NCBI GenBank assembly: GCA_016185545.1 | Contig: JACPNJ010000005.1 | Location: 4,549-68,548, forward strand | Length of the DNA: 64,000 bases | Direction: 5' to 3' | DNA from: Candidatus Yanofskybacteria bacterium | Lineage (GTDB): Bacteria; Patescibacteriota; Minisyncoccia; 2-02-FULL-40-12; IGHO2-01-FULL-4-A | In this document: positions 1 to 64,000 of the stretch, one piece after another | Position numbering within the stretch: position 1 is the stretch's first letter | How the letters are laid out: each line of letters starts with the position of its first letter | Made by a program: the position numbers and the translations under genes | The notes under the pieces: generated by a model | What the model was told of the DNA's origin: nothing | Databases searched by the model: none | What the model saw: the letters and a program-made list of their open reading frames with translations, nothing else

Positions 1-1
1 G

Positions 2-1180
2 AAACAAAAAAATTTTTCAGAAGTATATTTACACCTGTTTTTAGACGGCAAAGATTCGGGTTTGCAAGAGTCGCCTGAATTATTGGGTAAATTGAACGTA
101 GAAATACAGGCTAACGGAATTGGCAAAATCGCTACTCTTATCGGCCGTAACTTTGCTATGGATCGCGATAATAATTGGGAATTGACCAAAAGTGCCTATG
201 AACTTTTGGTTTCGACTGTTGGCAAAACAAGCGACGATGTGTTGGCAACCATAAAAGAACATTATGTTTTGGGCGGGAACGATTCAAATATGTTGGCGAT
301 AATTGCCGGCAATTCAAATTTTACTGGCATATCGGATGATGATTCTTTAATTTTCTTCAATTTTCGCGAGGATAGCGTTAGGCAAATTCTTAAACCATTC
401 ATTGAGCCGAATTTTTCATGGTTTCCCATAAAAGTTTTTAAAAATATCTATGTTTGCACCATGACTAAATATTTGGAACCGCTGGCTGGCGGTTTGATTG
501 TACACGTAGCATTTGTTCCGCCTACGGTCATGAACGGTTTAGCTGAAATTTTAGAAATCAGCGGTAAAAAACAGTTACATATTGCCGAAACAGAAAAATA
601 TGGCCATGCAACTTTTTTCTTCAATGGCTTAAGATTGGATAAATATGCCAACGAAACGGATATTGCCATAGAATCCAATAAAGATAATCTGAGGAATCCG
701 GAAATGAAAAGTCAGGAAATAGCCATGAAAGTTGTTGAAGAGCTGAATAGTGACGTTTATGATTTTATTGTTATTAATTTTGCCAATGCTGATATCTTGG
801 CGCATACCGGCGATTTTGCCGCCGTGGTTAAGGGCGTGGAAGCAATCGATAATGCGCTGGGTTTGATTTATAATGTGGCTATTGTACAAAAAGATGGCAT
901 AATGATTGTTGCAGCCGACCATGGCAATGCCGAATCGCTCGTGTATCGTGGCAGTGGCGAAGCAGAAACCCGTCATGATGACAATCCGGTGCCGTTTTAT
1001 TTAGTAGGACGAAAATACCAAACAAACAAAATGCCAGAACAAATTGCGCTGGAAACAGGCGAGGTGTCTGGCATTCTCGCCGATATCGCCCCGACAATTC
1101 TGGAATTAATGGATATTCCCCAACCTCCCGAAATGACCGGCAAAAGTTTGTTATCAATACTGACTTTTTCCTCGTCTTAA
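2..1180 (+). CDS. gpmI: 2,3-bisphosphoglycerate-independent phosphoglycerate mutase, 5'-truncated at window edge
   Basis: Motifs GIGKIATLIGRNFAMDRD and ADHGNAE match iPGM. The frame is open upstream to position 2 (..HLFLDGKDS..), so the gene begins outside the window. Confidence 0.85.
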   Translation, partial: KQKNFSEVYLHLFLDGKDSGLQESPELLGKLNVEIQANGIGKIATLIGRNFAMDRDNNWELTKSAYELLVSTVGKTSDDVLATIKEHYVLGGNDSNMLAIIAGNSNFTGISDDDSLIFFNFREDSVRQILKPFIEPNFSWFPIKVFKNIYVCTMTKYLEPLAGGLIVHVAFVPPTVMNGLAEILEISGKKQLHIAETEKYGHATFFFNGLRLDKYANETDIAIESNKDNLRNPEMKSQEIAMKVVEELNSDVYDFIVINFANADILAHTGDFAAVVKGVEAIDNALGLIYNVAIVQKDGIMIVAADHGNAESLVYRGSGEAETRHDDNPVPFYLVGRKYQTNKMPEQIALETGEVSGILADIAPTILELMDIPQPPEMTGKSLLSILTFSSS

Positions 1181-2332
1181 AACTTTACTCGCTATACTGC
1201 GTGACAAAATGCCACCGCCTAAAACTTCTTGGCCACGGTAAAAGACGGCTGATTGGCCGGGAGTGAGAGCTTTGGCATGCTTTTTAAATTTAACCAGTTT
1301 TTTTGAAACAGTAGCCGGTATTGATTTGCTGCGATATCTGATTTTAATTTGGCAATTCAATGGTAACTTTGGTATTTTACTAACCCAACTTATTTTTTCT
1401 ATTTTTGATGTCGGGTTTTTTATATTTAATTTTGAAGGCGTATTAGTAACATAGATAATATTTTTTTGGATATTCTTACTTACGACAAAATACGGTCCTT
1501 TGCCGTCTTTGATGTCTAGTCCATGCCGCTGGCCTATGGTGTAGTAATAAGCGCCATCGTGGCGTCCGATAATTTTGTCCGTATCAATATGTATGATCTT
1601 CCCCAGTCCGGATTTAATATATTTTTTTAAAAATTTTTTCATGTCCAACTGTCCGATAAAACATACGCCCTGGCTGTCTTTTTTGTCGTGATTCGGTAAT
1701 CCGAACTTTTTAGCCAGTTTTCTGACCCCAGGTTTGGTATAATCCCCTATCGGAAAAATGCAATGTTTTAGCTGGTCTTGCGTAAGTGTCCACAAGAAAT
1801 AAGATTGGTCTTTATTCGAATCTTTGGCAATCAGTAACTGGTAACTGGTAACTGGTAACTGGTTTTTCGAACGCCTAATTACTAATTTAGGATTACTAAT
1901 TACGTTTCTTAATCGCACATAGTGACCAGTAGCAATACAATCCGCTCCTTCAACCAGCGCTTTTTTCAAAAATAAGCCAAATTTGATTTCTTTATTACAC
2001 ATAACATCGGGGTTGGGTGTAATTCCAGATCTATAAGAGTCAATCATATATCGTACTACCTCTTTTTCGTATTCTTTTGAAAAATCCCAGGTTTTGAAAG
2101 GAATGCCAAGCTTGGCGCATACTTTCATAGCATCCTGCCTGTCTTGCTGCCACAGACACGAACTGTTAACTGGCGGAGTCCAGGGTTTAAAAAAAACACC
2201 AGTCACTTTGTGACCTTGTTTTTTTAGTAATGCCGCAGCGACTGAAGAATCAACGCCCCCGCTCATTGCTACGAAGACTTTAGGTTTAAGAGTGGTATTT
2301 AATTGTTTGTGTTTAGTCCAGATTCTTGCCAT
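1154..2332 (-). CDS. mnmA: tRNA-specific 2-thiouridylase MnmA
   Basis: PP-loop VAMSGGVDSSVAA, central ATGHY, DSNKDQSYFLW. Carries an extra ~14 aa relative to E. coli MnmA that includes a heptamer tandem array. Confidence 0.9.
   Translation of the reverse strand: MARIWTKHKQLNTTLKPKVFVAMSGGVDSSVAAALLKKQGHKVTGVFFKPWTPPVNSSCLWQQDRQDAMKVCAKLGIPFKTWDFSKEYEKEVVRYMIDSYRSGITPNPDVMCNKEIKFGLFLKKALVEGADCIATGHYVRLRNVISNPKLVIRRSKNQLPVTSYQLLIAKDSNKDQSYFLWTLTQDQLKHCIFPIGDYTKPGVRKLAKKFGLPNHDKKDSQGVCFIGQLDMKKFLKKYIKSGLGKIIHIDTDKIIGRHDGAYYYTIGQRHGLDIKDGKGPYFVVSKNIQKNIIYVTNTPSKLNIKNPTSKIEKISWVSKIPKLPLNCQIKIRYRSKSIPATVSKKLVKFKKHAKALTPGQSAVFYRGQEVLGGGILSRSIASKVLRRGKSQY
1835..1862. repeat. Heptamer tandem array (taactgg)x4 inside the mnmA coding sequence
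   Basis: Four perfect head-to-tail copies; encodes ..QLPVTSYQLL.. in an insertion relative to other MnmA proteins. Confidence 0.9.
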
Positions 2333-2344
2333 ATTCTTTTCGTT

Positions 2345-2824
2345 TTAATTTAGCATCCAAATCGCATAGTTCAAGTACATCGCAAAACTGACCCAGAGAA
2401 TATATGGCAAAAGAAGCCAGGCAGCTGGTTTAGATATTTTTACAAAAGTGATAATCGTGGCGAGGATAGCGAGCCAGAGGAATATGATCTCAATAAACGC
2501 ACCGCCAGGACTGTGTAGTCCGAAAAAGATAATCGACCAAAGCGTATTCAAAACCAGCTGGCCGAGGAATATGCCGAGAGCGATTTTTACATCTCTGCGA
2601 TCCAGTCCTTTTTTCCAGACTAGGAACGCCGCGATGCCCATAAGCGCAAATAGTGTCGTCCAGACAGGACCAAACACCCACGCCGGAGGATTAAGAGCTG
2701 GCTTCACCAGTTCGGTATACCAGCTTGATTGAACCGCCGGCATCGTGAAAACTGCACCAATAATCCCCGCCGCTTCTGAAACGCCTATGGAGACTATTAA
2801 TTTGAAAAAGTTATTGATACTCAT
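2345..2824 (-). CDS. tspO: TspO/MBR family tryptophan-rich sensory protein
   Basis: Five TM helices; PPAWVFGPVWTTLFALMG signature. Confidence 0.85.
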   Translation of the reverse strand: MSINNFFKLIVSIGVSEAAGIIGAVFTMPAVQSSWYTELVKPALNPPAWVFGPVWTTLFALMGIAAFLVWKKGLDRRDVKIALGIFLGQLVLNTLWSIIFFGLHSPGGAFIEIIFLWLAILATIITFVKISKPAAWLLLPYILWVSFAMYLNYAIWMLN

Positions 2825-2962
2825 ATGTAATATTTTAACAAATTTTCTCGTCTATACCCATGACGACTTGAATTATCCCCAGATCATTGATTTCTCATCC
2901 CGAACCTGCTAACATGGAAATGTGGGTGATAAAGCCCTGTTTCTAAAGGTTTTGTACCAAAA

Positions 2963-3001
2963 GAGCGTGTCCTAGGTCTAGGGCCCGCTCTTTTGGTTTT
3001 T
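2963..3001 (+). terminator. Hairpin plus T-run (ccaaaagagcg..cgctcttttgg tttttt); possible end of a small + strand transcript
   Basis: Perfect 11-bp stem followed by a U-run on the + strand; no + strand CDS lies upstream. Confidence 0.4.
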
Positions 3002-3224
3002 ACCATATCTTGTAGAGGTACTTTTTATCAATCACCCTTTTCAAATCCTTATTCTTGCCGGTAAAATAATCTTTAATTGCTCCGCTTACAAGGTCGGATA
3101 ATTGCATCGAGTTTACATATTCGGAATTAACATGCGTGATGTGTTTTATCCGCTTAATCGTTTTGGTATTAACACGCCCGAATAAGTATTCGTCAAAACT
3201 GCTGAAATAATCGCCGTTATACAT
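3000..3224 (-). CDS. hypothetical small protein (possible Fic-like remnant, second fragment)
   Basis: ORF only; follows the Fic-like fragment in a different frame. Confidence 0.3.
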   Translation of the reverse strand: MYNGDYFSSFDEYLFGRVNTKTIKRIKHITHVNSEYVNSMQLSDLVSGAIKDYFTGKNKDLKRVIDKKYLYKIW

Positions 3225-3240
3225 TCTCCTGTCGGCTCGA

Positions 3241-3510
3241 TCAATTATGACTTCCGACTACGCGTGCGAGATTTTTCGCTTCAAAGAGCTCGCGCTCGGA
3301 AACGAACCGATCAAGATCGATCTGGAGAAGAATTTTTTCCGTCTCTTCCAGCGAAAGCGTACTGTTCTCGATAGCGTTAGAGTTGTACACCTGCTCCGGA
3401 ATTTCCGCCTCCGAGACCATCTTGAGCAATGATTCCTTCCCTGGTAGGACTTGGTAATAGCGCTCGCGAAGTTCGATTATTTTTTTGTATATGTTTAGCG
3501 TTCTGGCCAT
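3241..3510 (-). CDS. Fic/DOC-like N-terminal fragment (hypothetical)
   Basis: NSNAIENSTLSLEETEKIL resembles the Fic N-terminal S/T-x-x-IEG-N motif; no HPFx[DE]GNGR catalytic motif is present. Confidence 0.35.
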   Translation of the reverse strand: MARTLNIYKKIIELRERYYQVLPGKESLLKMVSEAEIPEQVYNSNAIENSTLSLEETEKILLQIDLDRFVSERELFEAKNLARVVGSHN

Positions 3511-3729
3511 ATAAGTTAAGTATAGTAAAGTTAACTCTTATTGTCAAATAACCGTGAATTATACCGAAAAATCTACTTATTTCACGATATTGCGTTAGAA
3601 AAGTCCTGATTTTGAGCAGTTGTATCACTGTAGTGCACAAAATCGGGACTTTTTGTGCAGTACACTATGCTAAAAATCCCTTTTTTGCATAGTGCAGTAT
3701 GGAAACTATGCAAAATAGTTTTAATTTGA

Positions 3730-4998
3730 TCAGTTCACGTAAATATTAGCAAACAAATCTAAACTCTTGATGGCTTGAAATTTCTTTATGTAATTTAAGG
3801 TTTCTTGACGTAAAACTTTTGTTGATGCGGGTAATCGAAACTGGCCGCTGATCCATGTCAGGCCGAATTTGTTGATAGAACTTGCAACTCTGCTTGGACC
3901 ACCATTATAAGTTGCGGCTAGCATTTCCTCGGTGATACCCAGTGACTGTACGATATCACGGCGCGTGATCTTGCCGGTTATGTCTTTTTTGTGGCTGTCA
4001 AAAAACAAAACCATTGCTTTGATTGCATTTACGTGGTTGGCCATGCCGGCATTATAATTTTTAATCAGTTTTGCCTGCGGATATTTTGCAACCATCAAAT
4101 CGTATGTTGATTTAATAAATTGAGCCATACCGGAAGCACCGGCCGGAGAACCGGTATAACGGTAAGCATAATTTTGATTAGCGCCAATAACTGTCAGTAC
4201 GCGTTCTGACAATTCTTTGCCGCCATCAGTGGCCGCATTAAAACTATCGGGATCTATATGTTCAATTAAAATTATATTACTGATAAAATCCCTGCTGATA
4301 TTTGCGGTAATAGGAATACGCGTATTTGAAAGCGAGGTTACTACTTTTTCGTCTAATTCAGTAAAGGCTTGATTAATACTCTTTGCCAAATACTTTTTGC
4401 CGGCCTCTATTATTTCTGGCGATTGAATCCTGCCTGAATATGGAGCGTAAATTATATCAGTATATTGTTTGGCTGATTTTTCCGGCAGTCCTATGAGATG
4501 CGAACTCAGGAGCGGGTATTTATTGGCAACTACCACAAATTCAGGGTGCTCTGGAAACTCGTAGTCCGTATTAAAACTGTTCCACCAGTTCACTTTCACG
4601 CCAATCCCCTGCACGTCCTGCACGACATCGCATGTCGTGCAGGGTAAAATGGTGATAATTCCGGTTTTTTTGAAGTTTTTAATCTCATCCTCGCTGACCC
4701 ATACCATATGTTCAAAAATTTCCCCTGTATTTTTATTAAGAATAGCCAGTGTAATTTGTTTGCGGAGCGCATCATATTTTAGTGGCGGTGATTTTTTTAA
4801 TAATTCAATTCCCTCTCGGATATTTTGCGTAGTTATCAATTGAGTTGCTTGGTCCGCGTAAAATATCATGTCAGATTCATTTACAACCGTCAATTCCCTG
4901 GCATAATCAAGATTAATTAAAGTTAAAAATCCGGTTGATATTACCGTAAGCAATAAAAAATAAAAATATCCTGATTTTAACCAGGTTTGCGGTTTCAA
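3730..4998 (-). CDS. membrane-anchored SLT-domain lytic transglycosylase-like protein
   Basis: N-terminal TM helix; GSPAGASGMAQFI resembles the SLT GLMQ motif. Confidence 0.6.
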   Translation of the reverse strand: MKPQTWLKSGYFYFLLLTVISTGFLTLINLDYARELTVVNESDMIFYADQATQLITTQNIREGIELLKKSPPLKYDALRKQITLAILNKNTGEIFEHMVWVSEDEIKNFKKTGIITILPCTTCDVVQDVQGIGVKVNWWNSFNTDYEFPEHPEFVVVANKYPLLSSHLIGLPEKSAKQYTDIIYAPYSGRIQSPEIIEAGKKYLAKSINQAFTELDEKVVTSLSNTRIPITANISRDFISNIILIEHIDPDSFNAATDGGKELSERVLTVIGANQNYAYRYTGSPAGASGMAQFIKSTYDLMVAKYPQAKLIKNYNAGMANHVNAIKAMVLFFDSHKKDITGKITRRDIVQSLGITEEMLAATYNGGPSRVASSINKFGLTWISGQFRLPASTKVLRQETLNYIKKFQAIKSLDLFANIYVN

Positions 4999-5001
4999 AA
5001 T

Positions 5002-6300
5002 TTATAAATTTTGTTCTATGACAGTTGCCTTATTCAATACGGCATTGGCGTAATAATTACAGATGCGCGATGAACACTTCGTACTGCCGCCGATATAAGC
5101 TTTTGCGGCGCCCTTCTCAGCGATACGCGTTTGGGCCGTAGCTCCGCCATTGGCAAGTTTAATTGCGGATGCCATAAATGCATCTTCTATATTCCACGGG
5201 TTTGGTGGACGATGTCCGGTTAATTCTGCTACCCGATCTTCATATGCCAACCAGGTGGTTGATATGAATTGAGCCGGTCCTAATGCTCCGCCGCAACCGT
5301 AGTTTGGTTCGCGTGATACTTTAACAGCATCGGGATTTAATCCTAGCTTGCTTGTAATTTCCAAAAATGCTGCTTTCTCCGTTTCGGCGCGGCTGGATTT
5401 GCCAAGTTTAATGTAACAATTGTACATATCGGTTAACCAATTTCCCGTCCCGACATTACGGCCAAGACCGGATTCTACCTCAAGTATGGCTATTAAAAAC
5501 GCCGGCCTTATGCCTACGCGTATTGCCGCCAGCTGACCGAATTTAATCGCTTCCTCCACGCTTACGCCATTTTGCTGCAAATAAAATACCTGTTCTTTTA
5601 TACGTTCAATATCTTGCTTAGATTGCTTTACTAATTGCTGGAATTTAGTCTCTTGTCCTTTTGTTTCTTTTAAAAACAGGTCTTTGCTTTTTTTGGCATT
5701 ATCCAAATTTCTTTTTTCCGATTGCTGTAAGCCGTTTAATTTTTCCAATTCAGCCTTTTTATCCAAAAGATTGTCTTTTTTTTGTTCCAGGTCTGTTTTG
5801 AGATCTTTGATGCCGATAATGGTAGTCCGCAGATTGTTTTGAGTATCTTGCAAATTTTTTAAATTATCAAAAAAGTTGGAAAGAGTCGCGTGCTTAAAAA
5901 GTACTTGGGTGAGATTTTCCTGATCAGCTTGATAAAGTATCTTGATATATTTAGCGAGCGCTTCTTTGTGAGTATCAAGCTTGCTCTGGGTAATTTCAAT
6001 CTGCTCCTGTGTATTAACAGTTTCAATATTTGTTTGCTCAATGGCAATTCCAATGCTCCTAATTTCAAGCTGGACCTTTTTTATCTGGACGTTAAGGCTA
6101 CCGATTTCACCAGCTAAAGTTCTTGCTTTCTGGCTGTTTTCATCAATTTGCCCCTGGTATGTGTCTATCTGTTTCTGTAGTTCCTCAATCTGTTTGTTGC
6201 GCGCGTCAATTTCTTCCTGTAATCCGGCAGAAGTGTCGGAAACAGGCAAAATAAAAACTACGATCAAAAAAAAGATTGTAAAAATAATAACCCGCTTCAT
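5002..6300 (-). CDS. secreted coiled-coil protein with C-terminal family-3 lytic transglycosylase domain
   Basis: Signal peptide, long Q/E/K-rich coiled coil, EVESGLGRN catalytic Glu region and GALGPAQFISTTW (MltB/SLT_2-like). Confidence 0.65.
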   Translation of the reverse strand: MKRVIIFTIFFLIVVFILPVSDTSAGLQEEIDARNKQIEELQKQIDTYQGQIDENSQKARTLAGEIGSLNVQIKKVQLEIRSIGIAIEQTNIETVNTQEQIEITQSKLDTHKEALAKYIKILYQADQENLTQVLFKHATLSNFFDNLKNLQDTQNNLRTTIIGIKDLKTDLEQKKDNLLDKKAELEKLNGLQQSEKRNLDNAKKSKDLFLKETKGQETKFQQLVKQSKQDIERIKEQVFYLQQNGVSVEEAIKFGQLAAIRVGIRPAFLIAILEVESGLGRNVGTGNWLTDMYNCYIKLGKSSRAETEKAAFLEITSKLGLNPDAVKVSREPNYGCGGALGPAQFISTTWLAYEDRVAELTGHRPPNPWNIEDAFMASAIKLANGGATAQTRIAEKGAAKAYIGGSTKCSSRICNYYANAVLNKATVIEQNL

Positions 6301-6453
6301 CCCGTAAGAAGTAGTGACAACTGCATGTAAGTTTTACTTACAATTGCCGTACTAGCGTTATTAAAGTAAGGCCTTGCCCTGTAATCCCGTTAGGGCTACT
6401 TCTAACGGGACTCATGTGGGTTATTATAACAAATTCTGATTATTATTAAATCT

Positions 6454-6930
6454 TTACGGGTTGATGACTATCTGACCTTTTATAGATGGGTTTAGGTGGT
6501 CGTGCCAGGGGCAAGTTTTGGCTTCGTTAAACTTGAAAGAATAGGACTCGCCGTTATTTAAACCGTGGAGAGCGTCAAAACCGGGGCAAATCTGGTGTGT
6601 CGGGTGTACTCCTGATGCCGGCCAATGCAGAGTACTATTGCTATTAACGAATTTAACCGTATCACCGGCTTTAATAGTAACTATGTTAGGAGTAGCCGTT
6701 CCATTGGCAAAATTGATAATCATAGTTTGGCTTTTGGGAGTAATACTTACTGTGGGGCTGACTGTCGCGGTAGTATTGTCAGTTACCGAAACTGTCGGGC
6801 TTGGACTAATGCTTGCACTGGCCGTTGGTGATTCAGTTTGTTCCGGCGCAATCGCCGTTTTGTTTTTAAACGCCGCGACTGCCGCTATAATACCGGCTAC
6901 AATAATAAAAATTAGTAACGCCTTTTTCAT
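6454..6930 (-). CDS. membrane-anchored cupredoxin-like protein with S/T/P-rich linker
   Basis: N-terminal TM, PT-rich linker, TIKAGDTVKFVN..HWP..CPWHDH plastocyanin-like pattern. Confidence 0.5.
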   Translation of the reverse strand: MKKALLIFIIVAGIIAAVAAFKNKTAIAPEQTESPTASASISPSPTVSVTDNTTATVSPTVSITPKSQTMIINFANGTATPNIVTIKAGDTVKFVNSNSTLHWPASGVHPTHQICPGFDALHGLNNGESYSFKFNEAKTCPWHDHLNPSIKGQIVINP

Positions 6931-7098
6931 GGAATCAATATATGCTATGCATAATAATGCCGTGGTTAAAATTATTTACCCCGGTATTAATTTTGCGGCT
7001 AGCACATTGATAAAGCACTCATATTATTTTTTTTTAAATTGTAGCATAAAAATAATATTATTGGAAAGTATTATCAAAAATGATAATCTAATTTACAA

Positions 7099-8427
7099 AT
7101 GGTAGGTAAACTCAAAAACTATTTTTTCGGGTCTATATTCCGTCGTGGAGCGACGCTTTTGACTTTTTTAACATTAGGTAGTTATGTACTCGGTCTGGTA
7201 CGGGATATGCTATTTGCCCGGGTTTTCGGCGCTTCGCGCCTGCTTGATGTTTATTATGCCTCCTTTATTATTCCTGATTTTCTTCTCAACATTTTTGTTG
7301 CCGGTGCTTTAACGGCGGCGTTTGTACCAATATTCACATATCTTTACGCTCGTAACGAAAATGTGGAAGCCGAAAAAGTTGCGACCACAATGCTGGTTGC
7401 CGCACCTTTAATTCTGCTGATATTAGCCATACCAGTTTTTATTTTTATGCCGCGTTTGGCCGATGTTGTTGCTCCCGGTTTCGCGTTCGAGGACAAAGAA
7501 TTGCTAGTTCTGATGGCTCGTATCTTGCTTCTATCCCCCATAATTTTTGCCGTTTCTAACACGCTTGGCAATATTTTAATATCTTTTGAGAGATTTTGGG
7601 GTTATGGTTTAGCACCAATTTTTTACAATCTAGGCATTATTATTGGTATTCCTCTCGCCAGAATATTTGGGCCGCTAGGTTTGATTGAAGGCGTAGTCAT
7701 TGGGGCATTACTGCATCTTGCCGTTCGCTGGGCCGATATCGCTAAAAATCGGATACGTTGGCGTTTTCCGGTCCAATGGCGCCATCCTGAATTCCGCAAA
7801 ATTCTTAAACTGATGATTCCGCGCATGGCCGGTCAGCCGATTGAACAAATTACTTTTTTTATTTTTACCAATATCGCTTCAACACTGACGGTCGGCTCAA
7901 TTGTGGTGTTAAGTTTTGCCCGTAACTTCCAAAGCGTTCCGGTGAGCTTATTCGGCATCGCGTTTTCTACAGCGGTTTTCTCTTCTCTTGCCAAAAAAGC
8001 AGCCCTAGGCGATAGAGCCGGCTTCTTGCATCATTTGCGCGAAACGGCTAAAGCTTTAGGGATCATGACCGGCTTATCCGCATTATTTTTCTTTTTTTTC
8101 GGGGAATGGATCGTGCGCCTTCTTCTTGGCGGCGGCCGCTTTGTTGAATCTGATGTAATACGTACCGGCCAGCTTCTTGCCGTTTTTGCCTTCGCTATCC
8201 CAGCCGAGAGTTTCATGCACCTTATTGCTCGCTCTTTCTATGCCCTTAAAGACACTTGGACTCCGCTTCTTGTTACTCTGCCCGGTTTGATCCTGATAGC
8301 CGTTTTAGCCAAGCTCTTACTGCCGCTCATGTCTCTTAACGCTTTACCGTTTAGTTTTTTTGTCGGCCTTACGCTTGAGGTGGTAATTTTAACTTTTATA
8401 CTTCTGCGTAAATTACGCAGATTATAG
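7099..8427 (+). CDS. murJ: lipid II flippase MurJ/MviN family
   Basis: GLVRDMLFARVFGAS..DVYYASFIIPDFLLNIFVAGALTAAFVPIF matches the MurJ N-terminus; polytopic membrane protein. Confidence 0.85.
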   Translation: MVGKLKNYFFGSIFRRGATLLTFLTLGSYVLGLVRDMLFARVFGASRLLDVYYASFIIPDFLLNIFVAGALTAAFVPIFTYLYARNENVEAEKVATTMLVAAPLILLILAIPVFIFMPRLADVVAPGFAFEDKELLVLMARILLLSPIIFAVSNTLGNILISFERFWGYGLAPIFYNLGIIIGIPLARIFGPLGLIEGVVIGALLHLAVRWADIAKNRIRWRFPVQWRHPEFRKILKLMIPRMAGQPIEQITFFIFTNIASTLTVGSIVVLSFARNFQSVPVSLFGIAFSTAVFSSLAKKAALGDRAGFLHHLRETAKALGIMTGLSALFFFFFGEWIVRLLLGGGRFVESDVIRTGQLLAVFAFAIPAESFMHLIARSFYALKDTWTPLLVTLPGLILIAVLAKLLLPLMSLNALPFSFFVGLTLEVVILTFILLRKLRRL

Positions 8428-8449
8428 AGGTCGATCCCTATAGCAATCT

Positions 8450-9205
8450 CTAATTAGAGTAAACAACCACGATAGTTTTAGCGCCAGTTTTAATATATTC
8501 TTCCGGATTGGCAACTGGCCAACCGTCGCCGCCAGTCGGGGCATCATGAATGGCATTAAATAAAACCTTGTCATCATAGACATAATTCTGGCCCCGCTTT
8601 GTTCCAACATCATTGGTGATAAAATCACCATTCTTAGTGATACCTTTGATTATAAGCATATGATAAACTGGCCCCGGCTGGCGATAATATGGATTTGCAG
8701 CCAATCGTCCGGCCAGCGGCACAATAACCGGTCTACCGGCGGCCATAACGTGCGACTTGATGTCTTCTGCAGAAACATTCGTCAGAACATCAACCCTTTT
8801 GTAACCGAAATATTCACGCAACATAATTGCGGTTTCTTTTGCCGTAGTGTGAAAATAATAACCAAACCTCTTTTTTTGCCAATCAACTAAATTTAGAATT
8901 TCTTTATCAACTGTTTCCGGCGTAGCCAGCTCATTTTTATAAAATTTATCCACTAAAATCGATGAGGTTTCTTCGCAGGCCTCTTGATAAGGAAGCTCCC
9001 AGTTGCCGAAAGGCGCTTGGGGTAAAAACGGTACGTCTAAATTTATGCCCGCAAACGGCCTTATCGTTCCTGATTGAATTGTTATGGGTGGTAGGTTCTT
9101 TTTTTTCCATTCTAAGGCAAAATCCCGTATATTATTACGGAAAAAAACCATAAACAATAAAACCGCAATAAACGCAATGCTAAAAATAAATAATCCCCTT
9201 TTCAT
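8450..9205 (-). CDS. C39-like peptidase domain protein (membrane-anchored)
   Basis: N-terminal TM; YQEACEETSSILV resembles the Peptidase_C39_2 active-site Cys region. Confidence 0.5.
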   Translation of the reverse strand: MKRGLFIFSIAFIAVLLFMVFFRNNIRDFALEWKKKNLPPITIQSGTIRPFAGINLDVPFLPQAPFGNWELPYQEACEETSSILVDKFYKNELATPETVDKEILNLVDWQKKRFGYYFHTTAKETAIMLREYFGYKRVDVLTNVSAEDIKSHVMAAGRPVIVPLAGRLAANPYYRQPGPVYHMLIIKGITKNGDFITNDVGTKRGQNYVYDDKVLFNAIHDAPTGGDGWPVANPEEYIKTGAKTIVVVYSN

Positions 9206-9210
9206 TAAAA

Positions 9211-10185
9211 CTAAAGATTTTTTTTGAAATCTTCAATCATTAAGATGTCTTTTGGGTCTATGCCGTAATATTTAGCAAGGAAGTGCGAGGTCCACATGGC
9301 AGTTAAGATACCGGCAAGAGATTTGTGCCAAAGAGATGGACCAGTTAAATCAATTGGTAAAACCATAAATCCCCTATCTTCAAAAATTTTCTTTGTTGCC
9401 GTAATTCTTTTTTGTATTTGAGGTTTATCATCGGGGTCGTTAAGAAAAATAAAAGAGAATTTTTGATTTAATTTGCCATCAAAAATTTTAGAATCAAACC
9501 CGGCCATTTCATTATGATTCAATTCTGGTACGAAATTATAAAACGCCGGAAGTTTTACCGTTTCGTTAAAATTGATTTTCCAATATCTTGCCAGTCCGGC
9601 ATTTATTCCGGAAGAATAAATGAGGGGTATCCTATTTTGCAATTTTTCTGCCAATTCTCTGCCTATCCGTTCATAATCATCAACATCGAGCAATCTTGTT
9701 TCACTGTTAATAATTTTATTAAGTATCATCTCTTCGCCCAGTGCCTTCAAAGTTGCATTGATGCTGTAGCCGATTGCAAATCGCGGGTTGCCGTCAATTT
9801 TGGGAATCTGGATGTAGGGCATTTTTTTTTCTTGAGCTATTTCCAATAACTTGCCGGAAGCGGCTATTACGATGAAAGGCAAGCCGTGTACTCGCGCCTC
9901 TTGTAATGCACTGTTCGTCTCTTCCGTATTGCCGGAATAAGAACTTGCAATAACTAAATAATTTTTTAATTGTGTTTCATCTATTTCTGGCAAACCATAA
10001 TCTCTATGGATAATAAGGTCAAGCTTCGGTTTCCAGCTCTTTATAATTCCCGCCGCCAAATTAGATCCGCCCATACCGCAAACGATAAACCTGTTGCGTT
10101 TCTGAAAATTGCCGGCATTTTCTATAAATGGTTCATATTCAAATTGTTTGCTGAAATTTTTAACAATGTCTTCTAGCATAATCAT
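9211..10185 (-). CDS. SIS-domain bifunctional phosphoglucose/phosphomannose isomerase
   Basis: CGMGGSNLAAGII SIS motif; overall length and pattern fit the archaeal-type PGI/PMI family. Confidence 0.7.
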   Translation of the reverse strand: MIMLEDIVKNFSKQFEYEPFIENAGNFQKRNRFIVCGMGGSNLAAGIIKSWKPKLDLIIHRDYGLPEIDETQLKNYLVIASSYSGNTEETNSALQEARVHGLPFIVIAASGKLLEIAQEKKMPYIQIPKIDGNPRFAIGYSINATLKALGEEMILNKIINSETRLLDVDDYERIGRELAEKLQNRIPLIYSSGINAGLARYWKINFNETVKLPAFYNFVPELNHNEMAGFDSKIFDGKLNQKFSFIFLNDPDDKPQIQKRITATKKIFEDRGFMVLPIDLTGPSLWHKSLAGILTAMWTSHFLAKYYGIDPKDILMIEDFKKNL

Positions 10186-10284
10186 ATTTTAACAGTAGAA
10201 ATTCTCTAACGCAAACCGCGGCTGTTCAGTCGCGGTTTGCTGATCATAAACTAGTTACCAGTTACTAATTGCTAACCGCCAGTT

Positions 10285-11913
<1,629 letters not shown>

Positions 11914-11920
11914 TTAAAAA

Positions 11921-12045
11921 TTCGAATATCAAAATTCGAAATTCGAAACAAATTCGAAACGTTTTAAACATTCGAATTTTGGTCATTTGATATTGTTTCG
12001 GATTTCGTGATTCGGATTCCGAGTTTTATTAGAAATTAGAAATTA
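11921..12045. repeat. MITE-like element with (aaattcgaa)n left arm and (ttcggattt)n right arm, in the groES-groEL spacer
   Basis: Imperfect inverted arms; a closely related copy lies in frame inside uvrC (25919-26035) and shares a 22-nt identical core, attcgaatatcaaaattcgaaa. Confidence 0.5.
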
Positions 12046-12059
12046 AGCAATTATCGAAT

Positions 12060-12347
12060 TCATTCGATAATTGCAAGTATATTCTCCTCTTTAGCTATCA
12101 AATACTCTTTACCGTCGATCTTAATTTCATCTGGTCCGTATTTGGTAAATAAAACCTTATCGCCTTTTTTAACATTCAACGATACTTTTTTGCCGTTTTC
12201 ATCTATGCGTCCCGAGCCCACGGCGATCACACGGCCTTTTTCTGGCCGCTCTTTATCAATAGTTTCGGGCAATATTATTCCGCCCTTCTTTTTTTCTTCA
12301 TAGAGCGGCTCTATCAGAACACGATCAGCTAACGGTTTAATACGCAT
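12060..12347 (-). CDS. groES: co-chaperonin GroES
   Basis: MRIKPLADRVLIEP...GGIILPE...VIAVG. Confidence 0.95.
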   Translation of the reverse strand: MRIKPLADRVLIEPLYEEKKKGGIILPETIDKERPEKGRVIAVGSGRIDENGKKVSLNVKKGDKVLFTKYGPDEIKIDGKEYLIAKEENILAIIE

Positions 12348-12360
12348 ACAAATAAGGTGC

Positions 12361-12431
12361 TAGGGACTAGGGACTAGTTGCTAGCTTTAAATCCGAAACC
12401 TAGAACCTAAAACCTAAAACCTAGAACCTGG
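12361..12431. repeat. Heptamer tandem arrays (tagggac x2.4; aacctag/aacctaa x5) in the groES upstream region
   Basis: Direct head-to-tail 7-mers between the CIRCE element and the groES start. Confidence 0.85.
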
Positions 12432-12434
12432 TTT

Positions 12435-12461
12435 TTAGCACTTTCAGCCCAAGAGTGCCAA
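12435..12461. promoter_or_regulatory. CIRCE-like HrcA operator (TTAGCACTT-N9-GAGTGCCAA)
   Basis: Matches the CIRCE consensus TTAGCACTC-N9-GAGTGCTAA at 16 of 18 positions, upstream of groES. Confidence 0.7.
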
Positions 12462-12487
12462 TACACCATATTTGCAAAAAACAAAAA

Positions 12488-12506
12488 CCCCGTCAAGAGC
12501 GGGGCT
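12488..12506 (-). terminator. rho-independent terminator of the protease gene
   Basis: On the minus strand: ccccgctcttgacgggg followed by tttttgtttttt. Confidence 0.6.
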
Positions 12507-12513
12507 TGTGGCA

Positions 12514-14340
12514 TCAAAAAGGCCAAAACTTCCTTTTTTTCTTCTGTTGCGTCTGTTGGGATTCGGTTTGGGGCGGCATCAATGTTAAAACCAAATACTT
12601 GTTTCCTTTTATCAAATAATTTTTGCTTGGCAGGTTAATTTTAGACAAAATTTCTATAATTGGCGCTTTAGTCGGTTGAGCTTTCCAGCCGTCGGTTAAA
12701 TTATTACTGTCCATTTTTTCCATACCTTCTTTATTCGATATTACGGCCGGCGTTTTATTTCCATCGAGTGTCGGCGCTATTTTCGTTAATAGCGGAGTAT
12801 CCGGATCACTGCCATATCCACTGCCCAAAGAAATAACTAGCGCGGTCAGTTTATCGGGTTTTGGAATGTCTTCTCCATCCATAAAATACAAATAGAGCGC
12901 GTTTCTATCAGATACGCTGTTAAGCAAATTAACCGTACTTCCGTTTGAGCCCAAGCCGGATAAAATTTTAGAAGCGATTTCGCCGCCGTTAGCAATTCCC
13001 AGTTTTTTACCAAGATATTTTTTATCAACAGTTATATTGAAAGTATTCGTAAAAAATTCTCCGTTTCCAGCAAGTAAATTGATTTTTAAATCAAGGCCAT
13101 TCTTATTTTCCGTTATGCTTTCTATTTCTGCCTTTTTAAATTCAAGGATTTCATATTTTGGCCGGGCGCTTAATATCACCGCAATGTTTTTAATGTTTGA
13201 GATTACCGCGCTTTTGCTGAAAGTATCAATTAAGTCACCAACGGCCGATAATTCTTCGGAAGAACCAGCAAAATAAATTTGCGTCAAACCGGAGATGTCT
13301 ATACGAACTTGGGCCTCAGTATCCAATACATTATCAATTAAACGTTCCGTGCCGGATAATGTTCTGGAAATATTCGTGCCCATATTCGGCGTATAAGCAA
13401 AGAGATATTCTCTTGTCAAAGTCCCTCTAAAATTATTTTCTATGCTTATTGTCAACGGGATAAACGGCGGTGTTACCCCAAATTTTGCGACTTGACCAAA
13501 TGGGCTATTAAAAATTACCGTTCCCAGCATTGGCCCAGTTTTTTTCAATAATTTTTGTGATAATGCAAAGCTTGGCATTGTGGTTATGACCTCGGCCTTC
13601 CAGAAAGGAACACTCACGATGCCGCTTTGACTCAATCCCGAATGTCCAAGAGAATAGAAAATCCCTGAGTTTTTAGAATCAACCAAAGTTACGGTACCGC
13701 CAGGGCCGATACAAAAATCAGAATTGTCATCCCAAACTTCACAAGCCATGTAACTTTCCCCGGCTTTTAGTTGGCGCACATTATGGGGCATGGCAAAGCC
13801 CTTTCTAAAAAATCCCGCATTCGGTAAACTATCTAAAAAATTATTTAAAGAATCCAAAGCGGTAGTTCTAAAATTAACCATTAGTTCGATAGGTGTAACT
13901 AGGGCTTGGGGCTTTTTCAAAAACTGGCCTGTTATTGCTAATGCCCCGATTATTTTATCATCAATGTAAAGTGGACTGCCTGACATACCGCCGAAAACAT
14001 TGCCGTCTTTGATAATTTCCACGCCATTTTCATCCGTTGGGCCGCCGGATAGAGTTACGACGAAGTATTTGGCAAAACCAAAATCCAAGATTCCCGAAAC
14101 CTTAAAATTAAATCTCTCGGGTTCTTCGCCCCTAAAAACCGTCAAGCCATAACCCATATCGCCGCGCTTAATTTGATTAAATGGCAAAATTTCTTGTGCA
14201 TTCGCCGCTTCCAAAAAAGGTAAAAGAATAATTAAGAATACTAACAAAAAAAATATACCGAAACGAAATAAACTTGTCCGAATAGACATCGGCTCATGCA
14301 CGGGCGACCAGAATCTCAAAAAACGGCCAAATTGCGACAT
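12514..14340 (-). CDS. membrane-anchored trypsin-like serine peptidase
   Basis: N-terminal TM; GGMSGSPLY (GDSGGP-like Ser motif); long C-terminal extension. Confidence 0.6.
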   Translation of the reverse strand: MSQFGRFLRFWSPVHEPMSIRTSLFRFGIFFLLVFLIILLPFLEAANAQEILPFNQIKRGDMGYGLTVFRGEEPERFNFKVSGILDFGFAKYFVVTLSGGPTDENGVEIIKDGNVFGGMSGSPLYIDDKIIGALAITGQFLKKPQALVTPIELMVNFRTTALDSLNNFLDSLPNAGFFRKGFAMPHNVRQLKAGESYMACEVWDDNSDFCIGPGGTVTLVDSKNSGIFYSLGHSGLSQSGIVSVPFWKAEVITTMPSFALSQKLLKKTGPMLGTVIFNSPFGQVAKFGVTPPFIPLTISIENNFRGTLTREYLFAYTPNMGTNISRTLSGTERLIDNVLDTEAQVRIDISGLTQIYFAGSSEELSAVGDLIDTFSKSAVISNIKNIAVILSARPKYEILEFKKAEIESITENKNGLDLKINLLAGNGEFFTNTFNITVDKKYLGKKLGIANGGEIASKILSGLGSNGSTVNLLNSVSDRNALYLYFMDGEDIPKPDKLTALVISLGSGYGSDPDTPLLTKIAPTLDGNKTPAVISNKEGMEKMDSNNLTDGWKAQPTKAPIIEILSKINLPSKNYLIKGNKYLVLTLMPPQTESQQTQQKKKRKFWPF

Positions 14341-14417
14341 AAAAACTCCCTTAAAATTTAAATGTACTTTATTAATAGACTACTCTTGAAAGAAATTTTT
14401 GTCCAATTTCGGAGAAT

Positions 14418-15419
14418 CTACTGCGTGGTCAACCCGGAGTCTTTTTCTATTGCCAGTTGTGGTAAATTTAGTTTTAGCATTCGCTCGTTGTAATCCTTAA
14501 TTATTCGCATCTCTATTGAATGCGGATGAAATTCCAGCTGTTCATCAGTAAAAATCACACGCCCGCCAGTCTGATGACTCACGGGGTTGTGCGCGATGCG
14601 CCGCGATTGATAATGGCCAAACCATTTTTCCAAAACTCTAGCAATGCCGAAGTTATCAAGTAACCATTCAGTCAACTTCACCAAGAATTGAGAAGTTGAG
14701 CTTCTCAAACGAAGCTCAACTTCTTTATTTTCAATATCCCACTCGCAAACATAATCAAGCACCCAACCATTGGCTTTCTTGAAGTCATCTATTAATTCAC
14801 TATCACTGACAAAAATTGGCACGAGATTGGCATAGGTTTGGGCATTATAAATACTTTTGTGGGGAATACTCAGCGATTTATCTGTTATGTAATGGTTGAG
14901 GCAGATTTTATTAGGCGCAATCTTGTCATTGCCACGGCGACGCACGCGCAGGAGTGATAATAAGCCGGTTATGAAAAAGCGTGTCAGCCAGATTCGGCCA
15001 TGTTTAATAATGACTAAAACGTCCAGGTCGCTTAGCTCATCCATATTTCTCATGGCTAATGACCCTGAAGCAAAAACCACTTTTACATATGGTACTAAGT
15101 GTAGCCACCAAACGGCACGCTTGGTAATCTGCCATTTTCGTTGAGCGATTTTTTCACGCTTTATTCGCAATGGCACCAGATATTCCCGGTCAAATAGAAA
15201 ATAGTAACCCTCGCGTAAGCCAATGACTCCCTCCAAAATTAATTGGTCAAGTTCTCGAGAGACAGTGGACAGTGGACAGTAGACAGTGGACAGTAGGCTA
15301 ATGCCTAGATGTTGAAAATTTATCAAGTAATTAAAAACTTCTTCCATTTTCAACGGGAAATCAAAAACATCGTAATAGGTAAGGGTTGCCAGGATATTTT
15401 TTTTAAATTCGGACACCAT
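14418..15419 (-). CDS. nucleotidyltransferase-domain protein (hypothetical)
   Basis: GSLAMRNMDELSDLDVLV Pol-beta-type NTase motif; contains two in-frame repeat insertions. Confidence 0.5.
   Translation of the reverse strand: MVSEFKKNILATLTYYDVFDFPLKMEEVFNYLINFQHLGISLLSTVYCPLSTVSRELDQLILEGVIGLREGYYFLFDREYLVPLRIKREKIAQRKWQITKRAVWWLHLVPYVKVVFASGSLAMRNMDELSDLDVLVIIKHGRIWLTRFFITGLLSLLRVRRRGNDKIAPNKICLNHYITDKSLSIPHKSIYNAQTYANLVPIFVSDSELIDDFKKANGWVLDYVCEWDIENKEVELRLRSSTSQFLVKLTEWLLDNFGIARVLEKWFGHYQSRRIAHNPVSHQTGGRVIFTDEQLEFHPHSIEMRIIKDYNERMLKLNLPQLAIEKDSGLTTQ
14691..14724. repeat. In-frame palindromic element agaagttgagcttctcaaacgaagctcaacttct
   Basis: Near-perfect 14-bp arms; same family as the elements in murC and trpS; encodes EVELRLRSSTS. 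Confidence 0.8.
15261..15295. repeat. Heptamer tandem array (gacagtg/gacagta)x5 inside the NTase coding sequence
   Basis: Five head-to-tail 7-mers encoding STVYCPLSTV. Confidence 0.9.
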
Positions 15420-15561
15420 TAAAACATTAGCAAATATGCGTTACAAAAACAAAAACTGTTTTAGCGAGTAATCCGATCCTGTTTTTGGAATCAAATTAAA
15501 AAGCCCGCTATTTGCGGACTTGTTATCTAATCACTAAGGGACTAATCACCATAAACTAGTT

Positions 15562-15846
15562 TCAGCTCTGGCACTTGGGCTTGCATTCGCACATATATCT
15601 TTTACAGTGGTTAGTGCATTTGGGGTCTTCACCTTGCGGTTTGCAGTTAGGATATTTTGGGTCATTTGGATTGGCATTTCCCCAGCATGTGCAGTTGGGT
15701 TTCTGGCCGTCTTTTGTAAAATTATGACATTTGGCCTTTCCATCCTGTGGCGGAGTGGGCGCCGGTCCTTCTTGGGAAAGAGCCAGACCAAAGAAAAGAA
15801 ATGAAGCCGCAACCAAAATCAAAGTTTGCCGTTTAGCATGTTTCAT
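15562..15846 (-). CDS. small secreted cysteine-rich protein (10 Cys)
   Basis: Signal peptide, AGGAGG-type RBS 8 nt upstream, C-x-C spacing pattern; no family recognised. Confidence 0.5.
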   Translation of the reverse strand: MKHAKRQTLILVAASFLFFGLALSQEGPAPTPPQDGKAKCHNFTKDGQKPNCTCWGNANPNDPKYPNCKPQGEDPKCTNHCKRYMCECKPKCQS

Positions 15847-15926
15847 ACATCCTCCTTTTTGTAAAAGAAACTATTGAAATAAGTTTAGCAATACCCGGCT
15901 GCCTGGTCAAATCGCTGGTGGGTAAA

Positions 15927-17033
15927 TCAAATCCTCCAAATCGTTATCAGCAACAACATTATTGCTGGTATGGCCAGTATTTCCCACCAGATATCCCGGC
16001 TCTCGTCTGAAGCAACCAGGCGTGGCGAGAAATTACGATTTGAATTTACGGTATTTTTAAGAAAATTCTGCGCATCGCGGACGCTAGCGGCAGAATCAAT
16101 AACATATGACTCTCCGCCGGTTTTGGCGGCAATTTCATTGAGCGCTCGCATTTCGAGTTTTGTTTCAGCAGCTTTTTTAGTTTCTTTAACTGTTTTATCC
16201 GGATTCTTGGGGTCGTAGGCTTCTATGATGATTTTTTTGCTTCCTTGGGTACCAATGCCAACTGAATAAATTTTTATTTTTCTTTTTTTTAATTCTTCAA
16301 TCCCCAATCTAAGGTCAGCGCTTTCCGTATCGTGGCCATCGCTGAATAAAAACACAATCCTGTTATTTTTAAACCAAGGAATTCCTAACATCTTGGCTTT
16401 TTTTTCAAAAAAACTGTCTTTATCTATAACTTTGGATATATATTCAATCGTATTTGCAAGGTTCGTGTTCAGTTGCGAATCTTCCCAATAAACCTGAGGG
16501 TGCGAGACTTCCATGATTTGAGACCTGAAAATGTTAAAATCTTCAGAAAACGGCATTCGCCAAAAAGAATGGGTTCCAAAAACTAATAAAGTTACACGAT
16601 CCCCGGTTCCCATTGTTTTGCTATCAATAAATTCAGCAATTACCGATTTTATGACATCCAGCCGTGTTTTGCCGTCTATATCATCGACTTTTGTTGAAAA
16701 TGAACTGTCAATTATAAACCCGACATCTATACTGCCGCCGGGAATTAATTTCATTCCTTTGTTTATTTTTGGACCAGCCAGAGCGACCACTGATAAAGTG
16801 CAAATCATCAGTGCCGCGACCCAGACAGCATCTTTACCGAAAAGTCGGTATCTGGAATATTTAGATTTGGGCGGACGATTAATTAACTTTATAACCAAGA
16901 TAAGTATCAGTACTGCGGCAAGGGCCCATATGATGTTCAAAAAAATAAAATAAACCGGCTCTGAAAAATACAAATTTTCAAACCAATGCCTGATACTGCT
17001 GTTCATCATGCGGCTACCCCCCTCTTTTGGCAT
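15927..17033 (-). CDS. VWA-domain membrane protein (BatA-like)
   Basis: N-terminal TM; MIDAS motif DSSFS in VGFIIDSSFSTKVDD. Confidence 0.7.
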   Translation of the reverse strand: MPKEGGSRMMNSSIRHWFENLYFSEPVYFIFLNIIWALAAVLILILVIKLINRPPKSKYSRYRLFGKDAVWVAALMICTLSVVALAGPKINKGMKLIPGGSIDVGFIIDSSFSTKVDDIDGKTRLDVIKSVIAEFIDSKTMGTGDRVTLLVFGTHSFWRMPFSEDFNIFRSQIMEVSHPQVYWEDSQLNTNLANTIEYISKVIDKDSFFEKKAKMLGIPWFKNNRIVFLFSDGHDTESADLRLGIEELKKRKIKIYSVGIGTQGSKKIIIEAYDPKNPDKTVKETKKAAETKLEMRALNEIAAKTGGESYVIDSAASVRDAQNFLKNTVNSNRNFSPRLVASDESRDIWWEILAIPAIMLLLITIWRI

Positions 17034-17775
17034 CCGGGTTTGGGCTTTGGCTTGGCTTATCGCCGCCTTTTTTATCCAAATCCAGAGTTCCTTTGCCTTC
17101 GGGACCCTCGCCTTTATCGCCTTTCGGTCCTTTGTCTTTGCCGCCTTCGCCTAAAACAACTTTGATTTTGATGGGTTTAGGGCCGAGAGCGCGAGCCATA
17201 GCCGATGGGTCGGCAGTAAGGTCGTAATTCCATTTCGGCGGAAGGGTTGAAGCGGGATCGTTTTTAATAACCCACTCATAGTCATCTTTGGTTGAAGCTG
17301 CCATTTCTATGGACTGTTTCTGATCGGCTGTTCTGGTTTTTTCATCTTTATTTTTATCCAGTGATTTCTCAAAAATACCTTGAGCGATTCGCCATCTGCA
17401 GTTGGCTCGCATATAACGTCCCCAATAACTGTCATCATCTTTGAGTTCATTCAGTATTTTTTCACATCTACCATGACCGGTTAAGTAATCATAAGCAGAT
17501 TGGTAATGTTGAGCGTTTTTGAAAAAACGTTCATTAATCACACCGTCTAGTCCCAACGGTCGGAGTTTCTTATTGAGTTCGTAAAAATATTGAAGGTTTT
17601 GCAGGTAATCTCTGGCGGCTAATTGGTCGCTGCGGGTAATCGCGCCGCTAAAAGCGTCCTGGGTTTCATAAAATTGGCTGACCCTGTAAAAAACAATGGT
17701 CAATAAAGAAAAAACAGCCAATACGATAACTGCCAAGAAAACACGGGGAATCGTAAACCATTTTGCTTTTTCCAC
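17014..17775 (-). CDS. hypothetical membrane protein in the Bat-like operon
   Basis: N-terminal TM; G/K/D-rich low-complexity C-terminus. Confidence 0.4.
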   Translation of the reverse strand: MEKAKWFTIPRVFLAVIVLAVFSLLTIVFYRVSQFYETQDAFSGAITRSDQLAARDYLQNLQYFYELNKKLRPLGLDGVINERFFKNAQHYQSAYDYLTGHGRCEKILNELKDDDSYWGRYMRANCRWRIAQGIFEKSLDKNKDEKTRTADQKQSIEMAASTKDDYEWVIKNDPASTLPPKWNYDLTADPSAMARALGPKPIKIKVVLGEGGKDKGPKGDKGEGPEGKGTLDLDKKGGDKPSQSPNPDAKRGG

Positions 17776-17973
17776 GGTTTGTCTCCTTTGGGCGACCCGA
17801 TCTGTGGTTTAGCCCTTCCATTCAATTGTAAAAGTCCTTTGCTGTCAGGCTATAACCAAATAAAACATTTGTCCACCCCGTACGAGGCAGAGGCACGCTG
17901 TATGCCCTCGCGGCCTCGTTCGGGGTCCAGCATATTATTGGCAGGAAATTAAAAAGCAGCTTTTGCTGCTTAT

Positions 17974-19152
17974 TTAAACTACCCTGTGGAATTTCAAAAA
18001 TATCACTCTAGCCAGAATTGCAAGGGTGTAGAGCAAAAACGAAGCAACTAACGGCAGACGGTAAATGTGCTGTTCGGTGGTGTAGTTTTTGACTTCTACG
18101 ACTGCGGCGTGAAGGCGGTCAAGCCGCTGGCGTATTTGGTCCAGTGATGAACGATTGGTTGCGATAAAATATTCACCGCCGTATTGCTTTACTTGTTTTA
18201 ACAATTGTTCCGGCAGTTTTAGTTGCGGCGAATTTTCGCCGTGAATCTTTTTTTCTGATTCTTTATCGGGATCAATAAACACCAGATATGGAGTAATACC
18301 CCGCTTTTTCAGTTCCTTAAACTTCGTCTCAGGGTCGCGGTCGGACGCGCCGTCAGTCGCAATTATGACTGATCTTCTTTTAATGGATGGATTCTTTTTA
18401 GCTTCTTCGGTAATTTTGGGATCGCCTTTTTCGTCAAAAAGCTTGATAACTGTCCCGAGTCCTAGAAAAAGATCGGACTCGCCGCCAAACAGCTCCGGCA
18501 TAAAGTCGTTAACAATAAAAATCCCCTTGTACATTTCGATTGTCGGCGTAGCAGGATCAGCAATGACTAATGGGCCGTCATCTACATTAAAAAGAAAACC
18601 CTTAACATCTGTCGTAAAATCCGCAACACGGTATGGATTGGTTGCGTAAATTATAAAAGCGGCCCTGTCATTTTTATCCTTGCGTTCGGCAATAAGCTTC
18701 AAAATGAAATCTCGTATAATTTCGGCTCTGCTTATTTGCTGGTTTTTAAACTTAAAACCCATTGAAGCCGAAACGTCTTCAAGATAGATAATTTCCCGCG
18801 ATTGTGTGGATTTATTCTGATGGCTCGACAAGACATATGGGTCAGCAATTGCAATCAGAAGTAATCCTGATGCTAAAACAACAAACATTATCGGGATAAA
18901 TCCCAAAATCTTGTACCAGAATCCCGGCTTATCCCGCTGTTTAAAATAGTGACCGGAGTGTTCATAAAAACTCTTTTCGTGTTCCGGATGAAAATAACGC
19001 CACAAGATTTTTAGCAAAAAGGCCGCTCCCAGCAGTATCGCGGCCCAGATTGCAAAACCCGCCTGCTTAAATTGAACCGCCGACCAATCGGTATTAAAAA
19101 AATTGGCCAGATTAAATTCAATCAGCTCACGAAGTGTGCCTAGTAAGTTCAT
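17974..19152 (-). CDS. VWA-domain membrane protein (BatB-like)
   Basis: Two N-terminal TMs; IIYLEDVSASMGF MIDAS motif. Confidence 0.65.
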   Translation of the reverse strand: MNLLGTLRELIEFNLANFFNTDWSAVQFKQAGFAIWAAILLGAAFLLKILWRYFHPEHEKSFYEHSGHYFKQRDKPGFWYKILGFIPIMFVVLASGLLLIAIADPYVLSSHQNKSTQSREIIYLEDVSASMGFKFKNQQISRAEIIRDFILKLIAERKDKNDRAAFIIYATNPYRVADFTTDVKGFLFNVDDGPLVIADPATPTIEMYKGIFIVNDFMPELFGGESDLFLGLGTVIKLFDEKGDPKITEEAKKNPSIKRRSVIIATDGASDRDPETKFKELKKRGITPYLVFIDPDKESEKKIHGENSPQLKLPEQLLKQVKQYGGEYFIATNRSSLDQIRQRLDRLHAAVVEVKNYTTEQHIYRLPLVASFLLYTLAILARVIFLKFHRVV

Positions 19153-20258
19153 CTGGCCCTCCGTGGTAATTTAGTAAACCACGCGGCTAATTTTTGCCAT
19201 CCCCGCTGTTTATTAAACAGCCAAATTTTCCAATCATCCAAATCGTCGACGTATTTCCTCATGGTAATTATTTCATTGGTTAGGCCGCTCTTGTTTTCTT
19301 CATGATGCAAAATATTTTCATGATATTCCAACCAGTTAGTTAGAATGACCAGCAATTCCCTTCCTCTTTCTTCTGATATTAGCGAAATCTTGCCTTTGAT
19401 TTCCTCGTAGGTAAACTCGCCCCTCCTAAGATCGGGAATATACAGTAAGAAAAACTTGCGTAGTTCATTACAAATTGCAGCTCTTGTTTCGCGTAATATT
19501 TGGTTGTCAGAATTTTCCGCAAGGCCCGCTTGCAACCAGAAAAGTTTATTGCTCAAGAATATCCGGGCGTATTTGGGCGCAAGCTGCTCTTCCTGTTCGT
19601 GGATTGCCTGGCCAGTAGTTTTTGTTTTGCCCGTTTTTCTTGCGGCATAGATAGCCGGCTTCCTAAACAGCCAAAAAAGAATCATGCTCGTGAGCAAGGC
19701 TAATCCGCCGATTAAACCTTTCCACAAATTTTCTTGACCCCTAAATGACCCAAAATCTACCCTATCCATAATATCATCGGCACCCTTGGTCAGAACGCTA
19801 TCATAGCGCAATATAATGCCGGGGGCTTTGACTTCTTTGGCTTCCGCTCCCTCATCAGACCTGCCCGGTTCTTGTTTTATGTAGTGAAAGGTCTGTTCAG
19901 AAATTTCTACTTCGCCTTTCTTCTCGTCAATATATCTGAGGTAATAAACGAGATCGGCGTAGTTCTCCTTTTTATATTTGCGTTCATTTATTTTTATGAG
20001 TTTTCGGCCTTTAACCGGATCTAGTTCAAAATGGTCGCCAAAAGACATATCCTCCGGTTCGGCCATTTCAAAAAGCGGTTTATACCCATCCAGCCAGCGA
20101 ACGGTATATGTTAGTTTGATTTCTTCCCAATTAGTAAAAACTGTCCTGTTGCTTATTGGTTGGTCGATAATGACTGGCATTTCTTCCTGCGCCATAGCCT
20201 GAATAATTATCGCCAGCCAAATGGCAATTAGCAACGTGAATTTTTTATGCTTTCTCAT
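19149..20258 (-). CDS. hypothetical secreted/membrane protein in the Bat-like operon
   Basis: Signal peptide plus an internal TM helix; no recognised motif. Confidence 0.4.
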   Translation of the reverse strand: MRKHKKFTLLIAIWLAIIIQAMAQEEMPVIIDQPISNRTVFTNWEEIKLTYTVRWLDGYKPLFEMAEPEDMSFGDHFELDPVKGRKLIKINERKYKKENYADLVYYLRYIDEKKGEVEISEQTFHYIKQEPGRSDEGAEAKEVKAPGIILRYDSVLTKGADDIMDRVDFGSFRGQENLWKGLIGGLALLTSMILFWLFRKPAIYAARKTGKTKTTGQAIHEQEEQLAPKYARIFLSNKLFWLQAGLAENSDNQILRETRAAICNELRKFFLLYIPDLRRGEFTYEEIKGKISLISEERGRELLVILTNWLEYHENILHHEENKSGLTNEIITMRKYVDDLDDWKIWLFNKQRGWQKLAAWFTKLPRRAR

Positions 20259-20433
20259 TGTCTTATTCCTTAATTGTCAAAGTCCTTTGTTGTAGCAAGA
20301 ATAAAACAGCTAATTTTCATAGTCAAGAGCTTCCCAAAATACAAAAGCAAGTTTTTGTATTTTGCTCATTCTCGGTAAAATAAAGCCCGACTAATAGTCG
20401 GGTTATTTAGACCCGCTCTTTTTAAGAGCGGCA

Positions 20434-21372
20434 CTATCTACGAACTGATTTTCTCTGGGATAAAAATTGAGCCAAATTATTAAAATGATCGCTAAAGTTT
20501 AGAACAACAGAGTCAACACCGGATCTTCCCAACTTTTCACGAAGTTCCTCGGTTTTTTTTAGAAATGTCCGTCTGACATCGGCTGCTCGGTCAGCTTTGA
20601 TTTTTTGGATAACGCCCGTCTCGGCATCCCGTACCGCAACTGTTCCTCTGCCACGTTGCCACAAGAATTCGTTGGGGTCGTCAAGAAATACGGCAATGAC
20701 ATTCCAGTTATGTTTGGCTGACAGAAACTCAAGCATCTGGTAATTAATCTCCGATTGGCCGCTGGTCACATCTATAAAATCAGAAAGTATTACTATGGAA
20801 CAATGGCGTTTGAGCCGTGCCGCTAAAAGTTCAAGAGCGGCGCTTAAATTTGATCTTCTTCTGCCAAATTTATTTTTTTTCTTCAATATCTCAAATTCTT
20901 CGGCCTTCTCAACAGCCAGTTTTACCGCATAAAATATCTGTCCGGAACCGAATTTGGGCGGCAAATAAAATTCAATGCCGTCAGAAACACAAAGTATTCC
21001 GACAGGATCATGAAAATAATTAGCGGCAAATCCCAACGCCCCGATGAGATGAAGCAGGAGTCTGAACTTATTTGCCTTTTGGTCAATTTCTACAAAAATG
21101 GAAGGTGAAATATCAACTACTAAAATTACAGGCGTACTTTTGAATTCCGGGTGTTCTAATTTATAAATCTTCTTGGGCCAACTAAGCAAACTTAATTGCC
21201 AGTCAATGTTGTCAACCGAATCTCCGTGGCGCCACTTGGTTATATCAAGTAAATCATAGCCCGCTCCTTGAAGCGGGCTTTTATGTTCCCCAATCTGTAT
21301 GTTACGGGCTTTACCGCGGTAAGTTTCCTGTTTTATTTGGATCAATTCTTCAAAAATTTCCCTTATTTCCAT
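20434..21372 (-). CDS. DUF58 family protein (MoxR partner)
   Basis: VILVVDISPSIF VWA-like core; directly downstream of moxR with overlapping stop/start. Confidence 0.7.
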   Translation of the reverse strand: MEIREIFEELIQIKQETYRGKARNIQIGEHKSPLQGAGYDLLDITKWRHGDSVDNIDWQLSLLSWPKKIYKLEHPEFKSTPVILVVDISPSIFVEIDQKANKFRLLLHLIGALGFAANYFHDPVGILCVSDGIEFYLPPKFGSGQIFYAVKLAVEKAEEFEILKKKNKFGRRRSNLSAALELLAARLKRHCSIVILSDFIDVTSGQSEINYQMLEFLSAKHNWNVIAVFLDDPNEFLWQRGRGTVAVRDAETGVIQKIKADRAADVRRTFLKKTEELREKLGRSGVDSVVLNFSDHFNNLAQFLSQRKSVRR

Positions 21373-22505
21373 GGCGGTTTCTCCGTTTTTTTGAGAATCT
21401 CTTCAAAGACCTCTTCTTTCGTGGTTTTAAATTCTTTGCCCGGTTTAAGAATAAGCCGGTGAACGATAACATTTTTGGCTACAGCCTTGACATGTTCTGG
21501 TCTCACCTCATTGCTGCCGGCAAAAAACGTTTCGGACCGAGCTACGGCTTCAAGGTGATAATTGACTCTCGGACTTGCCCCTACTTGAACATATTCTTTT
21601 AAAAACCGACCCAACTCCGATTCCGTATCAGTTACCCTCGGATCGGGGTCGGTATTGCGCAGCAATTTAGTGATGTATTTATCTGCTAATGCGGACAACT
21701 TAATATTATGATGAATCCAATCGGCGCAAGCCGAGATTTCATACAAATCCGTTACCGGCTGAATGGACTTACCCTCAACATTTTCGGCTCTAATTTTGCG
21801 TTCTTCTTCCTCTGGCGGACGATCAATGGGAATAAACATTGAAATTCTGTCCAAAACAGCCATTGGATTGGGAAAGGCTCCTGCTTCATCGTCAAGAATA
21901 TTTTGCGTTAGCAAAACCATAAAAAATCGCTCGCCCTCCACATCGTCATACTTGCCGCTTAAAGGGAAAAGCGGCAATCTTTTCATGGCAAATTCTTCGG
22001 CCAGATACTCATTTTTCGGAGTAATTGAATGCTCTTCCATTGCTTCAATGAGCGCTGAGCCTGTTTGAGGACGCATTCTATTAGCTTCATCCACAAAAAA
22101 CAAATGATTAAAAATTGGTCCGGGCTTAAATTGAATAGTCCTATTTCCTTTTAAATCTTCAACTATAGTCGGAGAACCGATGATATCTTGGGGCATTAGG
22201 TCAGGAGTTCCCTGAATTCTTCTCTCCTGAGCCTTCACAGCAAAAGAAATTGATTGTATAAGAGCGGTTTTACCAATCCCGGTGGATCCGGCAAACATAA
22301 TATTGGGCGGAGCTAATTTCATTGAACGGGTTAATTTGTCATTGTAGGGCAAACGCATAAAAAGCGAGCGCACTAATAACTCCGCCGGTCTTTCCAAACC
22401 AAATAGCCATGTAGTGGTCTCGGCGCGGATTTTTTGTTCAATTTTTCGAATATAATTAGGGGTAATATCTTCACGCGCAATGACTGGGCGTTTGTTTTGT
22501 TCCAT
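21363..22505 (-). CDS. MoxR-like AAA+ ATPase
   Basis: Walker A GSTGIGKT; VDEANRMRPQTGSALIEAMEEHSIT matches the MoxR AAA_3 sensor region. Confidence 0.85.
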   Translation of the reverse strand: MEQNKRPVIAREDITPNYIRKIEQKIRAETTTWLFGLERPAELLVRSLFMRLPYNDKLTRSMKLAPPNIMFAGSTGIGKTALIQSISFAVKAQERRIQGTPDLMPQDIIGSPTIVEDLKGNRTIQFKPGPIFNHLFFVDEANRMRPQTGSALIEAMEEHSITPKNEYLAEEFAMKRLPLFPLSGKYDDVEGERFFMVLLTQNILDDEAGAFPNPMAVLDRISMFIPIDRPPEEEERKIRAENVEGKSIQPVTDLYEISACADWIHHNIKLSALADKYITKLLRNTDPDPRVTDTESELGRFLKEYVQVGASPRVNYHLEAVARSETFFAGSNEVRPEHVKAVAKNVIVHRLILKPGKEFKTTKEEVFEEILKKTEKPPWK

Positions 22506-22643
22506 GAATTTATCCTCAAAAATTATAAAAGTGCTTGATTAGCTGGATAGTAATTGAAACGATAAAACCAGTCAACCCACCCTTGAAAAATAAAACCTGA
22601 CCACGGGTCAGGAGATTTTAAAAATTATTTTTTAAGGGCGGGG

Positions 22644-23528
22644 TTATTTAATATCCGCAAGCAAGGGTATCAGTTTTTCAAGCTCGGAAGCGGGAACGAT
22701 ATTCAATTCATCAAAAGGACGGGGTTTTAATCCTGACTTTGTAAGCACGGGCTCGCCTTGCACTATACAATTTTCTGTTCGCGGGACGCAATCCTTGGGG
22801 AGCTGATTTGCATTAATACCGACAACCTCACCCCGCTCATTAACCGTGGGGCCACCACTTAAACCGCCAAAAGTAAATAAATGATTTTTTGCCATTTTTA
22901 AATTTATGTAATTATTTGAAATTTCAGATATATCTTCAGAAAATTCATCGCTTAGATCTTTATTTTTTATCGGAAGATTTAGAGAAATTATATCGGCCTC
23001 AATACTTTCATAAACCAAGATTTGCGGTTCGCCAATTAACCCGTAATATACTTCATATATGAGGATTATTTTATTGTTGCCGGTAAGCTGTTTTGGATGT
23101 GGATGGATGCCTTTTACAAAAACCTTATCGCCTATTTTAGCTTGGCTTAACCCGTACGCTTCCGGAAAAGTTGTCGGATCAAAATTACCTTGAATTTTAA
23201 CAACCGCAACATCAGTTATTGGCGGAAGTTGTACCAGAAAACCATCATATACCCTGCCGTTGAAAAATACTTTTGCTTGCCCGTCGCTTTCATTGCCCAC
23301 AAAATGCTTGGCTGAAGCAAACAGCCCACGCTCTCTGTCAATCAAGAAAGCCGATGCCAAAATATGCGGCGCGCAGTTCCGCTCCCTTATGAATAGCGCC
23401 TCTTTGGCTGAAAAATTTTGCGGGAAACGATCCGTATTTTGGCAATCATTTGATAAATTTGGCGGCCCGCAACCAAGAACAAATAACGAAAAAACAAATA
23501 ATCCAAAAAGTGCAATCGGCAGCTTCAT
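22644..23528 (-). CDS. lipoprotein, trypsin-like serine protease
   Basis: Lipobox LFVLGCG; FGGLSGGPTVN serine protease motif. Confidence 0.55.
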   Translation of the reverse strand: MKLPIALFGLFVFSLFVLGCGPPNLSNDCQNTDRFPQNFSAKEALFIRERNCAPHILASAFLIDRERGLFASAKHFVGNESDGQAKVFFNGRVYDGFLVQLPPITDVAVVKIQGNFDPTTFPEAYGLSQAKIGDKVFVKGIHPHPKQLTGNNKIILIYEVYYGLIGEPQILVYESIEADIISLNLPIKNKDLSDEFSEDISEISNNYINLKMAKNHLFTFGGLSGGPTVNERGEVVGINANQLPKDCVPRTENCIVQGEPVLTKSGLKPRPFDELNIVPASELEKLIPLLADIK

Positions 23529-23546
23529 TACATTCTCCTCAATTTT

Positions 23547-24749
23547 TTATGATTCTAAAACTTTCTTGATCTTGGGCAGTGCCCAATAAATATCCTCCCG
23601 CCCGATATTTAATGGCGGATTAAAACGTAAAACATTGTGGCTGGCGCCTAAAAGAATGCCTTCAGCCATAAATTTTCTGATTAGGTTTTCGGTTTTGACA
23701 TTTTCAACCAATTCAACGCCAATCATTAATCCTCTGCCGCGAACTTCTTTAATATACCGACGGCTAATATTCCGCAAACCTTGTTTTAAAATTAAGCCCA
23801 GATCATACGCGTTATCGCTTAATTCCTCTTCTTCTAAAATTTTCATCGCTTCCAACGCAGCAACACAACTTAACGGATTACCGGCAAAGGTACTGCCATC
23901 ATCGCCTTTTTTGATTACATCCATAATCTCAGCCCGGCCAACTACTGCTGAAACGGGCTCCACACCACCGCTAAAACCTTTGCCCACAATAAAAATATCC
24001 GGCTGTACTTTTACTCTTTCGCAACTTAAATTGTGCCCGGTTCTGCCAAAACCGGTTTGGATTTCGTCAGCAATGAAAAGCACTCCGTTTTCTCTGCAAA
24101 TTTCACTAACTAAAGGTAAATAGCGTGACGGCGGCACAATGACTCCACCTTCGCCCTGAATCGGTTCAACTATAAAAGCGGCCGTGTTTTTAGTAATTGC
24201 CTGTTCAAGCGCTCCAATATCGCCAAAAGGAATCTGTATAAATCCCGGCAAGAACGGCCCGAAATTGTATTTATATTGCTGATTTGTCATTAAAGAAAGA
24301 GCGCCATAGGTACGGCCGTGAAAACTCCCGATACAGGAAATAATCTCGGCCTTTTTTTCATCTATGCCCTTTGTTTCATATCCCCACTTGCGGGCAATCT
24401 TAATTGCTTTTTCAACCGCCTCATGTCCGCCGAGGGCTGGTAAAATCTTGCCAGTTTCTCCAAAACCGCAGAAGTGAACCAGTTTTTCGCTAAACAATGC
24501 CAGGGCTTCGGTAGGCGTGGTTCTGGAAACAAGCCCCAGCTTGTCCAGTTGTTTTTTAATTGCGGCTATAATCCGCGGATGGCAATGACCAATATTAAGA
24601 ACAGCATAAGATCCTAAAAAATCAAAATATTTATTGCCATCAACATCCCATAGCCAAGCCCCACTGCCGTGGTCAGCAATTAGTTGCGGCTCATAATTAG
24701 CCACCAAATGTTTATTCAATTTACTTAAAATTGTTAAGGAACGTTCCAT
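23547..24749 (-). CDS. class III aminotransferase (ornithine/acetylornithine aminotransferase-like)
   Basis: Pattern matches class III aminotransferases (e.g. GFGETGKILPALGGHEAVEKAI, IADEIQTGFGRTG, VGKGFSGG). Confidence 0.8.
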   Translation of the reverse strand: MERSLTILSKLNKHLVANYEPQLIADHGSGAWLWDVDGNKYFDFLGSYAVLNIGHCHPRIIAAIKKQLDKLGLVSRTTPTEALALFSEKLVHFCGFGETGKILPALGGHEAVEKAIKIARKWGYETKGIDEKKAEIISCIGSFHGRTYGALSLMTNQQYKYNFGPFLPGFIQIPFGDIGALEQAITKNTAAFIVEPIQGEGGVIVPPSRYLPLVSEICRENGVLFIADEIQTGFGRTGHNLSCERVKVQPDIFIVGKGFSGGVEPVSAVVGRAEIMDVIKKGDDGSTFAGNPLSCVAALEAMKILEEEELSDNAYDLGLILKQGLRNISRRYIKEVRGRGLMIGVELVENVKTENLIRKFMAEGILLGASHNVLRFNPPLNIGREDIYWALPKIKKVLES

Positions 24750-24915
24750 TTTTTCTCTCCCATCTGATTTTTATCATTCAACCAAATTAACCAAGCGCAT
24801 TTGAAAATTACAGAAAAAATGGTAGGATGTCAATCCCGAACGAGACAGCCTTTGCAAACAACAAGAAAGGGTTACAACGCCTATCTAATCGGGATTATTA
24901 AAGTAAATTATTAAT

Positions 24916-24957
24916 AGGCACGGAAACGATTTACATATGTAAATCGTTTCCGTGCCT
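24916..24957. promoter_or_regulatory. 42-bp perfect palindrome in the divergent promoter region upstream of uvrC
   Basis: aggcacggaaacgatttacat|atgtaaatcgtttccgtgcct; ends 8 bp before the uvrC ATG. Confidence 0.5.
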
Positions 24958-24965
24958 CGTACGGG

Positions 24966-26393
24966 ATGAAAATTAATCCCAAAATCGTGCCCAAAACACC
25001 GGGTGTTTATTTTTTCCGTGATAAACATGGGCAAATTTTGTATATCGGCAAAGCGGTTAACTTAAAAAATCGCTTGGCCAGCTATTTTAAATCTCAACTT
25101 GGCGGTCGGACCGCTAAGTTGATGGAAAAAGCCATAAGAGTTAATTGGCAAAAGACTGATTCCGAAATAGAAGCCCTGATTTTAGAATCACAACTTATTA
25201 AAAAATATCGTCCGCCGTTCAACGTAATGCTGCGTGATGATAAACAGTATTTTTTTGTTGGATTCACGAAAGATGTGTTTCCACGCATCTTCTTGACTCA
25301 TCAACCGTTTGATTGTCGACGCTTAAAAAATTCAAAATCTAAATTTCAAAATTCAAATAATCTAAAACCTGATTTCGTTGGTCCATTCACTGATGGAAAT
25401 GCGCTAAGGATAACCTTGCGACTTCTGCGCCGCATATTTCCCTATTGCACTTGCAAGCAAAAGCATAATAATTATTGTTTGAATTATCATATTGGGAAAT
25501 GTTTGGGGTTTTGCTGTCTGAAAGATCAGAATCTAGAATCTAGAAAGCAGAATCTAGAATCATATAAGAAAAATGCCAGGGCGATAAAAGATATATTGAC
25601 AGGCAAGCGAAGCAGTTTGATAAAAAGATTTAAAAAAGAAATGCTGGAACTTGGCAAAAAACATGATTTTGAAAAAGCGATTGAATTACGCGATAAAATT
25701 ACGAAACTGAAAAAAGTTTTTGAGAATGCCCGCATCATTCTAGATTCCAAAAACAGGTCTACAGACAAAGATGCTTTAAAAAACTTAGCCAAAATTATCG
25801 GCACAAAATATATCCCAAAGCGAATAGAGGGTTATGATATTTCTAATATCCAAGGCGAATTTGCTACTGGTGCAATGGTCGTTTTTGTTAACGGCCGGCC
25901 TGATAAAAGCCAATACCGTAGGTTTAAAATTCGAAATTCGAATATCAAAATTCGAAACAAATCCAAAATTCAAAATTCAAAATCACAAAAGGTTTCGGAT
26001 TTCAGATTTCATGCTTCGGATTTCCGCTCTGTCGGAGATACGGCAATGTTGCGTGAAATATTAACTCGTCGGTTTAATCATCCGGAATGGCCACGGCCGG
26101 ATTTAATAATCGTAGACGGCGGTAGGGCACAACTAAATGTTGCAGCTAAAATAATCTATGGACATCGCAAGACCATAGGTCTTGCGATGACGGAAAATCT
26201 GATTCCGATTGTTGCTTTGACCAAAAACGATAAACACCGAGGAAGCCACATTTATGTTGGCGCTAAAAAAGCGGCTGTACCGTTGAAACAGTTACCATCG
26301 GCGGTTAGAAATCTGATTCTTCAAGTTGATTCAGAGACCCACAGGTTCGCGATTAGTTATTACAAAAAATTGCACAGAAAATTGGGCAAATAA
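24966..26393 (+). CDS. uvrC: excinuclease ABC subunit C, short form lacking the C-terminal (HhH)2
   Basis: GIY-YIG (GVYFFRDKHGQILYIGKAVNLKNR), Cys cluster, UVR domain, RIEGYDISNIQG/IIVDGGRAQL endonuclease domain; ends at 475 aa. Confidence 0.85.
   Translation: MKINPKIVPKTPGVYFFRDKHGQILYIGKAVNLKNRLASYFKSQLGGRTAKLMEKAIRVNWQKTDSEIEALILESQLIKKYRPPFNVMLRDDKQYFFVGFTKDVFPRIFLTHQPFDCRRLKNSKSKFQNSNNLKPDFVGPFTDGNALRITLRLLRRIFPYCTCKQKHNNYCLNYHIGKCLGFCCLKDQNLESRKQNLESYKKNARAIKDILTGKRSSLIKRFKKEMLELGKKHDFEKAIELRDKITKLKKVFENARIILDSKNRSTDKDALKNLAKIIGTKYIPKRIEGYDISNIQGEFATGAMVVFVNGRPDKSQYRRFKIRNSNIKIRNKSKIQNSKSQKVSDFRFHASDFRSVGDTAMLREILTRRFNHPEWPRPDLIIVDGGRAQLNVAAKIIYGHRKTIGLAMTENLIPIVALTKNDKHRGSHIYVGAKKAAVPLKQLPSAVRNLILQVDSETHRFAISYYKKLHRKLGK
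25528..25562. repeat. Heptamer array (agaatct-like x5) inside uvrC
   Basis: agaatct agaatct agaaagc agaatct agaatca; encodes QNLESRKQNLES. Confidence 0.8.
25919..26035. repeat. MITE-like aattcga/ttcggatt element inserted in frame in uvrC
   Basis: Same family as 11921-12045; encodes RNSNIKIRNKSKIQNSKSQKVSDFRFHASDFRS, which is absent from E. coli UvrC at this position. Confidence 0.5.
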
Positions 26394-26399
26394 AAAATG

Positions 26400-26850
26400 G
26401 CTCGGGTTTAGCATTTGCCTTCGCCGAACCATTTCCGCTCCAAGATCCTTTCTTTGTCTCGGCGCACAATGTTGCGCCGGTCTGGAGGGTTAATTTTTGC
26501 CCCACATCCTAAAGCTATGCGGAGCACCTTTCGCCAATGTAAACCCTACCATAATTTCAAACCGCATGGCAAAGTTCGGGAATTGGCGAAATTTATGCCT
26601 GACCGGCCGCCTGCTTCTCCGCCATCAGTTGCCTGATAGCCGCCTCCACACGGACACTCACTCGCGGCTTTTGCCGCCGCGGGAAACGGAAACATGGCGA
26701 GGGGCCCTTGTTTTGGCTATTGGTACCGGGAATAACCTTTGTCTTTGTTCCCTTTCTTCGTTCGGTACGACTTCCCAATGCCTTTCTGATTTTGCGCCGA
26801 TTTATGTTCACTTTTTACCTCCATAACCAGATTCGCACCATGCTTACATT
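26400..26850 (-). other. GC-rich (~55%) island with a strong minus-strand promoter; small basic ORF (72 aa, GTG start with GGAGG RBS) or ncRNA
   Basis: Promoter TTGACT-17-TAATAT on the minus strand at about 26858-26886; overlapping ORFs on both strands; composition unlike its neighbours. Confidence 0.3.
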
Positions 26851-26925
26851 ATATTACACCTAATATAATTAAAAGTCAAGGTTTGCATAAAACGGATGAA
26901 GTGATATACTAAAAATTGCCTTAAT

Positions 26926-27261
26926 ATGGCTATTTTTATAAGGTTTTTTGCTAGTATTCTGGGTTTGTATCTAGCTAATCTCTGGGTAAGCGGTTTTAGC
27001 GTAATTGATGGCTGGCAGTCATATCTGATTTCCGGTTTAGTGCTTGGTTTACTGAATTTGATAATCCGCCCTATTTTGAAAATTATCACTTTTCCGTTAA
27101 TTATAGTTTCGCTGGGCCTTTTCCTGATCGTAATTAATGCCATAATCTTGTGGCTTACAGCCCAACTGACCGGTTATATTGTTATAGAAAACTATGTCGC
27201 TCTTTTATGGGCAACATTAGTAATAGCAGCAATAAATTTTATAGCGCATTGGGTCAAATAA
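26926..27261 (+). CDS. Phage_holin_4_2 (DUF360) family membrane protein
   Basis: LVLGLLNLIIRPILKIITFPLIIVSLGLFLIVINAIILWL matches the four-TM holin-like family. Confidence 0.65.
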   Translation: MAIFIRFFASILGLYLANLWVSGFSVIDGWQSYLISGLVLGLLNLIIRPILKIITFPLIIVSLGLFLIVINAIILWLTAQLTGYIVIENYVALLWATLVIAAINFIAHWVK

Positions 27262-27267
27262 AAATTT

Positions 27268-27477
27268 ATGTTAATAACAATCATCCAGCTAATTCTCGCC
27301 GTTCTCCTGATTGCGGCCATTTTACTCCAACAGCGTGGCACAGGACTTTCCGGCGCTTTTGGCGGCGAGGGCAGTGTTTATTCAACGCGCCGCGGTATTG
27401 AAAAAATACTTTTTACTTCCACCATAGTGATAGCGGTTTTATTTTTTGGCACTTCCGTTGGCAGACTCTTGTTCTAG
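27268..27477 (+). CDS. secG: preprotein translocase subunit SecG
   Basis: ILLQQRGTGLSGAFGGEG between two TM helices. Confidence 0.75.
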   Translation: MLITIIQLILAVLLIAAILLQQRGTGLSGAFGGEGSVYSTRRGIEKILFTSTIVIAVLFFGTSVGRLLF

Positions 27478-27516
27478 TTTGCAGTCCACAGTTGTCAGTA
27501 AACAGTTAATATCTTT

Positions 27517-27548
27517 TATAAACTGTGAACTGTAAACTGTGAACTTTT
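27517..27548. repeat. Heptamer array (aactgtg/aactgta) downstream of secG
   Basis: aactgtg aactgta aactgtg aactttt. Confidence 0.8.
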
Positions 27549-27662
27549 CTAATTAATAACGATTATAATCAATTAGATAATTTTTTCTCGTCTCCCAAGA
27601 ATACAAAAAACGACAAGCATATCAGTAAGATAAAGCGAAAATGGTTTCAATTATTTGAACTA

Positions 27663-29396
27663 TTGCCCACGAAACAGCAATTACGGTATCTGCCGAAAGT
27701 GCTGTCTAAAAAAGAACGGGATTTGATTGTTTTTTTATTTTTTATTACTATCGGTGCTTTAATAGCCATGCCCGTCGCAGGTTATTATCACTTTACCAAA
27801 CCGGCGCCTGATTTTGGCGGGAGCTTAATTGAAGGCCTAGTGGGTACACCACAGCGCATCAATCCCCTGCTTGTCCAAAATAATGATGCGGAAAAAGATT
27901 TAACAGGCTTAGTTTATAGCGGCTTATTACGATATAACGGTCAAGGTAAAATTGAAAACGGTCTTGCCGAATCTTACGAAATATCAGAAGATGGTCTGAT
28001 TTATATTTTTAAACTGCGAAATAATCTTTTGTGGCATGACAGACAGCCACTCACTGCCGATGATGTAATTTTTAGCGTTATTACCGCTCAGAATTCCGAT
28101 TACGGCAGTACGCAAAGGATTGTTTGGCAGGGAGTTGAAGTAAGTAAGGCTGACGACCGAACAATAATATTTAAACTAAAAAACAAATATGCGCAGTTTT
28201 TAAGTAATGCTACGATGGGGATAATACCCAAACATATATGGGAAAAAATAAAACCGTCTAGTTTTGACCTTTCGGATTTCAATATAAAGCCGGTTGGTTC
28301 CGGACCATACAAGTTTTCCAAGGTCAGACGCGATACTGCCGGAAACATAAAATCTTTTGAATTAGCGGCGTTTGAAAAATATTATGCCGGCAAGCCCTAT
28401 ATCTCTAAAATTATATTCAAATTCTATCAGTCTGAAAATGATATGATAACCGCATATAACAACAATGAAATTGAGGGTTTGGGATTCATTTCGCCGCAAA
28501 ATTTAAATTCTTTCAGGTTCCTCGGTCAATTAAAAATTTTAAAATTACGATTGCCGCGATATTTCGCCGTATTTTTTAACCAGAACCGCAGCAAACAACT
28601 TTCCGATAAGAATGTACGGCTTGCCATAAATTATGCCACCAATAAAAACGGCCTTGTGGACAAAATATTAAACGGCTATGGCACAGCAGTTGATTCCCCA
28701 ATGTTATTCGGAATTATAAATCCGTCCGGCCAAATTGCTAAACAAGAGTTTGGCATTGAGTTAGCAAATAAAACTTTGGAAGATGCTAACTGGTCATATC
28801 CGGCAAGCTCTTCGGATAATCATAGAATCCGTGAAAAGGTTCTGCCGCCGCCAAAAAATAAAAAAAATCAGCCCGGCGAACCGCTTAAACTGGAAATTAA
28901 ACTCACAACTTCCGATTGGCCGGAACTTATAGCCGTCGGTAACGAAATTAAAAGACAGTGGGAAACAGTAGGTGTGGCGGTAAATTTAGAGGTTTTGCCT
29001 TTGCCGGAATTACAGCGTGTAATTAAAGAAAGGAATTATGACGCATTGCTTTTTGGAGAAGTACTTGCTCTTGATCCAGACCCATTTAGTTTTTGGCATT
29101 CATCGCAGAAACGTGATCCCGGTCTTAATTTGGCATTGTACGACAATAAGGACGCTGATAAGCTGTTAGAAGATGCTCGCCAAACACTTGTTTATTCGGC
29201 ACGACTGGCTAAATATGACGAATTTCAAAAAATTGTAGCCAACGAAATTCCCGCGGTATTTCTTTATAGTCCCGATTATTTATACGCCCAGCCGGTAAAA
29301 ATTAAAGGTAATAATAATAAATTGATTTCAATGCCTTCTGGCCGTTTTGATACTGTAAACAAATGGTATATAGAGACAAAAAGAGTTACGAGGTAG
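27663..29396 (+). CDS. ABC transporter substrate-binding protein, family 5 (peptide/nickel-type), membrane-anchored
   Basis: N-terminal TM; length and pattern fit SBP_bac_5. Confidence 0.7.
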   Translation: MPTKQQLRYLPKVLSKKERDLIVFLFFITIGALIAMPVAGYYHFTKPAPDFGGSLIEGLVGTPQRINPLLVQNNDAEKDLTGLVYSGLLRYNGQGKIENGLAESYEISEDGLIYIFKLRNNLLWHDRQPLTADDVIFSVITAQNSDYGSTQRIVWQGVEVSKADDRTIIFKLKNKYAQFLSNATMGIIPKHIWEKIKPSSFDLSDFNIKPVGSGPYKFSKVRRDTAGNIKSFELAAFEKYYAGKPYISKIIFKFYQSENDMITAYNNNEIEGLGFISPQNLNSFRFLGQLKILKLRLPRYFAVFFNQNRSKQLSDKNVRLAINYATNKNGLVDKILNGYGTAVDSPMLFGIINPSGQIAKQEFGIELANKTLEDANWSYPASSSDNHRIREKVLPPPKNKKNQPGEPLKLEIKLTTSDWPELIAVGNEIKRQWETVGVAVNLEVLPLPELQRVIKERNYDALLFGEVLALDPDPFSFWHSSQKRDPGLNLALYDNKDADKLLEDARQTLVYSARLAKYDEFQKIVANEIPAVFLYSPDYLYAQPVKIKGNNNKLISMPSGRFDTVNKWYIETKRVTR

Positions 29397-29429
29397 TAAT
29401 TGTTATTCAGTAACTGAAAACTAAAACTA

Positions 29430-29458
29430 TTGACTCCAACCGCTAGTTTTGCTATAAT
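29430..29458 (+). promoter_or_regulatory. consensus sigma70 promoter (TTGACT-17-TATAAT) upstream of tRNA-Leu
   Basis: Exact consensus hexamers with 17-bp spacing. Confidence 0.55.
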
Positions 29459-29547
29459 GGAATTTCATAGTAGTGATGCATCTCTTATCGGGGACAGCGA
29501 CGTGTCTTACTGTCTAACTCTTGTGTTTTTATTACGCGCATACCCCT

Positions 29548-29631
29548 GCTCGGGTGGTGAAATTGGCAGACACGTTAGCTTCAGGAGCTAATGGGAGCAA
29601 TCCCGTGGGAGTTCAAATCTCCCCCCGAGCA
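29548..29631 (+). tRNA. tRNA-Leu (anticodon CAG), type II with long variable arm
   Basis: Acceptor GCTCGGG/CCCGAGC, anticodon arm TTAGC-ttCAGga-GCTAA, variable-arm hairpin GGGAgcaaTCCC, T-arm GGGAG-ttcaaat-CTCCC; CCA not encoded. Confidence 0.85.
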
Positions 29632-29980
29632 CAATTGAACGAAGTGAAATTGGGAGTGGGGAGCAACACGCCTGCGCGTGTTGCGTGGAGATGAGAACGC
29701 CGGAGCGATGTTTGACGAGCAATCGGTGAGTCAAACCGCGAGGAGGTGGCTAGACTAAATTAGCGGAAGCTAATTTAAGTCAAAGCCAAATCTCCCCCCG
29801 AGCACAATTGAACGAAGTGAAATTGGGAGTGGGGAGCAACACGCCTGCGCGTGTTGCGTGGAGATGAGAACGCCGGAGCGATGTTTGACGAGCAATCGGC
29901 GAGTCAAACCGCGAGGAGGTGGCTAGACTAAATTAGCGGAAGCTAATTTAAGTCAAAGCCAAATCTCCCCCCGAGCACAA
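29615..29980. repeat. Tandem 173-bp direct repeats (2 full copies plus a 20-bp partial) beginning inside the tRNA-Leu 3' end
   Basis: Units at 29615-29787 and 29788-29960 differ by 1 nt; the partial copy at 29961-29980 abuts the ATG of the downstream ORF. Confidence 0.85.
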
Positions 29981-29981
29981 A

Positions 29982-30482
29982 ATGAATAGTAAAAAAAAGC
30001 TTAATGTCAAAATTATTTGGAACGAATCATACCTAAAATCTATTAAAAATAGTGTTGGTTCCAACATATTTAGAAATTTTTACGCTAATGTCGATGGTAA
30101 AAAGATGGATATCAGAAAAGACGGTCAGCTATCCTGCTCTGCGTTTGTTTCTTCTATTCTTTATCTTCATAAATTAATCTATGATATCCATGCAACAGTT
30201 GAGGGTTTAGTTAAGGATATGGAATTGTTCGGATGGAAAAAGATCGACAAACCGAGACCTGGCGCAGTTCTTTTGTGGGAACCTAAACTGCCAAAAAATC
30301 ACAATGATAAAATGTACTTGCGTCACGATCACATTGGTTTTTATGTCGATAACGACAAGGCAATAAGCAATAGGTATGAAAAACGGCAACCAGTTTTGCA
30401 TCACTGGACATTCGGTGTTAGAAACGGCCGGCCGATGCGCAAGGTAGAACAAATATTTTGGAACACAAAATTAAATAAATGA
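29982..30482 (+). CDS. hypothetical protein (possible Cys/His hydrolase)
   Basis: DGQLSCSAFVSSIL and RHDHIGFYV suggest a papain-like Cys/His pair; no RBS; weak call. Confidence 0.35.
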   Translation: MNSKKKLNVKIIWNESYLKSIKNSVGSNIFRNFYANVDGKKMDIRKDGQLSCSAFVSSILYLHKLIYDIHATVEGLVKDMELFGWKKIDKPRPGAVLLWEPKLPKNHNDKMYLRHDHIGFYVDNDKAISNRYEKRQPVLHHWTFGVRNGRPMRKVEQIFWNTKLNK

Positions 30483-32374
30483 TAACTGAAGAAAATAAGG
30501 TGCAATTAACGTCAGCTAAAACTCCAGCTGACAAACAATCAAATACACAACGGCTGGAATCTCAACAAATGAGGCCCAGACGCAGCCGCGCGCCACGTTA
30601 TAAAGATCGGCGTGATTTGCCGCGTTCGCGGCGGCTTGCGCCCATTGAACGTCCCCAGCGTCAAGAAAGTACCGGTGCGTTAGATGAAACTATTAAAATT
30701 ATTCCTCTTGGAGGTCTCGGCGAGGTCGGACGCAATATGTGCGTCCTGGAATATAAAAACGACATTATGATAATTGACGTCGGCTTTGGTTTTCCGGAAG
30801 AAGATATGCCCGGTATTGATTACACTTTGCCCAATATCGCCTATCTGGATGGCAAGCAAGACAGGATACGGGGCATAGTCTTAACCCACGGACACATGGA
30901 CCATATTGGCGGAATTCCCTATCTGATTAATCGACTTGGAAATCCGACCATTTACGCCATGAATCTCACCCGCGGCTTAGCCATTAAGCGTCATCAGGAG
31001 TTTCCACATCTGCCGGAACTGGACATTAATCTCGTACACACTGGTGAAATAATTCATCTTGGTGCATTTGAAATTGAATTTTTCCATGTTAATCATAATA
31101 TTCCAGATGACACTGCACTCATTATTACTACGCCAGCCGGCCGGATCGTGCATACGGCTGACTTCAAATTTGATCCTGAACCGCTTAATGAGAAACCAGC
31201 AGATTTAAACTTCATCAAGAGCATCGGTGATCGCGGAGTATCATTACTGATGTCAGACTCTACTGGTGCTGAGAAAGACGGCAAATCAATATCGGAAAGC
31301 GTAATTCAGGAAAATTTGGAGAAAATTTTTGAAGAATCAAGCGGCGGTGGCATGATACTCGCGGCAACCTTTTCATCTATCATCAATCGCATCCAACAAT
31401 TAATAACCTTGTCAGAAAAATACGGCCGTAAAGTAGTATTTGACGGTTTCAGTCTCAAGAGCAACGTGGAAATCGCTAAGGAATTCAACCAGATAAGCAT
31501 TAAAAAAGAAACACAGATACCGATAACTGAAATAGATCGATACCCGCGTTCCAAAATTACTCTTATAGGCACCGGCGCTCAAGGTGAGGACAGGGCAGTT
31601 TTGATGCGCATTGCTTCCGGCGAACATCGCCACGTCCGGCTTCAAAAAAAAGATGCGATTATTTTCTCGTCCTCGGTAATTCCCGGAAATGAGCGAACAG
31701 TTCAACGGCTTAAAGATCTGCTTTATCGTATGGGGGCGAGAGTTTATGATTATAACATGATGGACATCCATGCCAGCGGTCACGCCTATAGAGACGACCT
31801 CAAACAAATGATGCGGCTGATACGGCCAAAGGCGCTAATGCCCATACATGGCCAATATTCCATGATGGTCAACCATGGCTATCTTGGTGGGCAAGAGGGC
31901 ATAAAAGAAGAGAATATTATAATCGCCGATAATGGTTCTATAATTCACATATCGGACCCAAAATTTACCGACCAGAAAGCTCCGATTAATTGGTGGTTTG
32001 ATAAAAAAACTGTCCCTTCGGACAGTGTTATGGTAGATGGCCTCGGCATCGGAGATATCGGCAATGTGGTTTTGCGTGATAGGCAGGTATTGGCCGAGGA
32101 TGGTATGTTTGTGATCGTGGCTCTGATTGATTCCAAAACCGGCCGCGTGCGCGGCAGTCCCGATATCATTTCACGCGGTTTTGTATATCTCAAAGAAAAC
32201 AAAGAATTGCTGATGCAAGTCCGCAAAAAGGTTAGGTTTGTCATAGAGCGCAAAACCACGCGCCCCATAAACTGGGTGGATTTGAAGGATTTGCTACGCG
32301 ACGAAATCGGGTTGTTTCTGTTCCAAAAAACAGAACGCAGACCCATGGTTTTGCCTGTAGTAATTGAAATTTAA
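30479..32374 (+). CDS. rnj: ribonuclease J (metallo-beta-lactamase/beta-CASP)
   Basis: HGHMDHIGG motif and beta-CASP region; basic N-terminal extension. Confidence 0.9.
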   Translation: MITEENKVQLTSAKTPADKQSNTQRLESQQMRPRRSRAPRYKDRRDLPRSRRLAPIERPQRQESTGALDETIKIIPLGGLGEVGRNMCVLEYKNDIMIIDVGFGFPEEDMPGIDYTLPNIAYLDGKQDRIRGIVLTHGHMDHIGGIPYLINRLGNPTIYAMNLTRGLAIKRHQEFPHLPELDINLVHTGEIIHLGAFEIEFFHVNHNIPDDTALIITTPAGRIVHTADFKFDPEPLNEKPADLNFIKSIGDRGVSLLMSDSTGAEKDGKSISESVIQENLEKIFEESSGGGMILAATFSSIINRIQQLITLSEKYGRKVVFDGFSLKSNVEIAKEFNQISIKKETQIPITEIDRYPRSKITLIGTGAQGEDRAVLMRIASGEHRHVRLQKKDAIIFSSSVIPGNERTVQRLKDLLYRMGARVYDYNMMDIHASGHAYRDDLKQMMRLIRPKALMPIHGQYSMMVNHGYLGGQEGIKEENIIIADNGSIIHISDPKFTDQKAPINWWFDKKTVPSDSVMVDGLGIGDIGNVVLRDRQVLAEDGMFVIVALIDSKTGRVRGSPDIISRGFVYLKENKELLMQVRKKVRFVIERKTTRPINWVDLKDLLRDEIGLFLFQKTERRPMVLPVVIEI

Positions 32375-32379
32375 TCAAC

Positions 32380-32703
32380 ATGATTGCTATTGAAGATTTT
32401 AAAAAACTTAACATCGTGATTGGAACTGTTGAAAGCGTTGAGGATATTGATGGCAGTGAGAAATTATATAAACTGACAGTTAATATCGGCGCAGAAACGC
32501 GGCAAATTATTGCCGGCTTAAAACCGTCATATTCCTCCGTTGAACTTGTCGGCAAACAGGTTTTAATTTTGGAAAACCTTGAACCACGCGATTTGATAGG
32601 TCTTGAATCACAAGGAATGGTATTGGCGGCTTCGGATGAAACCGGTAAACCCATTATAATCAGACCAGAAAAACCAGTAGCCAACGGTTCAGTAATCAAG
32701 TAA
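32380..32703 (+). CDS. tRNA-binding domain protein (CsaA/Trbp111-like)
   Basis: OB-fold pattern GTVESVEDIDGSEKLYKLTVNIG. Confidence 0.75.
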   Translation: MIAIEDFKKLNIVIGTVESVEDIDGSEKLYKLTVNIGAETRQIIAGLKPSYSSVELVGKQVLILENLEPRDLIGLESQGMVLAASDETGKPIIIRPEKPVANGSVIK

Positions 32704-32726
32704 AATGATAATTGGATAATAAAACT

Positions 32727-32895
32727 TTACGCGTTTGGCCCAAGTTCGAGGCAGATATGAGGAGCGAACCGAAGCGTACTAGAAGTACGTTGAGGGAGCA
32801 CCGGAATATCTAACGAGGAAATTGGGCAAACCCGAAGGGCTTTGAGCCACGTTGAGCCCACAAGGTTTGGGACTCCGTGGCGAAAAGCGTGTAAG
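32727..32895 (+). promoter_or_regulatory. structured leader motif, copy 1 (5' leader of trpS)
   Basis: About 165 nt conserved with an inverted copy at 53740-53905, including a compensatory stem (cgtac-tagaa-gtacg versus cgtag-taaaa-ctacg). Confidence 0.45.
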
Positions 32896-32901
32896 TTATT
32901 T

Positions 32902-33927
32902 ATGGCTGACAGAATTTTTTCAGGAATACGCCCGTCAGGCAAGTTGCATCTGGGTAACTATCTGGGAGCAATAAAAAACTGGATAGAATTACAAAATTCG
33001 CCGGATACTGAACGGGCAATTTTTGCTGTAGTTGATTATCACGGCATTACCACGCCGTTTGACCCCGAAACCTATCGCCAACAAACCCTGGATACAGTTT
33101 TAGATTTTCTTGCCATAGGAATTGACCCCAAAAAATCACTTCTAATTCGCCAGTCCCATATTCCAGAGCATACCGAACTTGCCTGGATTTTTAATACAAT
33201 CACGCCGGTCAGCTGGTTAGAGCGGCTACCGACTTACAAAGAAAAACTGGAAGAAAGCGGCAAAAAATATAATCATGTTGGTCTGCTTGATTATCCTGTT
33301 CTTATGGCAGCTGATATTTTGATTTATAAATCAAATCTTGTGCCAATTGGCGATGATCAAAAAGCCCACATAGACATAACCAATGAAATCGCCAAGAAAT
33401 TTAATCACATGTTCGGCGAAACCTTTGAACCGGTCAAAGCATACAAGGCCGAGGGCGAGCGTATTAAGTCACTTCAGGACTCGGCTAAAAAAATGTCCAA
33501 ATCGGGTGACGAAGGTATTGCTCTCATTGATTTTCCTGATGTAATCCGTGAAAAAATAAAAAAAGCCGTAACTGATTCTGGCCATGAAGTTATATTTGAT
33601 CCCGATAAAAAACCGGCTATTTCTAACTTAATTACAATCTATCATTTGCTAATTAAAGAGGTTCAACCTCGAGAACCCAAAGAGGTTGAACCTCTAAAAT
33701 TTGGCATCAGAGAAATTGAGAAAAAATACAGCGGCAAAACTTATATTGAATTCAAAAATGACCTCGCGGAAATTATAGTGAATTTTCTCAAGCCATTTCA
33801 GGAAAAACGCAAAGAGTTAGAACAAGATATGACTTATGTTGAGGATGTCTTGACAGAAAGTGAAGAAAAAGCTAAACTTATTGCAAGTAGTACTTTGACA
33901 GAAATCAAACAAAAAATGGGGTTATAA
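32902..33927 (+). CDS. trpS: tryptophan--tRNA ligase
   Basis: MADRIFSGIRPSGKLHLGNYLGAI (HIGH-like), KMSKS. The six-frame ORF starts at 32842, but the conserved N-terminus starts at the 32902 ATG. Confidence 0.9.
   Translation: MADRIFSGIRPSGKLHLGNYLGAIKNWIELQNSPDTERAIFAVVDYHGITTPFDPETYRQQTLDTVLDFLAIGIDPKKSLLIRQSHIPEHTELAWIFNTITPVSWLERLPTYKEKLEESGKKYNHVGLLDYPVLMAADILIYKSNLVPIGDDQKAHIDITNEIAKKFNHMFGETFEPVKAYKAEGERIKSLQDSAKKMSKSGDEGIALIDFPDVIREKIKKAVTDSGHEVIFDPDKKPAISNLITIYHLLIKEVQPREPKEVEPLKFGIREIEKKYSGKTYIEFKNDLAEIIVNFLKPFQEKRKELEQDMTYVEDVLTESEEKAKLIASSTLTEIKQKMGL
33657..33695. repeat. In-frame palindromic element agaggttcaacctcgagaacccaaagaggttgaacctct inside trpS
   Basis: Perfect 13-bp arms around a 9-nt centre; encodes KEVQPREPKEVEP; same family as the murC and NTase copies. 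Confidence 0.8.
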
Positions 33928-34054
33928 GGAAAGCGATGAAAATGCTATTACTAATCCTGCTGGTCTGGGTCATTGTGTCAATTCCGGTTGGTTTAATCAG
34001 CGGAAAATTACTTTCCAGAAACAAGAAATACTACCCGCCGGTAAAAAAATAAAC

Positions 34055-35368
34055 TCACAGCGATCCTTTTATTTCCGAAAGCTTCTCTTCGAGAAGCTTT
34101 TTTGTTTTTGCTTCCACCACTAACCGCAAAACTGGTTCGGTATTTGACGGCCTGAAATTGAACCACCAATCGGGATATTCCACCATTATCCCATCCAGTT
34201 CATCAATTTTCCCGTCTTTATATTTTTCCTTAAGTTTTACGAAAACTTGTTCCTTGTTCCATGTTTCATGTTTTGCGATATTAATTTCTCCGGAATTAAA
34301 CCAAGTTCTAAATTGTTCGGTTAATTCCCGAATATTCTTCCCGCTCTTATTTATTATTTTTAACAGCCGCAACATAACTAGAAATGGCATTTCATTGTAG
34401 TTGGTCTCTTTGAAATAAATATGACCCGATAATTCACCACCGATATCAGCATCGTATTTTACTATATTTTCCCGTATAAAAGTCCTGCCATTTTTGGAAT
34501 GAATCGCCTTAATTCCCCACTCTTTAAATTTTTCCAGCACTCCCCTTGAAAATCTCCAATCGTATATTACTTTGGGTTTTGTCCAAAATTTAATACCGCT
34601 TTGTACCAATAAACCGATAACGTATTCGGAATGTATCGGTTTCGCCGCGGAATCAAAAATATAAATTCTGTCGGCGTCTTCGTCAAAGCCAAAAGATAAA
34701 TCGTATTGCTCGTTTATGCTTATAATGCCGGTTTTTTTAACCAATGACTCAAGCTCGTCGGCGATAGTGGCTTGCGGTTCTATCTTTACTCTTACGGCAT
34801 TTGAATCGCGAACATTCCAGGATGATTTTTTAATTATAAAATCAGTATAGGAGTCAATGAGTTTTTGCCGGTCTTGTTTAATTAACTTACCGCCGTACCT
34901 GGATACTTCAAAGTTTTTATTTTCAGTTAAAATAACTTTAATTTTTTCCAAACCGGAATTCAGCCCCACAATAACACCACCCTCGCCGAAAACTTTGAAT
35001 CCTCCGTACTGCGGGCCGAGATGTGAAGCCGTCAGCATAACTCCGCCATTAACGCCAAGTTTTTTAAGGGCAAAATTAAAAAGCGGGGTTGAGGCCAATC
35101 CTATAAATTCAACATCCGCGCCAACGCTTGTAATGCCCTTGACCAGCGCTTGGGCCAGTTTTTCTGAAAATTGGCGGCTGCCATAGCCTATAAGAAATAT
35201 CCGTTTGTTGATGTATTTGACCAGCGCTTGGCCGAGTTTGAATGCAAAATCCTCATCAAAATCACGGCCGTAAATGCCGCGGATATCATAGGCTCTAAAG
35301 ATTTCCGGATTAAAGTTCACTGCGCAGAAATTGTTGAATAATCTAGCATATGCTAGATTATTCAACAA
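34055..35368 (-). CDS. phosphoglucomutase/phosphomannomutase family protein
   Basis: GFDEDADR Mg-binding, GGELSGHIYF sugar-binding and RPSNTEP phosphate-binding motifs. The start is uncertain: the six-frame TTG start lies in a palindrome, and GTG at 35320 is an alternative. Confidence 0.8.
   Translation of the reverse strand: MLNNLAYARLFNNFCAVNFNPEIFRAYDIRGIYGRDFDEDFAFKLGQALVKYINKRIFLIGYGSRQFSEKLAQALVKGITSVGADVEFIGLASTPLFNFALKKLGVNGGVMLTASHLGPQYGGFKVFGEGGVIVGLNSGLEKIKVILTENKNFEVSRYGGKLIKQDRQKLIDSYTDFIIKKSSWNVRDSNAVRVKIEPQATIADELESLVKKTGIISINEQYDLSFGFDEDADRIYIFDSAAKPIHSEYVIGLLVQSGIKFWTKPKVIYDWRFSRGVLEKFKEWGIKAIHSKNGRTFIRENIVKYDADIGGELSGHIYFKETNYNEMPFLVMLRLLKIINKSGKNIRELTEQFRTWFNSGEINIAKHETWNKEQVFVKLKEKYKDGKIDELDGIMVEYPDWWFNFRPSNTEPVLRLVVEAKTKKLLEEKLSEIKGSL
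35331..35368. promoter_or_regulatory. 38-bp perfect palindrome between the divergent pmm-like and murC genes
   Basis: ttgttgaataatctagcat|atgctagattattcaacaa; overlaps the annotated TTG-start N-terminus of the pmm ORF. Confidence 0.45.
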
Positions 35369-35406
35369 TTTGTTAAATTAGGCTAAATTGTTATATTGGT
35401 AACATT

Positions 35407-36795
35407 ATGATGAAAATACTGGAAAGACTCAGACATATTCATATGATCGGCATTAAGGGCACGGGAATGTCTGCCCTGGCTGTTAATTTTAAGCATATGA
35501 ATATCGAGGTTACCGGTTCTGATTTTGATGAAAAATTTTTTACGGACACTTTGCTTAAAAAGCAGGACATTAAAATCAAAACGCCATTTGCTGCGGCTAA
35601 CATACCAAAAAATACCCAACTGGTCATCACCTCTACCGCTTATGATAACAAAAATCAGGAAATCCAAGAAGTCAGACGCCGTAACTTGCCGCTTTTGACT
35701 TACCCGCAAGCATTGGGCCTTTTAACGCGCGAATTGTCGTCAGTTGCAATCTGCGGCAGCCATGGCAAAACCACTACATCAGGCGCTCTGGGATTCCTGC
35801 TTAGCAAAACTGTTTATAATCCGATTATAAATGTCGGCTCCATTGTGCCGCAATTGCTAAAATATAAAGCGCAAAAAACCAAATTATTGGTTTTTGAAGC
35901 TGATGAATATCAGAATAAGTTTGAGTATTTTTACCCTAAAATTGTCATACTAACCAACATTGATTACGATCACCCTGATTACTTTAAAACCTCGGCGCAT
36001 TATAAATTGACGTTTAAAAATTTTATCAAAAGAATTCCCCAAGACGGGTTATTGATTTATTGCGCCGATGATAAAAACTGCAGAGATGTCGCCCAATCGG
36101 CTCAATGTAAAAAAATAAACTACGGATTCTCTAAATATGCGGATTGTCAAATAAATATTAACCGGATAACTCCGGCTAAAATGACTTTTTCAACCCACTT
36201 AGAAGTTGAACTTCTCAAACTGAGAAGTTCAACTTCTAAGTGGCAATCTAAGCTTATCGGTAATCATAACGCCCTCAATCTTACTGCGGCGGCGCTTTGC
36301 GCCGCCGCTCTAGATGTGCCAACCAAACAAATAAAAAAAGCTATTACGAACTTCGTTGGCACCAAGCGGCGTCTGGAAATAACCCGCCGTCTACGCATCA
36401 ATGGACACCATTGCTTAGTTATTGACGATTTTGGTCATCACCCGACGGAAATTAAAGCCACAATCGCCACGCTTAAAACCGCTCATCCCGATAAAACACT
36501 TTGGACCGTTTTCCAACCGCATACTTTCAGCCGTACCGAAGCTTTATTCAATGATTTCTCCAAATGTTTCGACAAGTCGGATAAAACCATAGTCCTGGAC
36601 ATCTATGCCTCAAAGAGAGAAACTAAAGGAAAAATACATTCAAAAGACTTAGTTAAAAAAATAGGCTCGTCTGGCGTTTTTTACAAACCAAGCATTGAAT
36701 TAGCCGCCAAATTTCTTAAAACTAAAATAAAAACCCCGAGCATTATCTTAACGCTCGGAGCTAGCGAAGTCTGGCGTCTAGCTAAACTTTTATAA
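35407..36795 (+). CDS. murC: UDP-N-acetylmuramate--L-alanine ligase
   Basis: GIKGTGMSALA, ICGSHGKTTT, DEYQNKF. Confidence 0.9.
   Translation: MMKILERLRHIHMIGIKGTGMSALAVNFKHMNIEVTGSDFDEKFFTDTLLKKQDIKIKTPFAAANIPKNTQLVITSTAYDNKNQEIQEVRRRNLPLLTYPQALGLLTRELSSVAICGSHGKTTTSGALGFLLSKTVYNPIINVGSIVPQLLKYKAQKTKLLVFEADEYQNKFEYFYPKIVILTNIDYDHPDYFKTSAHYKLTFKNFIKRIPQDGLLIYCADDKNCRDVAQSAQCKKINYGFSKYADCQININRITPAKMTFSTHLEVELLKLRSSTSKWQSKLIGNHNALNLTAAALCAAALDVPTKQIKKAITNFVGTKRRLEITRRLRINGHHCLVIDDFGHHPTEIKATIATLKTAHPDKTLWTVFQPHTFSRTEALFNDFSKCFDKSDKTIVLDIYASKRETKGKIHSKDLVKKIGSSGVFYKPSIELAAKFLKTKIKTPSIILTLGASEVWRLAKLL
36201..36237. repeat. In-frame palindromic element agaagttgaacttctcaaactgagaagttcaacttct inside murC
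   Basis: Perfect 16-bp arms; encodes LEVELLKLRSSTSK. Confidence 0.85.
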
Positions 36796-36796
36796 T

Positions 36797-37888
36797 ATGC
36801 TAAGTATCGGCATCGTCGGGTTGCCGAATGTGGGCAAATCCACGCTCTTCAAGGCCCTGACGAAAAAACAAGTTGATATTCAGAATTATCCCTTTACAAC
36901 CATAGACCCGAATGTGGGCGTGGTTGGCGTACCTGATAAACGGCTTGAATTGTTAGCCAGAATGTCTCATTCGGCTAAGATTGTACCGACTGCTATTGAG
37001 TTTATTGATATTGCCGGACTTGTTAAGGGCGCGGCTCAAGGCGAGGGGTTGGGAAACAAATTTCTTGCCAATATTCGCGAAGTTGATGCTATTGCCGAAA
37101 TAGTCAGAGTTTTTGAAGATGAAAAAATTACTCACGTTCACAAACGTATTGATCCGGCCAATGATATTGAGGTTATAAACACCGAGTTGATTCTGGCTGA
37201 TTTGGAAACAGTCAATAAACGGCTTGAAAAAACTAAGGGGAATGACGAAAAAACAAAAATTGAACTGAATGCGCTGAACAAATTAAAACTAGGCCTGCAA
37301 TCAGGCATTTTGGCAGTTGATATAAATCTTGATAAAAAAGAACTGCCGCTGGTAAAAGAATTAAATCTTCTGACCAACAAAAAATTTATTTATGTGCCGA
37401 ATATTTCAGAAAAACAGTTGAAAAATGATTGGCAGTTTAATGTCGAGCTTAAAAAAACAATCGGCAGCAATGAATTTACTGTTTTATCCAGTACTTTTGA
37501 ACTCTTGCTCTCGGAATCAACGCCAGAAGAACAAAAAAATTACCTTGACGACATGGGCCTGAAAGAAAGCGGCTTGGATAATTTAATTAAAAAAGCTTAT
37601 TCTGCTTTGGATCTGATAACTTTCCTGACCACCGGTGAGGACGAGACGCGCGCCTGGACGGCGCGCGCCGGTTCCCCCATTCCGCAAGCCGCCCGCGCTA
37701 TCCATACCGATTTTGAACAAAAATTCATCCGTGCCGAGGTTATCAATTGGCAAGAGTTGCTTGCGGCCGGCTCCCGTTCGACTGACTCAGGGCAGGCCTG
37801 GGGCAACGCGCGCCAGACCGGCAAAATTCATACCGTCGGCAAGGATTACATTATCCAGGATGGCGATGTTATAGAAATTAAGATATGA
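36797..37888 (+). CDS. ychF: ribosome-binding ATPase YchF (Obg-family GTPase)
   Basis: GIVGLPNVGKSTLF, TGS-like C-terminus; a locally GC-rich segment at about 37620-37830. Confidence 0.9.
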   Translation: MLSIGIVGLPNVGKSTLFKALTKKQVDIQNYPFTTIDPNVGVVGVPDKRLELLARMSHSAKIVPTAIEFIDIAGLVKGAAQGEGLGNKFLANIREVDAIAEIVRVFEDEKITHVHKRIDPANDIEVINTELILADLETVNKRLEKTKGNDEKTKIELNALNKLKLGLQSGILAVDINLDKKELPLVKELNLLTNKKFIYVPNISEKQLKNDWQFNVELKKTIGSNEFTVLSSTFELLLSESTPEEQKNYLDDMGLKESGLDNLIKKAYSALDLITFLTTGEDETRAWTARAGSPIPQAARAIHTDFEQKFIRAEVINWQELLAAGSRSTDSGQAWGNARQTGKIHTVGKDYIIQDGDVIEIKI

Positions 37889-37906
37889 TACAAATCAATA
37901 AGAACT

Positions 37907-38494
37907 TTGAAAATATCCGGGGCTATTATGAACTTTGATAACTTATCTAGTGAGGAATTAAAAAAATTACTCACCATGGGTCGAACATCCGGTAAAAGAA
38001 TGGCTTTTGAATTTTGGCTCAAGCACATAGAACTAATCGCTCCCAGGGAAACTGGCATAGGCAAAGACCAGCAGCATTACACGGCAAGATTCTTAACACG
38101 GTTTTCTCTGGTTTCAACCACACATTCAATGTTCCACTTTCCTACTTTCATGAGTTTGGCGCAAATTTATGACGAATTCGTGCAGGATATTGAAAACCAG
38201 TATTCACCGGAACCCATGGAAATAGCCGGTTACCAAACTTTACTGCTTGGCGGGTTTTATCTGAAAGCCGCAAGTAAACATTACAACATGGAAGACATAC
38301 GAAAAATGGGCGAATTATTTTTCACCCGCGGAGCAATCGGCAAAAGAAAATCCGTAATCAAAAAAATGGCTCATAATTTTAGCCGATGGCAAAATACGCT
38401 TTGTTATCTTGAATGGTATTTAAGAAATGAAAGATTAGTCATTCAAAAAGCAGAAAAACCCGACGAGCCCCTCATCAAAATCATCCCCCGCTAG
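37907..38494 (+). CDS. hypothetical protein adjacent to the DGR
   Basis: ORF only; its stop overlaps the RT stop by 4 bp (convergent). Confidence 0.35.
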   Translation: MKISGAIMNFDNLSSEELKKLLTMGRTSGKRMAFEFWLKHIELIAPRETGIGKDQQHYTARFLTRFSLVSTTHSMFHFPTFMSLAQIYDEFVQDIENQYSPEPMEIAGYQTLLLGGFYLKAASKHYNMEDIRKMGELFFTRGAIGKRKSVIKKMAHNFSRWQNTLCYLEWYLRNERLVIQKAEKPDEPLIKIIPR

Positions 38495-39501
38495 GGGGAT
38501 TTATATTTTAAAATTTCGGCTTTTAGTTCGTTGGAATTTCCGTGGCTCAAAAGGCCTAGATACGATTCTATTGCCGCAATGTCAGGATTTGATTTAAGTT
38601 TTTTTAACATTCTTCTCTTTGTTGTTGTTCTCAATATTCTGTGGTCTGGAAAATTCACCCACCCCAGAAAATCAACACCCGAATTAATGGTTTTTATGAA
38701 AATTTTACCGGGATGTAATTCTAGTTTAAGATTTTCGGATAAAAAAATCTGAATAGGGTTGATTATACCTTTAAGCCAGGCTTTGTAGGGTGAAATTATT
38801 ACAAAGTCGTCTGAATATCTGACATAGTATTTAGCCTTGAGTTTGTGCTTAACAAACTGGTCAAACTTGTTCATATAGATATTTACGAAAAGCTGTGATG
38901 TTAAGTTACCAAGCGGCAAGCCAACGCCTATTTTCTTGGACGAGAAACTTTTAATGATTTGGTTAAGAAGCCACAAAATATCCTTGTCCGGTATGTTCTC
39001 AACCAAAATTTTTTTCAGTACTTCATGGTCAATATTTTTAAAGAATTTCTTGATATCACACTTTAATATCCAACAAGTGCGAGTATTGTTTTTATTGGCT
39101 TTGTGGGCAAAACTCCTGAAACGGTTTATTGCTTTATGAGTTCCTTTGCCGACTCTGCACGAGAATGAATCGGGAATAAACACTCGGTCAAGGAACGGAC
39201 AAAGTTGCCTACAGACGGCATGGTGAATCAAACGGTCCCTTACTGGCGATTTGTGTATTTGCCTTGGTTTGGGGTCATTGATACGAAAAGATTGATATTT
39301 GCCGTGCTTATAAGTTTTGCCCATCAATTCATGGTGAAGTTCGATAATATTGTCCATCAAATTCATACTGAATTTTTGGACATCTTTCTTTTTGCGCTTT
39401 CCTTTCAAAAATTCTTGCCAAGAATGAAGCAGATTGTCTATACTTACAACATCGTAAAAACAAACACAAAAACCACCTTTATGCCCCCCCCCCAACAACA
39501 A
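38491..39501 (-). CDS. diversity-generating retroelement reverse transcriptase
   Basis: N-terminal IDNLLHSWQEFLKGKRKKKDV, SFSCRVGKGTHKAINR, DGR-specific GLPLGNLTSQLFVNIYMN, YVRYSDDFVI (YxDD). The start is ambiguous: TTG in the given frame, or an ATG if the G-tract is 9 long. Confidence 0.85.
   Translation of the reverse strand: MLLGGGHKGGFCVCFYDVVSIDNLLHSWQEFLKGKRKKKDVQKFSMNLMDNIIELHHELMGKTYKHGKYQSFRINDPKPRQIHKSPVRDRLIHHAVCRQLCPFLDRVFIPDSFSCRVGKGTHKAINRFRSFAHKANKNNTRTCWILKCDIKKFFKNIDHEVLKKILVENIPDKDILWLLNQIIKSFSSKKIGVGLPLGNLTSQLFVNIYMNKFDQFVKHKLKAKYYVRYSDDFVIISPYKAWLKGIINPIQIFLSENLKLELHPGKIFIKTINSGVDFLGWVNFPDHRILRTTTKRRMLKKLKSNPDIAAIESYLGLLSHGNSNELKAEILKYKSP
39484..39493. repeat. C10 (+ strand) / G10 homopolymer at the overlapping 5' ends of RT and avd
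   Basis: Read directly from the sequence. A 9-nt tract would give avd an ATG start at 39481 and RT an ATG start at 39517. Confidence 0.9.
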
Positions 39502-39502
39502 T

Positions 39503-39850
39503 TTGTCGATTATTCATGGTTTTATTGAATTATACAAAGTCTGGCAAAAAATATTTCCCCACTTTCCGACCACCTCCAGACACACGCTCGGATACAGAAT
39601 AGATAATCTTCTCGTGGAAATAGCTGAATTATTGTTTCTGGCGCAATTTGCAACCGGCAATCTTAAGTTATCTCTGGTTGAAAAAACATCACAGAAACTA
39701 GATACGATAAAATTCCTGTTAAGGTTGGCTTGGGAAGTTGAATCTATGGAAGAAAAGAAATATATAATTTTGTCTGAATATCTGCAAAACATTGGGAAAC
39801 AACTTGGCGGTTGGATAAAATATATAAGAAAAGAAAACTCTCCGCGTTGA
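39503..39850 (+). CDS. avd: DGR accessory variability determinant (Avd), four-helix-bundle type
   Basis: C-terminal GKQLGGWIKYIRKEN resembles bAvd ..GRILGSWIARVNRK; IKFLLRLAWEVE resembles bAvd LRFWLRFLA; 115 aa. It lies on the strand opposite to RT, TR and the target gene. Confidence 0.7.
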   Translation: MSIIHGFIELYKVWQKIFPHFPTTSRHTLGYRIDNLLVEIAELLFLAQFATGNLKLSLVEKTSQKLDTIKFLLRLAWEVESMEEKKYIILSEYLQNIGKQLGGWIKYIRKENSPR

Positions 39851-39866
39851 GCAGAGAGAAACAGAG

Positions 39867-40007
39867 ATAGTTTCGAGGCAGAACGAACACGAAGCGATAG
39901 TCAGAATCAAAGACGTTGTCGGGATTGCCGTAATACGCGTTCAACCAAGGTTCGCCATCGTTACGATTCACATCGAACACGTTCAGGTTGCCGTCGGAGT
40001 CAGTAAT
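39867..40007 (-). repeat. DGR template repeat (TR), template strand minus
   Basis: Aligns to 40261-40401 at an offset of 394 bp. All 16-17 mismatches are T on the + strand, which is A on the TR coding strand; there are no other mismatches in 133 bp. Confidence 0.85.
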
Positions 40008-40197
40008 GTATGGCATACCGTCTATACCACCACCCCTTGAGTTTTCTCAGGGTTGAATCTAATTTGATATCTAAATCATACCCTAGTACACCACACCAAG
40101 TATGTCTGTTTTTTTTTGAGGCCGCTCAAAGCCTTCTAATTTTGACCGTGAGCATGTCGCCGTATCTATAATATAACTTATTTCCGAAATAAAAAAG

Positions 40198-40230
40198 GGT
40201 CAGTCAATGATAAAAATATTGACCGACCCA
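40198..40230 (-). terminator. hairpin plus U-run downstream of the VR/target gene
   Basis: Minus strand: gggtcggtcaat..attgactgaccc followed by ttttttatttcgg. Confidence 0.5.
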
Positions 40231-40260
40231 GAAACCAAGCAACAAGAATCTGAGAGATCC

Positions 40261-40401
40261 TTACTTGCGAGGCAGAACGAACACGAAGCGATAGACAGAA
40301 ACAAAGACGCTGTCGGGACAGCCGCAAAACGCGCCCAACCAAGGTTCGCCATCGAAACGATTCACAACGAACACGCGCAGGCTGCCGTCGGAGTCAGTAA
40401 G
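40261..40401 (-). repeat. DGR variable repeat (VR) at the 3' end of the target gene
   Basis: See the TR entry. The TR-encoded peptide has Asn (AAY) where the VR peptide has S/R/F/G/C/K, and TR Asp/Tyr codons also vary. Confidence 0.85.
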
Positions 40402-40914
40402 TGGCTCCATGGCAACTACGAGACACTCTCCATCGGGCTGATCCTTGTACTGATCGCGCAGTGCCGGACCAACTTCGTTTGGACAGAGTTGACCGCCGAC
40501 CTCAACTATCCTGGCACAGATGTCATCATACCGGGTACTCTTCTTGAAACCGAGTTCAGCAACCGACATGACACACAAATCCACTTCAATCTCTGCCTGC
40601 GAGATGGAGATTTTGTGGAGAATCTGCTGTGCCCAATCACCGATTCGGGTAGTACCTCCACGCTTCAGGGCACTCGCGTAAGCCTTCGGGGTCTTGTGAA
40701 GGCCCAGTCTGATGGTCCCCCAAACCTTCAGCACTGGCAAAAGCCCAAGAAACTTCTGGAAGACATCTCTGACAGGCAAAGTATTTGACTTGATTGCCCG
40801 AGCCAGGTCTGATAGATACCCGCTGTGCAGTGTGTTCATCTCCTCACCGGAGAGCTTCTGCTGATCCAGCAGATTAAGTGTCTGCTGGGCATGACCAAAA
40901 GTTGCATTGCTCAT
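40261..40914 (-). CDS. DGR target protein (217 aa) with C-terminal variable region
   Basis: AGGAGG RBS; GC content higher than its surroundings; C-terminus ..DGEPWLGAFCGCPDSVFVSVYRFVFVLPRK is VR-encoded; no signal peptide. Confidence 0.8.
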   Translation of the reverse strand: MSNATFGHAQQTLNLLDQQKLSGEEMNTLHSGYLSDLARAIKSNTLPVRDVFQKFLGLLPVLKVWGTIRLGLHKTPKAYASALKRGGTTRIGDWAQQILHKISISQAEIEVDLCVMSVAELGFKKSTRYDDICARIVEVGGQLCPNEVGPALRDQYKDQPDGECLVVAMEPLTDSDGSLRVFVVNRFDGEPWLGAFCGCPDSVFVSVYRFVFVLPRK

Positions 40915-41118
40915 AGTTTCCTCCTATTGAGCGCTATTCCCTTGCGGGATAGCAGAAATTGGCTGCCTGATTGCAGCCCCCAAACTCTTAAATAGATTCG
41001 GGATTGGGGGCTACAATCAGTAAAAATGACATTCAAAAAAACCTTTTATACCTTAATTATACACCCAAAAGCACAGAAAAGTCAATAGCACGAAAAACCT
41101 TGAAAAATAGGGTTAAGT

Positions 41119-41973
41119 TTAAATTTTTCCCACCGATCCAAAGAGCTCCAGATATTTTTTAATCATTCTCTTCATCTCTTCATAAGAGGACTTGAGGTAT
41201 TTGTAGGGCGTGGTTTCTTTGGGTTCTTTTTCAAGTTCTTCATGCAATGTATCATGATAAGCCACGCGGAGCTCGGTGTTAATGTGGACATTGGCGATAC
41301 CGTTTTGTATCGCCATTTTTATTTCTTCAGCCGGTAAGCCCGAAGCACCATGCAGCACAAGCGGCACTACAGGTATGGCTTGAACTATTTTTTTTAGATG
41401 CCCAATGTCTAAATGCTCTTCCTGATTAGTAACGATTCCGTGGATATTGCCGAAAGCTACGGCAAGCCGGTCAACACCAGTGCGCGTGACAAAATCGCGC
41501 GCCTGCTCCGGTTGAGTATAATCCGCCGGACTTATTTCTATTTTCTCCTGAACTTCCGAACTGCCACGCAAATATCCCAATTCTCCCTCAACCTCTAAGT
41601 TAAAGGATTGGGCGTAATCAACAACTTTTTTGGTTAGAACTATGTTTTCTTCGTATGAATGTTTTGATGCATCTATAAGTACTGAATCATAACCGGCATT
41701 AACGACGGCTTTGGTTGTTTCCCAACTTTTATGATGGTCGGCATTCAGGAAAACCGCGTGGCCATTTTTCTGATATGATTTAACCAAAGCCACCGCCTGT
41801 TCCCTGCCGACAAAATCCGCTTCGCTTTCCGAGGTCCCGACCATAATCGGCGATTTCAGCTCCATCGCCGCCTCAACAAACGCCTTGAGCTGGTCTGCCG
41901 TAGAAAAATTAAAATGCCCCAGCGCCCATTTGTCCGCCACCGCTTCATTAAAATACTGTTTTAAGGTTTTCAT
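41119..41973 (-). CDS. fba: class II fructose/tagatose-bisphosphate aldolase
   Basis: VLHGASG, NADHHKS, GELGYL metal-ligand pattern. Confidence 0.85.
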   Translation of the reverse strand: MKTLKQYFNEAVADKWALGHFNFSTADQLKAFVEAAMELKSPIMVGTSESEADFVGREQAVALVKSYQKNGHAVFLNADHHKSWETTKAVVNAGYDSVLIDASKHSYEENIVLTKKVVDYAQSFNLEVEGELGYLRGSSEVQEKIEISPADYTQPEQARDFVTRTGVDRLAVAFGNIHGIVTNQEEHLDIGHLKKIVQAIPVVPLVLHGASGLPAEEIKMAIQNGIANVHINTELRVAYHDTLHEELEKEPKETTPYKYLKSSYEEMKRMIKKYLELFGSVGKI

Positions 41974-41983
41974 AAATTCAGAT

Positions 41984-42186
41984 TGACATCTGATTTTCTT
42001 ACAACATCATGTCTTCCTGTAAATCTTCCTCGTTGAGCTATGGATTCCTTAAAATATGCGGTTATCCATTCCCCCTCCGCCTACTGGCTACGGGGCCCGC
42101 ATATTTCTTAAGGAATCATATACGCTCAACTCGTTGATTTACTAGTCGGCAGATGAATGACGAAAATCAGATATCAATCTTATTTT
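41984..42186. mobile_element. MITE-like ~200-bp element (left copy) with 19-bp terminal inverted repeats
   Basis: Left end agattgacatctgattttc versus RC of right end agattgatatctgattttc (18/19); internal long palindrome; inverted homologue at 44515-44700. Confidence 0.5.
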
Positions 42187-42370
42187 ATTAGCCGTGAACT
42201 ACAAGCGAGTCATAATACATTTTGGGACTTTTTGGGGCAGGCCCCAGCATGGTTTTGTCATAGGCCTTGCGCCTTGACAAATGGGGCTGCTCCAACAAGA
42301 TGAGCCGAACTCGCTGGGCTCGGCGAAGTTTCCAAAAGGTATTATGACGAGCTGTTAAACGAATGGCGAT

Positions 42371-43630
42371 TTACAATTTGATTAATCCATCTATTATATT
42401 CTCTTCTACCAACTCCTCAATTTTATCACGCCCCAGATATTCAATAAAAATCTTATTCCAAAGCGCCTCTTGCTGGTGATAAAGATATTTAATTTCGCCT
42501 TTTTTGACTAAAGACATGACCAGATCTATCAAGTCAAAGCTTACCAATTCATCGTTTGTCGGACCGCTTATGCCATCATGGAAAAAATCGCCGACAAAAT
42601 CCAATCCTTGCCAAAAACCGAACGTCCTGCCCTCCACGCCAAGCAATGTGGCAATTTTACCCAAGTCGCCTTCGGCCTTATACCAGTGTTCCGCCTCCGG
42701 ATTAAAATGCGGTTCCATCAGCCTAAAATCATCCGGGTCGTCCTTGGCCAAATATCTTTGCACGATTCGCAAACTGTTTTCATCCGGCAATGGCGCTTCG
42801 TTTACATCCCCACGCAAAAGCGATTTTAATTTAACAGTAAAGTTCTTTTCGTTGGAAAATTTCCTGAATAACTTAGAATAAAACGGCACCTCGTTGAGAT
42901 AGTGAAGAATTAATGTAAATAATCGTAGCGTTTCGCCCGGCGTGTCAATCTTAAGCGGAATTATAAAAATCACGCCGAATTCTTTCAAATGGCTGACATT
43001 GTGATATTTTTTTTCTAAAAATTTCTCGGCGACATCAAGCCATTGCGGTTCAAGTATTTTCAACACAACCCCTCGCTCCTCAAAGTCGTCAGCCGTTAAA
43101 TCATCGTAGGCCTTATCAAAAAATTCATGCATCCATTTTTGGTCTTGTGCGAACCGAAGCGAACTGAAGACCGATTCAAAGCCCTGTTTTTCAACTAATT
43201 CGGAAGCAGTTTGATATTCAAAATGTTTCAGAAGATTTTGCGGCGGAAATTCTTCAAGCATTTGAACGGCTTTATCTTTTTTTATAAAAAAACCCTCTGC
43301 TGGCTGATTGAGTTTAAGCGCTATATCGCAAAGCTGTCCGCAAACTGATGACATTTTAGAAAGATCGGGTTTGCCCAAAAAATTATAAAGATGCTCATCC
43401 ATATGCTCAATGCGCTTAGCAAGAATGTTATAAACATCCTTGGCATGGCATATATCAACTGACAGTCCCAGTTCTTCCAGCGTTCTCCCGATTAAAATCC
43501 TATTTTCCTCGGCTACGCGTTCAATAACGCCGGATTTGCCGGTCAGTTTATCCATTTTTTTCTCCAAACCCAAAAGCACCTCAGGTTTGGTGCGCAAGAT
43601 ACGGGCAAGTTTTGTATGAGCTTCAGACAT
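42371..43630 (-). CDS. hypothetical protein (419 aa)
   Basis: ORF only; lies between the inverted MITE-like copies. Confidence 0.4.
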   Translation of the reverse strand: MSEAHTKLARILRTKPEVLLGLEKKMDKLTGKSGVIERVAEENRILIGRTLEELGLSVDICHAKDVYNILAKRIEHMDEHLYNFLGKPDLSKMSSVCGQLCDIALKLNQPAEGFFIKKDKAVQMLEEFPPQNLLKHFEYQTASELVEKQGFESVFSSLRFAQDQKWMHEFFDKAYDDLTADDFEERGVVLKILEPQWLDVAEKFLEKKYHNVSHLKEFGVIFIIPLKIDTPGETLRLFTLILHYLNEVPFYSKLFRKFSNEKNFTVKLKSLLRGDVNEAPLPDENSLRIVQRYLAKDDPDDFRLMEPHFNPEAEHWYKAEGDLGKIATLLGVEGRTFGFWQGLDFVGDFFHDGISGPTNDELVSFDLIDLVMSLVKKGEIKYLYHQQEALWNKIFIEYLGRDKIEELVEENIIDGLIKL

Positions 43631-43671
43631 AAATTTGGTTGACTAAATTTTGGGTTTTGCTAGGGTTACGA

Positions 43672-43880
43672 TGCGGTGGGAGTGGCTCAGCGCAAGACCT
43701 AATCTCACCAGTTAGAGTCTTCGGGGTGCAAATCCCCGCACTTCCACCGCCTTAAGAGATATCAACAAGTGAAACTTTGACATTAAATTACTATTTTGCT
43801 AGACTTTTAGTAACTGGTGAGATTAGAATTTTGTACTGAGTTAAGGTTCGCCAACTCCCGCCTCGGCGGGTTTTTGGTTT
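43672..43880 (+). ncRNA. candidate structured sRNA ending in a rho-independent terminator
   Basis: -35 TTGACT at 43639; closed 5' domain gcggtgg..ccaccgc; long-range pairing of cctaatctcaccagttag with taactggtgagattag; terminator cccgcctcggcggg followed by tttttggtttt. Confidence 0.35.
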
Positions 43881-43931
43881 TGTTATAAATATAGCAAAAT
43901 AAGGGGTTTTTAACAATTTTGCAATAAACAC

Positions 43932-43961
43932 TTGACAATGCCTAGGCGATTTTGCTATACT
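43932..43961 (+). promoter_or_regulatory. near-consensus sigma70 promoter (TTGACA-18-TATACT) for the GC-rich ncRNA
   Basis: Hexamers read directly from the sequence. Confidence 0.55.
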
Positions 43962-43967
43962 TAAGAC

Positions 43968-44502
43968 AGGCTGGAGTGTGGGTGAAAGGTGCTGTTACCT
44001 TGACACACCTGACGCTTTCGGAGGCTGGCTGCGTTTCGCTCATGTTTCCTAAGACAGGCCGGAATTGTTGGCTAATCCGACCCCACACTCTCAACCCAGC
44101 TCTTTATACCAGAATCACGAACCCCGCTCCACACTCCGCCTTTATTGCGGAACTCAAGTAAGTCATTTGGAGCTAGTCCTGACAAGTTCAGGGCAAAAAG
44201 GTTCGCATTAAGTTTCGATTTTGCTGGTTGTGTGCCTTGAGGTTCCCTCACCCCATGGAATCGTGAACTGGAAAATTCACGAAGAGACACACACGATTGG
44301 CCGCCTAACCAGCATTTTGGCGGCTTACGGCACTCTGCCGTAGTTTACCCCACGTTGGCCAAGCTAGCGACAGGGGAATACCGCCCAGTCCTGCCATGAG
44401 GGTGGCTAGTGGTTGTTCCAGCAACCATGACAAGGACTCGAACCTACTAGGGGCAAAGTAGGCGTGCCGGATGCTATCACGATAGGCCGGCTTTTTTATT
44501 TT
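43968..44502 (+). ncRNA. candidate ~530-nt GC-rich structured ncRNA of unknown class
   Basis: GC well above flanking DNA; no credible ORF; internal complementary segments (ggagtgtgg / ccacactcc); ends in a hairpin plus ttttttattttt. Confidence 0.45.
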
Positions 44503-44514
44503 TAATTGGACATA

Positions 44515-44700
44515 GCAAGCCCCTTAGTTTTTCGTCATTCGTCTGCCGACTAACAAATTGCCGAGTTGAGCGTATATTGTTCCGCTGAAATATGCGGGTC
44601 GCGAAGCAGGAATGGATAACCGCATATTTCTAGGAACAATAGCTCAACGAATGCAATTTGTAGGAAGGCATGACGTTGTAAGAAAAATTAAGGGGCGAGC
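44515..44700. mobile_element. MITE-like element (right copy, inverted and diverged)
   Basis: Its reverse complement aligns along the whole length of 41984-42186. Confidence 0.45.
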
Positions 44701-44764
44701 GATGTTTTTGAAAAAACTTACTACTAAACTTATATACATTTGCACCGATGTGCTCAGTATTTCG

Positions 44765-45757
44765 TCACCTTCGTTCCTTAACCTCAACTAACGGCCATGT
44801 GCCCCAGTCACCTTTTTTAAGTATCCCCTCCTTACTCCCCACCTTCGTTACCACCGACGAGGAATTCGCCGTGGCAAACTGCATCGCTTTCTTAATGTCT
44901 CCGCTCCTCATATATTCTGCTACAAATCCTGAATTATAGGCATCTCCTGCTCCAGTCCGTTCAATGATCGGCGAGTCCGGCACCCCGGCAGAATAAAAAA
45001 CATCTTTGGCAAAAACTTTTGAGCCATTGTGTCCATCGGTCAATATAACCATGCCGCAACAGGTCAGTGATAACTTTTTTAATGTTTCCTCAACTTCTTC
45101 GGGTTTCGTACCGACCAACTGCGCGCCTTCTTCTTTATTCACCGCGAAAATATCAATATGCTTCAGGAGCGGCTCTAGTTTTTCAAAACCAAGTTCTAAT
45201 TCTTTGCCTCCGGGATTACAGGCAATTTTAATATTATTTTTTACAGCATGATTAACCAGCGCTTCAAATAAATCGTAATGCCCGCCAAGAGAATCAATAT
45301 AAAACCATTTAGCCTTTAATTTGCTAAAAGGTATATTTTTTACATCAAAATGCTGGCCCTCGCCCTTGTAGCTTAAAATTGTCCTCTCAGCATTAGGATT
45401 CATTAAAATCACGGAATAAGCAGTGCTGTCGTCACCATGAACCTGAAATAATGGTTCTATTTTTTCTTTTTTAAGTTCTTCGATTATCTCTTTGCCGGTC
45501 ATATCGTTACCAATAACCCCGACACAGGCAGCTTTAAATCCTTGCCGCCCAAACGTAACCGCTGAATTTGTTCCCCCGCCACCAGTAGTAAAAACAATTT
45601 CTTTTATACTAAGCTTGGAACCAAGCGAAAAACATTGTTCAACGCCAGTCGGCGAATCGGCATGTTTGCGCAATTCAACACCCTCCATTTTGAGAAAAAC
45701 GTCTCTAGTCGCCGAACCGATTGTAATAATGTCATACATAGAAAATTCAAAACTCAA
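44765..45757 (-). CDS. PfkB-family carbohydrate kinase (ribokinase-like)
   Basis: ERTGAGDAYNSGF DTxGAGD motif; GG dipeptide near the N-terminus. Confidence 0.8.
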   Translation of the reverse strand: MSFEFSMYDIITIGSATRDVFLKMEGVELRKHADSPTGVEQCFSLGSKLSIKEIVFTTGGGGTNSAVTFGRQGFKAACVGVIGNDMTGKEIIEELKKEKIEPLFQVHGDDSTAYSVILMNPNAERTILSYKGEGQHFDVKNIPFSKLKAKWFYIDSLGGHYDLFEALVNHAVKNNIKIACNPGGKELELGFEKLEPLLKHIDIFAVNKEEGAQLVGTKPEEVEETLKKLSLTCCGMVILTDGHNGSKVFAKDVFYSAGVPDSPIIERTGAGDAYNSGFVAEYMRSGDIKKAMQFATANSSSVVTKVGSKEGILKKGDWGTWPLVEVKERR

Positions 45758-45803
45758 ATTATAAATTTTAAAACAGTTTTATACTTTGAATTTTAGATTT
45801 CAT

Positions 45804-46466
45804 TTAAAATTTAAAATTTGAATTTGGTTGATTGTCAGTAGCAGCTTGCAATTTTTGAATTGCCGCTTTGATATCCTTGCTCTCCCAAATATAACTTCCT
45901 GCTACCAACATGCTTGCCCCTGCCTCAATCAGTTTAGGTGCCGTCTCCGGTGTCACCCCTCCATCTACTTCAATCGGCTTATCAGGATAATAAAAATGAA
46001 AATCTTTTATTTTTTCCACAACCGATTCCACAAATTCGCCTCCGTAAAACCCGGGCTCAACAGTCATAAAATGCACAAAATCAACTTGATCAATGTACGG
46101 TCCAATTTTATTGACCGGGGTTTGGGGATTGACCGCAATACCTATTGTTTTATCCGCCTCTTTGACCGCATCTATTACTTCTTGAGCCTTATTTGTTGCT
46201 TCAATATGGAAAATAAATTTGTCAGCTGGGGTTTCAAGCCAGCGGACAATGTGATTCTCGGGTTTTGAAACCATCAAATGAACCCCGATTTTTAAATTTG
46301 TATCCAACGACTCCACTTCTTCAAATCCCAGCATTGTCATATTAGGCACAAAAATCCCATCGGCAATATCAAGGTGAATACGTTCAACATGCGTTTCAAC
46401 TGCCAAAATTTTACTTAGCAATTCCTCTTTAGTTTTAACCAGAATTGAAGGTATTACCTCTGTCAT
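45804..46466 (-). CDS. rpe: ribulose-phosphate 3-epimerase
   Basis: IHLDIADGIFVPN, GIAVNP, VDGG. Confidence 0.85.
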   Translation of the reverse strand: MTEVIPSILVKTKEELLSKILAVETHVERIHLDIADGIFVPNMTMLGFEEVESLDTNLKIGVHLMVSKPENHIVRWLETPADKFIFHIEATNKAQEVIDAVKEADKTIGIAVNPQTPVNKIGPYIDQVDFVHFMTVEPGFYGGEFVESVVEKIKDFHFYYPDKPIEVDGGVTPETAPKLIEAGASMLVAGSYIWESKDIKAAIQKLQAATDNQPNSNFKF

Positions 46467-47455
46467 TTTATCAAATTTGGCGGGGTTCTGCCCTCTAGCG
46501 CCTCTATTATATTTGTCGCGGCAAGTTCTGCCATTTTATTGCGCGTTTCTCGCGTTGCCGAGGCAATGTGCGGCGTCAGAATTATGTTTTCTAACTTTTT
46601 CAATTCCGGCGTAATTTCCGGCTCGTATTCAAAAACATCAATGGCCGCTCCTCTTATTACCCCATTTTTTAATGCCGCCGCAAGCGCTTTTTCGTCAACT
46701 ATCGGCCCACGGGAAGTATTAATCAAATATGCCGACGGTTTCATTTTCTTGAACCGTTCTTCGTTGATAAAATGGCGGGTAGAGTCCAATAACGGCACGT
46801 GGATTGATACAAAATCGCATTGAGGCAATAATTCATCAACATTAGAAACATAAACCGCGCCGTATTCTTTTTCAAAATCAGGATTTTGTTTGGGGTCGTA
46901 ATACAAAACTTTCATGCCGAATCCTTTGACCGCGTGATATGCCACTCGTGAACCGATACGACCAAGACCAAGCACACCGAGAGTTTTGCCGGAAACATCC
47001 GTGCCAAGCAATAATTCTGGCCCCCAAGCCTTATATTTATCGGCGCGCGAGAATCTATCGGCTTCAGCAATGCGATGGGCAATAGAGAGCACTAAAGCAA
47101 AGGTATGTTCGGCTACAGTGTCAGTCAGGACGCCGGGGGTGTTAGTTACCATAACTCCTTTCTGTTTGGCCGCCCCAACATCAACATTATCAAAGCCAAC
47201 CGCGTAATTGGCAATTACTTTTAATGTTGGCAAACCGGCATCAATCACTTCGACGGTAATCTGATCAGTTAGAACCGAAAGCAAGGCATCGAAGGGTTTT
47301 CCTTCGCCCTGAGCTTGTTGAAGAACGGCAATCATTTCTTCCTGGGTTGCCGCCCGCTCCAGTGCCGCTTCGTTTACAACAACTTCGTAGCCCTTATCGT
47401 GCAGAATCTTGAGCCCAGCTTCTGGGATTGGTCTTGTGATAAATATTTTCGGCAT
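46463..47455 (-). CDS. D-isomer-specific 2-hydroxyacid dehydrogenase (glyoxylate/hydroxypyruvate reductase-like)
   Basis: GVLGLGRIGSRVA NAD-binding motif; catalytic R/E/H pattern. Confidence 0.85.
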   Translation of the reverse strand: MPKIFITRPIPEAGLKILHDKGYEVVVNEAALERAATQEEMIAVLQQAQGEGKPFDALLSVLTDQITVEVIDAGLPTLKVIANYAVGFDNVDVGAAKQKGVMVTNTPGVLTDTVAEHTFALVLSIAHRIAEADRFSRADKYKAWGPELLLGTDVSGKTLGVLGLGRIGSRVAYHAVKGFGMKVLYYDPKQNPDFEKEYGAVYVSNVDELLPQCDFVSIHVPLLDSTRHFINEERFKKMKPSAYLINTSRGPIVDEKALAAALKNGVIRGAAIDVFEYEPEITPELKKLENIILTPHIASATRETRNKMAELAATNIIEALEGRTPPNLIK

Positions 47456-47462
47456 ATCTTGA

Positions 47463-47705
47463 TTATAACTTTTTTAAAATTTTATTTAAATCTTTCGCCC
47501 CAACTTCAAGGTCTTCAAAAATCGCTTTGAGAGTTCGCCTGTTGATATCTTTAGCACCGTGATTAGGAATAGTAGTTTGCCGACTGTCTGTGTCGCGTCG
47601 CCAGATTTCGTGGCTACCCTTAGCAGTTCTGGCCAAATAAAAACCAAGATGCTTGGCCACCTTGGCTATTTTTCGGTAGTTAATGGCTGGAAATTCTTTG
47701 CTCAT
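47463..47705 (-). CDS. hicA: type II toxin HicA (mRNA interferase)
   Basis: KHLGFYLARTAKGSHEIWRR..TIPNHG..DINRRTLKAI matches HicA. Confidence 0.75.
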   Translation of the reverse strand: MSKEFPAINYRKIAKVAKHLGFYLARTAKGSHEIWRRDTDSRQTTIPNHGAKDINRRTLKAIFEDLEVGAKDLNKILKKL

Positions 47706-47959
47706 TTGAAAGCCATCGGCAACGGTATGTTAATTCTCGGCTCATCGCTTATCTCAATGCTGGACATATTCTCATTGTGTTCTCTTTTTACTTCTACATG
47801 TTTCTCAATAACATCTTGTAAATTATCTATCGCCTCACCTAAAGTTTTGCCCTCGGCATGGGCACCTTGTACAATATCAGTAAATGCAAAATATCCGCCT
47901 ATCGTCGGTTCAACAGTAATTGGAAAAATCTTGTATTGTGATTTAAAAACTTTTTTCAT
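47702..47959 (-). CDS. hicB: type II antitoxin HicB (UPF0150)
   Basis: YKIFPITVEPTIGGYFAFTDIVQGAHAEGKTLGEAIDNLQDVIE; overlaps hicA by 4 bp. Confidence 0.7.
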   Translation of the reverse strand: MKKVFKSQYKIFPITVEPTIGGYFAFTDIVQGAHAEGKTLGEAIDNLQDVIEKHVEVKREHNENMSSIEISDEPRINIPLPMAFK

Positions 47960-48127
47960 ATCTTTACTTTAAATAATAGCATACGTACCCATTATATTTC
48001 AACTATTGACAAAATACCATATCAAGGCCTTGCAGAATTTGGGGCTTTCGTTGTTGGTCTTGGCGCCCTATTTGCTCTTGAGATAACGGGATCGTTCTTA
48101 ACTAGTCGCTCCAACTAGACACCCGGA

Positions 48128-48160
48128 AAAGACCCCGGACAAGCGTGCAATCAGCACGCT
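48128..48160. terminator. palindromic hairpin downstream of rpiB (gacaagcgtgc..gcacgcttgtc) with a T-run on the + side
   Basis: Perfect 11-bp stem. Confidence 0.5.
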
Positions 48161-48163
48161 TGT

Positions 48164-48604
48164 CTATTTTTCTAAATCTTTTATTTTGCTTACTCTTCTT
48201 ACGTGTCTTTCAGCGTTGGAAAACTTGGTTTCTAAAAATACTTTTACGGTATTTTGGACTCGATTTTCGTCAATATAATCCGCTGATATGGCTAAAACGT
48301 TCAAATCCTCATCGTTCACCGAGGCACGCGCTTGTTCCGGCGTCATTGCGGTTCCAGCACGTATGCCCTTTATTTTATTAGCCGCAATCGCAACTCCGAT
48401 ACCTGAACCGCAAATCAAGATGCCTTTGCTGTCTAGATTGGCAATAACTTTTTCCGCTACCGCTTTGGCGAAATCAGGATAATCATCGTCTTTGTTATAT
48501 TCATGCGCTCCCATATCATCGTACTCAAATTTCCAATCTGAAAGCCAAGATTTAATCTTTTCCTTTAGCTCATATCCGCGATGATCGGCACCTATATATA
48601 TCAT
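48164..48604 (-). CDS. rpiB: ribose-5-phosphate isomerase B
   Basis: ILICGSGIGVAIAANK. Confidence 0.85.
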   Translation of the reverse strand: MIYIGADHRGYELKEKIKSWLSDWKFEYDDMGAHEYNKDDDYPDFAKAVAEKVIANLDSKGILICGSGIGVAIAANKIKGIRAGTAMTPEQARASVNDEDLNVLAISADYIDENRVQNTVKVFLETKFSNAERHVRRVSKIKDLEK

Positions 48605-48677
48605 TTTAATTTATTTAAGCGCCATAAAGCCACGGTAAACTTTTAGTTGGTGGCTTATAGCTTATAATTATTATATC

Positions 48678-50093
48678 ATGAATCTTATGAAAAAACATAT
48701 ACTGTTGATTATAATTATTGTTGCCAGTTTGGCAACGCATTTTTTGTTTTTCGGACAGCCGCGTGAAACGGTTTTTGATGAAGTACATTTCGGTAAATTC
48801 ATTTCGGGATATTTTACTCATGAGTATTTTTTTGACATTCATCCGCCGCTTGGCAAATTGATAATCTCCGGCATGGGTTATGCTGCTGATTTTGAACCGG
48901 GTTTTAATTTCGCCGAAATCGGCCAAAAATTCCCTGATAACGCATATATGTGGTTGCGGCTCTTGCCGACAATCGCCGGCACGCTTCTGCCAATTGTTAT
49001 TTATTTTTTAATTCTTGAATTAGGCATGTCGCGCCTAGCGGCATTCGCCGGCGGAATGCTAGTTATCCTTGAAAATGCTCTTTTGGTCCAATCACGTATT
49101 ATTTTACTTGACTCATTTTTGCTTTTATTCGGCTTTTTAGCTTTTCTTTTTTATCTTCTTCACCGTCATATTGCACGACATCGCATGTCGTGCAATTGGG
49201 TATATTTGCTTTTAAGCGGGATTTTTGGCGCATTGGCGGTTTCAGTCAAATGGACTGGCGCCACATTCTTAGCAATTATCGTAATCTTATACTTCATTGA
49301 TTTGCTTAAATCACAACAAAAACTCAAGGTCATGGTACGAGATTTAGGTTTTCTTGTTATTTTGCCGCTTATCATCTATTTTTCCGTTTTCGCTTTGCAT
49401 TTTTCTCTTTTATCAAAATCCGGTCCCGGTGATGCCTTTATGAGTCCCGAGTTCCGCAAAACCCTTGTTGGCAGTGCTGACAGCGCCAATGCTGATTTGA
49501 GACCACTCAATGTTTTCCAGAAATTCAACGAGTTAAATCTTCAAATGTATAAATCAAATGCCACGTTAACAGCCGGCCATCCCTATTCCAGCAAATGGTA
49601 CACCTGGCCATTTATGATTAGGCCGATATATTATTGGAACGATTCTGCAAGCGAGCAGCAGTCACGCATATATTTTTTAGGTAATCCGGTTATCTGGTGG
49701 ATATCAACAGCGGCTATATTTTATTTGCTCTTAAACGCCGCGTATTCAATATTTCGACTTGCGATTTTGAAAGTATTAAAAAAATTCCATGATTTTTCGA
49801 ATTACAAGATTAAGACATTATCGGTCTTGCTAGTCGGAGTATATCTGTTTAATCTTTTGCCATTCATCAGTATCAAACGAGCCATGTTTTTATATCACTA
49901 TATGGTTGGTTTGATTTTTGCCATAATCACTTTGGTTTATCTGATAGATCAAACTAAAAATAAAAAAAGGATCTTTATGATCCTTTTGGCTGCAAGTTTT
50001 GCCGCATTTATTTTTTTCGCCCCTCTTTCTTACGGCCTACCGCTTACTGAAAGAGCTTACAATTTCCGTGTCTGGTTACCAACCTGGTTATAA
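48678..50093 (+). CDS. GT39/PMT-like dolichyl-phosphate-mannose protein mannosyltransferase family membrane protein
   Basis: TVFDEVHFGKF..HPPLGK loop-1 motif; polytopic. Confidence 0.7.
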   Translation: MNLMKKHILLIIIIVASLATHFLFFGQPRETVFDEVHFGKFISGYFTHEYFFDIHPPLGKLIISGMGYAADFEPGFNFAEIGQKFPDNAYMWLRLLPTIAGTLLPIVIYFLILELGMSRLAAFAGGMLVILENALLVQSRIILLDSFLLLFGFLAFLFYLLHRHIARHRMSCNWVYLLLSGIFGALAVSVKWTGATFLAIIVILYFIDLLKSQQKLKVMVRDLGFLVILPLIIYFSVFALHFSLLSKSGPGDAFMSPEFRKTLVGSADSANADLRPLNVFQKFNELNLQMYKSNATLTAGHPYSSKWYTWPFMIRPIYYWNDSASEQQSRIYFLGNPVIWWISTAAIFYLLLNAAYSIFRLAILKVLKKFHDFSNYKIKTLSVLLVGVYLFNLLPFISIKRAMFLYHYMVGLIFAIITLVYLIDQTKNKKRIFMILLAASFAAFIFFAPLSYGLPLTERAYNFRVWLPTWL

Positions 50094-50125
50094 TATGATA
50101 ATTTTCTATATCTCATAATTTGCCT

Positions 50126-50671
50126 CTATTTATGAGGTACAGAAACCGGTACTGGCACAAGTTCATTTGATTGGCTGGAAGGATTTTTCAGCCAATTTTT
50201 AATTTTTTGCCAGACTTGAGACTTTTTAAACGGCGGCTGGTCAATAGAAATAAAACATGCCCATGCCCACATAAGTATATGAGAAGCGAATATGAGTACG
50301 GTTTTATTGGAGTACATGTACATAAAAAACACAAAGAGGCTCAAGAATAACCACCACAGCCGTTGCATAAGCATCTCTATATGCAAAACTGCACTCTTTA
50401 CGCCCTCGTGTCTTTCAACAAGTAATCGCTTTTTATAACTTGCGGTGAGCTTAAAAAATACAGTAAAAAGAATCAACGGCATTATTATGAAATATTTAAC
50501 ACCGCTAAAAATTAAAAAATGTAGAAAAGATTCCAATTGAGACAACCCGAGCATTAATATGGCCAAAAAGAAATTATCCAAACCGGTTAACCAGTTAAAA
50601 TCTTTGGCTATTTTGTTGAAGAACTTGAGCATTTGCTTATCAATCCATAAAATCAATAAAATCAAACGCAT
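50126..50671 (-). CDS. hypothetical membrane protein
   Basis: Several TM helices; no recognised motif. Confidence 0.35.
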   Translation of the reverse strand: MRLILLILWIDKQMLKFFNKIAKDFNWLTGLDNFFLAILMLGLSQLESFLHFLIFSGVKYFIIMPLILFTVFFKLTASYKKRLLVERHEGVKSAVLHIEMLMQRLWWLFLSLFVFFMYMYSNKTVLIFASHILMWAWACFISIDQPPFKKSQVWQKIKNWLKNPSSQSNELVPVPVSVPHK

Positions 50672-50705
50672 ATACGCCTCCTAAATATATTTCACGGGTT
50701 ATTTT

Positions 50706-51323
50706 TTAAAAATCTATAACTTTTGCTTTTTTATAATACTCCTCCAATACCTCCCAATTCAGATTTTTCCAAAACACAGCAATGTATGCCTTGCGGTCAC
50801 TGCCGTGATCTATGAAATATGCATGCTCATAGACATCAAGCGCAATTATCGGAATACAACCCCAAACGGCATGGTCGTGAGTATCGCCGTTGTATTGTTT
50901 GAGTCGCTTCTCATGCAGGTCCCAGGCCAGCACCGTCCAGCCACGAGCGGCCATGGCGCATTCGCCGAAGTATTTCTGGAAATTCTCCGCCGAGCCCCAT
51001 TTCTCTGATATTGCCGCCGCGAGCTCGGGCGCTTTTTTATAATCCCCATCTCCGCCAAGTGCGCCAAAAAACCATTCATGCAAATAAACACCATTTACAG
51101 CAAATGTCTCGCCGAGTTTCAATGCGCGGAGCTTGCTATAAGTCGTATTCCCGCCGGGCGCAGTACCGGCAATAATTTCATTCCGTAGCTTCCCGAGTTC
51201 ATCTCCTATCTCATTGGCTTTATCAACATAGCCCTTATAGAGCTTACCGTGGTGGATTTCGTTAGTTTTTGTGGATATGCCATCTAATTCTTTATCAAAC
51301 GGCAATGGTTTGAGTTCGTACAC
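50706..51323 (-). CDS. sod: Fe/Mn superoxide dismutase
   Basis: HHGKLY, ALDVYEHAYF. Confidence 0.9.
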   Translation of the reverse strand: MYELKPLPFDKELDGISTKTNEIHHGKLYKGYVDKANEIGDELGKLRNEIIAGTAPGGNTTYSKLRALKLGETFAVNGVYLHEWFFGALGGDGDYKKAPELAAAISEKWGSAENFQKYFGECAMAARGWTVLAWDLHEKRLKQYNGDTHDHAVWGCIPIIALDVYEHAYFIDHGSDRKAYIAVFWKNLNWEVLEEYYKKAKVIDF

Positions 51324-51324
51324 A

Positions 51325-51395
51325 GGTTATAGGTTATAGGTTATAGGTTATAGCTTTATTGCATCTATAATCTATAAGCTATTACCTATCAGCTA
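51325..51395. repeat. Two heptamer arrays (ggttata x4; ctatNNN x5) between sod and grx
   Basis: Read directly from the sequence. Confidence 0.85.
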
Positions 51396-51400
51396 TCACC

Positions 51401-51637
51401 TCATTTAATTCCCAGCAGTTGGTCAATCTTCCCGCGGTCAAAACCAATAACAATCTGACCGTCTATCATAATAACCGGTACGCCCATCTGATGGGTCTTG
51501 TCTATCATTTCTTGGCGCTTGATCGGATCCTCTGCCACATCATGCTCGGTATACTCCACATCATTCTTCTTGAAGTATTCCTTAACCATCTTGCAATATG
51601 CGCACCATGGGGTTGTATAAATTTCTACTTTTGCCAT
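51401..51637 (-). CDS. glutaredoxin-like protein (CxxC)
   Basis: MAKVEIYTTPWCAYCKMVKEYF; the start is probably the internal ATG. Confidence 0.7.
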   Translation of the reverse strand: MAKVEIYTTPWCAYCKMVKEYFKKNDVEYTEHDVAEDPIKRQEMIDKTHQMGVPVIMIDGQIVIGFDRGKIDQLLGIK

Positions 51638-51706
51638 AAAGCTATCATAACACAAAAATAATCCACAGCAAATTTGATTTAAAAAATCGAGCGTTTGCTC
51701 GATTAA

Positions 51707-51919
51707 TTAACGGCCCTTCATTCTTTTGAAGGCATAAAAACCAATATATGTACCAAATGACACAAATAAAGCACTGCCCAAAAGAGTAACCGCAATCATC
51801 AGAAAAGAAATATCAACTAAAGAAAAATCATTGTAAATGCTTTTGAGCAATAATATTCCTAAAATACCAGACAAAAAAGCAAGAAACAGTAAAAACAGGT
51901 TTAGAATATGCTTCTTCAT
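51707..51919 (-). CDS. small two-TM membrane protein
   Basis: RBS aaaggagga; preceded by the cccgttagaagt palindromic leader motif. Confidence 0.4.
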   Translation of the reverse strand: MKKHILNLFLLFLAFLSGILGILLLKSIYNDFSLVDISFLMIAVTLLGSALFVSFGTYIGFYAFKRMKGR

Positions 51920-52039
51920 TTCGTCCTCCTTTCATCCCGTTAGAAGTCGCTACTTCGTAGTCTTATACACAGGTTACAACTACACAACAAGACCTTAAAT
52001 TATCTTCTAGCTATGACCGCGAATCCGCTAGGACGACTT

Positions 52040-52840
52040 CTAACGGGATTCATAATCTTCGTAAAAAATTTCTCTAATCTCGTGTCTGTTACTAATTACG
52101 GTAACAAATCCGAATAATTTTGCTGTATAGATATATTCAGCCCAAATATAATCTACGGCAAAACGTCCCTCAATTAACTTAGCGGTAGCAACAAAATTAA
52201 GTTTAAATAGCCGGGCACTACCAATAATTTTAGAAATGCTGGCTTCTGATAATAGGTGGCCGGCAATTTTTTTAAAACTTAAGCCGTTTTGACTAATCCA
52301 TATTTCCCCGGCCATTCGATTAAAAGCTCCGTCTTTATCGTTCAATTCCGAGAGTTTTTCCCTGGGACGGCCGTATGTCGGGCTAGCCTTGGGTCTGAAA
52401 TTAAAAACCCAACATCTCGTCCCTTCCAGATTTTCGTTTCTCGCAAAGACAAAATCGTACCTTTCCAAAAGTTCAACACCAATGCTGATAATTTCATCCT
52501 TTTTCTTAAATCTGGAATTGGTTACGGTCAGTCCATCTTTTTCTGTCAGTTTTTTATAAAGTTCGCCATTCTTTTTTTCAACCCAAAAACGTTCTTCTTT
52601 AATTTCAGAAATTACACCATTTTTTAAGGTTTTGGTTATCAACCGTTCGCGGTGAATATAATTATCACCGATATAGAGGGAATCGGCTTCTGACTTCTCA
52701 ATGAATTTAGCTACTATTTCATTAAAATCAGGTTCTTTTTGCGCATATGCAGGGCGAGTGATTGTGAAACACAAAAAATATATGGCAATACTTATGCCAA
52801 ATTTGGTCATTTTCACCCGGCCCTCCTTTTTAATGTTCAA
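52040..52840 (-). CDS. secreted hypothetical protein
   Basis: Signal peptide; its stop codon lies inside the tcccgttagaag motif. Confidence 0.4.
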   Translation of the reverse strand: MNIKKEGRVKMTKFGISIAIYFLCFTITRPAYAQKEPDFNEIVAKFIEKSEADSLYIGDNYIHRERLITKTLKNGVISEIKEERFWVEKKNGELYKKLTEKDGLTVTNSRFKKKDEIISIGVELLERYDFVFARNENLEGTRCWVFNFRPKASPTYGRPREKLSELNDKDGAFNRMAGEIWISQNGLSFKKIAGHLLSEASISKIIGSARLFKLNFVATAKLIEGRFAVDYIWAEYIYTAKLFGFVTVISNRHEIREIFYEDYESR

Positions 52841-52876
52841 AAGTCACAAACTAATTAATAACAATAAATTATTAGA

Positions 52877-53305
52877 TTGTCAATTAAAAATGCCGATAAA
52901 ATTGGGGGTATAATTAAAGGGGTGGGATTTATTCTTAAATTTTTACTTATTTTTTTAGTGATCGCTATTGCGGGTGGTTTTTTGATAAACCAAATTCCAT
53001 CTTGGAAACAGCGGGTAATAGAAGTTGTAAATCCGGCTGCAAAAGAGGCACGTCTTTTGGGAGAACTTACAGCCAGTTTAGAGGAACTTGATAAAAATAT
53101 CGGCGATGGTGAGAATAAGGGCGTACTGGATAAATCTCGGGGCATTTTGCAAAACATTACTGATTTGAACCAGAAAAATTCTGGTATAATCAGACAGCAA
53201 GTTGGTAAGATTATAGATGCGCTTATTGACCGCACACCATATCCGGCAGATCATTTACGGACACCTCCAATAAATACACCGGCCATCTGTGAACCAGCAA
53301 AATAG
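52877..53305 (+). CDS. hypothetical membrane-anchored protein
   Basis: N-terminal TM helix. Confidence 0.35.
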   Translation: MSIKNADKIGGIIKGVGFILKFLLIFLVIAIAGGFLINQIPSWKQRVIEVVNPAAKEARLLGELTASLEELDKNIGDGENKGVLDKSRGILQNITDLNQKNSGIIRQQVGKIIDALIDRTPYPADHLRTPPINTPAICEPAK

Positions 53306-53375
53306 AACCCTGAAACATGAATACAAAAAAAAGCAAGCCCATAAGAGAGCCTGCTTTTTTTTGAGTAGCTGATAA

Positions 53376-53714
53376 TTAGTAATCCCTGCCACCACCACCG
53401 TAACCGCCTCGGCCACCGCTGTAGCCGCCACGGCCACCAAACCCGCCGGTGCGCGGAGCGCGCGGCGCCATCGGTCTGGCTTCATTTACGACAATCTGTC
53501 TGCCGTCCAAATCTTGGCCATTGAACATTTCAACAGCTTTGGCGGCTTCTTCATCCGTGGACATTTCCACGAAACCGAAGCCCTTGGAACGACCGGACAT
53601 CTTGTCGGTGATAACCATCGCTGATTCTACCGTTCCGGCTTGGGAAAAGTGCTGTTTCAGCTGGTCATCAGTCGTGTTGTAGGACAAACTGCCTACATAT
53701 AACTTCTTAGCCAT
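53376..53714 (-). CDS. RRM-type RNA-binding protein with glycine-rich tail
   Basis: MAKKLYVGSLSYNTTDDQL (RNP2), KGFGFVEM (RNP1), RGG/GGY tail. The six-frame ORF starts at 53753, but the conserved start is the 53714 ATG. Confidence 0.85.
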   Translation of the reverse strand: MAKKLYVGSLSYNTTDDQLKQHFSQAGTVESAMVITDKMSGRSKGFGFVEMSTDEEAAKAVEMFNGQDLDGRQIVVNEARPMAPRAPRTGGFGGRGGYSGGRGGYGGGGRDY

Positions 53715-53739
53715 TTCACCGCGAAATATGTGCGCTTTC

Positions 53740-53905
53740 GTTGTGAAGCCCAAAATTGTTTAGGGCTTTGCGCAACTCAAGCCACGAGGGTTTGCCCAAT
53801 TTCTTCGTTGGGTGTTCCGGTACTCCCTCAACGTAGTTTTACTACGCCTCGGTTCGTTCCTCATACCCGCCTCGAACTTGGCCAAACGCACAAATTTCGT
53901 AAATT
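53740..53905 (-). promoter_or_regulatory. structured leader motif, copy 2 (5' leader of the RRM protein gene)
   Basis: Reverse complement matches 32727-32895. Confidence 0.45.
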
Positions 53906-54040
53906 TTTGTAGGAAGACCTATTCTCGAGATCCGCTTAGCTTATGGAGAACACTAGGTTTCCTACGGCTAAATGGCTAACACTGAGAACACACACCTACA
54001 ATAGATTAAGTGTAACAAAATGCTATTTTGAAGTCAAATT

Positions 54041-54226
54041 TTAACTTAGCCCGAAAAAATGCTTTATTCTTAATTTCGTCCTGTTCCACCATGGCCATTT
54101 GTCACCGAAAAGCATGTCAACACCGATTAACAACAAAACTGAACCGGGTGTAAACGGGGTTAATAAAATTATGAAGCCTAAAATTATAAAAATTGTTCCC
54201 CAGAATTTTCTATGGCGTTTAATCAT
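54041..54226 (-). CDS. small membrane protein
   Basis: Two TM helices. Confidence 0.3.
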   Translation of the reverse strand: MIKRHRKFWGTIFIILGFIILLTPFTPGSVLLLIGVDMLFGDKWPWWNRTKLRIKHFFGLS

Positions 54227-54244
54227 TGAGATGGTTTCAAAACC

Positions 54245-55093
54245 CTAATTTACGCAGGCATTAAAAATTTTCACTTGGTCATTATATTGGGAAACTAGGT
54301 TTTTAAGCTGGGCGATCAGGTCGTTGATTTGAACAACGATGGCATTGTATTCAGCTACTTTTTGATTGTACTGCTCGCGATTCACCCTTCCCTTTAATTG
54401 TTCAAGCTCGGTTAAAATGGTATCTGCCTGAACTTTTAATTCCGCGATTTGCAATTCAAGTGTGTTTATTTGACCCTTAAGCGTTTCATTCGTCTGCGGG
54501 CAAGCCGATAACGGCAATGCAAATGCCTGCACGGCCAACCATGTTTGCCGACCATCAAAAGTTCCCCTTGCCACAGCAACCCCAATTTCACGAAAACGCG
54601 AATTCAAAATGTTAGCCCGATGGCCGGGGCTATCCATCCACGCCTGCACCAACGCCTGGTCATTCTCATAATTGCCAAGCGCAAGATTTTCACCCACCGC
54701 AATGAATTGGTAGCCAACGCCGTCAAGCAGGGTACTGATATTGCCACCGGTCGGTGAAATATGCTCAAAATATTGGCGGGCAAACATATCTTGCACTTTG
54801 AGCCGCGCTGCAGTATTTAACTGCGGGTCTTCTACAAGAGTCGGCAAACCGGCGTTGGCACGGTGTATATTGGTCCACTTCATCACGCCGCCGCGCGTCA
54901 GATATGCCTCCTTCGACTCCCGCATTGCCCGAAGCGGTGGCGGGGTCAGGATTTCTTTTTTAACGTTTTCCAATACGATATCGGCTGATTCTGTTATATC
55001 GGATAATCGGGAAGCTAATTTATCCCTGACCAAAAACAAACCGACCATGGCAATGGCTATGACCGTAATTGAAATTGTGAGTTTTTTATTCAA
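54245..55093 (-). CDS. CAP (SCP/PR-1) domain protein with C-terminal coiled coil
   Basis: GHRANIL, YFEHISP; N-terminal TM helix. Confidence 0.65.
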   Translation of the reverse strand: MNKKLTISITVIAIAMVGLFLVRDKLASRLSDITESADIVLENVKKEILTPPPLRAMRESKEAYLTRGGVMKWTNIHRANAGLPTLVEDPQLNTAARLKVQDMFARQYFEHISPTGGNISTLLDGVGYQFIAVGENLALGNYENDQALVQAWMDSPGHRANILNSRFREIGVAVARGTFDGRQTWLAVQAFALPLSACPQTNETLKGQINTLELQIAELKVQADTILTELEQLKGRVNREQYNQKVAEYNAIVVQINDLIAQLKNLVSQYNDQVKIFNACVN

Positions 55094-55125
55094 ACCTTTA
55101 TTATAGCAAATAAAAAAAGAGGGTA

Positions 55126-55830
55126 TTAATCCTCTCCTAGAATTTTCAAAATATAATCTCTCTCCACTATTAATTCCTCCGGTTTTAAAACCCCCTCAAC
55201 GATAATCGGCACATTGGGATCGCGTATGCTTTTTATGATTTCCGCCTGCTGGGTTTGAAATAACGGCTCATGATAACCAGTGTAGCCGCTTAAATGTACC
55301 TGGGCTATTTTATCGCCGAGTTTTTCATAAAATTCGGCGGTTAGAGTTATGCTTGGGTCGTTGGTATAGGCGTGGTTTACATCCAAAACCATCTTAAAAT
55401 CTTCAAACTGCCCGGCTAATTCGGCTATATCCTCAACTGATTTGAATGTTTTCTTCCGCTTGTCCATATTTTCAAAAGCGACAGGAAATGAAGGGCAGGT
55501 TTCAAAAACGGAAAAGTCCTCAACTGTATCCGGATGAAAAACAACGAGGTCAAATGGTCTTATTCGATGTACTCTGGCTATTTTTATAAATATTAAATCC
55601 GTTTGGACATTGTAGCCGTATTCGGCTACAGGCGCGTGCAAGCTCACATAATCAAAACCGCTCAAATCATTCCAACCGATACGGGTTATTTCTCGTTCAA
55701 AAACATTCAATTTCACTAAACCAAGTTCAACAACAGATTGTCCCGAATCACGCAAAAAGCTTAAACGGTCTTTTTCATCCGCAATAGATTTATAAAGACA
55801 ACCAGTTGAAAATCCCAATCTTATACCCAT
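55126..55830 (-). CDS. hypothetical protein (possible TIM-barrel sugar-phosphate isomerase/epimerase-like)
   Basis: Weak resemblance only. Confidence 0.3.
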   Translation of the reverse strand: MGIRLGFSTGCLYKSIADEKDRLSFLRDSGQSVVELGLVKLNVFEREITRIGWNDLSGFDYVSLHAPVAEYGYNVQTDLIFIKIARVHRIRPFDLVVFHPDTVEDFSVFETCPSFPVAFENMDKRKKTFKSVEDIAELAGQFEDFKMVLDVNHAYTNDPSITLTAEFYEKLGDKIAQVHLSGYTGYHEPLFQTQQAEIIKSIRDPNVPIIVEGVLKPEELIVERDYILKILGED

Positions 55831-55911
55831 TCAAACCTACTTTTTAATTTTCAAGTTGCCAATTGGTAAAGTATAAAATATTACTGGCTAAATGTCAAAT
55901 AGAGTACAGGT

Positions 55912-56133
55912 TCAGCGGTTTATCCTGATAATTTTATTACGCGAGATGTGGCCGGATACAATGGCGACATCCGATGGCATTACGCCAAAATATCCGGCAA
56001 GCAGTTTGATGATGGCGGCATTGGCCCTACCCTGAACCGGGGGCTCTTTGACGGACACGGCAAAATGTTCGTCATCAAGTTTTTCAATTTTATTTTCTTT
56101 GGCGCCAGGTTTCGCTTTTAGGTTAATTAACAT
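55912..56133 (-). CDS. DUF167/YggU family protein
   Basis: Length and VSVKEPPVQGRANAAIIKLLAGYFGV pattern. Confidence 0.55.
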   Translation of the reverse strand: MLINLKAKPGAKENKIEKLDDEHFAVSVKEPPVQGRANAAIIKLLAGYFGVMPSDVAIVSGHISRNKIIRINR

Positions 56134-56136
56134 GCG

Positions 56137-56544
56137 TTATTCCGTAGTTTTACCGTCAAAATGCTCTTCCGCATCGGCCATAGCATCCGCCTTAGTGGTA
56201 TGAATTATAGCGTCTTGATGATTGGGCGGGGAATAAATGGTATAGAGTTTCATATCCTCGGTTTCCGAGGTATTGATGATATTATGCTCAGTACCGGCTG
56301 GCACTACAATGGCGGAACCGTCACCTATCTCATGCTCTTCGCCATTCAGCACGGTCTTGCCGCTCCCCTTCTCCACGCGAATAAATTGATCCAACTGGTG
56401 AACTTCTGTGCCGATATCTTCTTTCGGCTTCAAACTCATCAAAACTAATTGGCTATTCTTGGCCGTATACAATACTTTCCTAAAATTACCATTCTCCAAC
56501 GTATCTTTTTCTATGTTTGTTACGTATGCCATAATGTTTATCAC
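56137..56544 (-). CDS. cupin domain protein
   Basis: VHQLDQFIRVEKGSGKTVLNGEEHEIGDGSAIVVPAGTEHNIIN cupin motif. Confidence 0.6.
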   Translation of the reverse strand: MINIMAYVTNIEKDTLENGNFRKVLYTAKNSQLVLMSLKPKEDIGTEVHQLDQFIRVEKGSGKTVLNGEEHEIGDGSAIVVPAGTEHNIINTSETEDMKLYTIYSPPNHQDAIIHTTKADAMADAEEHFDGKTTE

Positions 56545-56639
56545 CGCATCGTTAGATTAAAACGATCCGGCGAATTTAAAATTATTATTCTAATTATAAT
56601 ACAATTTATATAATTTTCCAAACAATACGATTAGGGGTC

Positions 56640-58430
56640 TTAGGAGTCACGCCGTGCTTTGGAGCGGTCAAGCTTAGTCAGGTACTGCTTGCGAAGGCGC
56701 ACGCTTTTAGGAGTTATCTCAAGGTATTCATCCTCAGCCATTAACTCAAGCCCGCGTTCTATGGTCAGTTCAAGCGGCGGCGTAAGGTCAATCGCCTCAT
56801 CGGAGCCTGAAGCGCGCACATTAGTAAGCTGCTTGCCTTTGGTAGGGTTAACATACATTTCTTCGCCTTTAGAGGTATTGCCGATGACCATACCCTCGTA
56901 AACTTCGGTAGCCGGCCCAATATAAAGAACGCCTCGTTCCTGAAGACCCCACAATGAATAGCCAAGGGCTTTGCCATTTGCCATTGATATCATGGAACCA
57001 ACTGCCCGCTTGCGTATCTCGCCGGCATATGGCTTAAATCCAATAACCCGAGAAGACATGATTCCCTCGCCTTTTGTGTCTATGACAAACTGATTGCGAT
57101 AACCTAACAATCCACGCGTCGGCCCCTCAAATGAAAGCCGCATCAGCTCATGAGAATGCGCCAAGTTTGTCATCACAAACCCCCGCGTACCCAATCGCTC
57201 AATGATCAAGCCCTGATATTCAGCAGGAATATCTATAATTACCTCCTCAAACGGCTCTGACTTCACTCCTTTTTCTTCATGGATAATTACCTGCGGCTGT
57301 GAAACTTGTATTTCGTAACCAGCGCGGCGCATATTCTCAAGCAAAATAGCGATATGGAGTTCCCCGCGACCGCGGACAGAGAAACTATCAGTTGAATCAA
57401 AATTCACTTGAAGCCCGACATTTACTTCCAGCTCGCGCTCAAGATACTCGCGTAACTGACGAGAAGTTACAAATTTGCCCTCACGGCCGCCAAACGGCGA
57501 ATTGTTAATTAAAAAAGTGAGGGCGATAGTCGGCTCATCAATCGCTATGGCCGGCAACGGCTCTACTTCCATATCAGTAGTAACAGTTTCACCGATATCA
57601 ATATCGGCAAGTCCGGCGACCAAAACGATGTCACCAGCGCCAGCCTCGGAAATATCCACTTTTTTAAGGCCATCAAAAGTAAAAAGCTTGGTAATTTTAC
57701 CGGAACGTGTATCACCGTTTGGTTTTTTTATAAATACGCTTTGATTCGCCTTAGCCGAACCTTCGTATACGCGTGCGACGGCAAGCCGGCCCACGAAGTT
57801 ATCATAACCGAGATTGAATGGCTGCATCCGAAGCGGCTTGGTCTCCAATTCTACGGATGAAGCGCAAGGCACATGGGCAAGAATAGCATCCAAAAGCGGG
57901 GCAAGATTATCGGATTCGTCATTTATATTAAATTTTGCGATTCCGAGACGGCCAATGGTATAAACGACTGGAAAATTAGATTGCTGATTATTAGCACCCA
58001 GTTCAAGAAAAAGTTCTAACACCTGTTCTTCACAGCGGCGCGGATTAGCGGCTAGTTTATCTATTTTATTTATAATAACTATCGGTTTGAGTCCGAGTTC
58101 AAGAGATTTTTTTAGTACAAATCTAGTTTGCGGCATAGGTCCCTCTTGGGCGTCAACAACTAATAGCACTGAATCAATAGAACGCAAGACTCGTTCAACT
58201 TCCGAACCGAAATCGGCATGGCCGGGAGTATCCACGATATTTATTTTGGTTCCCTTATATGAAATAGCCGCGTTTTTTGAATAAATCGTAATACCGCGCT
58301 CCAGTTCAAGCGCATTTGAATCCATTGATACTCCCTCGGTAAGGGCCCCCGTCTGACGCATCAGCGCGTCAGTTAAAGTTGTTTTGCCATGGTCTACATG
58401 GGCTATTATGGCTATGTTTCTAATCTGCAT
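56640..58430 (-). CDS. typA: translational GTPase TypA/BipA
   Basis: IRNIAIIAHVDHGKTTLTDALM, DTPGHADF, NKIDK. The six-frame ORF extends to 58514, but the conserved N-terminus begins at MQIRN. Confidence 0.9.
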   Translation of the reverse strand: MQIRNIAIIAHVDHGKTTLTDALMRQTGALTEGVSMDSNALELERGITIYSKNAAISYKGTKINIVDTPGHADFGSEVERVLRSIDSVLLVVDAQEGPMPQTRFVLKKSLELGLKPIVIINKIDKLAANPRRCEEQVLELFLELGANNQQSNFPVVYTIGRLGIAKFNINDESDNLAPLLDAILAHVPCASSVELETKPLRMQPFNLGYDNFVGRLAVARVYEGSAKANQSVFIKKPNGDTRSGKITKLFTFDGLKKVDISEAGAGDIVLVAGLADIDIGETVTTDMEVEPLPAIAIDEPTIALTFLINNSPFGGREGKFVTSRQLREYLERELEVNVGLQVNFDSTDSFSVRGRGELHIAILLENMRRAGYEIQVSQPQVIIHEEKGVKSEPFEEVIIDIPAEYQGLIIERLGTRGFVMTNLAHSHELMRLSFEGPTRGLLGYRNQFVIDTKGEGIMSSRVIGFKPYAGEIRKRAVGSMISMANGKALGYSLWGLQERGVLYIGPATEVYEGMVIGNTSKGEEMYVNPTKGKQLTNVRASGSDEAIDLTPPLELTIERGLELMAEDEYLEITPKSVRLRKQYLTKLDRSKARRDS

Positions 58431-58518
58431 AATATTATTTAACAAAAATGGGCATTGCGCCCGATATTTGAAACTTTCTCTATAAGATTCACATACACTT
58501 TCCATTAAGTGCATCTAA

Positions 58519-58755
58519 CTAGATATCGGAATTAGAAGAAAGCCAATCAACCAGCCTCTTACGATGCCGATCAACTGACCACGCATCTTTATGCTTAAAA
58601 AGCGTAGGATGCGCATCCTGAAATTTTTTCAATATCGCAACCGAAGCGCGGGGAAAACCTGCCGGAATATTTTTATTATAGGATTCTAAAAACACCGGAA
58701 GGGTAACCGGCGCTTCATTTTGCTCTTTTTGTTCCTTATCCTTTTTATTCCTCAT
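58519..58755 (-). CDS. hypothetical small protein
   Basis: ORF only. Confidence 0.3.
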   Translation of the reverse strand: MRNKKDKEQKEQNEAPVTLPVFLESYNKNIPAGFPRASVAILKKFQDAHPTLFKHKDAWSVDRHRKRLVDWLSSNSDI

Positions 58756-58863
58756 ATCTTAAATTCATTTCAATGATACAACGAATCAATTCATAAATCA
58801 AGATCCAGCACAAAATTAAATTAAAAAGTAAAAGCCCTGCACAAATTACATGCAGGGCTCCAG

Positions 58864-59100
58864 CTATCTGGTGTTGCTACTTTCGAGCAGAGCCGCAGGA
58901 AAGTTGCTGCCCCAGTTGCTGCTGAGCCAGTAGTAGCCGCGACCCCACACCCCGCCGCTGAAATGCAGACAACAGATACACGGTTCCTCACCGGCGTCGA
59001 AGTAAGGCGTGGCCAAGAAGAAGATATAACGAGTCTTGCCATTCTCGTCCTTCTTCCAGTCCTCTGGGATGAGGTGAGGGTTGTCACAGAAGGTTCGCAT
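58864..59100 (-). CDS. GC-rich small ORF (78 aa) followed by a terminator hairpin
   Basis: The hairpin agccctgca..tgcagggct lies downstream; the composition is unlike its neighbours; W/G/Y-rich. Confidence 0.3.
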   Translation of the reverse strand: MRTFCDNPHLIPEDWKKDENGKTRYIFFLATPYFDAGEEPCICCLHFSGGVWGRGYYWLSSNWGSNFPAALLESSNTR

Positions 59101-59375
59101 TAAGCACGGTTTTAGAACCTATCTTGGAATATCTCTCGTCCGTCTTATCCTTATGCACTAATTCTTTGTGGGGTATTTCTCTTTTGGGTCTAGTTATTTT
59201 CATGGTTTAAGAGTATCTATTTTCCACGAAAAAGCAAAGACCCCATTAGGGGTCGATTTGCTTAGAAAGGTATTATTATAACAAATCCTTCAATTGCGGT
59301 TACTTGAGTTCCATGCCAGCGCATGCAGGCCCATGTCCTATTCACCCACCTAAATTTTTAAAATTCCAGATAAAG

Positions 59376-59446
59376 CTGCGAGGCCTGGACTCGAACCAGG
59401 ATACTGGGATTCAAAGTCCCATGTCCTACCTTTAGACGACCTCGCA
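59376..59446 (-). tRNA. tRNA-Gln (anticodon UUG)
   Basis: Acceptor UGCGAGG/CCUCGCA with U1:A72 and discriminator G, anticodon arm TGGGA-ctTTGaa-TCCCA, T-arm CCTGG-ttcgagt-CCAGG. Confidence 0.8.
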
Positions 59447-59488
59447 GCTTTATCGACAATTATTTTTTCAAAAACTTAGACGGGTAAT

Positions 59489-60175
59489 CTAGGCAACTCC
59501 GCAATTTTTACAAATACCTTCTATCCAACCGGCTATTTTCCTGTTTAAATCGGCACTTTTTTTGACATTAACCCTTAATAAACCGAAATAATCAATGCCG
59601 GTATTTTTTCTATATTTGGATAATTTATTTTTCTTAAAGTATGTTTTGTTAATTTTTGCTTCCACAATATTTTCCCAGTAATCTATAACGTTTGCAACAT
59701 TATTTTTGGAATTTTCATGAATGTATATTTCATAACCAATTTCTTCTAATTTTATACCTACGGATTCTTTCAACCATTTTAAAAATATCCTAATCATAAG
59801 CGGGTCTGAATTATTGAAAGAAACCTGCTGGCTAACGCTGTGTTTTTTTTCTTTGGTTCCCTCGGCCCAATAAAGGACACTGCCAATTAACCAGAGATCT
59901 TTTTTAGAGATTCGCCCAACATCCGCTATGGCAGATTCCCTGATTATTTTAGTCTTTTCAACCCTGTTTTGGTGTACTTTAATCCAACCTCTCTTCATGG
60001 CATCTAATTTCTTCTGTGTGAGTCTCTGTTTTTGTTCCCTGGAAAGATTAACTGATTTTAGCCATAGCGAAAGCGTTGATTTGGCCACTGGGACTTTTTT
60101 TAAAATTTCTGAATACGAAAAACCTCGCTTTCTCATGCCAATTGCCGCTCCCCTTTCTTTTGGTTTAATTACCAT
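59489..60175 (-). CDS. HTH-domain hypothetical protein next to tRNA-Gln
   Basis: GMRKRGFSYSEILKKVPVAKSTLSLWLK is resolvase/sigma-region-4-like HTH; the C-terminal domain is unassigned. Confidence 0.4.
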   Translation of the reverse strand: MVIKPKERGAAIGMRKRGFSYSEILKKVPVAKSTLSLWLKSVNLSREQKQRLTQKKLDAMKRGWIKVHQNRVEKTKIIRESAIADVGRISKKDLWLIGSVLYWAEGTKEKKHSVSQQVSFNNSDPLMIRIFLKWLKESVGIKLEEIGYEIYIHENSKNNVANVIDYWENIVEAKINKTYFKKNKLSKYRKNTGIDYFGLLRVNVKKSADLNRKIAGWIEGICKNCGVA

Positions 60176-60329
60176 TGAACCACGGATTTATACTCCTATT
60201 ATAGACTGCGTGGTTCACCAAATCAATTCTCTCATGTTGATAATTGCGAATTTGGCCCAAAAAATACAAGCATGATGCCACTTCATCACCCCGCAATTTC
60301 ATAAATTTTATCATAAAAATCAGCTTGAT

Positions 60330-61505
60330 TCAAGCTGATTTTTTACTGACTATTACGGAAAAGAGAAGGGCGGCGAAAAGAGAAAGCACCAACCCATAAA
60401 TAAACGGTAGAGTTTGGTTGACGTTCCATAGGAGTCCGGCAATTAGGCCGGCGGGGATGGCGGCAAGACCGGTAAATGTTTCAAAAGTACCCAAAGCGGT
60501 ACCACGTATTTCAACTCCAGATAGGTCGCAAACGAATGACTTTTGGCTAATATTTACCGTCGCTCTGAAAAGTCCATAGAGTGCGAATAGAATAAATAAA
60601 AAGATGAATGTCCAAGTACGGTCCGGCTGCCATAAAGAAATCGCGCCGAAACCAAAAAAAACAACGGCCAGTAAAATATAACTAGAGATTATAACCTTGC
60701 GCCGTCCGAATTTATCAGACCACGAACCGGCCAGAGTGGAAAAACCAGTATCAAAAATGCTGAAGAAAATATACAAAAGAAGGGTAGATGAGAGCGCTTT
60801 TTTAAAATTTAAATCACCAAAAAGCGTCTGGGTTTTGAGAATCATGAAAGCGTAACTGAAATTAGCTAGAGCGAAAACAGAAGCCACAAGTATAAATTTT
60901 TTCAACTGGGAAGACAGGCCCTCAAAGCCAATCGCTTTTTTCGCAATTTTTAATTGCTCCGGCACTTTCACGAAAATAATCGGCACCACCGCGAAAAGCG
61001 CGATGACGGCTGAAATTAAAAATATCTTGGAAAGGGCAAGGTCAAAATAAAAAACAAAAATTAAAACTGCCAGAGAGCCCAAAATGGCGCCGGCGCTGTC
61101 CATCGCCCGCTGAATCCCAAATCCTCTGCCCCGCCGCTCATGGGACAACGACTCTGATAAAATCGCGTCGCGTGGCGCGTCTCTGAAACCCTTGCCAATC
61201 CGCTCAATAGGTCTTACGGCCAAAATCTGCCGCCAAGATGAAGAAAGCGGATACAAAAACTTGGCTACAGCGGAAAAGGCATAACCGGCAAAAACAAAAG
61301 TTCTGTATTTTTTGGTTTTATCGGCCCAGCGGCCGGATATAACCTTAAAAACAGCCGCTACGGCATCACCGATGCCAAAAGCCAAACCGATTGCCACACC
61401 CGCCCCGCCTAGTGATTGTATAAAAAACGGCAAAATCGGAAAAACCATCTCGCTTGAAAAATCAGCTAGTAATGAAGTTAATCCCAAAAGAATTACATTT
61501 AACAT
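60330..61505 (-). CDS. MFS transporter
   Basis: Twelve predicted TM helices; GRWADK-type loop motif. Confidence 0.8.
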   Translation of the reverse strand: MLNVILLGLTSLLADFSSEMVFPILPFFIQSLGGAGVAIGLAFGIGDAVAAVFKVISGRWADKTKKYRTFVFAGYAFSAVAKFLYPLSSSWRQILAVRPIERIGKGFRDAPRDAILSESLSHERRGRGFGIQRAMDSAGAILGSLAVLIFVFYFDLALSKIFLISAVIALFAVVPIIFVKVPEQLKIAKKAIGFEGLSSQLKKFILVASVFALANFSYAFMILKTQTLFGDLNFKKALSSTLLLYIFFSIFDTGFSTLAGSWSDKFGRRKVIISSYILLAVVFFGFGAISLWQPDRTWTFIFLFILFALYGLFRATVNISQKSFVCDLSGVEIRGTALGTFETFTGLAAIPAGLIAGLLWNVNQTLPFIYGLVLSLFAALLFSVIVSKKSA

Positions 61506-61564
61506 AAGTAAATTATGCCTTAAATTATTAAAAAATCAAATAAAAAAGCCGCGGCTTGTCGGCT

Positions 61565-62299
61565 TTACTTGGATCCGTTCTGGGATTTCTCTTCTAGTAT
61601 GTTCAGGGTTTGCGTCGCAATATGCTTCACCATGGTCACTTCGTCCATGTGAGTCGTATCTACCAAAAATAGCTGTTTATAATCCGGAGAAAGTGCATTA
61701 TAGGCGCTCTTATAACGTTCTATCAGCGTACGCACGATTTGCGGACTTGTCGTTTCGCCAAGCTTGCGGCTTAAAGCTATTCTCAACTCTCTTTCGGCAG
61801 CTATGCCGGGATCGCAAATCATAAAATACGCGGCATCTATTTTATCCGTCCAAAATCGCAATAGAAAAAAATCTTGTATCATCTTTTTTTCTTTATCGGT
61901 CAACTTATTTTTTTCTGCCCAATACATCATCCAGCAAAAAGCATCAAAAATACAACGATCAAAAATAACTACATCATAAGGGTGTCCTGCGCTAAAATCT
62001 ATGAGCTGAGTAAGGGCGTATATGCCGGTTCTGATATTATAAAGGGGCGTGCTTCTACCGATATGGCGGATAACCTCTGCTCCTTCTTGAGGCCTCAACA
62101 CCCTGAATCCTTGCCTGCGCAAAAACTTATCCAATTCGGTAATAGTAGTGGTTTTACCTGATGACGGCGAACCGGTAAATTCCAGGAAAAATGGCCTTGG
62201 CAAGAATTGATCGTCATAACGCAGATGACTTTTGAGATAAGCAAGAATTTTTTGCGCTTTTTCTTCAAAAACATTTTCCTGCTTTAACAACTCGGGCAT
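61565..62299 (-). CDS. P-loop NTPase (nucleoside/nucleotide kinase-like), hypothetical
   Basis: Walker A FTGSPSSGKTT. Confidence 0.45.
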   Translation of the reverse strand: MPELLKQENVFEEKAQKILAYLKSHLRYDDQFLPRPFFLEFTGSPSSGKTTTITELDKFLRRQGFRVLRPQEGAEVIRHIGRSTPLYNIRTGIYALTQLIDFSAGHPYDVVIFDRCIFDAFCWMMYWAEKNKLTDKEKKMIQDFFLLRFWTDKIDAAYFMICDPGIAAERELRIALSRKLGETTSPQIVRTLIERYKSAYNALSPDYKQLFLVDTTHMDEVTMVKHIATQTLNILEEKSQNGSK

Positions 62300-62385
62300 A
62301 GTTAACTCCTATTTTAAAAATGCTTTCGTAGGAATATACTAAACAAATAGAATACCACTGTAAACCTAGACTTTTTTTAAAAAAT

Positions 62386-62955
62386 ATGACCAAACCAATA
62401 AATAAAATAATCGGTTTTGATTTAGACGGCGTTATCCTTAATCACACCCCCAACAAGCTGAACTTAGCAAAAAGTTTCGGTTGGAAATTAAGTCCAGAAC
62501 AAACCCACTCAGAAATAATCAGAACCATTATGCCGAAGCATGCGCTGGATCAACTGAAACTTACCCTATATGATGATCCGGAAGTATCATTAAAATCACC
62601 GGTAACAAGGGGGGCTAGAAGCACATTGTCGGAAATAAAAAATAAATACTCCTACTTTTTGATATCCAGGCGGAAAAAACCGGAAATAGCTATTAGAATC
62701 CTGAAAATTAAAAAACTGTGGCCCGAGTTTTTTAATGAGAACAATACATTTTTTGTTTCCAAACCAAAAGATAAAAATAAAATCGGCAAGAAACTAGGCA
62801 TCACTCACTATGTTGATGACGAACTAAGGGTTCTTGAAAAGCTTACTGACATTAAAAATAAAATACTTTTTGACCCATATAATTCATTTCCTTATGCTAC
62901 TAATTTTATAAAAGTAAAATCATGGAAAGAACTTTTTGGTTTAATCAACAGTTAG
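62386..62955 (+). CDS. HAD-superfamily hydrolase (5'-nucleotidase-like)
   Basis: Motif I IGFDLDGVI. Confidence 0.5.
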   Translation: MTKPINKIIGFDLDGVILNHTPNKLNLAKSFGWKLSPEQTHSEIIRTIMPKHALDQLKLTLYDDPEVSLKSPVTRGARSTLSEIKNKYSYFLISRRKKPEIAIRILKIKKLWPEFFNENNTFFVSKPKDKNKIGKKLGITHYVDDELRVLEKLTDIKNKILFDPYNSFPYATNFIKVKSWKELFGLINS

Positions 62956-63000
62956 ACTTAAAATAAAACATCCCGATACCGGGATGTTTTATTTTAAGTC
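62955..63000. terminator. 46-bp palindromic bidirectional terminator between convergent genes
   Basis: gacttaaaataaaacatcccg-atac-cgggatgttttattttaagtc. Confidence 0.6.
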
Positions 63001-63011
63001 TAGTATGCTGT

Positions 63012-63956
63012 TTATTGTTGATTACTATTAGTCGACAAATCTTCGTAAGGATGTTCAAGCTCGTAGCGATGCGTATACCACCGATACAGTATCCAACCGA
63101 CGGGCATGGGAAGCCAGAATGTGAAAGCGCGCAAGAGTAATGTCATGGCAAAAGCCGGCTGGGCCGGCACGCCAAAAGATATGAGAATCAGGGTCATGCC
63201 GCCTTCAAAAACACCGAGCCCGCCCGGAACAAAAGCAACCATGGACAAAAACTTAGTCAAGGTAAAAGTAATAAATGCCACCGAGAAACTGATTTTTGAA
63301 TCTAAGGCAAAAGACAAAAAATACAGTGTAAAAACACTGGCCAGTAAAATCATATTTTGCCAAAAAAATGCCAGCCAGAAAGGCCTGGCTCTTTTCTTTA
63401 GCTCTCCGAAATTAAAAGTTTCCTTGAACTGGTCTATAATCATTGCCACATGACTAGCATGATCAGCTCCGTTGTCTTTGTTATCGTCACCATTGCCGTT
63501 CTTTTTTTTGCGTCGGTTTTCAAAATAGGCATGTATTTTGTTAATCATCCATCGGGCAAATTTACCGCGTTTTCTTTTTTGTAAGGCTAAAAACCAAGAA
63601 AGAGCAATTACCGCGAAAAAAGCAAAAGCATAAATAAAAAATCTAGCTTCCGGATGTTGTCCCATAATGCCGTTTCGGAACATCATTACAGACGAAATTA
63701 CAAAAAAAACGCCGAAAGCCATATACAAAGTGGCAAGCTCCAAAAGCGCCCGTCCGATGCCTTCAGCCACGGTTAAACCGAATTTTTTAAGATAGTGAAC
63801 AAAAAATGCCTGCCCCGAGAAACCGGCTGATGGCAAGGCTTGATTAAGAAATTGTATGACAAAAGTTACGGGAAAAAGCTCCCTTACGCCAACTTCAAGG
63901 TCTTTAACGCGTAAAACATCTCGGTAATTAAGGGCGACAAAGTAATAACTAATCAC
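63012..63956 (-). CDS. UPF0104/lysylphosphatidylglycerol-synthase-TM-region-like membrane protein
   Basis: Polytopic; weak resemblance to the MprF-type flippase domain; its N-terminus may extend past the window edge. Confidence 0.45.
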   Translation of the reverse strand: MISYYFVALNYRDVLRVKDLEVGVRELFPVTFVIQFLNQALPSAGFSGQAFFVHYLKKFGLTVAEGIGRALLELATLYMAFGVFFVISSVMMFRNGIMGQHPEARFFIYAFAFFAVIALSWFLALQKRKRGKFARWMINKIHAYFENRRKKKNGNGDDNKDNGADHASHVAMIIDQFKETFNFGELKKRARPFWLAFFWQNMILLASVFTLYFLSFALDSKISFSVAFITFTLTKFLSMVAFVPGGLGVFEGGMTLILISFGVPAQPAFAMTLLLRAFTFWLPMPVGWILYRWYTHRYELEHPYEDLSTNSNQQ

Positions 63957-64000
63957 CTGCGTGACAATGACGCCAAATAACCAAAAAAAATTGGAACGGA

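What the first reader, a model, noticed from the sequence alone, without database searches (positions are those of the whole stretch)
1835..1862. Recurrent heptamer tandem arrays in both coding and intergenic DNA
At least eight arrays of 3-5 head-to-tail 7-mers with unrelated unit sequences were found. They lie at 1835-1862 in mnmA (taactgg), 12361-12377 and 12397-12431 upstream of groES (tagggac; aacctag), 15261-15295 in the NTase gene (gacagtg), 25528-25562 in uvrC (agaatct), 27517-27548 (aactgtg), 51325-51352 (ggttata) and 51361-51395 (ctatNNN). The coding arrays keep the frame (28 bp equals a 21-bp gain over one ancestral copy; 35 bp likewise). A period of 7 regardless of unit sequence suggests a common generating mechanism, possibly mobile-element footprints, rather than selection on the sequence.
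Basis: seen in the sequence. Interest (0 to 1): 0.55.

Follow-up and report, generated by a model that had tools for sequence, protein, structure and literature searches.

The report
Heptamer tandem repeats in a CPR bacterium
This stretch of a Candidatus Yanofskybacteria (candidate phyla radiation, CPR) genome holds many short 7-base tandem repeats, a repeat class already known in other bacteria; here they often form hairpin pairs between genes or sit in frame in loops of housekeeping proteins, and some belong to a widespread palindromic element that looks mobile.

Summary
All eight listed arrays exist. Period 7 is the only over-represented repeat period in the window: 10 exact arrays against 0.13 expected. 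The same holds in about 1.2 Mb from 74 other Patescibacteria loci: 46 against 2.4 expected.

The window comes from a Candidatus Yanofskybacteria MAG. Excess heptanucleotide repeats regardless of unit are already described for many bacteria (Mrazek 2007; cyanobacterial STRR; TAACTGA repeats), so this is a new member of a known kind.

- Several "unrelated" arrays are reverse-complement partners that form long imperfect hairpins (grx-sod, secG-SBP and rpe-pfkB spacers, groES leader).
- Coding arrays sit in insertion-tolerant loops. Other lineages carry heptamer arrays with different units at the same sites, both in the MnmA beta-hairpin and in UvrC site 2.
- The arrays at 11918-12026 and 25926-26031 are copies of a dispersed palindromic element of about 105 nt with heptamer-repeat arms. 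It occurs in at least 120 metagenome contigs and lies in frame in at least 10 different housekeeping genes, like Rickettsia palindromic elements.

Most likely mechanism: unit-independent slipped-strand mispairing, filtered by selection, plus spread of palindromic elements. Transposon "footprints" are not supported. Copy-number polymorphism could not be tested because no close strain is available.

The parts
1834..1863 (-). Perfect (CAGTTAC)x4.3 array inside mnmA. It encodes QLPVTSYQL at the tip of the beta-hairpin between ATGHYVR and KDQSYFL.
   Evidence: TRF. Translation. Pfam MnmA domains. 16-residue insertion relative to E. coli MnmA (2DER). The same loop is an array hot spot in other CPR lineages.
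1875..1903 (-). Degenerate (TAATTAG)-type array in the same mnmA loop. It is partly self-complementary and pairs with the 1834-1863 array through G-U pairs.
   Evidence: TRF period 7, 63% matches. Inverted repeat 1876-1886 / 1892-1902. RNA fold of 1826-1910 on the minus strand: z = -3.1, 0 of 200 shuffles fold as well.
11918..12026 (-). Copy of the dispersed palindromic 'element A' (arms built of CGAAATT / ATTTCGG heptamers). It fills the groES-groEL spacer.
   Evidence: nhmmer E = 1.2e-9 and 5.4e-9 on the two strands against the uvrC copies. TRF 11918-11960. Palindrome 11930-11981.
12028..12045 (-). (TTCTAAT)x2.6 array just downstream of a 12-bp hairpin (12047-12074) that overlaps the groES stop codon.
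   Evidence: TRF. Hairpin listed.
12360..12429 (-). groES leader. Reading the sense strand 5' to 3': (AGGTTYT)x4.9 at 12396-12429, a loop, then (CTAGTCC)x2.6 at 12360-12377. The two arrays are partly complementary. They lie between the heat-shock operator CIRCE (12435-12461) and the ATG at 12347.
   Evidence: TRF. Sequence. Complementarity 15 of 21, 5 of 200 random places do as well. Fold. Similar (AGGTNNT)n-loop-(ANNACCT)n units just before start codons in L105, L147 and L185.
15261..15294 (-). Lone (CACTGTC)x4.9 array in the N-terminal part of a 333-aa protein of uncertain family. It encodes LLSTVYCPLSTVS.
   Evidence: TRF 92%. Translation. No inverted partner. No stable fold, z = +2.1. Arrays with closely similar CAGT-core units (CAGTGGA/CAGTGGT facing CCACTGT/TCACTGT) form an inverted pair in L087 1660-1770.
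25327..25357 (+). Degenerate (AAAATTC)x4.4 array in uvrC variable loop 'site 1'. It encodes KNSKSKFQNSN.
   Evidence: TRF. Alignment occupancy 30-50% among 120 homologues. Site-1 length ranges from 8 to 55 residues.
25528..25561 (+). (AGAATCT)x4.9 array in uvrC 'site 2'. It encodes QNLESRKQNLES.
   Evidence: TRF. Three other uvrC genes carry heptamer arrays with other units at the same site: L081 CAATTTT, L082 AATGAAC, L083 AAATATC.
25926..26031 (+). Element A copy inserted in frame in uvrC 'site 3'. Peptide: RNSNIKIRNKSKIQNSKSQKVSDFRFHASDFRS.
   Evidence: Columns almost empty in 120 homologues. About 80% identical DNA at the same site in L081 and L082, and at a different site (site 1) in L083. 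Family found in at least 120 metagenome contigs.
27483..27545 (+). Inverted pair: CACAGTT/GTCAGTA/AACAGTT facing (AACTGTG)x3.6. It forms a hairpin right after secG, followed by TTTTCT.
   Evidence: 29-nt arms, 79% complementary. 17 of 21, 0 of 200 random places do as well. RNA fold -24.9 kcal/mol, z = -5.0. The orthologous spacers in L081 and L082 hold hairpins built from other heptamers.
34246..34273 (-). Two overlapping short heptamer arrays in the linker between domains III and IV of a phosphoglucomutase/phosphomannomutase.
   Evidence: TRF. Pfam domains at residues 262-352 and 388-428, with the array at about residues 365-375. No inverted partner.
45756..45819 (-). AT-rich inverted pair (ATTTAAA x2.6 and its partner). 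It forms a hairpin between rpe and a pfkB-family kinase gene.
   Evidence: TRF. 16 of 18, 0 of 200. Fold z = -3.6. Gene identities.
51324..51401 (-). Inverted pair that fills the glutaredoxin-sod spacer. A perfect (ATAACCT)x4.3 abuts the GTG start of sod. The degenerate complementary array abuts the grx stop codon.
   Evidence: 33-nt arms, 82% complementary. 18 of 21, 0-1 of 200. Fold z = -3.3. Pfam Sod_Fe and Glutaredoxin.

Best explanation
These are heptanucleotide simple-sequence repeats of the kind already documented in many bacteria, here in a Candidatus Yanofskybacteria genome.

Shown:
- Period 7, and only period 7, is strongly over-represented, with about a hundred unrelated unit sequences.
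- This holds in the window and in many other Patescibacteria.
- Arrays survive mainly in intergenic spacers, where they often occur as reverse-complement pairs forming long imperfect hairpins.
- In genes they occur only in surface loops and linkers that tolerate insertions.
- At orthologous sites, different lineages carry arrays with different units.
- One family of arrays forms the arms of a dispersed palindromic element of about 105 nt that is also found in frame in many unrelated housekeeping genes.

Inferred:
- Arrays are born and reshaped by slipped-strand mispairing during replication or repair, with an intrinsic preference for 7-nt steps. This is the polymerase-footprint idea of Mrazek et al. 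2007.
- A mutated unit can spread through an array by further slippage. That would explain why the unit changes while the site and the period persist.
- Purifying selection removes every array that breaks a reading frame or disturbs a fold. What remains are in-frame low-complexity peptides in permissive loops.
- Inverted pairs arise by template switching between hairpin arms, by selection for the hairpin, or by insertion of ready-made palindromic elements that spread by an unknown route, as Rickettsia palindromic elements do.
For: Period-7 excess:
- Window: 10 against 0.13 expected. Mismatch-tolerant scan: 12 arrays against 0-2 at other periods.
- 74 CPR loci: 46 against 2.4 expected, with period 8 at 3 against 0.8. 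Six non-CPR loci: 0.

Unit diversity: 98 classes among 205 arrays.

Host: UvrC is 100% identical to an NCBI Candidatus Yanofskybacteria MAG protein.

Placement:
- 41% of arrays are in or touching the 12% of the window that is intergenic.
- The MnmA array sits in a 16-residue insertion relative to the solved E. coli enzyme.
- UvrC arrays lie in variable or empty alignment columns.

Recurrence with unit turnover:
- 14 of the 46 arrays in the mnmA loci lie in the same roughly 75-nt MnmA loop, with 13 different units.
- All four uvrC genes examined have a site-2 array, each with a different unit.
- L004 and L014 share a loop of the same length, perfect in one and degenerate in the other.

Whole-unit variation among homologous copies: the right arm of element A has 2-6 units in 115 copies, with different variant units amplified in different copies.

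Hairpins. Hairpins of unrelated sequence occupy the orthologous secG-SBP spacer.

Element A:
- nhmmer E 1e-28 to 1e-29 for the four uvrC copies, E 1e-9 for the groES-groEL copy.
- At least 120 metagenome contigs.
- 19 of 80 copies lie inside long ORFs, in either orientation.
- Hosts include UvrD, TGT, LeuRS, transketolase, Dus and MPG.

Literature:
- Heptanucleotides are the commonest long SSR class in most prokaryotic genomes, and a 7-nt polymerase contact was proposed (Mrazek 2007 as summarised in PMC4679880 and PMC4692102).
- Inverted heptamer arrays occur in Xanthomonas (PMC4692102).
Against: - No strain-level data exist. The next relative of UvrC is only 60% identical, so 7-nt length polymorphism, the direct signature of slippage, was not observed at any window array.
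- The 7-nt preference itself remains unexplained.
- In-frame coding arrays need steps of three units, or compensating changes, which simple one-unit slippage does not provide.
- The conserved 105-nt element and recurring units (CTAGTCC, AAAATTC, and closely similar CAGT-core units) in unrelated genomes show that part of the pattern is inherited or transferred sequence, not local slippage.
- Hairpin folding shows no sense/antisense asymmetry, and no covariation could be obtained. So neither an RNA function nor a DNA-level one is established.
Confidence: 0.6

Rival explanations
1. All the arrays, not only the CGAAATT family, are arms or decayed remnants of small palindromic mobile elements (RPE-, REPIN- or MITE-like) that insert between and within genes. 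Period 7 would then be a property of the element family and of whatever machinery moves it.
For: - Element A is dispersed, palindromic and inserted in frame in many genes.
- Six of the window's array loci are inverted pairs.
- Units identical or closely similar to the window's (CTAGTCC identical; CAGT-core units closely similar) occur in unrelated contigs, partly as inverted pairs.
- A second small palindrome (element B) is also in frame in uvrC genes, at different sites.
Against: - 98 unit classes, most seen only once.
- Most coding arrays have no inverted partner: 40 of 44. These include 15261, 25327, 25528 and 34246 in the window.
- No transposase or RAYT in the window.
- No target-site duplication seen (by eye).
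- blastn finds no dispersed copies of the mnmA, uvrC site 2 or secG-SBP arrays.
Confidence: 0.2
2. The intergenic inverted arrays are selected cis-acting RNA or DNA structures (operon-internal stabilisers, attenuators, terminators or translation controls). The heptamer periodicity reflects recognition by a protein or a structural requirement.
For: - Hairpins fill whole spacers between co-directional genes and abut stop and start codons.
- The structure recurs at the orthologous secG-SBP spacer while the sequence is replaced.
- Fold z-scores are -3.3 to -5.0.
- TAACTGA repeats just upstream of start codons were proposed as regulator sites in Beggiatoaceae (PMC4679880).
Against: - No strand asymmetry in folding energy.
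- The consensus terminator scan does not flag these hairpins, whereas a canonical GC-rich terminator exists at 12485-12507.
- No Rfam family matches.
- The same kind of array occurs inside genes, where such a role is unlikely.
- Only 7 of 22 intergenic arrays across the CPR loci have a significant partner.
Confidence: 0.15
3. The coding arrays are contingency loci. Gain or loss of one 7-nt unit shifts the frame and reversibly switches mnmA, uvrC and other genes off and on.
For: - The unit length is not a multiple of 3.
- Perfect arrays of 4-5 copies lie inside genes.
- This is the classical role of simple-sequence repeats in host-adapted bacteria (PMC4679880 introduction).
Against: - The genes are housekeeping genes, not surface or restriction genes.
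- All are in frame here and in every homologue examined.
- Copy numbers are low.
Confidence: 0.04
4. Footprints (target-site duplications) left by repeated insertion and excision of a transposon with 7-bp target duplication. Or chance, or an assembly artefact.
For: Period 7 is independent of unit sequence, which a fixed staggered cut would give.
Against: - Up to 8.7 copies per array.
- No element and no transposase nearby.
- Bacterial excision does not normally leave stacked duplications (general knowledge).
- Chance is excluded.
- Arrays are 60 nt or shorter, i.e. shorter than typical sequencing reads (general knowledge, not checked for this MAG), and the pattern recurs in independent assemblies.
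Confidence: 0.01

Closest known systems
Long simple-sequence repeats with heptanucleotide units (Mrazek, Guo & Shah 2007 PNAS, read through PMC4679880 and PMC4692102)
   Same: Tandem 7-nt units of many different sequences. Period 7 stands out among units of 5-11 nt. Mostly intergenic. Slippage with a polymerase-linked 7-nt step was proposed.
   Different: That survey predates CPR genomes. Here many arrays are in frame inside essential genes at recurrent loops, and many are paired as inverted arrays.
Cyanobacterial STRR heptamers (Calothrix/Nostoc, Mazel 1990) and GGGAATC / GGGGAYT repeats of Xanthomonas and Nostoc (PMC4692102)
   Same: Heptamer tandem arrays in intergenic and operon-internal spacers. 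Length and sequence vary between related species at the same spacer. Some occur as inverted pairs able to form stem-loops.
   Different: Those genomes are dominated by a few G-rich units. Here there are about 100 mostly AT-rich units and no dominant one apart from the CGAAATT element. The host phylum is different.
TAACTGA direct repeats of Beggiatoaceae, Cyanobacteria and Bacteroidetes (MacGregor 2015, PMC4679880)
   Same: Heptamer arrays of 2-6 copies, often immediately upstream of start codons where Shine-Dalgarno (SD) motifs are rare, and occasionally inside ORFs at peripheral positions. The mnmA unit here (TAACTGG) differs from TAACTGA by one base.
   Different: There a single unit dominates the genome. 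Here the unit is not conserved, and the TAACTGG array is coding, not upstream of a start.
Rickettsia palindromic elements, RPE (Ogata 2000/2002, as reviewed in PMC10969869)
   Same: Palindromic repeats of about 100-150 bp, dispersed through the genome and inserted in frame in unrelated metabolic and housekeeping genes. They add a conserved peptide without destroying the ORF. The mobilising enzyme is unknown.
   Different: No sequence relationship was tested or is expected. Element A has arms made of heptamer tandem repeats whose copy number varies. It is found across many metagenomic contigs that are probably CPR, rather than in one genus.
REP/REPIN and MITE families
   Same: Short hairpin-forming dispersed repeats with inverted termini (AAATYCG ... 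CGRATTT).
   Different: No RAYT or parent IS was found in the window. No target-site duplication was seen. In-frame intragenic copies are frequent (about a quarter of copies).

Membership tests
Heptanucleotide long simple-sequence repeats (Mrazek 2007) | Head-to-tail tandem copies of a 7-nt unit | tested here: met
   TRF gives 22 period-7 rows, up to 8.7 copies.
Heptanucleotide long simple-sequence repeats (Mrazek 2007) | Longer and more frequent than composition predicts, with period 7 dominant among units of 5-11 nt | tested here: met
   10 observed against 0.13 expected; periods 6 and 8-12 at background. 46 against 2.4 in other CPR loci.
Heptanucleotide long simple-sequence repeats (Mrazek 2007) | Copy number varies between strains by whole units (slippage) | not testable with these tools
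   The nearest relative is only 60% identical in UvrC, and the exact proteins are on one contig only. Indirect support: the arms of element A vary from 2 to 6 units among 115 copies.
Cyanobacterial STRR | Characteristic units (CCCCAGT, TTGGTCA, CAACAGT; recalled from memory) in heterocystous cyanobacteria | tested here: not met
   None of these units appears among the TRF consensus units. The host is Candidatus Yanofskybacteria.
TAACTGA repeat system (MacGregor 2015) | The unit TAACTGA dominates, and arrays lie within a few nt upstream of start codons | tested here: not met
   The closest unit is TAACTGG, as a single array inside mnmA. Units are highly diverse. Arrays abutting start codons do exist but have other units (sod, groES).
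RPE-like in-frame palindromic elements | Multi-copy dispersed family | tested here: met
   Two copies in the window.
RPE-like in-frame palindromic elements | Palindromic, hairpin-forming | tested here: inconclusive
   The arms are complementary with G-U pairs and mismatches. The fold z-score is only -1.8 for the uvrC copy. RNAalifold gave no consensus pairs.
RPE-like in-frame palindromic elements | Inserted in frame in unrelated protein-coding genes that stay open | tested here: met
   19 of 80 copies lie inside ORFs of at least 150 aa, in either orientation. Ten different Pfam-identified host proteins. The same element sits at different sites of uvrC.
RPE-like in-frame palindromic elements | Sequence homology to the Rickettsia RPE families | not tested
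Membership is not claimed, only analogy.
MITE | Terminal inverted repeats plus target-site duplication plus a related autonomous IS | tested here: inconclusive
   Inverted termini are present. No duplication is evident in the flanks by eye. No transposase domain in the window's ORFs, but the window is only 64 kb of a contig of at least 339 kb.
Intrinsic terminator (for the intergenic hairpins) | Short GC-rich stem followed by a T run | tested here: not met
   The consensus scan does not report 27483-27545, nor the groES-region arrays. It does find a canonical terminator at 12485-12507. TTTTCT follows the 27483-27545 hairpin, but the stem is long, AU-rich and interrupted.
Contingency (phase-variation) locus | Out-of-frame length variants in the population | not testable with these tools
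   No reads or strain genomes. All homologues inspected are in frame.

The most novel reading that the evidence does not exclude
Parcubacteria carry a previously undescribed system of palindromic elements with heptamer-repeat arms.
- The elements spread within and between genomes and settle in frame in loops of essential proteins (MnmA, UvrC, UvrD, LeuRS, TGT, transketolase), as well as in operon spacers.
- The many 'orphan' heptamer arrays are their amplified or decayed arms.
- On this reading the 7-nt period is the signature of an unknown hairpin-directed mobilisation or synthesis machinery, not of generic polymerase slippage.
- It would be a main source of the protein-length variation and structured spacers seen in these reduced genomes.
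Probability: 0.2. Interest if true: 0.7.

Novelty: new member of a known kind. Interest (0 to 1): 0.45.

Why it matters
- CPR/Patescibacteria genomes are small and compact, yet here a repeat-generating process visibly remodels both spacers and essential proteins.
- If the arrays turn over as fast as the orthologous-site comparisons suggest, they are a cheap source of new surface peptides. They are also a source of frameshift risk in genes such as uvrC and mnmA.
- They would give ready-made strain markers for organisms that cannot be cultured.
[quoted passage not shown] That would make the phenomenon comparative rather than a Rickettsia oddity.
- None of this changes the basic classification. 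Heptamer SSR excess is a known bacterial feature whose cause (why 7?) is still open. CPR genomes with very high array density could be good material for that question.

Tried and rejected
- **Cyanobacterial origin.** My first guess was STRR in Nostocales. It is rejected: the MnmA and UvrC relatives are all Patescibacteria, and UvrC is 100% identical to a Yanofskybacteria MAG protein.
- **Strain-level polymorphism.** Exact-protein look-ups for MnmA, GroEL and UvrC found no other contig. The next UvrC relative is 60% identical.
- **RNA-level function through strand asymmetry.** Sense and antisense folding energies are mixed.
- **Covariation support for the element A hairpin.** RNAalifold returned no pairs, probably because of register slippage and high conservation.
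- **Known RNA families.** Rfam at gathering thresholds gives only the two tRNAs.
- **SD/anti-SD reading of the AGGT...ACCT hairpins.** The orientation count is too small (2 against 0). Only 9 of 44 genes have any SD-like motif. Dropped as unsupported.
- **Over-represented 'vocabulary' of units.** Apart from element A units and A-rich units, classes are mostly singletons. The CTAGTCC and CAGT-core coincidences are within what about 2,000 pairwise comparisons could give.
- **Mobilising enzyme.** No transposase, RAYT or integrase in about 70 ORFs. The only reverse transcriptase belongs to a diversity-generating retroelement (DGR) with its own template repeat (TR) and variable repeat (VR).
- **Literature.** No paper links heptanucleotide repeats or MITEs with Patescibacteria. 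Mrazek 2007 is not held and is cited through two papers that summarise it.
Full report
**Observation**

Tandem Repeats Finder reports 44 rows for the window, and 22 of them have period 7. Two of them, 1834-1863 and 51324-51353, are perfect 4.3-copy arrays.

I counted maximal exact runs for each period and compared them with second-order Markov resamplings:
- Arrays of at least two copies plus 3 nt: 10 observed against 0.13 expected at period 7.
- Periods 6 and 8 gave 0 observed against 0.5 and 0.02 expected.
- A mismatch-tolerant scan gave 12 arrays at period 7 and 0-2 at every other period from 4 to 12.

- The 12360 array has 2.6 copies, not 3-5.
- The 'NTase' label rests on a sub-threshold Pfam hit.

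**Source**

The proteins are typical of Patescibacteria.
- The best MnmA relatives in the species-representative genome collection are Yanofskybacteria and other Parcubacteria MAGs, at most 57% identical.
- The UvrC protein is 100% identical to one NCBI protein from a Candidatus Yanofskybacteria MAG on a 339-kb contig. The next relative is 60% identical.
- My first idea, cyanobacterial STRR repeats, is therefore wrong as to the organism.
- No strain-level relatives are available.

**Is it lineage-wide?**

- In 74 CPR loci fetched around mnmA (1.2 Mb), exact period-7 arrays number 46 against 2.4 expected. Period 8 gives 3 against 0.8. Six non-CPR loci have none.
- Over all CPR DNA collected (about 2.1 Mb plus the window) there are 205 arrays in 98 unit classes, most seen once.
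- This is a known phenomenon. Mrazek, Guo and Shah (2007), as summarised in PMC4679880 and PMC4692102, found heptanucleotide repeats to be the most abundant long simple-sequence repeat class in most prokaryotic genomes. They proposed that about 7 nt is the stretch that interacts with DNA polymerase and so favours slippage by that step.
- I found no paper linking such repeats to Patescibacteria.

**Anatomy between genes**

About 88% of the window is coding, yet 9 of 22 arrays lie in or touch spacers. Most intergenic arrays are not lone arrays but inverted pairs.
It fills the whole glutaredoxin-sod spacer from stop codon to GTG start.
- The 27517 array has a partner at 27483-27511.
- 45802 has a partner at 45756.
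- The two groES-leader arrays are partly complementary to each other.
- Folding gives z-scores of -3.3, -5.0 and -3.6 for the first three.
- The groES leader also holds a CIRCE operator at 12435-12461.

In two syntenic contigs from relatives (L081, L082; UvrC about 53% identical), the orthologous secG-SBP spacer also holds a long hairpin. Its arms are heptamer arrays built from quite different units. So the architecture recurs at this spacer while the sequence turns over.

I could not show what the hairpins do:
- Sense and antisense strands fold about equally well.
- The consensus terminator scan does not report them, although it finds a canonical GC-rich terminator at 12485-12507.
- Rfam finds nothing.
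- Across all CPR loci only 7 of 22 intergenic and 4 of 44 intragenic arrays have a significant inverted partner. Pairing is common in this lineage but not universal.

**Anatomy inside genes**

All host ORFs are intact.

MnmA:
- The mnmA arrays lie at the tip of the beta-hairpin between ATGHYVR and KDQSYFL, where the protein has 16 extra residues relative to E. coli MnmA (2DER).
- In 80 homologous loci this segment ranges from 27 to 82 residues.
- 14 of the 46 arrays found in those loci lie in this one roughly 75-nt loop, with 13 different units. Several further loops are visibly degenerate heptamer arrays.

UvrC:
- An alignment of 120 homologues shows four length-variable sites.
- The window has arrays at sites 1, 2 and 3.
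- At site 2 all four genes whose DNA I could read have a heptamer array, each with a different unit.

Other genes:
- The phosphoglucomutase array lies in the linker between domains III and IV.

The MnmA insertion is 48 nt and comprises two arrays. The uvrC site-2 array lies in alignment columns that most homologues also occupy, and the segment is only 2-3 residues longer than the usual length.

The simplest reading is that arrays arise everywhere and persist only in insertion-tolerant loops when the total length keeps the frame. They then evolve in place by mutation and re-homogenisation. The pair L004/L014, with loops of equal length that are perfect in one and degenerate in the other, fits this.

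**A dispersed palindromic element**

- The 28-residue insertion at uvrC site 3 (DNA 25926-26031) has almost the same peptide in several homologues that are only about 50-54% identical overall. In one homologue (P0006/L083) it sits at site 1 instead.
- The DNA copies are about 80% identical over 106 nt.
- An HMM built from them finds a second copy in the window, in the groES-groEL spacer (E 1e-9), and weaker copies in other CPR loci.
- The consensus is AAATYCGAA(AT/GC)(T/A)CGAATATCGAAATTCGAAAC, a variable loop, then GTTTCGGATTTCG(G/T)(A/G)(T/C)TTCGRATTT. In other words, two inverted arrays of CGAAATY heptamers.
- The number of right-arm units varies from 2 to 6 among 115 copies, and different variant units are amplified in different copies.
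- Nineteen of 80 copies lie inside long ORFs, in either orientation.
- Pfam identifies the hosts as UvrD, a P-type ATPase, TGT, an M16 peptidase, MPG, UvrC, LeuRS, a class-V aminotransferase, Dus and transketolase.
- This is the behaviour described for Rickettsia palindromic elements (PMC10969869).
- I saw no target-site duplication and found no transposase in the window.

**Mechanism**

The best-supported account combines three things:
- (a) Unit-independent slipped-strand mispairing with a 7-nt preference creates and reshapes arrays.
- (b) Selection confines them to spacers and permissive loops and keeps coding arrays in frame.
- (c) Palindromic arrangements arise by template switching or selection for hairpins, and in at least one family by spread of a ready-made element.

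The distribution, the unit diversity, the orthologous-site turnover, the whole-unit variation among element copies and the in-frame dispersal are shown. Slippage itself, the reason for 7, and the way the element moves are inferred.

The main rival (confidence 0.2) is that all arrays derive from such elements. It is weakened by the many singleton units and by the lack of inverted partners for most coding arrays. A cis-regulatory role for the intergenic hairpins (confidence 0.15) remains possible. Phase variation and transposon footprints are unlikely.

**Verdict**

The finding is genuine and statistically solid. As stated, though, it describes a known class of bacterial repeat in a phylum where it had apparently not been described: a new member of a known kind. 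The added value lies in three things: the inverted-pair architecture, the recurrent array hot spots in MnmA and UvrC, and the RPE-like element with heptamer arms. These deserve a genome-wide follow-up.

Noticed in passing
window 38491-40914: Complete diversity-generating retroelement (DGR). Parts: reverse transcriptase 38491-39501 (-), bAvd-like accessory gene 39503-39850 (+), template repeat 39868-40006, and variable repeat 40262-40400 at the 3' end of target gene 40261-40914 (-). All TR/VR mismatches are at adenines of the coding strand.
   Followed up: partly
window 29548-29980: tRNA-Leu(CAG) is followed by a 173-bp tandem repeat (2.1 copies, 99% identical). Each unit ends with a copy of the last 20 nt of the tRNA, so the tRNA 3' end occurs three times (29614, 29787, 29960). 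The 153-nt body is GC-rich and contains two hairpins. This looks like tandem att-site duplications from a very small integrated element. There is no Rfam match.
   Followed up: partly
window 26160-26192; L083 1291-1320 and 1489-1515: A second, much smaller palindromic insert ('element B': GGACATCGCAAGACC-ATA-GGTCTTGCGATGAC, a 12-bp perfect stem) lies in frame in uvrC and encodes GHRKTIGLAMT. Related copies encoding RHRKSxxLAMS sit at other sites of uvrC in other CPR genomes.
   Followed up: partly
L035, L053, L075, L057 (mnmA loop, about 400-520 nt into the gene): The same MnmA hairpin tip also hosts other in-frame palindromic inserts of 70-80 nt without heptamer periodicity, for example AAAATTCAAAGAATTTTCCC...GGGACC...AAAATTCTTTGAATTTT, shared by three distant genomes.
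   Followed up: no
window, 44 gene starts: Only 9 of 44 genes have any Shine-Dalgarno-like motif within 20 nt of the start. Several have a TATAAT-like box 5-10 nt upstream of the start codon (for example 36797, 46463-47455, 48678, 54245-55093). This suggests many leaderless or SD-independent mRNAs.
   Followed up: no
window 12435-12461 (-) and 12485-12507 (-): A CIRCE heat-shock operator (TTGGCACTC-N9-AAGTGCTAA) lies upstream of groES. It is preceded by a canonical GC-rich intrinsic terminator of the upstream gene.
   Followed up: partly
window 53376-53753 (-): Small RRM_1 RNA-binding protein whose tail is encoded by a 21-nt tandem repeat (53392-53439, 2.3 copies).
   Followed up: no
window 24966-26393: UvrC is only 475 aa. 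It matches GIY-YIG, UVR and the RNase H-like domain, with no further Pfam domain matched (e.g. no HhH). Homologues in CPR range from 377 to 525 aa, mainly through the four insertion sites.
   Followed up: partly

What the first reader, a model, noticed from the sequence alone, without database searches (positions are those of the whole stretch)
11921..12045. MITE-like (aaattcgaa)n...(ttcggattt)n element: one copy splits groES from groEL, another is in frame inside uvrC
The copies at 11921-12045 and 25919-26035 share a 22-nt identical core and the same imperfect inverted-arm layout. The first copy widens the groES-groEL spacer to ~150 bp. The second encodes a low-complexity insert (RNSNIKIRNKSKIQNSKSQKVSDFRFHASDFRS) in the UvrC endonuclease domain without breaking the frame. 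A weaker third relative lies at about 25320-25375, also inside uvrC.
Basis: seen in the sequence. Interest (0 to 1): 0.65.

Follow-up and report, generated by a model that had tools for sequence, protein, structure and literature searches.

The report
rRNA-IVS-type hairpin repeat inside genes
The two "MITE-like" copies are real, and they belong to a roughly 100-190-nt hairpin repeat built from 7-base units that occurs in many bacterial phyla, including inside 23S rRNA at the classical intervening-sequence site and around a small "S23p" gene; in this tiny-genome bacterium, copies sit between groES and groEL and in frame inside the repair gene uvrC.

Summary
The window (a Candidatus Yanofskybacteria MAG) holds two homologous copies, at 11918-12028 and 25922-26026, sharing a 24-nt exact core. 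One makes the groES-groEL spacer 149 nt, against 21 nt in the closest relative and a median of about 31. The other adds about 28 residues to a loop of the UvrC endonuclease domain.

"MITE-like" is only partly right. The exact core occurs in at least 120 genome stretches from many phyla, with host GC from 32 to 67%. Full copies are strong hairpins of about 144 nt. None of 53/56 has a target-site duplication, and no transposase partner was found.

In two CPR genomes the hairpin lies in the helix-45 loop of 23S rRNA, the classical IVS site. In nine independent loci the same arms flank or adjoin a PF05635 (S23p / four-helix-bundle) gene.

The uvrC insert is far more conserved at third codon positions (82-91%) than its host gene (37-42%) and is scattered across the UvrC tree. 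Recurrent insertion at one site is therefore more likely than old inheritance.

The window also has 13 period-7 arrays against 0.4 expected, several of them in frame in genes. Best reading: an ORF-less, selfish IVS-type heptamer hairpin. How it moves is unknown.

The parts
11918..12028 (+). Element copy A (ORF-less hairpin) in the groES-groEL spacer, antisense to the operon. Left arm of 7-nt units 11918-11962, central part 11963-11994, right arm GTTTCGGATTTCGTGATTCGGATTCCGAGTTTT 11995-12027.
   Evidence: Sequence. 24-nt exact core shared with copy B. nhmmer with arm profiles from other genomes: E=1.5e-8 (left) and 4.7e-11 (right). It folds only modestly: -26.3 kcal/mol, z -1.4, on the mRNA (-) strand; -33.9, z -2.3, on the + strand. 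At least one stop codon in all six frames.
11911..12059 (-). groES-groEL intergenic spacer, 149 nt.
   Evidence: ORFs. 78 relatives have spacers of 4-179 nt with a median of about 31; the closest relative, L126, has 21 nt. No sigma-70-like promoter match in the spacer.
12028..12045 (+). Short (ATTAGAA)2.6 heptamer array next to copy A.
   Evidence: TRF and my own period scan.
12047..12074 (-). Perfect 12-bp hairpin GCAATTATCGAA-TGAA-TTCGATAATTGC that contains the groES stop codon and is followed by a T-rich tract. Terminator- or attenuator-like.
   Evidence: Terminator-like scan; sequence.
25922..26026 (+). Element copy B, in frame in uvrC (UvrC residues about 322-355, RNSNIKIRNKSKIQNSKSQKVSDFRFHASDFRS). 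Left arm/array 25926-25983, right arm 25992-26024.
   Evidence: Sequence. nhmmer E=2.7e-13 (left) and 4.5e-5 (right). Insert relative to PDB 3c65 and to the closest relative L005. No stop codon in any of the three forward frames. AF2 pLDDT below 50 for residues 326-355.
26024..26035 (+). Small CCG-CTCTGT-CGG hairpin at the 3' edge of copy B. It is present in all four orthologous uvrC inserts and absent from the empty site.
   Evidence: Alignment A2; DNA of relatives.
25323..25364 (+). (AAAATTC)n array at UvrC insertion hot spot 1 (after THQP). Possibly a remnant of an element.
   Evidence: Repeat families D4/D6; TRF. Not significant with the family profiles. L004 carries a full element at this same site. 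pLDDT below 50 for residues 118-132.
25528..25561 (+). (AGAATCT)4.9 heptamer array in frame in uvrC (QNLESRKQNLES). A different heptamer, so part of the general phenomenon and not of this family.
   Evidence: TRF; translation.
24966..26393 (+). uvrC host gene (475 aa; GIY-YIG, UVR, UvrC_RNaseH domains).
   Evidence: Pfam; PDB sequence search; homologues.
10285..11910 (-). groEL.
   Evidence: ORF and Pfam Cpn60_TCP1.
12060..12347 (-). groES.
   Evidence: ORF and Pfam Cpn10.

Best explanation
Both copies are ORF-less members of a widespread hairpin repeat family whose arms are built from 7-nt units. The family consensus is 5'-AAATCCG AAATTCG AATATCG AAATTCG AAACAAAT... / ...ATTTGTTTCG GATTTCG TGCTTCG GATTT-3', with CGAA/TTCG cores pairing.

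Shown: the same hairpin occurs as an intervening sequence in the helix-45 loop of 23S rRNA. The same arms also flank or adjoin a roughly 120-aa PF05635/TIGR02436 gene (S23p, Avd-like four-helix bundle). So the family is the stem of an IVS-type cassette, and the window copies are its empty, MITE-sized derivatives.

Shown: the element is kept at the nucleotide level independently of its host gene. It leaves no target-site duplication. It has no orientation preference relative to neighbouring genes. Its unit number changes in steps of 7 nt.

Inferred: it behaves as selfish DNA that lands, by an unknown mechanism without a classical transposase, in A/T-rich sequence resembling its own arm. It persists only where it is harmless. 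One such place is an operon spacer, where it is co-transcribed antisense and may offer a double-strand-RNA processing site. Another is a surface loop of a protein, which is possible because all its arm heptamers are stop-free in all six frames. In uvrC it is translated as a disordered ~28-residue loop. The two window copies are shortened, weakly folding (decaying) versions.
For: Homology of the two copies: a 24-nt exact core and hits from profiles built on other genomes.

Host-locus GC ranges from 0.32 to 0.67. The right arm, which was not part of the search pattern, is also conserved.

Hairpin structure: 56 full copies have median length 144 nt, median MFE -40 kcal/mol and median z -5.2; 51 of 56 have z below -3.

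IVS link: in L060 and L118 (Ca. Doudnabacteria) the element is inserted at LSU model position 1218/1219, in the terminal loop of the hairpin that corresponds to helix 45. It occurs there in either orientation. The Coxiella IVS sits in helix 45, has a terminal-inverted-repeat stem cut by RNase III, an S23p ORF, and tandem heptameric repeats of variable number (PMC4990558).

S23p link: in L018, L035, L090 and L026 the arms enclose a PF05635 ORF. In 5 of 5 independent loci chosen by protein similarity alone, the same arms or hairpins lie beside the ORF. Other PF05635 genes (L078, L094) are flanked by inverted arrays of other heptamers.

Nucleotide-level conservation: in the uvrC insert, identity is 80-86% overall and 82-91% at third codon positions. 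In the rest of the gene it is 59-64% and 37-42%.

Patchy distribution: six insert-bearing UvrCs are scattered over a 118-sequence tree, and the nearest neighbours of each lack the insert.

No TSD in 53 of 56 copies. Orientation relative to neighbours: 16 same, 26 opposite, 11 convergent, 11 divergent. Copies A and B differ by 7-nt indels.

Tolerance in ORFs: AAATTCG, AAATCCG, AATATCG and AAGCACG arrays have no stop in any of six frames. Genic copy B is open in all three forward frames. Intergenic copy A has stops in all six. Other in-frame copies occur in uvrC of relatives, in a transketolase (L024) and in rarA (L092). AF2 places the insert in a low-confidence loop between strand 318-323 and helix 358-370.
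Against: No PF05635 gene lies in the 64-kb window, so no trans-acting partner is shown for this genome.

Only 4 of 129 pattern-matched copies enclose the ORF. That is compatible with the ORF having been captured by the hairpin, not the hairpin deriving from the ORF cassette.

The loci were sampled by an exact 24-nt core. This inflates apparent conservation and misses diverged copies.

The window copies fold weakly (z -1.4 to -2.8), so a structural role here is uncertain.

The mechanism of movement is entirely inferred. Recurrent insertion at the same uvrC site could instead be one old insertion with nucleotide-level constraint or gene conversion, followed by many precise losses.

There are no transcript or protein data. 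MAG labels may be partly wrong, although GC-rich flanks show that the spread across phyla is real.
Confidence: 0.72

Rival explanations
1. Classical MITE: a deletion derivative of an insertion sequence, moved in trans by that element's transposase, which recognises the terminal inverted repeats.
For: It is small and multicopy, the whole element is an inverted repeat, and it is mostly intergenic. One S23p locus lies next to an IS66 transposase (L213), though without shared ends.
Against: No target-site duplication in 53 of 56 copies, and the palindrome does not continue into the flanks. No transposase lies between the arms in any of 129 copies; the only enclosed ORF is PF05635. The sequence is conserved across phyla, which is unusual for MITEs. 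There are no matches in 72,556 plasmids or in E. coli genomes, and only one match in 2.9 million viral contigs.
Confidence: 0.08
2. No common origin: the two copies are independent products of replication slippage on an AT-rich heptamer, that is, simple sequence.
For: Heptamer arrays of many different sequences are generated all over this genome: 13 against 0.4 expected. A heptameric SSR excess in bacteria is known and has been attributed to polymerase slippage (PMC4692102). The 10-mer AAATTCGAAA with one mismatch allowed is not enriched window-wide: 26 observed against 22.7 expected.
Against: The shared 24-mer includes the irregular unit AATATCA. The same irregular order of units (AAATTCG AATATCG AAATTCG AAACAAAT ... 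TGCTTCG) recurs in more than 120 stretches from other phyla. Profile E-values reach 1e-13.
Confidence: 0.03
3. Host-selected RNA element. The hairpin between groES and groEL is kept because it serves the operon, for example as an RNase III processing site or attenuator that uncouples the amounts of GroES and GroEL. It would not be merely tolerated selfish DNA.
For: Long groES-groEL spacers in other lineages repeatedly hold other heptamer hairpins (L127, L131, L165, L171, L180, L203). IVS stems of this kind are RNase III substrates (PMC4990558). A terminator-like hairpin closes groES just upstream. From my own knowledge, groESL mRNA is cleaved between the two genes in Agrobacterium.
Against: Family members show no orientation bias relative to neighbouring genes (16 against 26). 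Copy A is antisense to the operon, and its mRNA-sense strand folds no better than shuffled sequence (z -1.4). The closest relative manages with a 21-nt spacer. The same element also sits inside coding sequence.
Confidence: 0.2
4. The uvrC insert is a single ancient insertion inherited vertically. Its DNA is held constant by constraint on the element or by gene conversion from other copies, and it has been lost precisely in most lineages. On this view there were no repeated independent insertions.
For: The position, length (84 nt net), orientation and reading frame are identical in window, L001, L002 and L003. Hairpins are prone to precise deletion (general knowledge).
Against: Carriers are scattered in the UvrC tree: 5 carriers in a clade of 39, plus the window elsewhere. 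Empty sites hold ordinary 4-8-residue loops with no trace of the element. Third-position identity of 82-91% against 37-42% in the host gene would need very strong non-coding constraint over the whole divergence time.
Confidence: 0.25
5. The insert in uvrC is removed before or after translation (intron- or intein-like), so the protein is unaffected.
For: CPR genomes are rich in intervening sequences in rRNA and tRNA genes (general knowledge). The same hairpin is an rRNA IVS.
Against: The insert length is a multiple of 3. It is stop-free, whereas the intergenic copy is not. The frame is preserved in every genic copy. RNase III excision of IVSs is not followed by ligation (PMC4990558). No intein or group I/II intron features were found, and there is no Rfam hit.
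Confidence: 0.03

Closest known systems
23S rRNA intervening sequences (IVS) of helix 45/25, some carrying an S23p (PF05635) ORF: Coxiella, Leptospira, Salmonella and others
   Same: Members of the same hairpin family sit in the helix-45 loop of 23S rRNA in L060 and L118. The same arms enclose PF05635 ORFs. There is a long terminal-inverted-repeat stem. Tandem heptameric repeats with variable number occur in the stem, as described for the Coxiella IVS.
   Different: The window copies are not in rRNA. They lie in an mRNA spacer and inside a protein-coding gene, they lack the ORF, and one is translated. RNase III cleavage is untested. The conservation of one sequence family across phyla was not found in the literature searched.
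Rickettsia palindromic elements (RPE)
   Same: Both are palindromic repeats of about 100-150 bp that insert in frame into unrelated housekeeping genes and add a peptide segment compatible with the fold. Both also occur in intergenic copies (PMC10969869).
   Different: There is no sequence relation. RPEs are restricted to one genus, whereas this family spans phyla. This family has heptamer-periodic arms and the IVS/S23p link.
Cyanobacterial STRR and the general excess of heptameric simple repeats in bacteria (Xanthomonas GGGAATC, Nostoc GGGGAYT)
   Same: Both involve tandem 7-nt units, mostly intergenic, sometimes in inverted pairs able to form stem-loops, and of unexplained origin (PMC4692102). 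The window has the same excess. From my own knowledge, STRR hairpins extend helix P12 of RNase P RNA in heterocystous cyanobacteria.
   Different: STRRs are described as lineage-specific simple repeats. This family has a fixed, irregular order of different units on each arm, conserved across phyla, and a linked gene.
REP/BIME and REPIN elements mobilised by RAYT transposases
   Same: Both are short, hairpin-forming intergenic repeats without target-site duplications and in high copy number.
   Different: REPs are species-specific and tied to a RAYT (IS200/IS605-like) gene. No such gene was seen next to any copy. The association here is with PF05635. RAYT presence in these genomes was not tested.
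MITEs (for example Correia, ERIC, Nezha)
   Same: Similar size, inverted arms, multicopy, and occasional in-frame intragenic copies.
   Different: No TSD and no cognate IS or transposase.

Membership tests
MITE | Terminal inverted repeats on a small (under ~300 bp) non-coding multicopy element | tested here: met
   The arms are inverted repeats. Copies are 75-250 nt, and there are more than 120 copies across genomes.
MITE | Target-site duplication flanking the element | tested here: not met
   53 of 56 well-bounded copies have no direct repeat of 2 nt or more at the junctions.
MITE | Cognate autonomous IS/transposase sharing the termini | tested here: not met
   No transposase lies between the arms in any of 129 copies. 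The only enclosed ORF is PF05635. The test is limited to about 1.25 Mb of fetched loci.
23S rRNA IVS-type element | Family members inserted in helix 45 (or 25) of 23S rRNA | tested here: met
   In L060 and L118 the insert is at LSU model position 1218/1219, in the terminal loop of the helix that maps to E. coli position ~1170. The window copies themselves are not in rRNA.
23S rRNA IVS-type element | Complementary termini forming a long stem | tested here: met
   Family: median MFE -40 kcal/mol and z -5.2. The window copies fold only weakly, z -1.4 to -2.8.
23S rRNA IVS-type element | S23p / PF05635 ORF in the loop (in the ORF-bearing subclass) | tested here: met
   True for the family: L018, L035, L090, L026, L207 and L210. 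Not true for the window copies, which are ORF-less. No PF05635 gene lies in the window.
23S rRNA IVS-type element | Excision from the transcript by RNase III | not testable with these tools
   This needs RNA end mapping or an in-vitro RNase III assay.
23S rRNA IVS-type element | Tandem heptameric repeats in the stem (described for Coxiella) | tested here: met
   The arms are arrays of 7-nt units. The Coxiella description is in PMC4990558.
Rickettsia palindromic elements | Palindromic repeat inserted in frame in housekeeping genes and translated | tested here: inconclusive
   In-frame, stop-free copies occur in uvrC, a transketolase and rarA. Translation itself is not shown. So it works like an RPE.
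Rickettsia palindromic elements | Sequence membership in one of the RPE families of Rickettsia | not tested
The heptamer consensus and the host range make membership implausible (my inference).
STRR / heptameric SSR | Tandem repetition of a 7-nt unit well above chance | tested here: met
   Period 7: 13 arrays against 0.4 in shuffles in the window, with no other period enriched. 154 against 2.7 and 14 against 0.7 in the two sets of loci.
STRR / heptameric SSR | Simple repeat of one unit, lineage-specific | tested here: not met
   The family has a fixed order of different units on the two arms, conserved across phyla.
REP/REPIN | Association with a RAYT (Y1 transposase) gene | not tested
   No whole genomes were available. 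No such gene was noticed beside the copies examined.

The most novel reading that the evidence does not exclude
The heptamer-armed hairpin and the PF05635 (S23p, Avd-like) gene together form a distinct kind of mobile cassette with no transposase and no target-site duplication. It spreads between phyla. It would be the common source of three things: 23S rRNA intervening sequences, much of the long-unexplained excess of heptameric repeats and hairpins in bacterial genomes, and RPE-like in-frame inserts in CPR proteins. S23p would be its mobility or maintenance factor, and sequences resembling its own arm (or hairpin loops) would be its targets.
Probability: 0.3. Interest if true: 0.85.

Novelty: new variant of a known kind. 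Interest (0 to 1): 0.7.

Why it matters
Where rRNA intervening sequences come from and how they move, what S23p/PF05635 proteins outside diversity-generating retroelements do, and why heptameric repeats are over-represented in bacteria have all been open questions for decades.

This locus links the three through one conserved sequence family. The same hairpin appears in 23S rRNA helix 45, around S23p genes, in operon spacers and in frame in housekeeping genes. That makes the questions testable:
- Does S23p bind or mobilise the hairpin?
- Does RNase III cut these stems in mRNAs?
- Are filled and empty sites polymorphic in natural populations?

It also shows that tiny CPR genomes tolerate selfish hairpins inside essential proteins, as Rickettsia does. 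This matters for gene calling, for protein-family alignments, and for assembly, because S23p genes sit mostly on very short contigs.

Tried and rejected
- Rfam 15. No family covers the element, either at E up to 10 on the groESL region or at gathering score on 8 loci and the whole window. There were only spurious sub-threshold miRNA-like hairpin hits.
- Literature. No paper in the library contains the core sequences. Searches on heptanucleotide repeats with Parcubacteria, IVS with four-helix bundle, palindromic elements in CPR, and S23p with heptamer gave only the Coxiella IVS paper, a heptameric-SSR paper and a MITE review.
- Source contig. An exact-protein look-up failed, so copy number in the whole genome is unknown.
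- Phage vector. Rejected: one hit in 2.9 million viral contigs.
- Plasmids and E. coli genomes. No match. BLAST's low-complexity filter may hide weak matches.
- DGR-like adenine mutagenesis between the arms. Considered and dropped, because arm differences are not restricted to adenines (inspection).
- Target-site duplication or extension of the palindrome into the flanks. None.
- Orientation bias relative to transcription. None.
- Heptamer copy-number polymorphism among 10 metagenome samples of one locus. None: the sequences were identical.
- Other window heptamers (GTAACTG, GACAGTG, AGGTTAT and others). They are not shared with the fetched loci, so only the AAATTCG family is shown to be widespread.
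- The 45739-45825 and 25320-25375 arrays. They could not be assigned to the family.

Full report
1. THE OBSERVATION

The window is from a Candidatus Yanofskybacteria (CPR/Parcubacteria) MAG. Its UvrC is 100% identical to a protein on a 339-kb NCBI contig.

groEL is 10285-11910(-) and groES is 12060-12347(-), leaving a 149-nt spacer. uvrC is 24966-26393(+).

This is one of only five exact repeats of 20 nt or more in the window. They also share the layout: a left arm of AAATTCG-type 7-nt units, a short centre, and a right arm of TTTCGGA-type units. They differ by whole 7-nt units.

The uvrC copy is in frame. Against Geobacillus UvrC (PDB 3c65), residues 283-324 and 358-472 align, and residues 325-357 face about 5 residues, so the insert is about 28 aa in the RNase-H-like endonuclease domain. 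An AlphaFold model gives pLDDT below 50 for residues 326-355, between strand 318-323 and helix 358-370. The same holds for residues 118-132, the site of the "third relative".

That third stretch (25320-25375) is a real (AAAATTC)n array. It is not a significant member of the family.

2. THE WIDER PATTERN IN THE WINDOW

The window carries 13 tandem arrays of period 7, against 0.4 in dinucleotide shuffles. No other period is enriched. The units differ from place to place: GTAACTG, CTAGGGA, AAACCTA, GACAGTG, AGAATCT, AACTGTG, AGGTTAT and others.

Most arrays pair with a degenerate inverted array next to them. Some form strong hairpins with stems interrupted every 7 nt: 27480-27550 has z of about -5 to -6, and 51315-51405 has z of -4.3 to -5.8.

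Several lie in frame inside genes: mnmA (1834-1903), an unnamed ORF (15261-15294), a phosphoglucomutase (34246-34273), and uvrC three times.

The same period-7 excess is seen in loci from other genomes: 14 against 0.7, and 154 against 2.7. An excess of heptameric repeats in bacteria is on record and unexplained (PMC4692102).

3. RELATIVES OF THE HOST GENES

UvrC. Among 120 UvrC homologues, the loop at site 2 is normally 4-8 residues. 24 homologues have 13-41 residues there, and six carry the same peptide (NSNIEIRNK.K..NSK.KT.SD.GF..SDFRS). Site 1 ranges from 4 to 51 residues and holds other hairpin-type peptides.

At the DNA level the site-2 inserts of window, L001, L002 and L003 have the same length and position. 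They are 80-86% identical overall and 82-91% identical at third codon positions. The rest of the gene is 59-64% and 37-42% identical. The insert is therefore not evolving as part of the protein.

The closest relative (L005, 72% aa identity) has an ordinary empty loop. In a 118-sequence tree the six carriers are scattered, and the nearest neighbours of each lack the insert. One relative (L004) has the element at site 1 instead.

Repeated gain at one site is the simpler reading. A single old gain with nucleotide-level constraint or gene conversion, followed by many clean losses, is not excluded.

groES-groEL spacer. In 78 relatives the spacer is 4-179 nt with a median of about 31. The closest relative has 21 nt. 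The long spacers in other lineages contain other heptamer hairpins.

4. THE FAMILY OUTSIDE THIS LINEAGE

These came from Desulfobacterales and other Thermodesulfobacteriota, Planctomycetota (including Kuenenia/Brocadiaceae and Gemmataceae), Aminicenantes, Verrucomicrobiota/Lentisphaerae, Nitrospirota, Dehalogenimonas, Omnitrophota, Binatia, BRC1, Deferribacteres and many CPR lineages. Host-locus GC ranges from 0.32 to 0.67.

The copies share far more than the search pattern. The consensus is AAATCCG AAATTCG AATATCG AAATTCG AAACAAATTC... loop ...ATTTGTTTCG GATTTCG TGCTTCG GATTT. The units that do not pair with each other (AATATCG on the left, TGCTTCG on the right) are also conserved.

Fifty-six well-bounded copies have median length 144 nt, median MFE -40 kcal/mol and median z -5.2. 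The strand defined by the pattern folds slightly better than its complement in 37 of 56 (p=0.003).

There is no target-site duplication in 53 of 56, and the flanks are merely A/T-rich. There is no orientation preference relative to neighbouring genes.

Only one hit was found in 2.9 million viral contigs, and none in PLSDB plasmids or E. coli genomes. No Rfam family matches, and no paper in the library contains the sequences.

5. WHAT THE FAMILY IS

Three results place it.

(a) Arms around an S23p gene. In L018 (Gemmataceae), L035 (Dehalogenimonas), L090 (Berkelbacteria) and L026 the two arms are 400-540 nt apart. They enclose a roughly 120-aa ORF that matches PF05635 (23S rRNA-intervening sequence protein) and TIGR02436 (four helix bundle protein). 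The ORF occurs in either orientation.

(b) The reverse test. That protein subfamily has at least 7999 hits, mostly on very short contigs. I fetched contigs by protein identity alone, and 5 of 5 independent loci carry AAATCCG-type arms or whole hairpins beside the gene. Other PF05635 genes in the loci are flanked by inverted arrays of different heptamers.

(c) In 23S rRNA. In L060 and L118 (Ca. Doudnabacteria) the ORF-less hairpin lies inside the 23S rRNA gene. It is inserted at LSU model position 1218/1219, in the terminal loop of the helix that follows the GTPase-centre sequence. By offset this is E. coli position ~1170, helix 45. It occurs there in either orientation.

Helix 45 is the classical site of bacterial intervening sequences. 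The Coxiella IVS sits there. It has terminal inverted repeats forming a stem cut by RNase III, an S23p ORF in the loop, and tandem heptameric repeats whose number varies among strains (PMC4990558).

The window's element is thus an ORF-less member of an IVS-type hairpin family, found here outside rRNA.

6. HOW IT MOST LIKELY WORKS HERE

Shown: the element is conserved independently of its hosts, is dispersed, leaves no duplication, and changes length in 7-nt steps.

Shown: all four arm units (AAATTCG, AAATCCG, AATATCG, AAGCACG) are free of stop codons in all six frames. The genic copy B is open in all three forward frames. The intergenic copy A has stops in all six. This explains why this family can survive inside genes.

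Shown: further in-frame copies exist in uvrC of relatives, in a transketolase (L024) and in rarA (L092), in both orientations.

Inferred: it is selfish DNA that persists only in harmless places, namely an operon spacer or a surface loop.

Inferred: in uvrC it is translated as a disordered loop.

Inferred: between groES and groEL it is transcribed antisense as part of the operon. No promoter-like site lies in the spacer, but a terminator-like hairpin closes groES.

The window copies are shorter than the family norm. On the mRNA-sense strands they fold no better than shuffles (z -1.4 and -1.35). That fits decay or selection against RNase III-sensitive stems in mRNAs, but with only two copies this is weak.

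How the element moves is unknown. The resemblance of the uvrC target (AAATTTAAAAT) to the arm units suggests homology-assisted entry. That is speculation.

7. COMPARISON AND NOVELTY

It works like a Rickettsia palindromic element in that it makes in-frame, tolerated inserts (PMC10969869).

It looks like cyanobacterial STRR and other heptameric repeats.

By sequence and architecture it belongs with 23S rRNA IVSs and S23p cassettes.

It fails the MITE test on target-site duplication and on a transposase partner.

What appears new is the following: one conserved IVS-type hairpin family spread across phyla; its presence in mRNA spacers and inside CPR protein genes; its consistent link with a PF05635 subfamily; and the bridge this gives to the heptamer-repeat excess. 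I could not search subscription journals, so prior description cannot be excluded.

VERDICT

It is a new variant of a known kind, with interest 0.7.

Noticed in passing
window 29548-29980: A tRNA-Leu(CAG) lies at 29548-29632. Its last 21 nt (CAAATCTCCCCCCGAGCACAA) recur at 29787-29807 and 29960-29980, bounding two 99%-identical tandem 173-nt units. This looks like two copies of a tiny element integrated at the tRNA 3' end, with an att-like duplication.
   Followed up: partly
window 12047-12074 (-): A perfect 12-bp hairpin contains the groES stop codon and is followed by a T-rich tract. It is terminator- or attenuator-like and lies directly upstream of the element in the operon.
   Followed up: partly
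window 1834-1903, inside mnmA 1154-2332 (-): A (GTAACTG)4...(CTAATTA)4 heptamer hairpin lies in frame in the tRNA 2-thiouridylase gene, encoding ...NVISNPKLVIRRSKNQLPVTSYQ.... It is a second housekeeping gene with a heptamer-hairpin insert of a different family.
   Followed up: partly
window 15261-15294, inside ORF 14418-15419 (-): (GACAGTG)x4.9 lies in frame in an unannotated ORF. The unit is stop-free in all six frames and resembles the GACAGAT repeats of the Coxiella IVS.
   Followed up: no
window 27480-27550; 51315-51405; 12355-12435; 45735-45830: Four intergenic heptamer hairpins of other sequence families. Two are very stable (z about -5 to -6), with 5-bp stems interrupted every 7 nt. 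They lie after secG, upstream of a superoxide dismutase gene, upstream of groES, and between a PfkB kinase gene and a ribulose-phosphate epimerase gene.
   Followed up: partly
window 25528-25561: An (AGAATCT)4.9 array lies in frame in uvrC (QNLESRKQNLES). The array is interrupted exactly where the next unit would put TAG in frame.
   Followed up: partly
L127, L131, L165, L171, L180, L203 (groES-groEL spacers): Long groES-groEL spacers in unrelated lineages hold heptamer hairpins of quite different sequence, for example CAACTTA.../...TTGTAAG and CCGTCCA.../...GCGGACA. The spacer is a recurrent home for such hairpins.
   Followed up: partly
UvrC homologues P0053, P0074, P0082, P0086, P0093, P0111, P0119 (site 1): Another recurrent hairpin-derived peptide family (..VSS.KYQV....NTKY.I.NTD..) occupies UvrC site 1 in several Parcubacteria. 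UvrC length in the clade varies from 412 to 525 aa because of such inserts.
   Followed up: no
window uvrC; L001-L004; L024; L092: All forward-oriented genic copies use the same one of three open frames (NSNIEIRNK), even at two different uvrC sites. Both reverse-oriented genic copies use the frame SNFDIRIS.
   Followed up: no
protein search: The S23p subfamily linked to the hairpin has at least 7999 database hits in a dense cloud at about 70-78% identity. Most are on contigs of 0.5-3 kb, as expected if assemblies break at the repeated arms.
   Followed up: partly
window 39868-40006 and 40262-40400: Two copies of a 139-nt direct repeat, 88% identical and 394 nt apart.
   Followed up: no
window 41972-42188 and 44529-44686: Several inverted-repeat segments (36-55 nt, 81-86% complementary) bracket about 2.4 kb. 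This may be an insertion sequence or another bounded element (I2/I3/I5).
   Followed up: no
L033 and L079: In an Aminicenantes and a Deferrimicrobium MAG, the left arm of the element lies upstream of small genes encoding double-glycine-leader-like, Cys-rich peptides.
   Followed up: no

What the first reader, a model, noticed from the sequence alone, without database searches (positions are those of the whole stretch)
29548..29980. tRNA-Leu(CAG) whose 3' end seeds 2.1 tandem copies of a 173-bp unit that abuts the next gene's ATG
Each unit begins with the tRNA T-arm and acceptor 3' strand plus discriminator (aaatctccccccgagca). It also contains tRNA-like fragments (gaaattggg D-loop-like; ttagcGGAAgctaa anticodon-stem-like) and a 9-bp-stem palindrome gcaacacgc-ctg-gcgtgttgc. 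The two full units differ by a single base. Duplication of a tRNA 3' end is the usual footprint of tyrosine-integrase integration (att site), but here the copies are tandem with no cargo between them. This points to a decayed integrative element, a tRNA-derived satellite, or slippage at an att core. The downstream ORF starts 1 nt after the third partial copy and has no RBS.
Basis: seen in the sequence. Interest (0 to 1): 0.6.

Follow-up and report, generated by a model that had tools for sequence, protein, structure and literature searches.

The report
Structured element copying tRNA tails
The tandem repeat after tRNA-Leu is real and consists of two copies of a small, gene-less, folded element belonging to a large and apparently undescribed family that sits just behind tRNA and tmRNA genes in many uncultured bacteria, carrying both an antisense and a sense copy of the neighbouring tRNA's tail.

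Summary
In detail: tRNA-Leu(CAG) at 29548-29632 is followed by 2.1 copies of a 173-bp unit, and the ORF's ATG lies 1 nt after the last partial copy. The window is from a Candidatus Yanofskybacteria MAG.

The unit is not a random att-site remnant. Of these, 71 lie within 120 nt downstream of a tRNA (18 isotypes) or tmRNA gene on the same strand.

Each copy has four parts:
- two arms antisense to the tRNA's last ~21 nt, split by a near-invariant hairpin (GAGCAA-nnn-GCCUGCGC-nnn-UUGCGU);
- a covarying core rich in G·U pairs;
- usually a direct copy of the tRNA from T-loop position 56 to a variable point beyond its 3' end.

No ORF, integrase or reverse transcriptase is linked, and nothing matches in Rfam 15. 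Close relatives of the window genome lack the insert.

Best reading: a non-autonomous, tRNA-tail-targeting element with an RNA or single-stranded phase, recently duplicated here by recombination between its flanking repeats. The mechanism is unproven.

The parts
29430..29458 (+). Sigma-70-like promoter (TTGACT-17-TATAAT with extended TG) upstream of the tRNA. No terminator-like site was found between it and the ORF.
   Evidence: 11 of 12 consensus matches; it is the only promoter-like site in 29000-30600, and 0 terminators were found there.
29548..29632 (+). tRNA-Leu(CAG), intact; discriminator A at 29631.
   Evidence: ARAGORN; Rfam RF00005, 54.8 bits.
29614..29634 (+). R1: the tRNA's own T-loop (from C56), T-stem 3' strand, acceptor 3' strand, discriminator and 3 trailer nt (CAAATCTCCCCCCGAGCACAA).
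   Evidence: family D2. Across the family the duplication starts at tRNA end -19 in most loci.
29633..29651 (+). Spacer hairpin AAUU-GAACGAAGUGA-AAUU. Its loop motif GARCGNAGYGA recurs in the family. It is repeated at 29806-29824.
   Evidence: the same loop motif lies next to tRNA-Ser, -Leu and -Gly in L055, L064, L092 and L096, and is flipped in L133.
29649..29808 (+). Element copy 1 (E1): degenerate anti-acceptor arm, hairpin A, anti-T arm, core with hairpins B and C, then R2.
   Evidence: Covariance model R1 scores 116.2 bits, E = 9.5e-31. This copy was in the model's seed alignment.
29661..29686 (+). Hairpin A of E1: GAGCAA-CAC-GCCTGCGC-GTG-TTGCGT, the near-invariant signature of the family.
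   Evidence: The three middle stem pairs covary across the family; the most variable shows GC 52, AU 27, UA 16, CG 10.
29687..29698 (+). Anti-T arm of E1 (GGAGAUGAGAAC), complementary in 10 of 12 positions to GUUCAAAUCUCC of the tRNA T-loop and T-stem 3' strand.
   Evidence: Read. The family-wide pairing is helix 3 (87.8% of cells paired).
29699..29786 (+).
   Evidence: helices 4-6 are 89-93% paired, and every pair shows compensatory changes. G·U to A·C ratio of 56:16 in core helices.
29787..29807 (+). R2: exact direct copy of R1.
   Evidence: family D2.
29822..29981 (+). Element copy 2 (E2), identical to E1 except C29900. Hairpin A lies at 29834-29859.
   Evidence: Covariance model R1 scores 117.2 bits, E = 5.1e-31.
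29960..29980 (+). R3: third exact copy of the tRNA-tail 21-mer, ending 1 nt before the ATG.
29982..30482 (+). 166-aa ORF (C40/NlpC-P60/CHAP-like by the annotation of its homologues). It is a conserved neighbour of tRNA-Leu(CAG) in Patescibacteria and is not part of the element. RNase J follows at 30479-32374.

Best explanation
The 2 x 173 bp are two tandem copies of a small (~130 nt plus repeat), ORF-less, structured element. It belongs to a large family (E) that lives immediately 3' of tRNA and tmRNA genes.

**Anatomy of a typical copy.**
1. About 9 nt antisense to the tRNA's acceptor 3' strand.
2. A near-invariant hairpin.
3. About 12 nt antisense to the T-stem 3' strand plus T-loop.
4. A covarying core.
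5. A direct duplicate of the tRNA from T-loop position 56 to a variable point past the tRNA end.

**Proposed way of working.** I read E as a non-autonomous, site-specific selfish element with a functional single-stranded phase, most likely RNA, on the tRNA-sense strand. It targets the universally conserved T-loop and 3' end of tRNA-like genes. It duplicates the target, so the tRNA stays intact. It is mobilised in trans by an enzyme not encoded next to it.

**History in this window.** The element is old: its acceptor arm has decayed and the ancestral 27-nt spacer is gone. The array is young, with 1 difference in 173 nt. The array most likely arose by unequal recombination or slippage between the 21-nt direct repeats flanking the element.

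**Shown versus inferred.**
- Shown: family membership, anatomy, tRNA association, covariation and strand bias, the target duplication, and absence from relatives.
- Inferred: mobility, the RNA phase, the trans-acting enzyme, and the mode of array expansion.
For: **Family and tRNA association.**
- Model R1 found 123 copies in 100 loci. Of these, 71 lie within 120 nt downstream of a same-strand tRNA/tmRNA (18 isotypes plus tmRNA), 5 follow another copy in tandem, and 14 are at contig ends.

**Arms match the adjacent tRNA.** Mean 18.6 of 20 positions paired, with 22 of 58 loci perfect, against 15.75 when arms are paired with other loci's tRNAs. For tmRNA the arm is the exact complement of the 3' strand, not a copy of the G·U-containing 5' strand.

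**Conserved structure.** 93.1% of cells are paired versus 70.7% in shuffles. All 30 pairs show compensatory changes. Slid controls give 30-50%. G·U outnumbers A·C 56:16 in the core helices, which points to the tRNA-sense strand.

**Signs of insertion and mobility.**
- The duplication starts at a fixed point (tRNA end -19, which is C56). It ends 0 to 54 nt beyond the tRNA, including locus-specific trailer and terminator.
- Several copies occur per contig next to different tRNAs (L058/L079, L081, L084, L126, L134).
- Cores 80-87% identical sit beside different tRNAs, each with matching arms.
- The element is absent at the orthologous site in L032, L033 and L008-L013.
- Tandem arrays also occur in L085, L059, L097, L108 and L053.

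**Stand-alone element.** Flanking genes are unrelated housekeeping genes such as IF-2, FtsH and a helicase.

**Not a known RNA family.** Rfam 15 returns only tRNA/tmRNA.
Against: - No mobilising enzyme was identified. phmmer with the window's RT and a P4-type integrase found nothing in 730 kb of E-bearing loci, although that search has low sensitivity.
- No known mechanism writes a split antisense copy of each new target into an element. Arm mismatches to the tRNA show no G·U preference (25 G·U versus 27 A·C). That fits recent templating or DNA-level palindrome correction, not RNA-pairing selection.
- The strong covariation of the core could equally mean a host-beneficial RNA that is inherited vertically.
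- L032 and L033 may be deletion derivatives rather than empty sites. L033's spacer GGCTAAATCTC resembles the end of the core plus the start of the repeat.
- No excised, circular or empty/occupied allele pair from one population was seen. The only hint is the 1-unit versus 2-unit difference between L001 and the window.
- In the window itself the arms pair less well (16 of 20).
Confidence: 0.5

Rival explanations
1. A host-functional, vertically inherited tRNA-linked RNA. In this reading E is a stable non-coding RNA or a cis-acting 3'-trailer structure whose arms pair with the tRNA's 3' end or with its own downstream copy. It could form a closed tRNA-like acceptor/T helix, a processing or termination device, or a tRNA-tail mimic or sponge. 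The match to the neighbouring tRNA would be kept by selection, gene conversion or quasi-palindrome correction rather than by transposition.
For: - Covariation is very strong and G·U pairs are enriched in the core.
- The hairpin loop and junction sequence is near-invariant across divergent hosts.
- Copies are on the same strand as the tRNA and directly behind it, so co-transcription is plausible. In the window there is one promoter and no terminator.
- In 35 of 61 loci the tRNA tail, a terminator-like spacer and the 5' arm form one continuous ~40-bp hairpin.
- A sub-threshold hit of the permuted-tmRNA model spans the tmRNA tail, spacer and arm (26 bits). This shows a tRNA-like permuted topology.
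Against: - Occurrence is patchy. Only 71 of 145 tRNA/tmRNA genes in the E-bearing loci carry it. It is absent behind tRNA-Gln in the window and absent from close relatives.
- Truncated and tandem copies exist.
- Duplication of locus-specific trailer and terminator is hard to explain by function.
- Related cores sit on different isotypes.
- The 5' arm pairs over the discriminator, which is unlike an aminoacylatable mimic.
Confidence: 0.3
2. One reading: a remnant of a tyrosine-integrase element. The repeats would be attL and attR, the 152 bp between them would be what is left of the cargo, and the array would come from tandem accretion or slippage at the att core.
For: - Direct repeats running from the T-loop to just past the tRNA 3' end are the classic footprint of tRNA-targeting integrases (established knowledge; Williams 2002, from memory).
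- Tandem arrays sharing att copies are known for cis-mobilisable elements.
- One family member (L036) lies next to a P4-type integrase.
Against: - In L036 the integrase belongs to an island inserted into the tRNA-Ser upstream of the element. L090 shows the same locus with an intact tRNA-Ser and no such junction.
- No integrase was found among the window ORFs scanned, or in 730 kb of related loci.
- The 'cargo' is the same structured module in more than 120 loci, not random debris.
- The repeat length varies and includes host-specific trailer sequence.
- The antisense arms have no counterpart in att sites.
Confidence: 0.08
3. Assembly artefact or trivial replication slippage: the second unit does not exist in the cell, or the repeat has no biological meaning.
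For: - The same-strain short-read contig L001 shows only one unit and begins inside the tRNA.
- The contigs carrying the upstream gene (L002-L005) end about 200 nt past it, near or inside the tRNA.
- A 173-bp repeat is longer than typical reads.
Against: - The two units differ at one base, which a pure assembly duplication would not create.
- Even a single unit is a bona fide family member flanked by the tRNA-tail repeat.
- Tandem pairs occur in five other, unrelated loci.
Confidence: 0.04

Closest known systems
attL/attR duplications made by tRNA/tmRNA-targeting tyrosine integrases (genomic islands, P4-like elements, cis-mobilisable remnants)
   Same: - A direct repeat starting in the T-loop and running to or past the tRNA 3' end.
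- The tRNA is kept intact.
- tRNA and tmRNA genes are both used.
- Tandem arrays are possible.
   Different: - No integrase is present.
- The insert is a conserved ~130-nt structured module, not variable cargo.
- The element carries a split antisense copy of the target.
- The duplicated stretch is variable in length and includes locus-specific trailer and terminator sequence.
Group I introns in the T-loop of tmRNA and in tRNA genes (including Patescibacteria; PMC11915505, PMC13011429)
   Same: - A structured RNA element associated with the T-loop of tRNA-like genes.
- An internal sequence complementary to the flanking exon.
- Common in the same phylum.
   Different: - The tRNA upstream is complete, so nothing needs splicing.
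- There is no group I core (no Rfam hit).
- At about 130 nt it is too small.
- It is flanked by a duplication rather than interrupting the gene.
MITE/REP-type small palindromic repeats (for example Correia elements; from memory)
   Same: - Small, ORF-less and multi-copy.
- Terminal complementarity gives a long hairpin.
- Tandem copies occur.
   Different: - The 'terminal repeats' are not constant; they copy whichever tRNA is adjacent.
- The site is strictly tRNA/tmRNA 3' ends.
- The internal part shows RNA-type covariation.
Guide-carrying mobile elements (group II intron EBS/IBS pairing; IS110 bridge RNA; from memory)
   Same: The element contains sequence complementary to its own insertion target. 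Retargeting would correspond to changed arms.
   Different: - There is no intron, ribozyme core or recombinase gene.
- The arms total 21 nt, split by a hairpin.
- The target is duplicated.
SINE-like elements inserted by target-primed reverse transcription (eukaryotic; from memory)
   Same: - One precise junction, at the element's 3' end.
- A target-site duplication of variable length.
- Non-autonomous and RNA-structured.
- Possible 5'-truncated copies.
   Different: - No such system is known in bacteria.
- No RT or endonuclease partner was identified.
- There is no A-tail.

Membership tests
Element family E (defined here; covariance model R1) | Signature hairpin GAGCAA-nnn-GCCTGCGC-nnn-TTGCGT with complementary nnn | tested here: met
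   Found at window 29661-29686 and 29834-29859 with 0 mismatches; 0 matches expected by chance.
Element family E (defined here; covariance model R1) | Full-length match to the structure and sequence model | tested here: met
   116.2 and 117.2 bits over model positions 1-157. Caveat: copy 1 was one of the 22 seed sequences. L007, L036 and about 100 non-seed loci also match.
Element family E (defined here; covariance model R1) | Lies within 120 nt downstream of a same-strand tRNA/tmRNA, or follows another copy | tested here: met
   E1 starts 17 nt after tRNA-Leu and E2 follows E1. Across the family, 76 of 123 copies meet this and 14 more are at contig ends.
Element family E (defined here; covariance model R1) | Arms antisense to the adjacent tRNA's last ~21 nt | tested here: inconclusive
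   The window scores 16 of 20, which is the control level (15.75 +/- 1.46). The T arm pairs in 10 of 12 positions, while the acceptor arm is degenerate.
Element family E (defined here; covariance model R1) | Direct copy of the tRNA from T-loop C56 onward after the core | tested here: met
   R2 and R3 are exact 21-mers starting at C56.
Integrase-generated att remnant or integrative element | Tyrosine (or serine) integrase in or next to the insert | tested here: not met
   None among the 24 ORFs scanned between 12.5 and 43.6 kb plus one at 59.5 kb. The remaining window ORFs were not scanned. No P4-type homologue in 730 kb of family loci.
Integrase-generated att remnant or integrative element | Direct repeat of the tRNA 3' segment flanking the insert | tested here: met
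Integrase-generated att remnant or integrative element | Insert content unrelated between independent loci, apart from recombination modules | tested here: not met
   The same ~130-nt structured module is present in at least 120 loci.
Group I intron in a tRNA/tmRNA gene | Interrupts the gene, so the mature RNA requires splicing | tested here: not met
   A complete tRNA precedes the element.
Group I intron in a tRNA/tmRNA gene | Group I catalytic core | tested here: not met
   No RF00028 or other intron match at E <= 10.
MITE / REP-like repeat | Constant terminal inverted repeats and a fixed short target duplication | tested here: not met
   The arms change with the tRNA. The duplication ranges from 12 to more than 70 nt.
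Type III toxin-antitoxin (tandem RNA repeats upstream of the toxin) | Downstream ORF is a ToxN/AbiQ/CptN/TenpN-type endoRNase | tested here: not met
   No Pfam or PADLOC hit. Homologues are annotated as C40/CHAP peptidases, and the homologues examined (L006, L008-L013, L032-L034) lack the repeats.
TPRT-type (SINE-like) retroelement | Precise 3' junction with a target duplication of variable length | tested here: met
   The core ends ...GUGAC | C56 in type-1 copies. The duplication ends 0 to +54 nt past the tRNA.
TPRT-type (SINE-like) retroelement | Partner reverse transcriptase/endonuclease; an RNA intermediate | not testable with these tools
   Only a DGR-type RT lies in the window (38491-39501). 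No RT was found near other copies. No transcript data were available.
Any curated RNA family (Rfam 15) | Score at or near a family's gathering threshold | tested here: not met
   Only tRNA/tmRNA matched. The best other hit was tmRNA_permuted at 26 bits against a threshold of 47.

The most novel reading that the evidence does not exclude
E is a new class of bacterial mobile element whose split antisense arms act as a programmable guide for the 3' end of tRNA-like genes. It would move through an RNA or single-stranded intermediate. One junction is fixed at T-loop position 55/56. The other lies at the end of the tRNA transcription unit, right after the terminator's U tract. That pattern is what one would expect from target-primed reverse transcription or template switching onto the tRNA precursor. 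It would amount to a bacterial, tRNA-homing, SINE-like element mobilised in trans.
Probability: 0.2. Interest if true: 0.9.

Novelty: categorically new. Interest (0 to 1): 0.78.

Why it matters
If E is what it appears to be, tRNA and tmRNA genes in many uncultured bacteria carry a previously unrecognised companion. The hosts are mostly Patescibacteria, plus at least one GC-rich, probably betaproteobacterial, genome. The companion is a compact folded element that encodes, for each host tRNA, an antisense and a sense copy of that tRNA's tail.

- **If it is mobile,** it is a new kind of site-specific, possibly guide-directed element that preserves its target. This bears on why tRNA 3' ends are universal landing pads, and on programmable insertion.
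- **If it is a host RNA,** it is a widespread, unannotated non-coding RNA class tied to tRNA maturation or termination in genome-reduced bacteria.

Practical consequences:
- It explains contig breaks next to tRNAs in these MAGs.
- It shows that such repeats should not be annotated as prophage att sites.
- The covariance model built here makes the family searchable.

Tried and rejected
1. **Cyanobacterial origin.** The many 7-nt repeats suggested this. It was rejected: the ORF matches a Candidatus Yanofskybacteria MAG.
2. **Type III toxin-antitoxin** (repeats abutting a ~170-aa ORF). Rejected by Pfam and PADLOC, and because the homologues examined lack the repeats.
3. **5' end of a group II intron.** Many copies are preceded by GUGCG. 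Rejected: those bases are the antisense of tRNA ends ...CGCAC. No RT ORF follows and no intron model matches.
4. **A housekeeping RNA (tmRNA, RNase P).** Rejected: Rfam finds a normal tmRNA upstream of the element in L156, and nothing on the element itself.
5. **Integrase linkage via L036.** Judged incidental after comparison with L090.
6. **Part of a larger element with cargo.** Rejected: downstream ORFs are unrelated housekeeping genes.
7. **Copy made from mature tRNA.** Rejected: the copies carry gene-encoded trailer sequence rather than CCA (CAA in the window).
8. **Arms as a copy of the tRNA's own 5' strand.** Rejected: non-palindromic T-loops and the tmRNA G·U position show true complementarity to the 3' strand.
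9. **BLAST of the unit.** No match against phage records. The L090 locus against plasmid records matched only its tRNA part.
10. **Literature.** Seven full-text searches found no description of such an element (one search failed on syntax).
11. **Search for RT or integrase near other copies.** phmmer found none.
Full report
**1.
- ARAGORN and Rfam place an intact tRNA-Leu(CAG) at 29548-29632.
- TRF finds a 173-bp period, 2.1 copies, 99% identity at 29614-29980.
- The repeat finder shows two full units (29614-29786 and 29787-29959). It also shows three exact copies of CAAATCTCCCCCCGAGCACAA at 29614, 29787 and 29960.
- That 21-mer is the tRNA from T-loop C56 through the discriminator plus three trailer bases.
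- The units differ only at T29727 versus C29900.
- The ATG of a 166-aa ORF is at 29982.
- The unit is about 54% GC in a ~35-40% GC background. It folds far better than shuffles, with z = -5.0.
- A strong promoter-like site (29430-29458) precedes the tRNA, and no terminator-like site lies before the ORF. Here the tRNA, the array and the ORF are therefore probably one transcription unit (inference).

**2. Source organism and neighbours.**
- The ORF is identical to a protein of a Candidatus Yanofskybacteria MAG. Its homologues are annotated as C40/CHAP-type peptidases.
- Flanking genes are ordinary: UvrC, SecG, an SBP_bac_5 protein, RNase J, a tRNA-binding protein and TrpRS.
- Six species-level relatives have tRNA-Leu(CAG) 20-55 nt upstream of this gene with no insert (L008-L013).
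- Two closer relatives (77-78% protein identity) have a 27-nt spacer. In L032 the tRNA tail is identical to the window's.
- One relative (85% identity, L007) has a homologous but shorter unit. Its main hairpin carries compensatory changes (GCAATATGC/GCATATTGC). Its terminal repeat copies a different tRNA-like tail, that of a degenerate tRNA-Leu(CAG)-like sequence just upstream.
- A same-strain short-read contig has one unit only.

**3. The unit belongs to a very large family.**
- The hairpin with its flanks (GAGCAA-nnn-GCCTGCGC-nnn-TTGCGT) was used as an exact pattern. It returned 1 locus from the viral collection.
- In nearly all of these loci the two nnn triplets are complementary, and many different triplets occur.
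- Sequence downstream of the hairpin is also conserved.
- A covariance model built from 22 copies finds exactly two copies in the window. It finds none behind the window's other tRNA, tRNA-Gln.
- The model finds no copies in the 24 genome loci anchored on the ORF.
- It finds 123 copies in 100 metagenome loci. These include second copies that lack the exact pattern, and tandem pairs in L085, L059, L097, L108 and L053.
- Rfam 15 matches nothing but tRNA/tmRNA on the window region, on 19 loci at gathering thresholds, or on two representative copies at E <= 10.
- Seven full-text literature searches found no description. The nearest items are group I introns in the tmRNA T-loop and in Patescibacteria tRNAs.

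**4. Anatomy.**
- Of the 123 copies, 71 lie within 120 nt downstream of a same-strand tRNA (18 isotypes) or tmRNA gene. Five follow another copy and 14 are at contig ends.
- The order of parts is: tRNA, spacer, arm 1, hairpin A, arm 2, core, then usually a direct copy of the tRNA tail.
- Arm 1 (~9 nt) is the reverse complement of the acceptor 3' strand plus discriminator.
- Arm 2 (~12 nt) is the reverse complement of the T-stem 3' strand and T-loop. It follows idiosyncratic T-loops such as UCCGAUU (L079) or UUCAACU (L058).
- The arms pair with the locus's own tRNA tail at a mean of 18.6 of 20 positions, and 22 of 58 loci are perfect. Arms paired with other loci's tRNAs give 15.75.
- For tmRNA the arm is complementary to the 3' strand, not a copy of the G·U-bearing 5' strand.
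- In 35 of 61 loci the spacer is a terminator-like hairpin whose flanks pair end to end. The tRNA tail, spacer and arm 1 therefore form one long hairpin.
- Five loci, including the window, instead have an A/U hairpin with the loop GARCGNAGYGA. One locus has that loop flipped.

**5. Evidence for a single-stranded, probably RNA, phase.**
- On the model-guided alignment, 93.1% of pair cells are canonical versus 70.7% in shuffles. All 30 pairs show double-sided changes. Slid controls give 30-50%. The alignment leans toward the model's structure.
- An independent MAFFT/RNAalifold run on the 22 copies later used as the model's seed already gave 19 of 30 pairs with compensatory changes.
- G·U exceeds A·C 56:16 in the core helices and 30:18 in the T-arm helix. 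This points to the tRNA-sense strand.
- By contrast, arm-to-tRNA mismatches are symmetric, with 25 G·U and 27 A·C. That suggests the arms are recent exact copies, or are corrected at the DNA level, rather than maintained by RNA-pairing selection (inference).

**6. Evidence for insertion.**
- The direct copy starts at a fixed position, tRNA end -19 (C56), in most loci. In type-1 copies it follows a conserved core end ...GUGAC.
- Its other end varies from inside the acceptor to 54 nt beyond the tRNA. In several loci it includes the locus-specific trailer and the whole terminator (L044/L098, L045, L055, L083, L104).
- It therefore derives from the gene, not from mature tRNA, and it behaves like a target duplication with one precise and one variable end.
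- Several contigs carry copies behind different tRNAs.
- Cores that are 80-87% identical lie behind different tRNAs (Ser/Gly, Lys/Gly, Ser/Val), each with arms matching its neighbour.
- Truncated copies exist.
- Neighbouring genes are unrelated housekeeping genes.
- No RT or P4-type integrase homologue occurs in 730 kb of these loci.
- The one integrase-adjacent copy (L036) is explained by an island inserted into the tRNA-Ser upstream of a pre-existing element, as the intact L090 locus shows.

**7. Interpretation for the window.**
- The two copies are nearly identical to each other. Their acceptor arm, however, is degenerate (16 of 20 overall), and the ancestral 27-nt spacer seen in relatives is missing.
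- The simplest history is an old insertion followed by a recent duplication. That duplication would arise by unequal recombination or slippage between the 21-nt repeats (inference).
- The array now forms a 346-nt structured stretch between the tRNA and an ORF that lacks a Shine-Dalgarno sequence in all relatives too.

**8. What it is, and what remains open.**
- The best-supported statement is that this is a member of an unclassified family of tRNA/tmRNA-tail-associated structured elements.
- I favour a non-autonomous, target-preserving mobile element (confidence about 0.5) over a vertically inherited host RNA (about 0.3).
An assembly artefact would affect only copy number.
- How the split antisense arms come to match each tRNA is unexplained. 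Candidate explanations are guide-directed targeting, templated synthesis, or quasi-palindrome correction. None was testable here.
- The fixed junction at T-loop 55/56 and the other junction at the end of the tRNA transcription unit would fit a reverse-transcription or template-switch route. That is speculation.

Noticed in passing
window 38491-40914: A complete-looking diversity-generating retroelement. It has an RT ORF at 38491-39501 (-) (RVT_1, 1.8e-22) and a bAvd-like ORF at 39503-39850 (+). A 139-nt repeat at 39868-40006 matches 40262-40400 at 88% identity. These are the candidate template repeat and the variable repeat at the 3' end of ORF 40261-40914 (-). No link to the tRNA-tail element was found.
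   Followed up: partly
window, e.g. 1834-1863, 15261-15294, 25926-25983, 51324-51353: Many short arrays of 7-nt tandem repeats are scattered through the window, in both genes and spacers. Some lie inside the UvrC-like ORF at 24966-26393.
   Followed up: no
L033 735-818: In this relative the tRNA-Leu(CAG) 5' acceptor strand (GCCCAGG) mismatches its 3' strand (CCCGAGC) at two positions. It pairs perfectly with the L007-type tail (CCTGGGC). This looks like a swapped 3' end or a chimeric assembly.
   Followed up: no
L007 29-116: A degenerate second tRNA-Leu(CAG)-like sequence lies between the true tRNA and the element. It runs from the D arm to the 3' end, lacks a matching 5' acceptor strand and is not called by ARAGORN. 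The element's repeat copies this pseudo-tRNA's tail.
   Followed up: partly
L036 2350-3387 and L090 3093-3326: A P4-type integrase (Arm-DNA-bind_3, Phage_int_M, Phage_integrase) sits next to a partial tRNA-Ser 3' end in a GC-rich, probably betaproteobacterial, prophage-flagged contig. The element lies just beyond it. L090 has the same locus with an intact tRNA-Ser.
   Followed up: partly
L133 (spacer between tRNA-Ser and the element): The spacer-hairpin loop is the reverse complement (UCACUGCAUUC) of the motif GARCGNAGYGA seen in other loci, as if the loop had flipped within the long inverted repeat.
   Followed up: no
L150 7150-7226: The permuted-tmRNA model (RF04321) gives a sub-threshold hit (26 bits against a gathering score of 47). 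The hit spans the tmRNA 3' end, the terminator spacer and the element's 5' arm. The tail-spacer-arm arrangement therefore resembles the junction of a permuted tmRNA gene.
   Followed up: no
window 59375-60175: A 228-aa ORF with a weak homeodomain-like HTH match (59489-60175, -) lies directly upstream of tRNA-Gln (59375-59446, -). This tRNA has no element behind it.
   Followed up: no
L002-L005 and L001: Short-read (Logan) contigs of the same or nearly the same strain end about 200 nt past the upstream SBP gene, near or inside the tRNA-Leu. The contig carrying the ORF starts inside the tRNA. The locus therefore breaks assemblies.
   Followed up: partly
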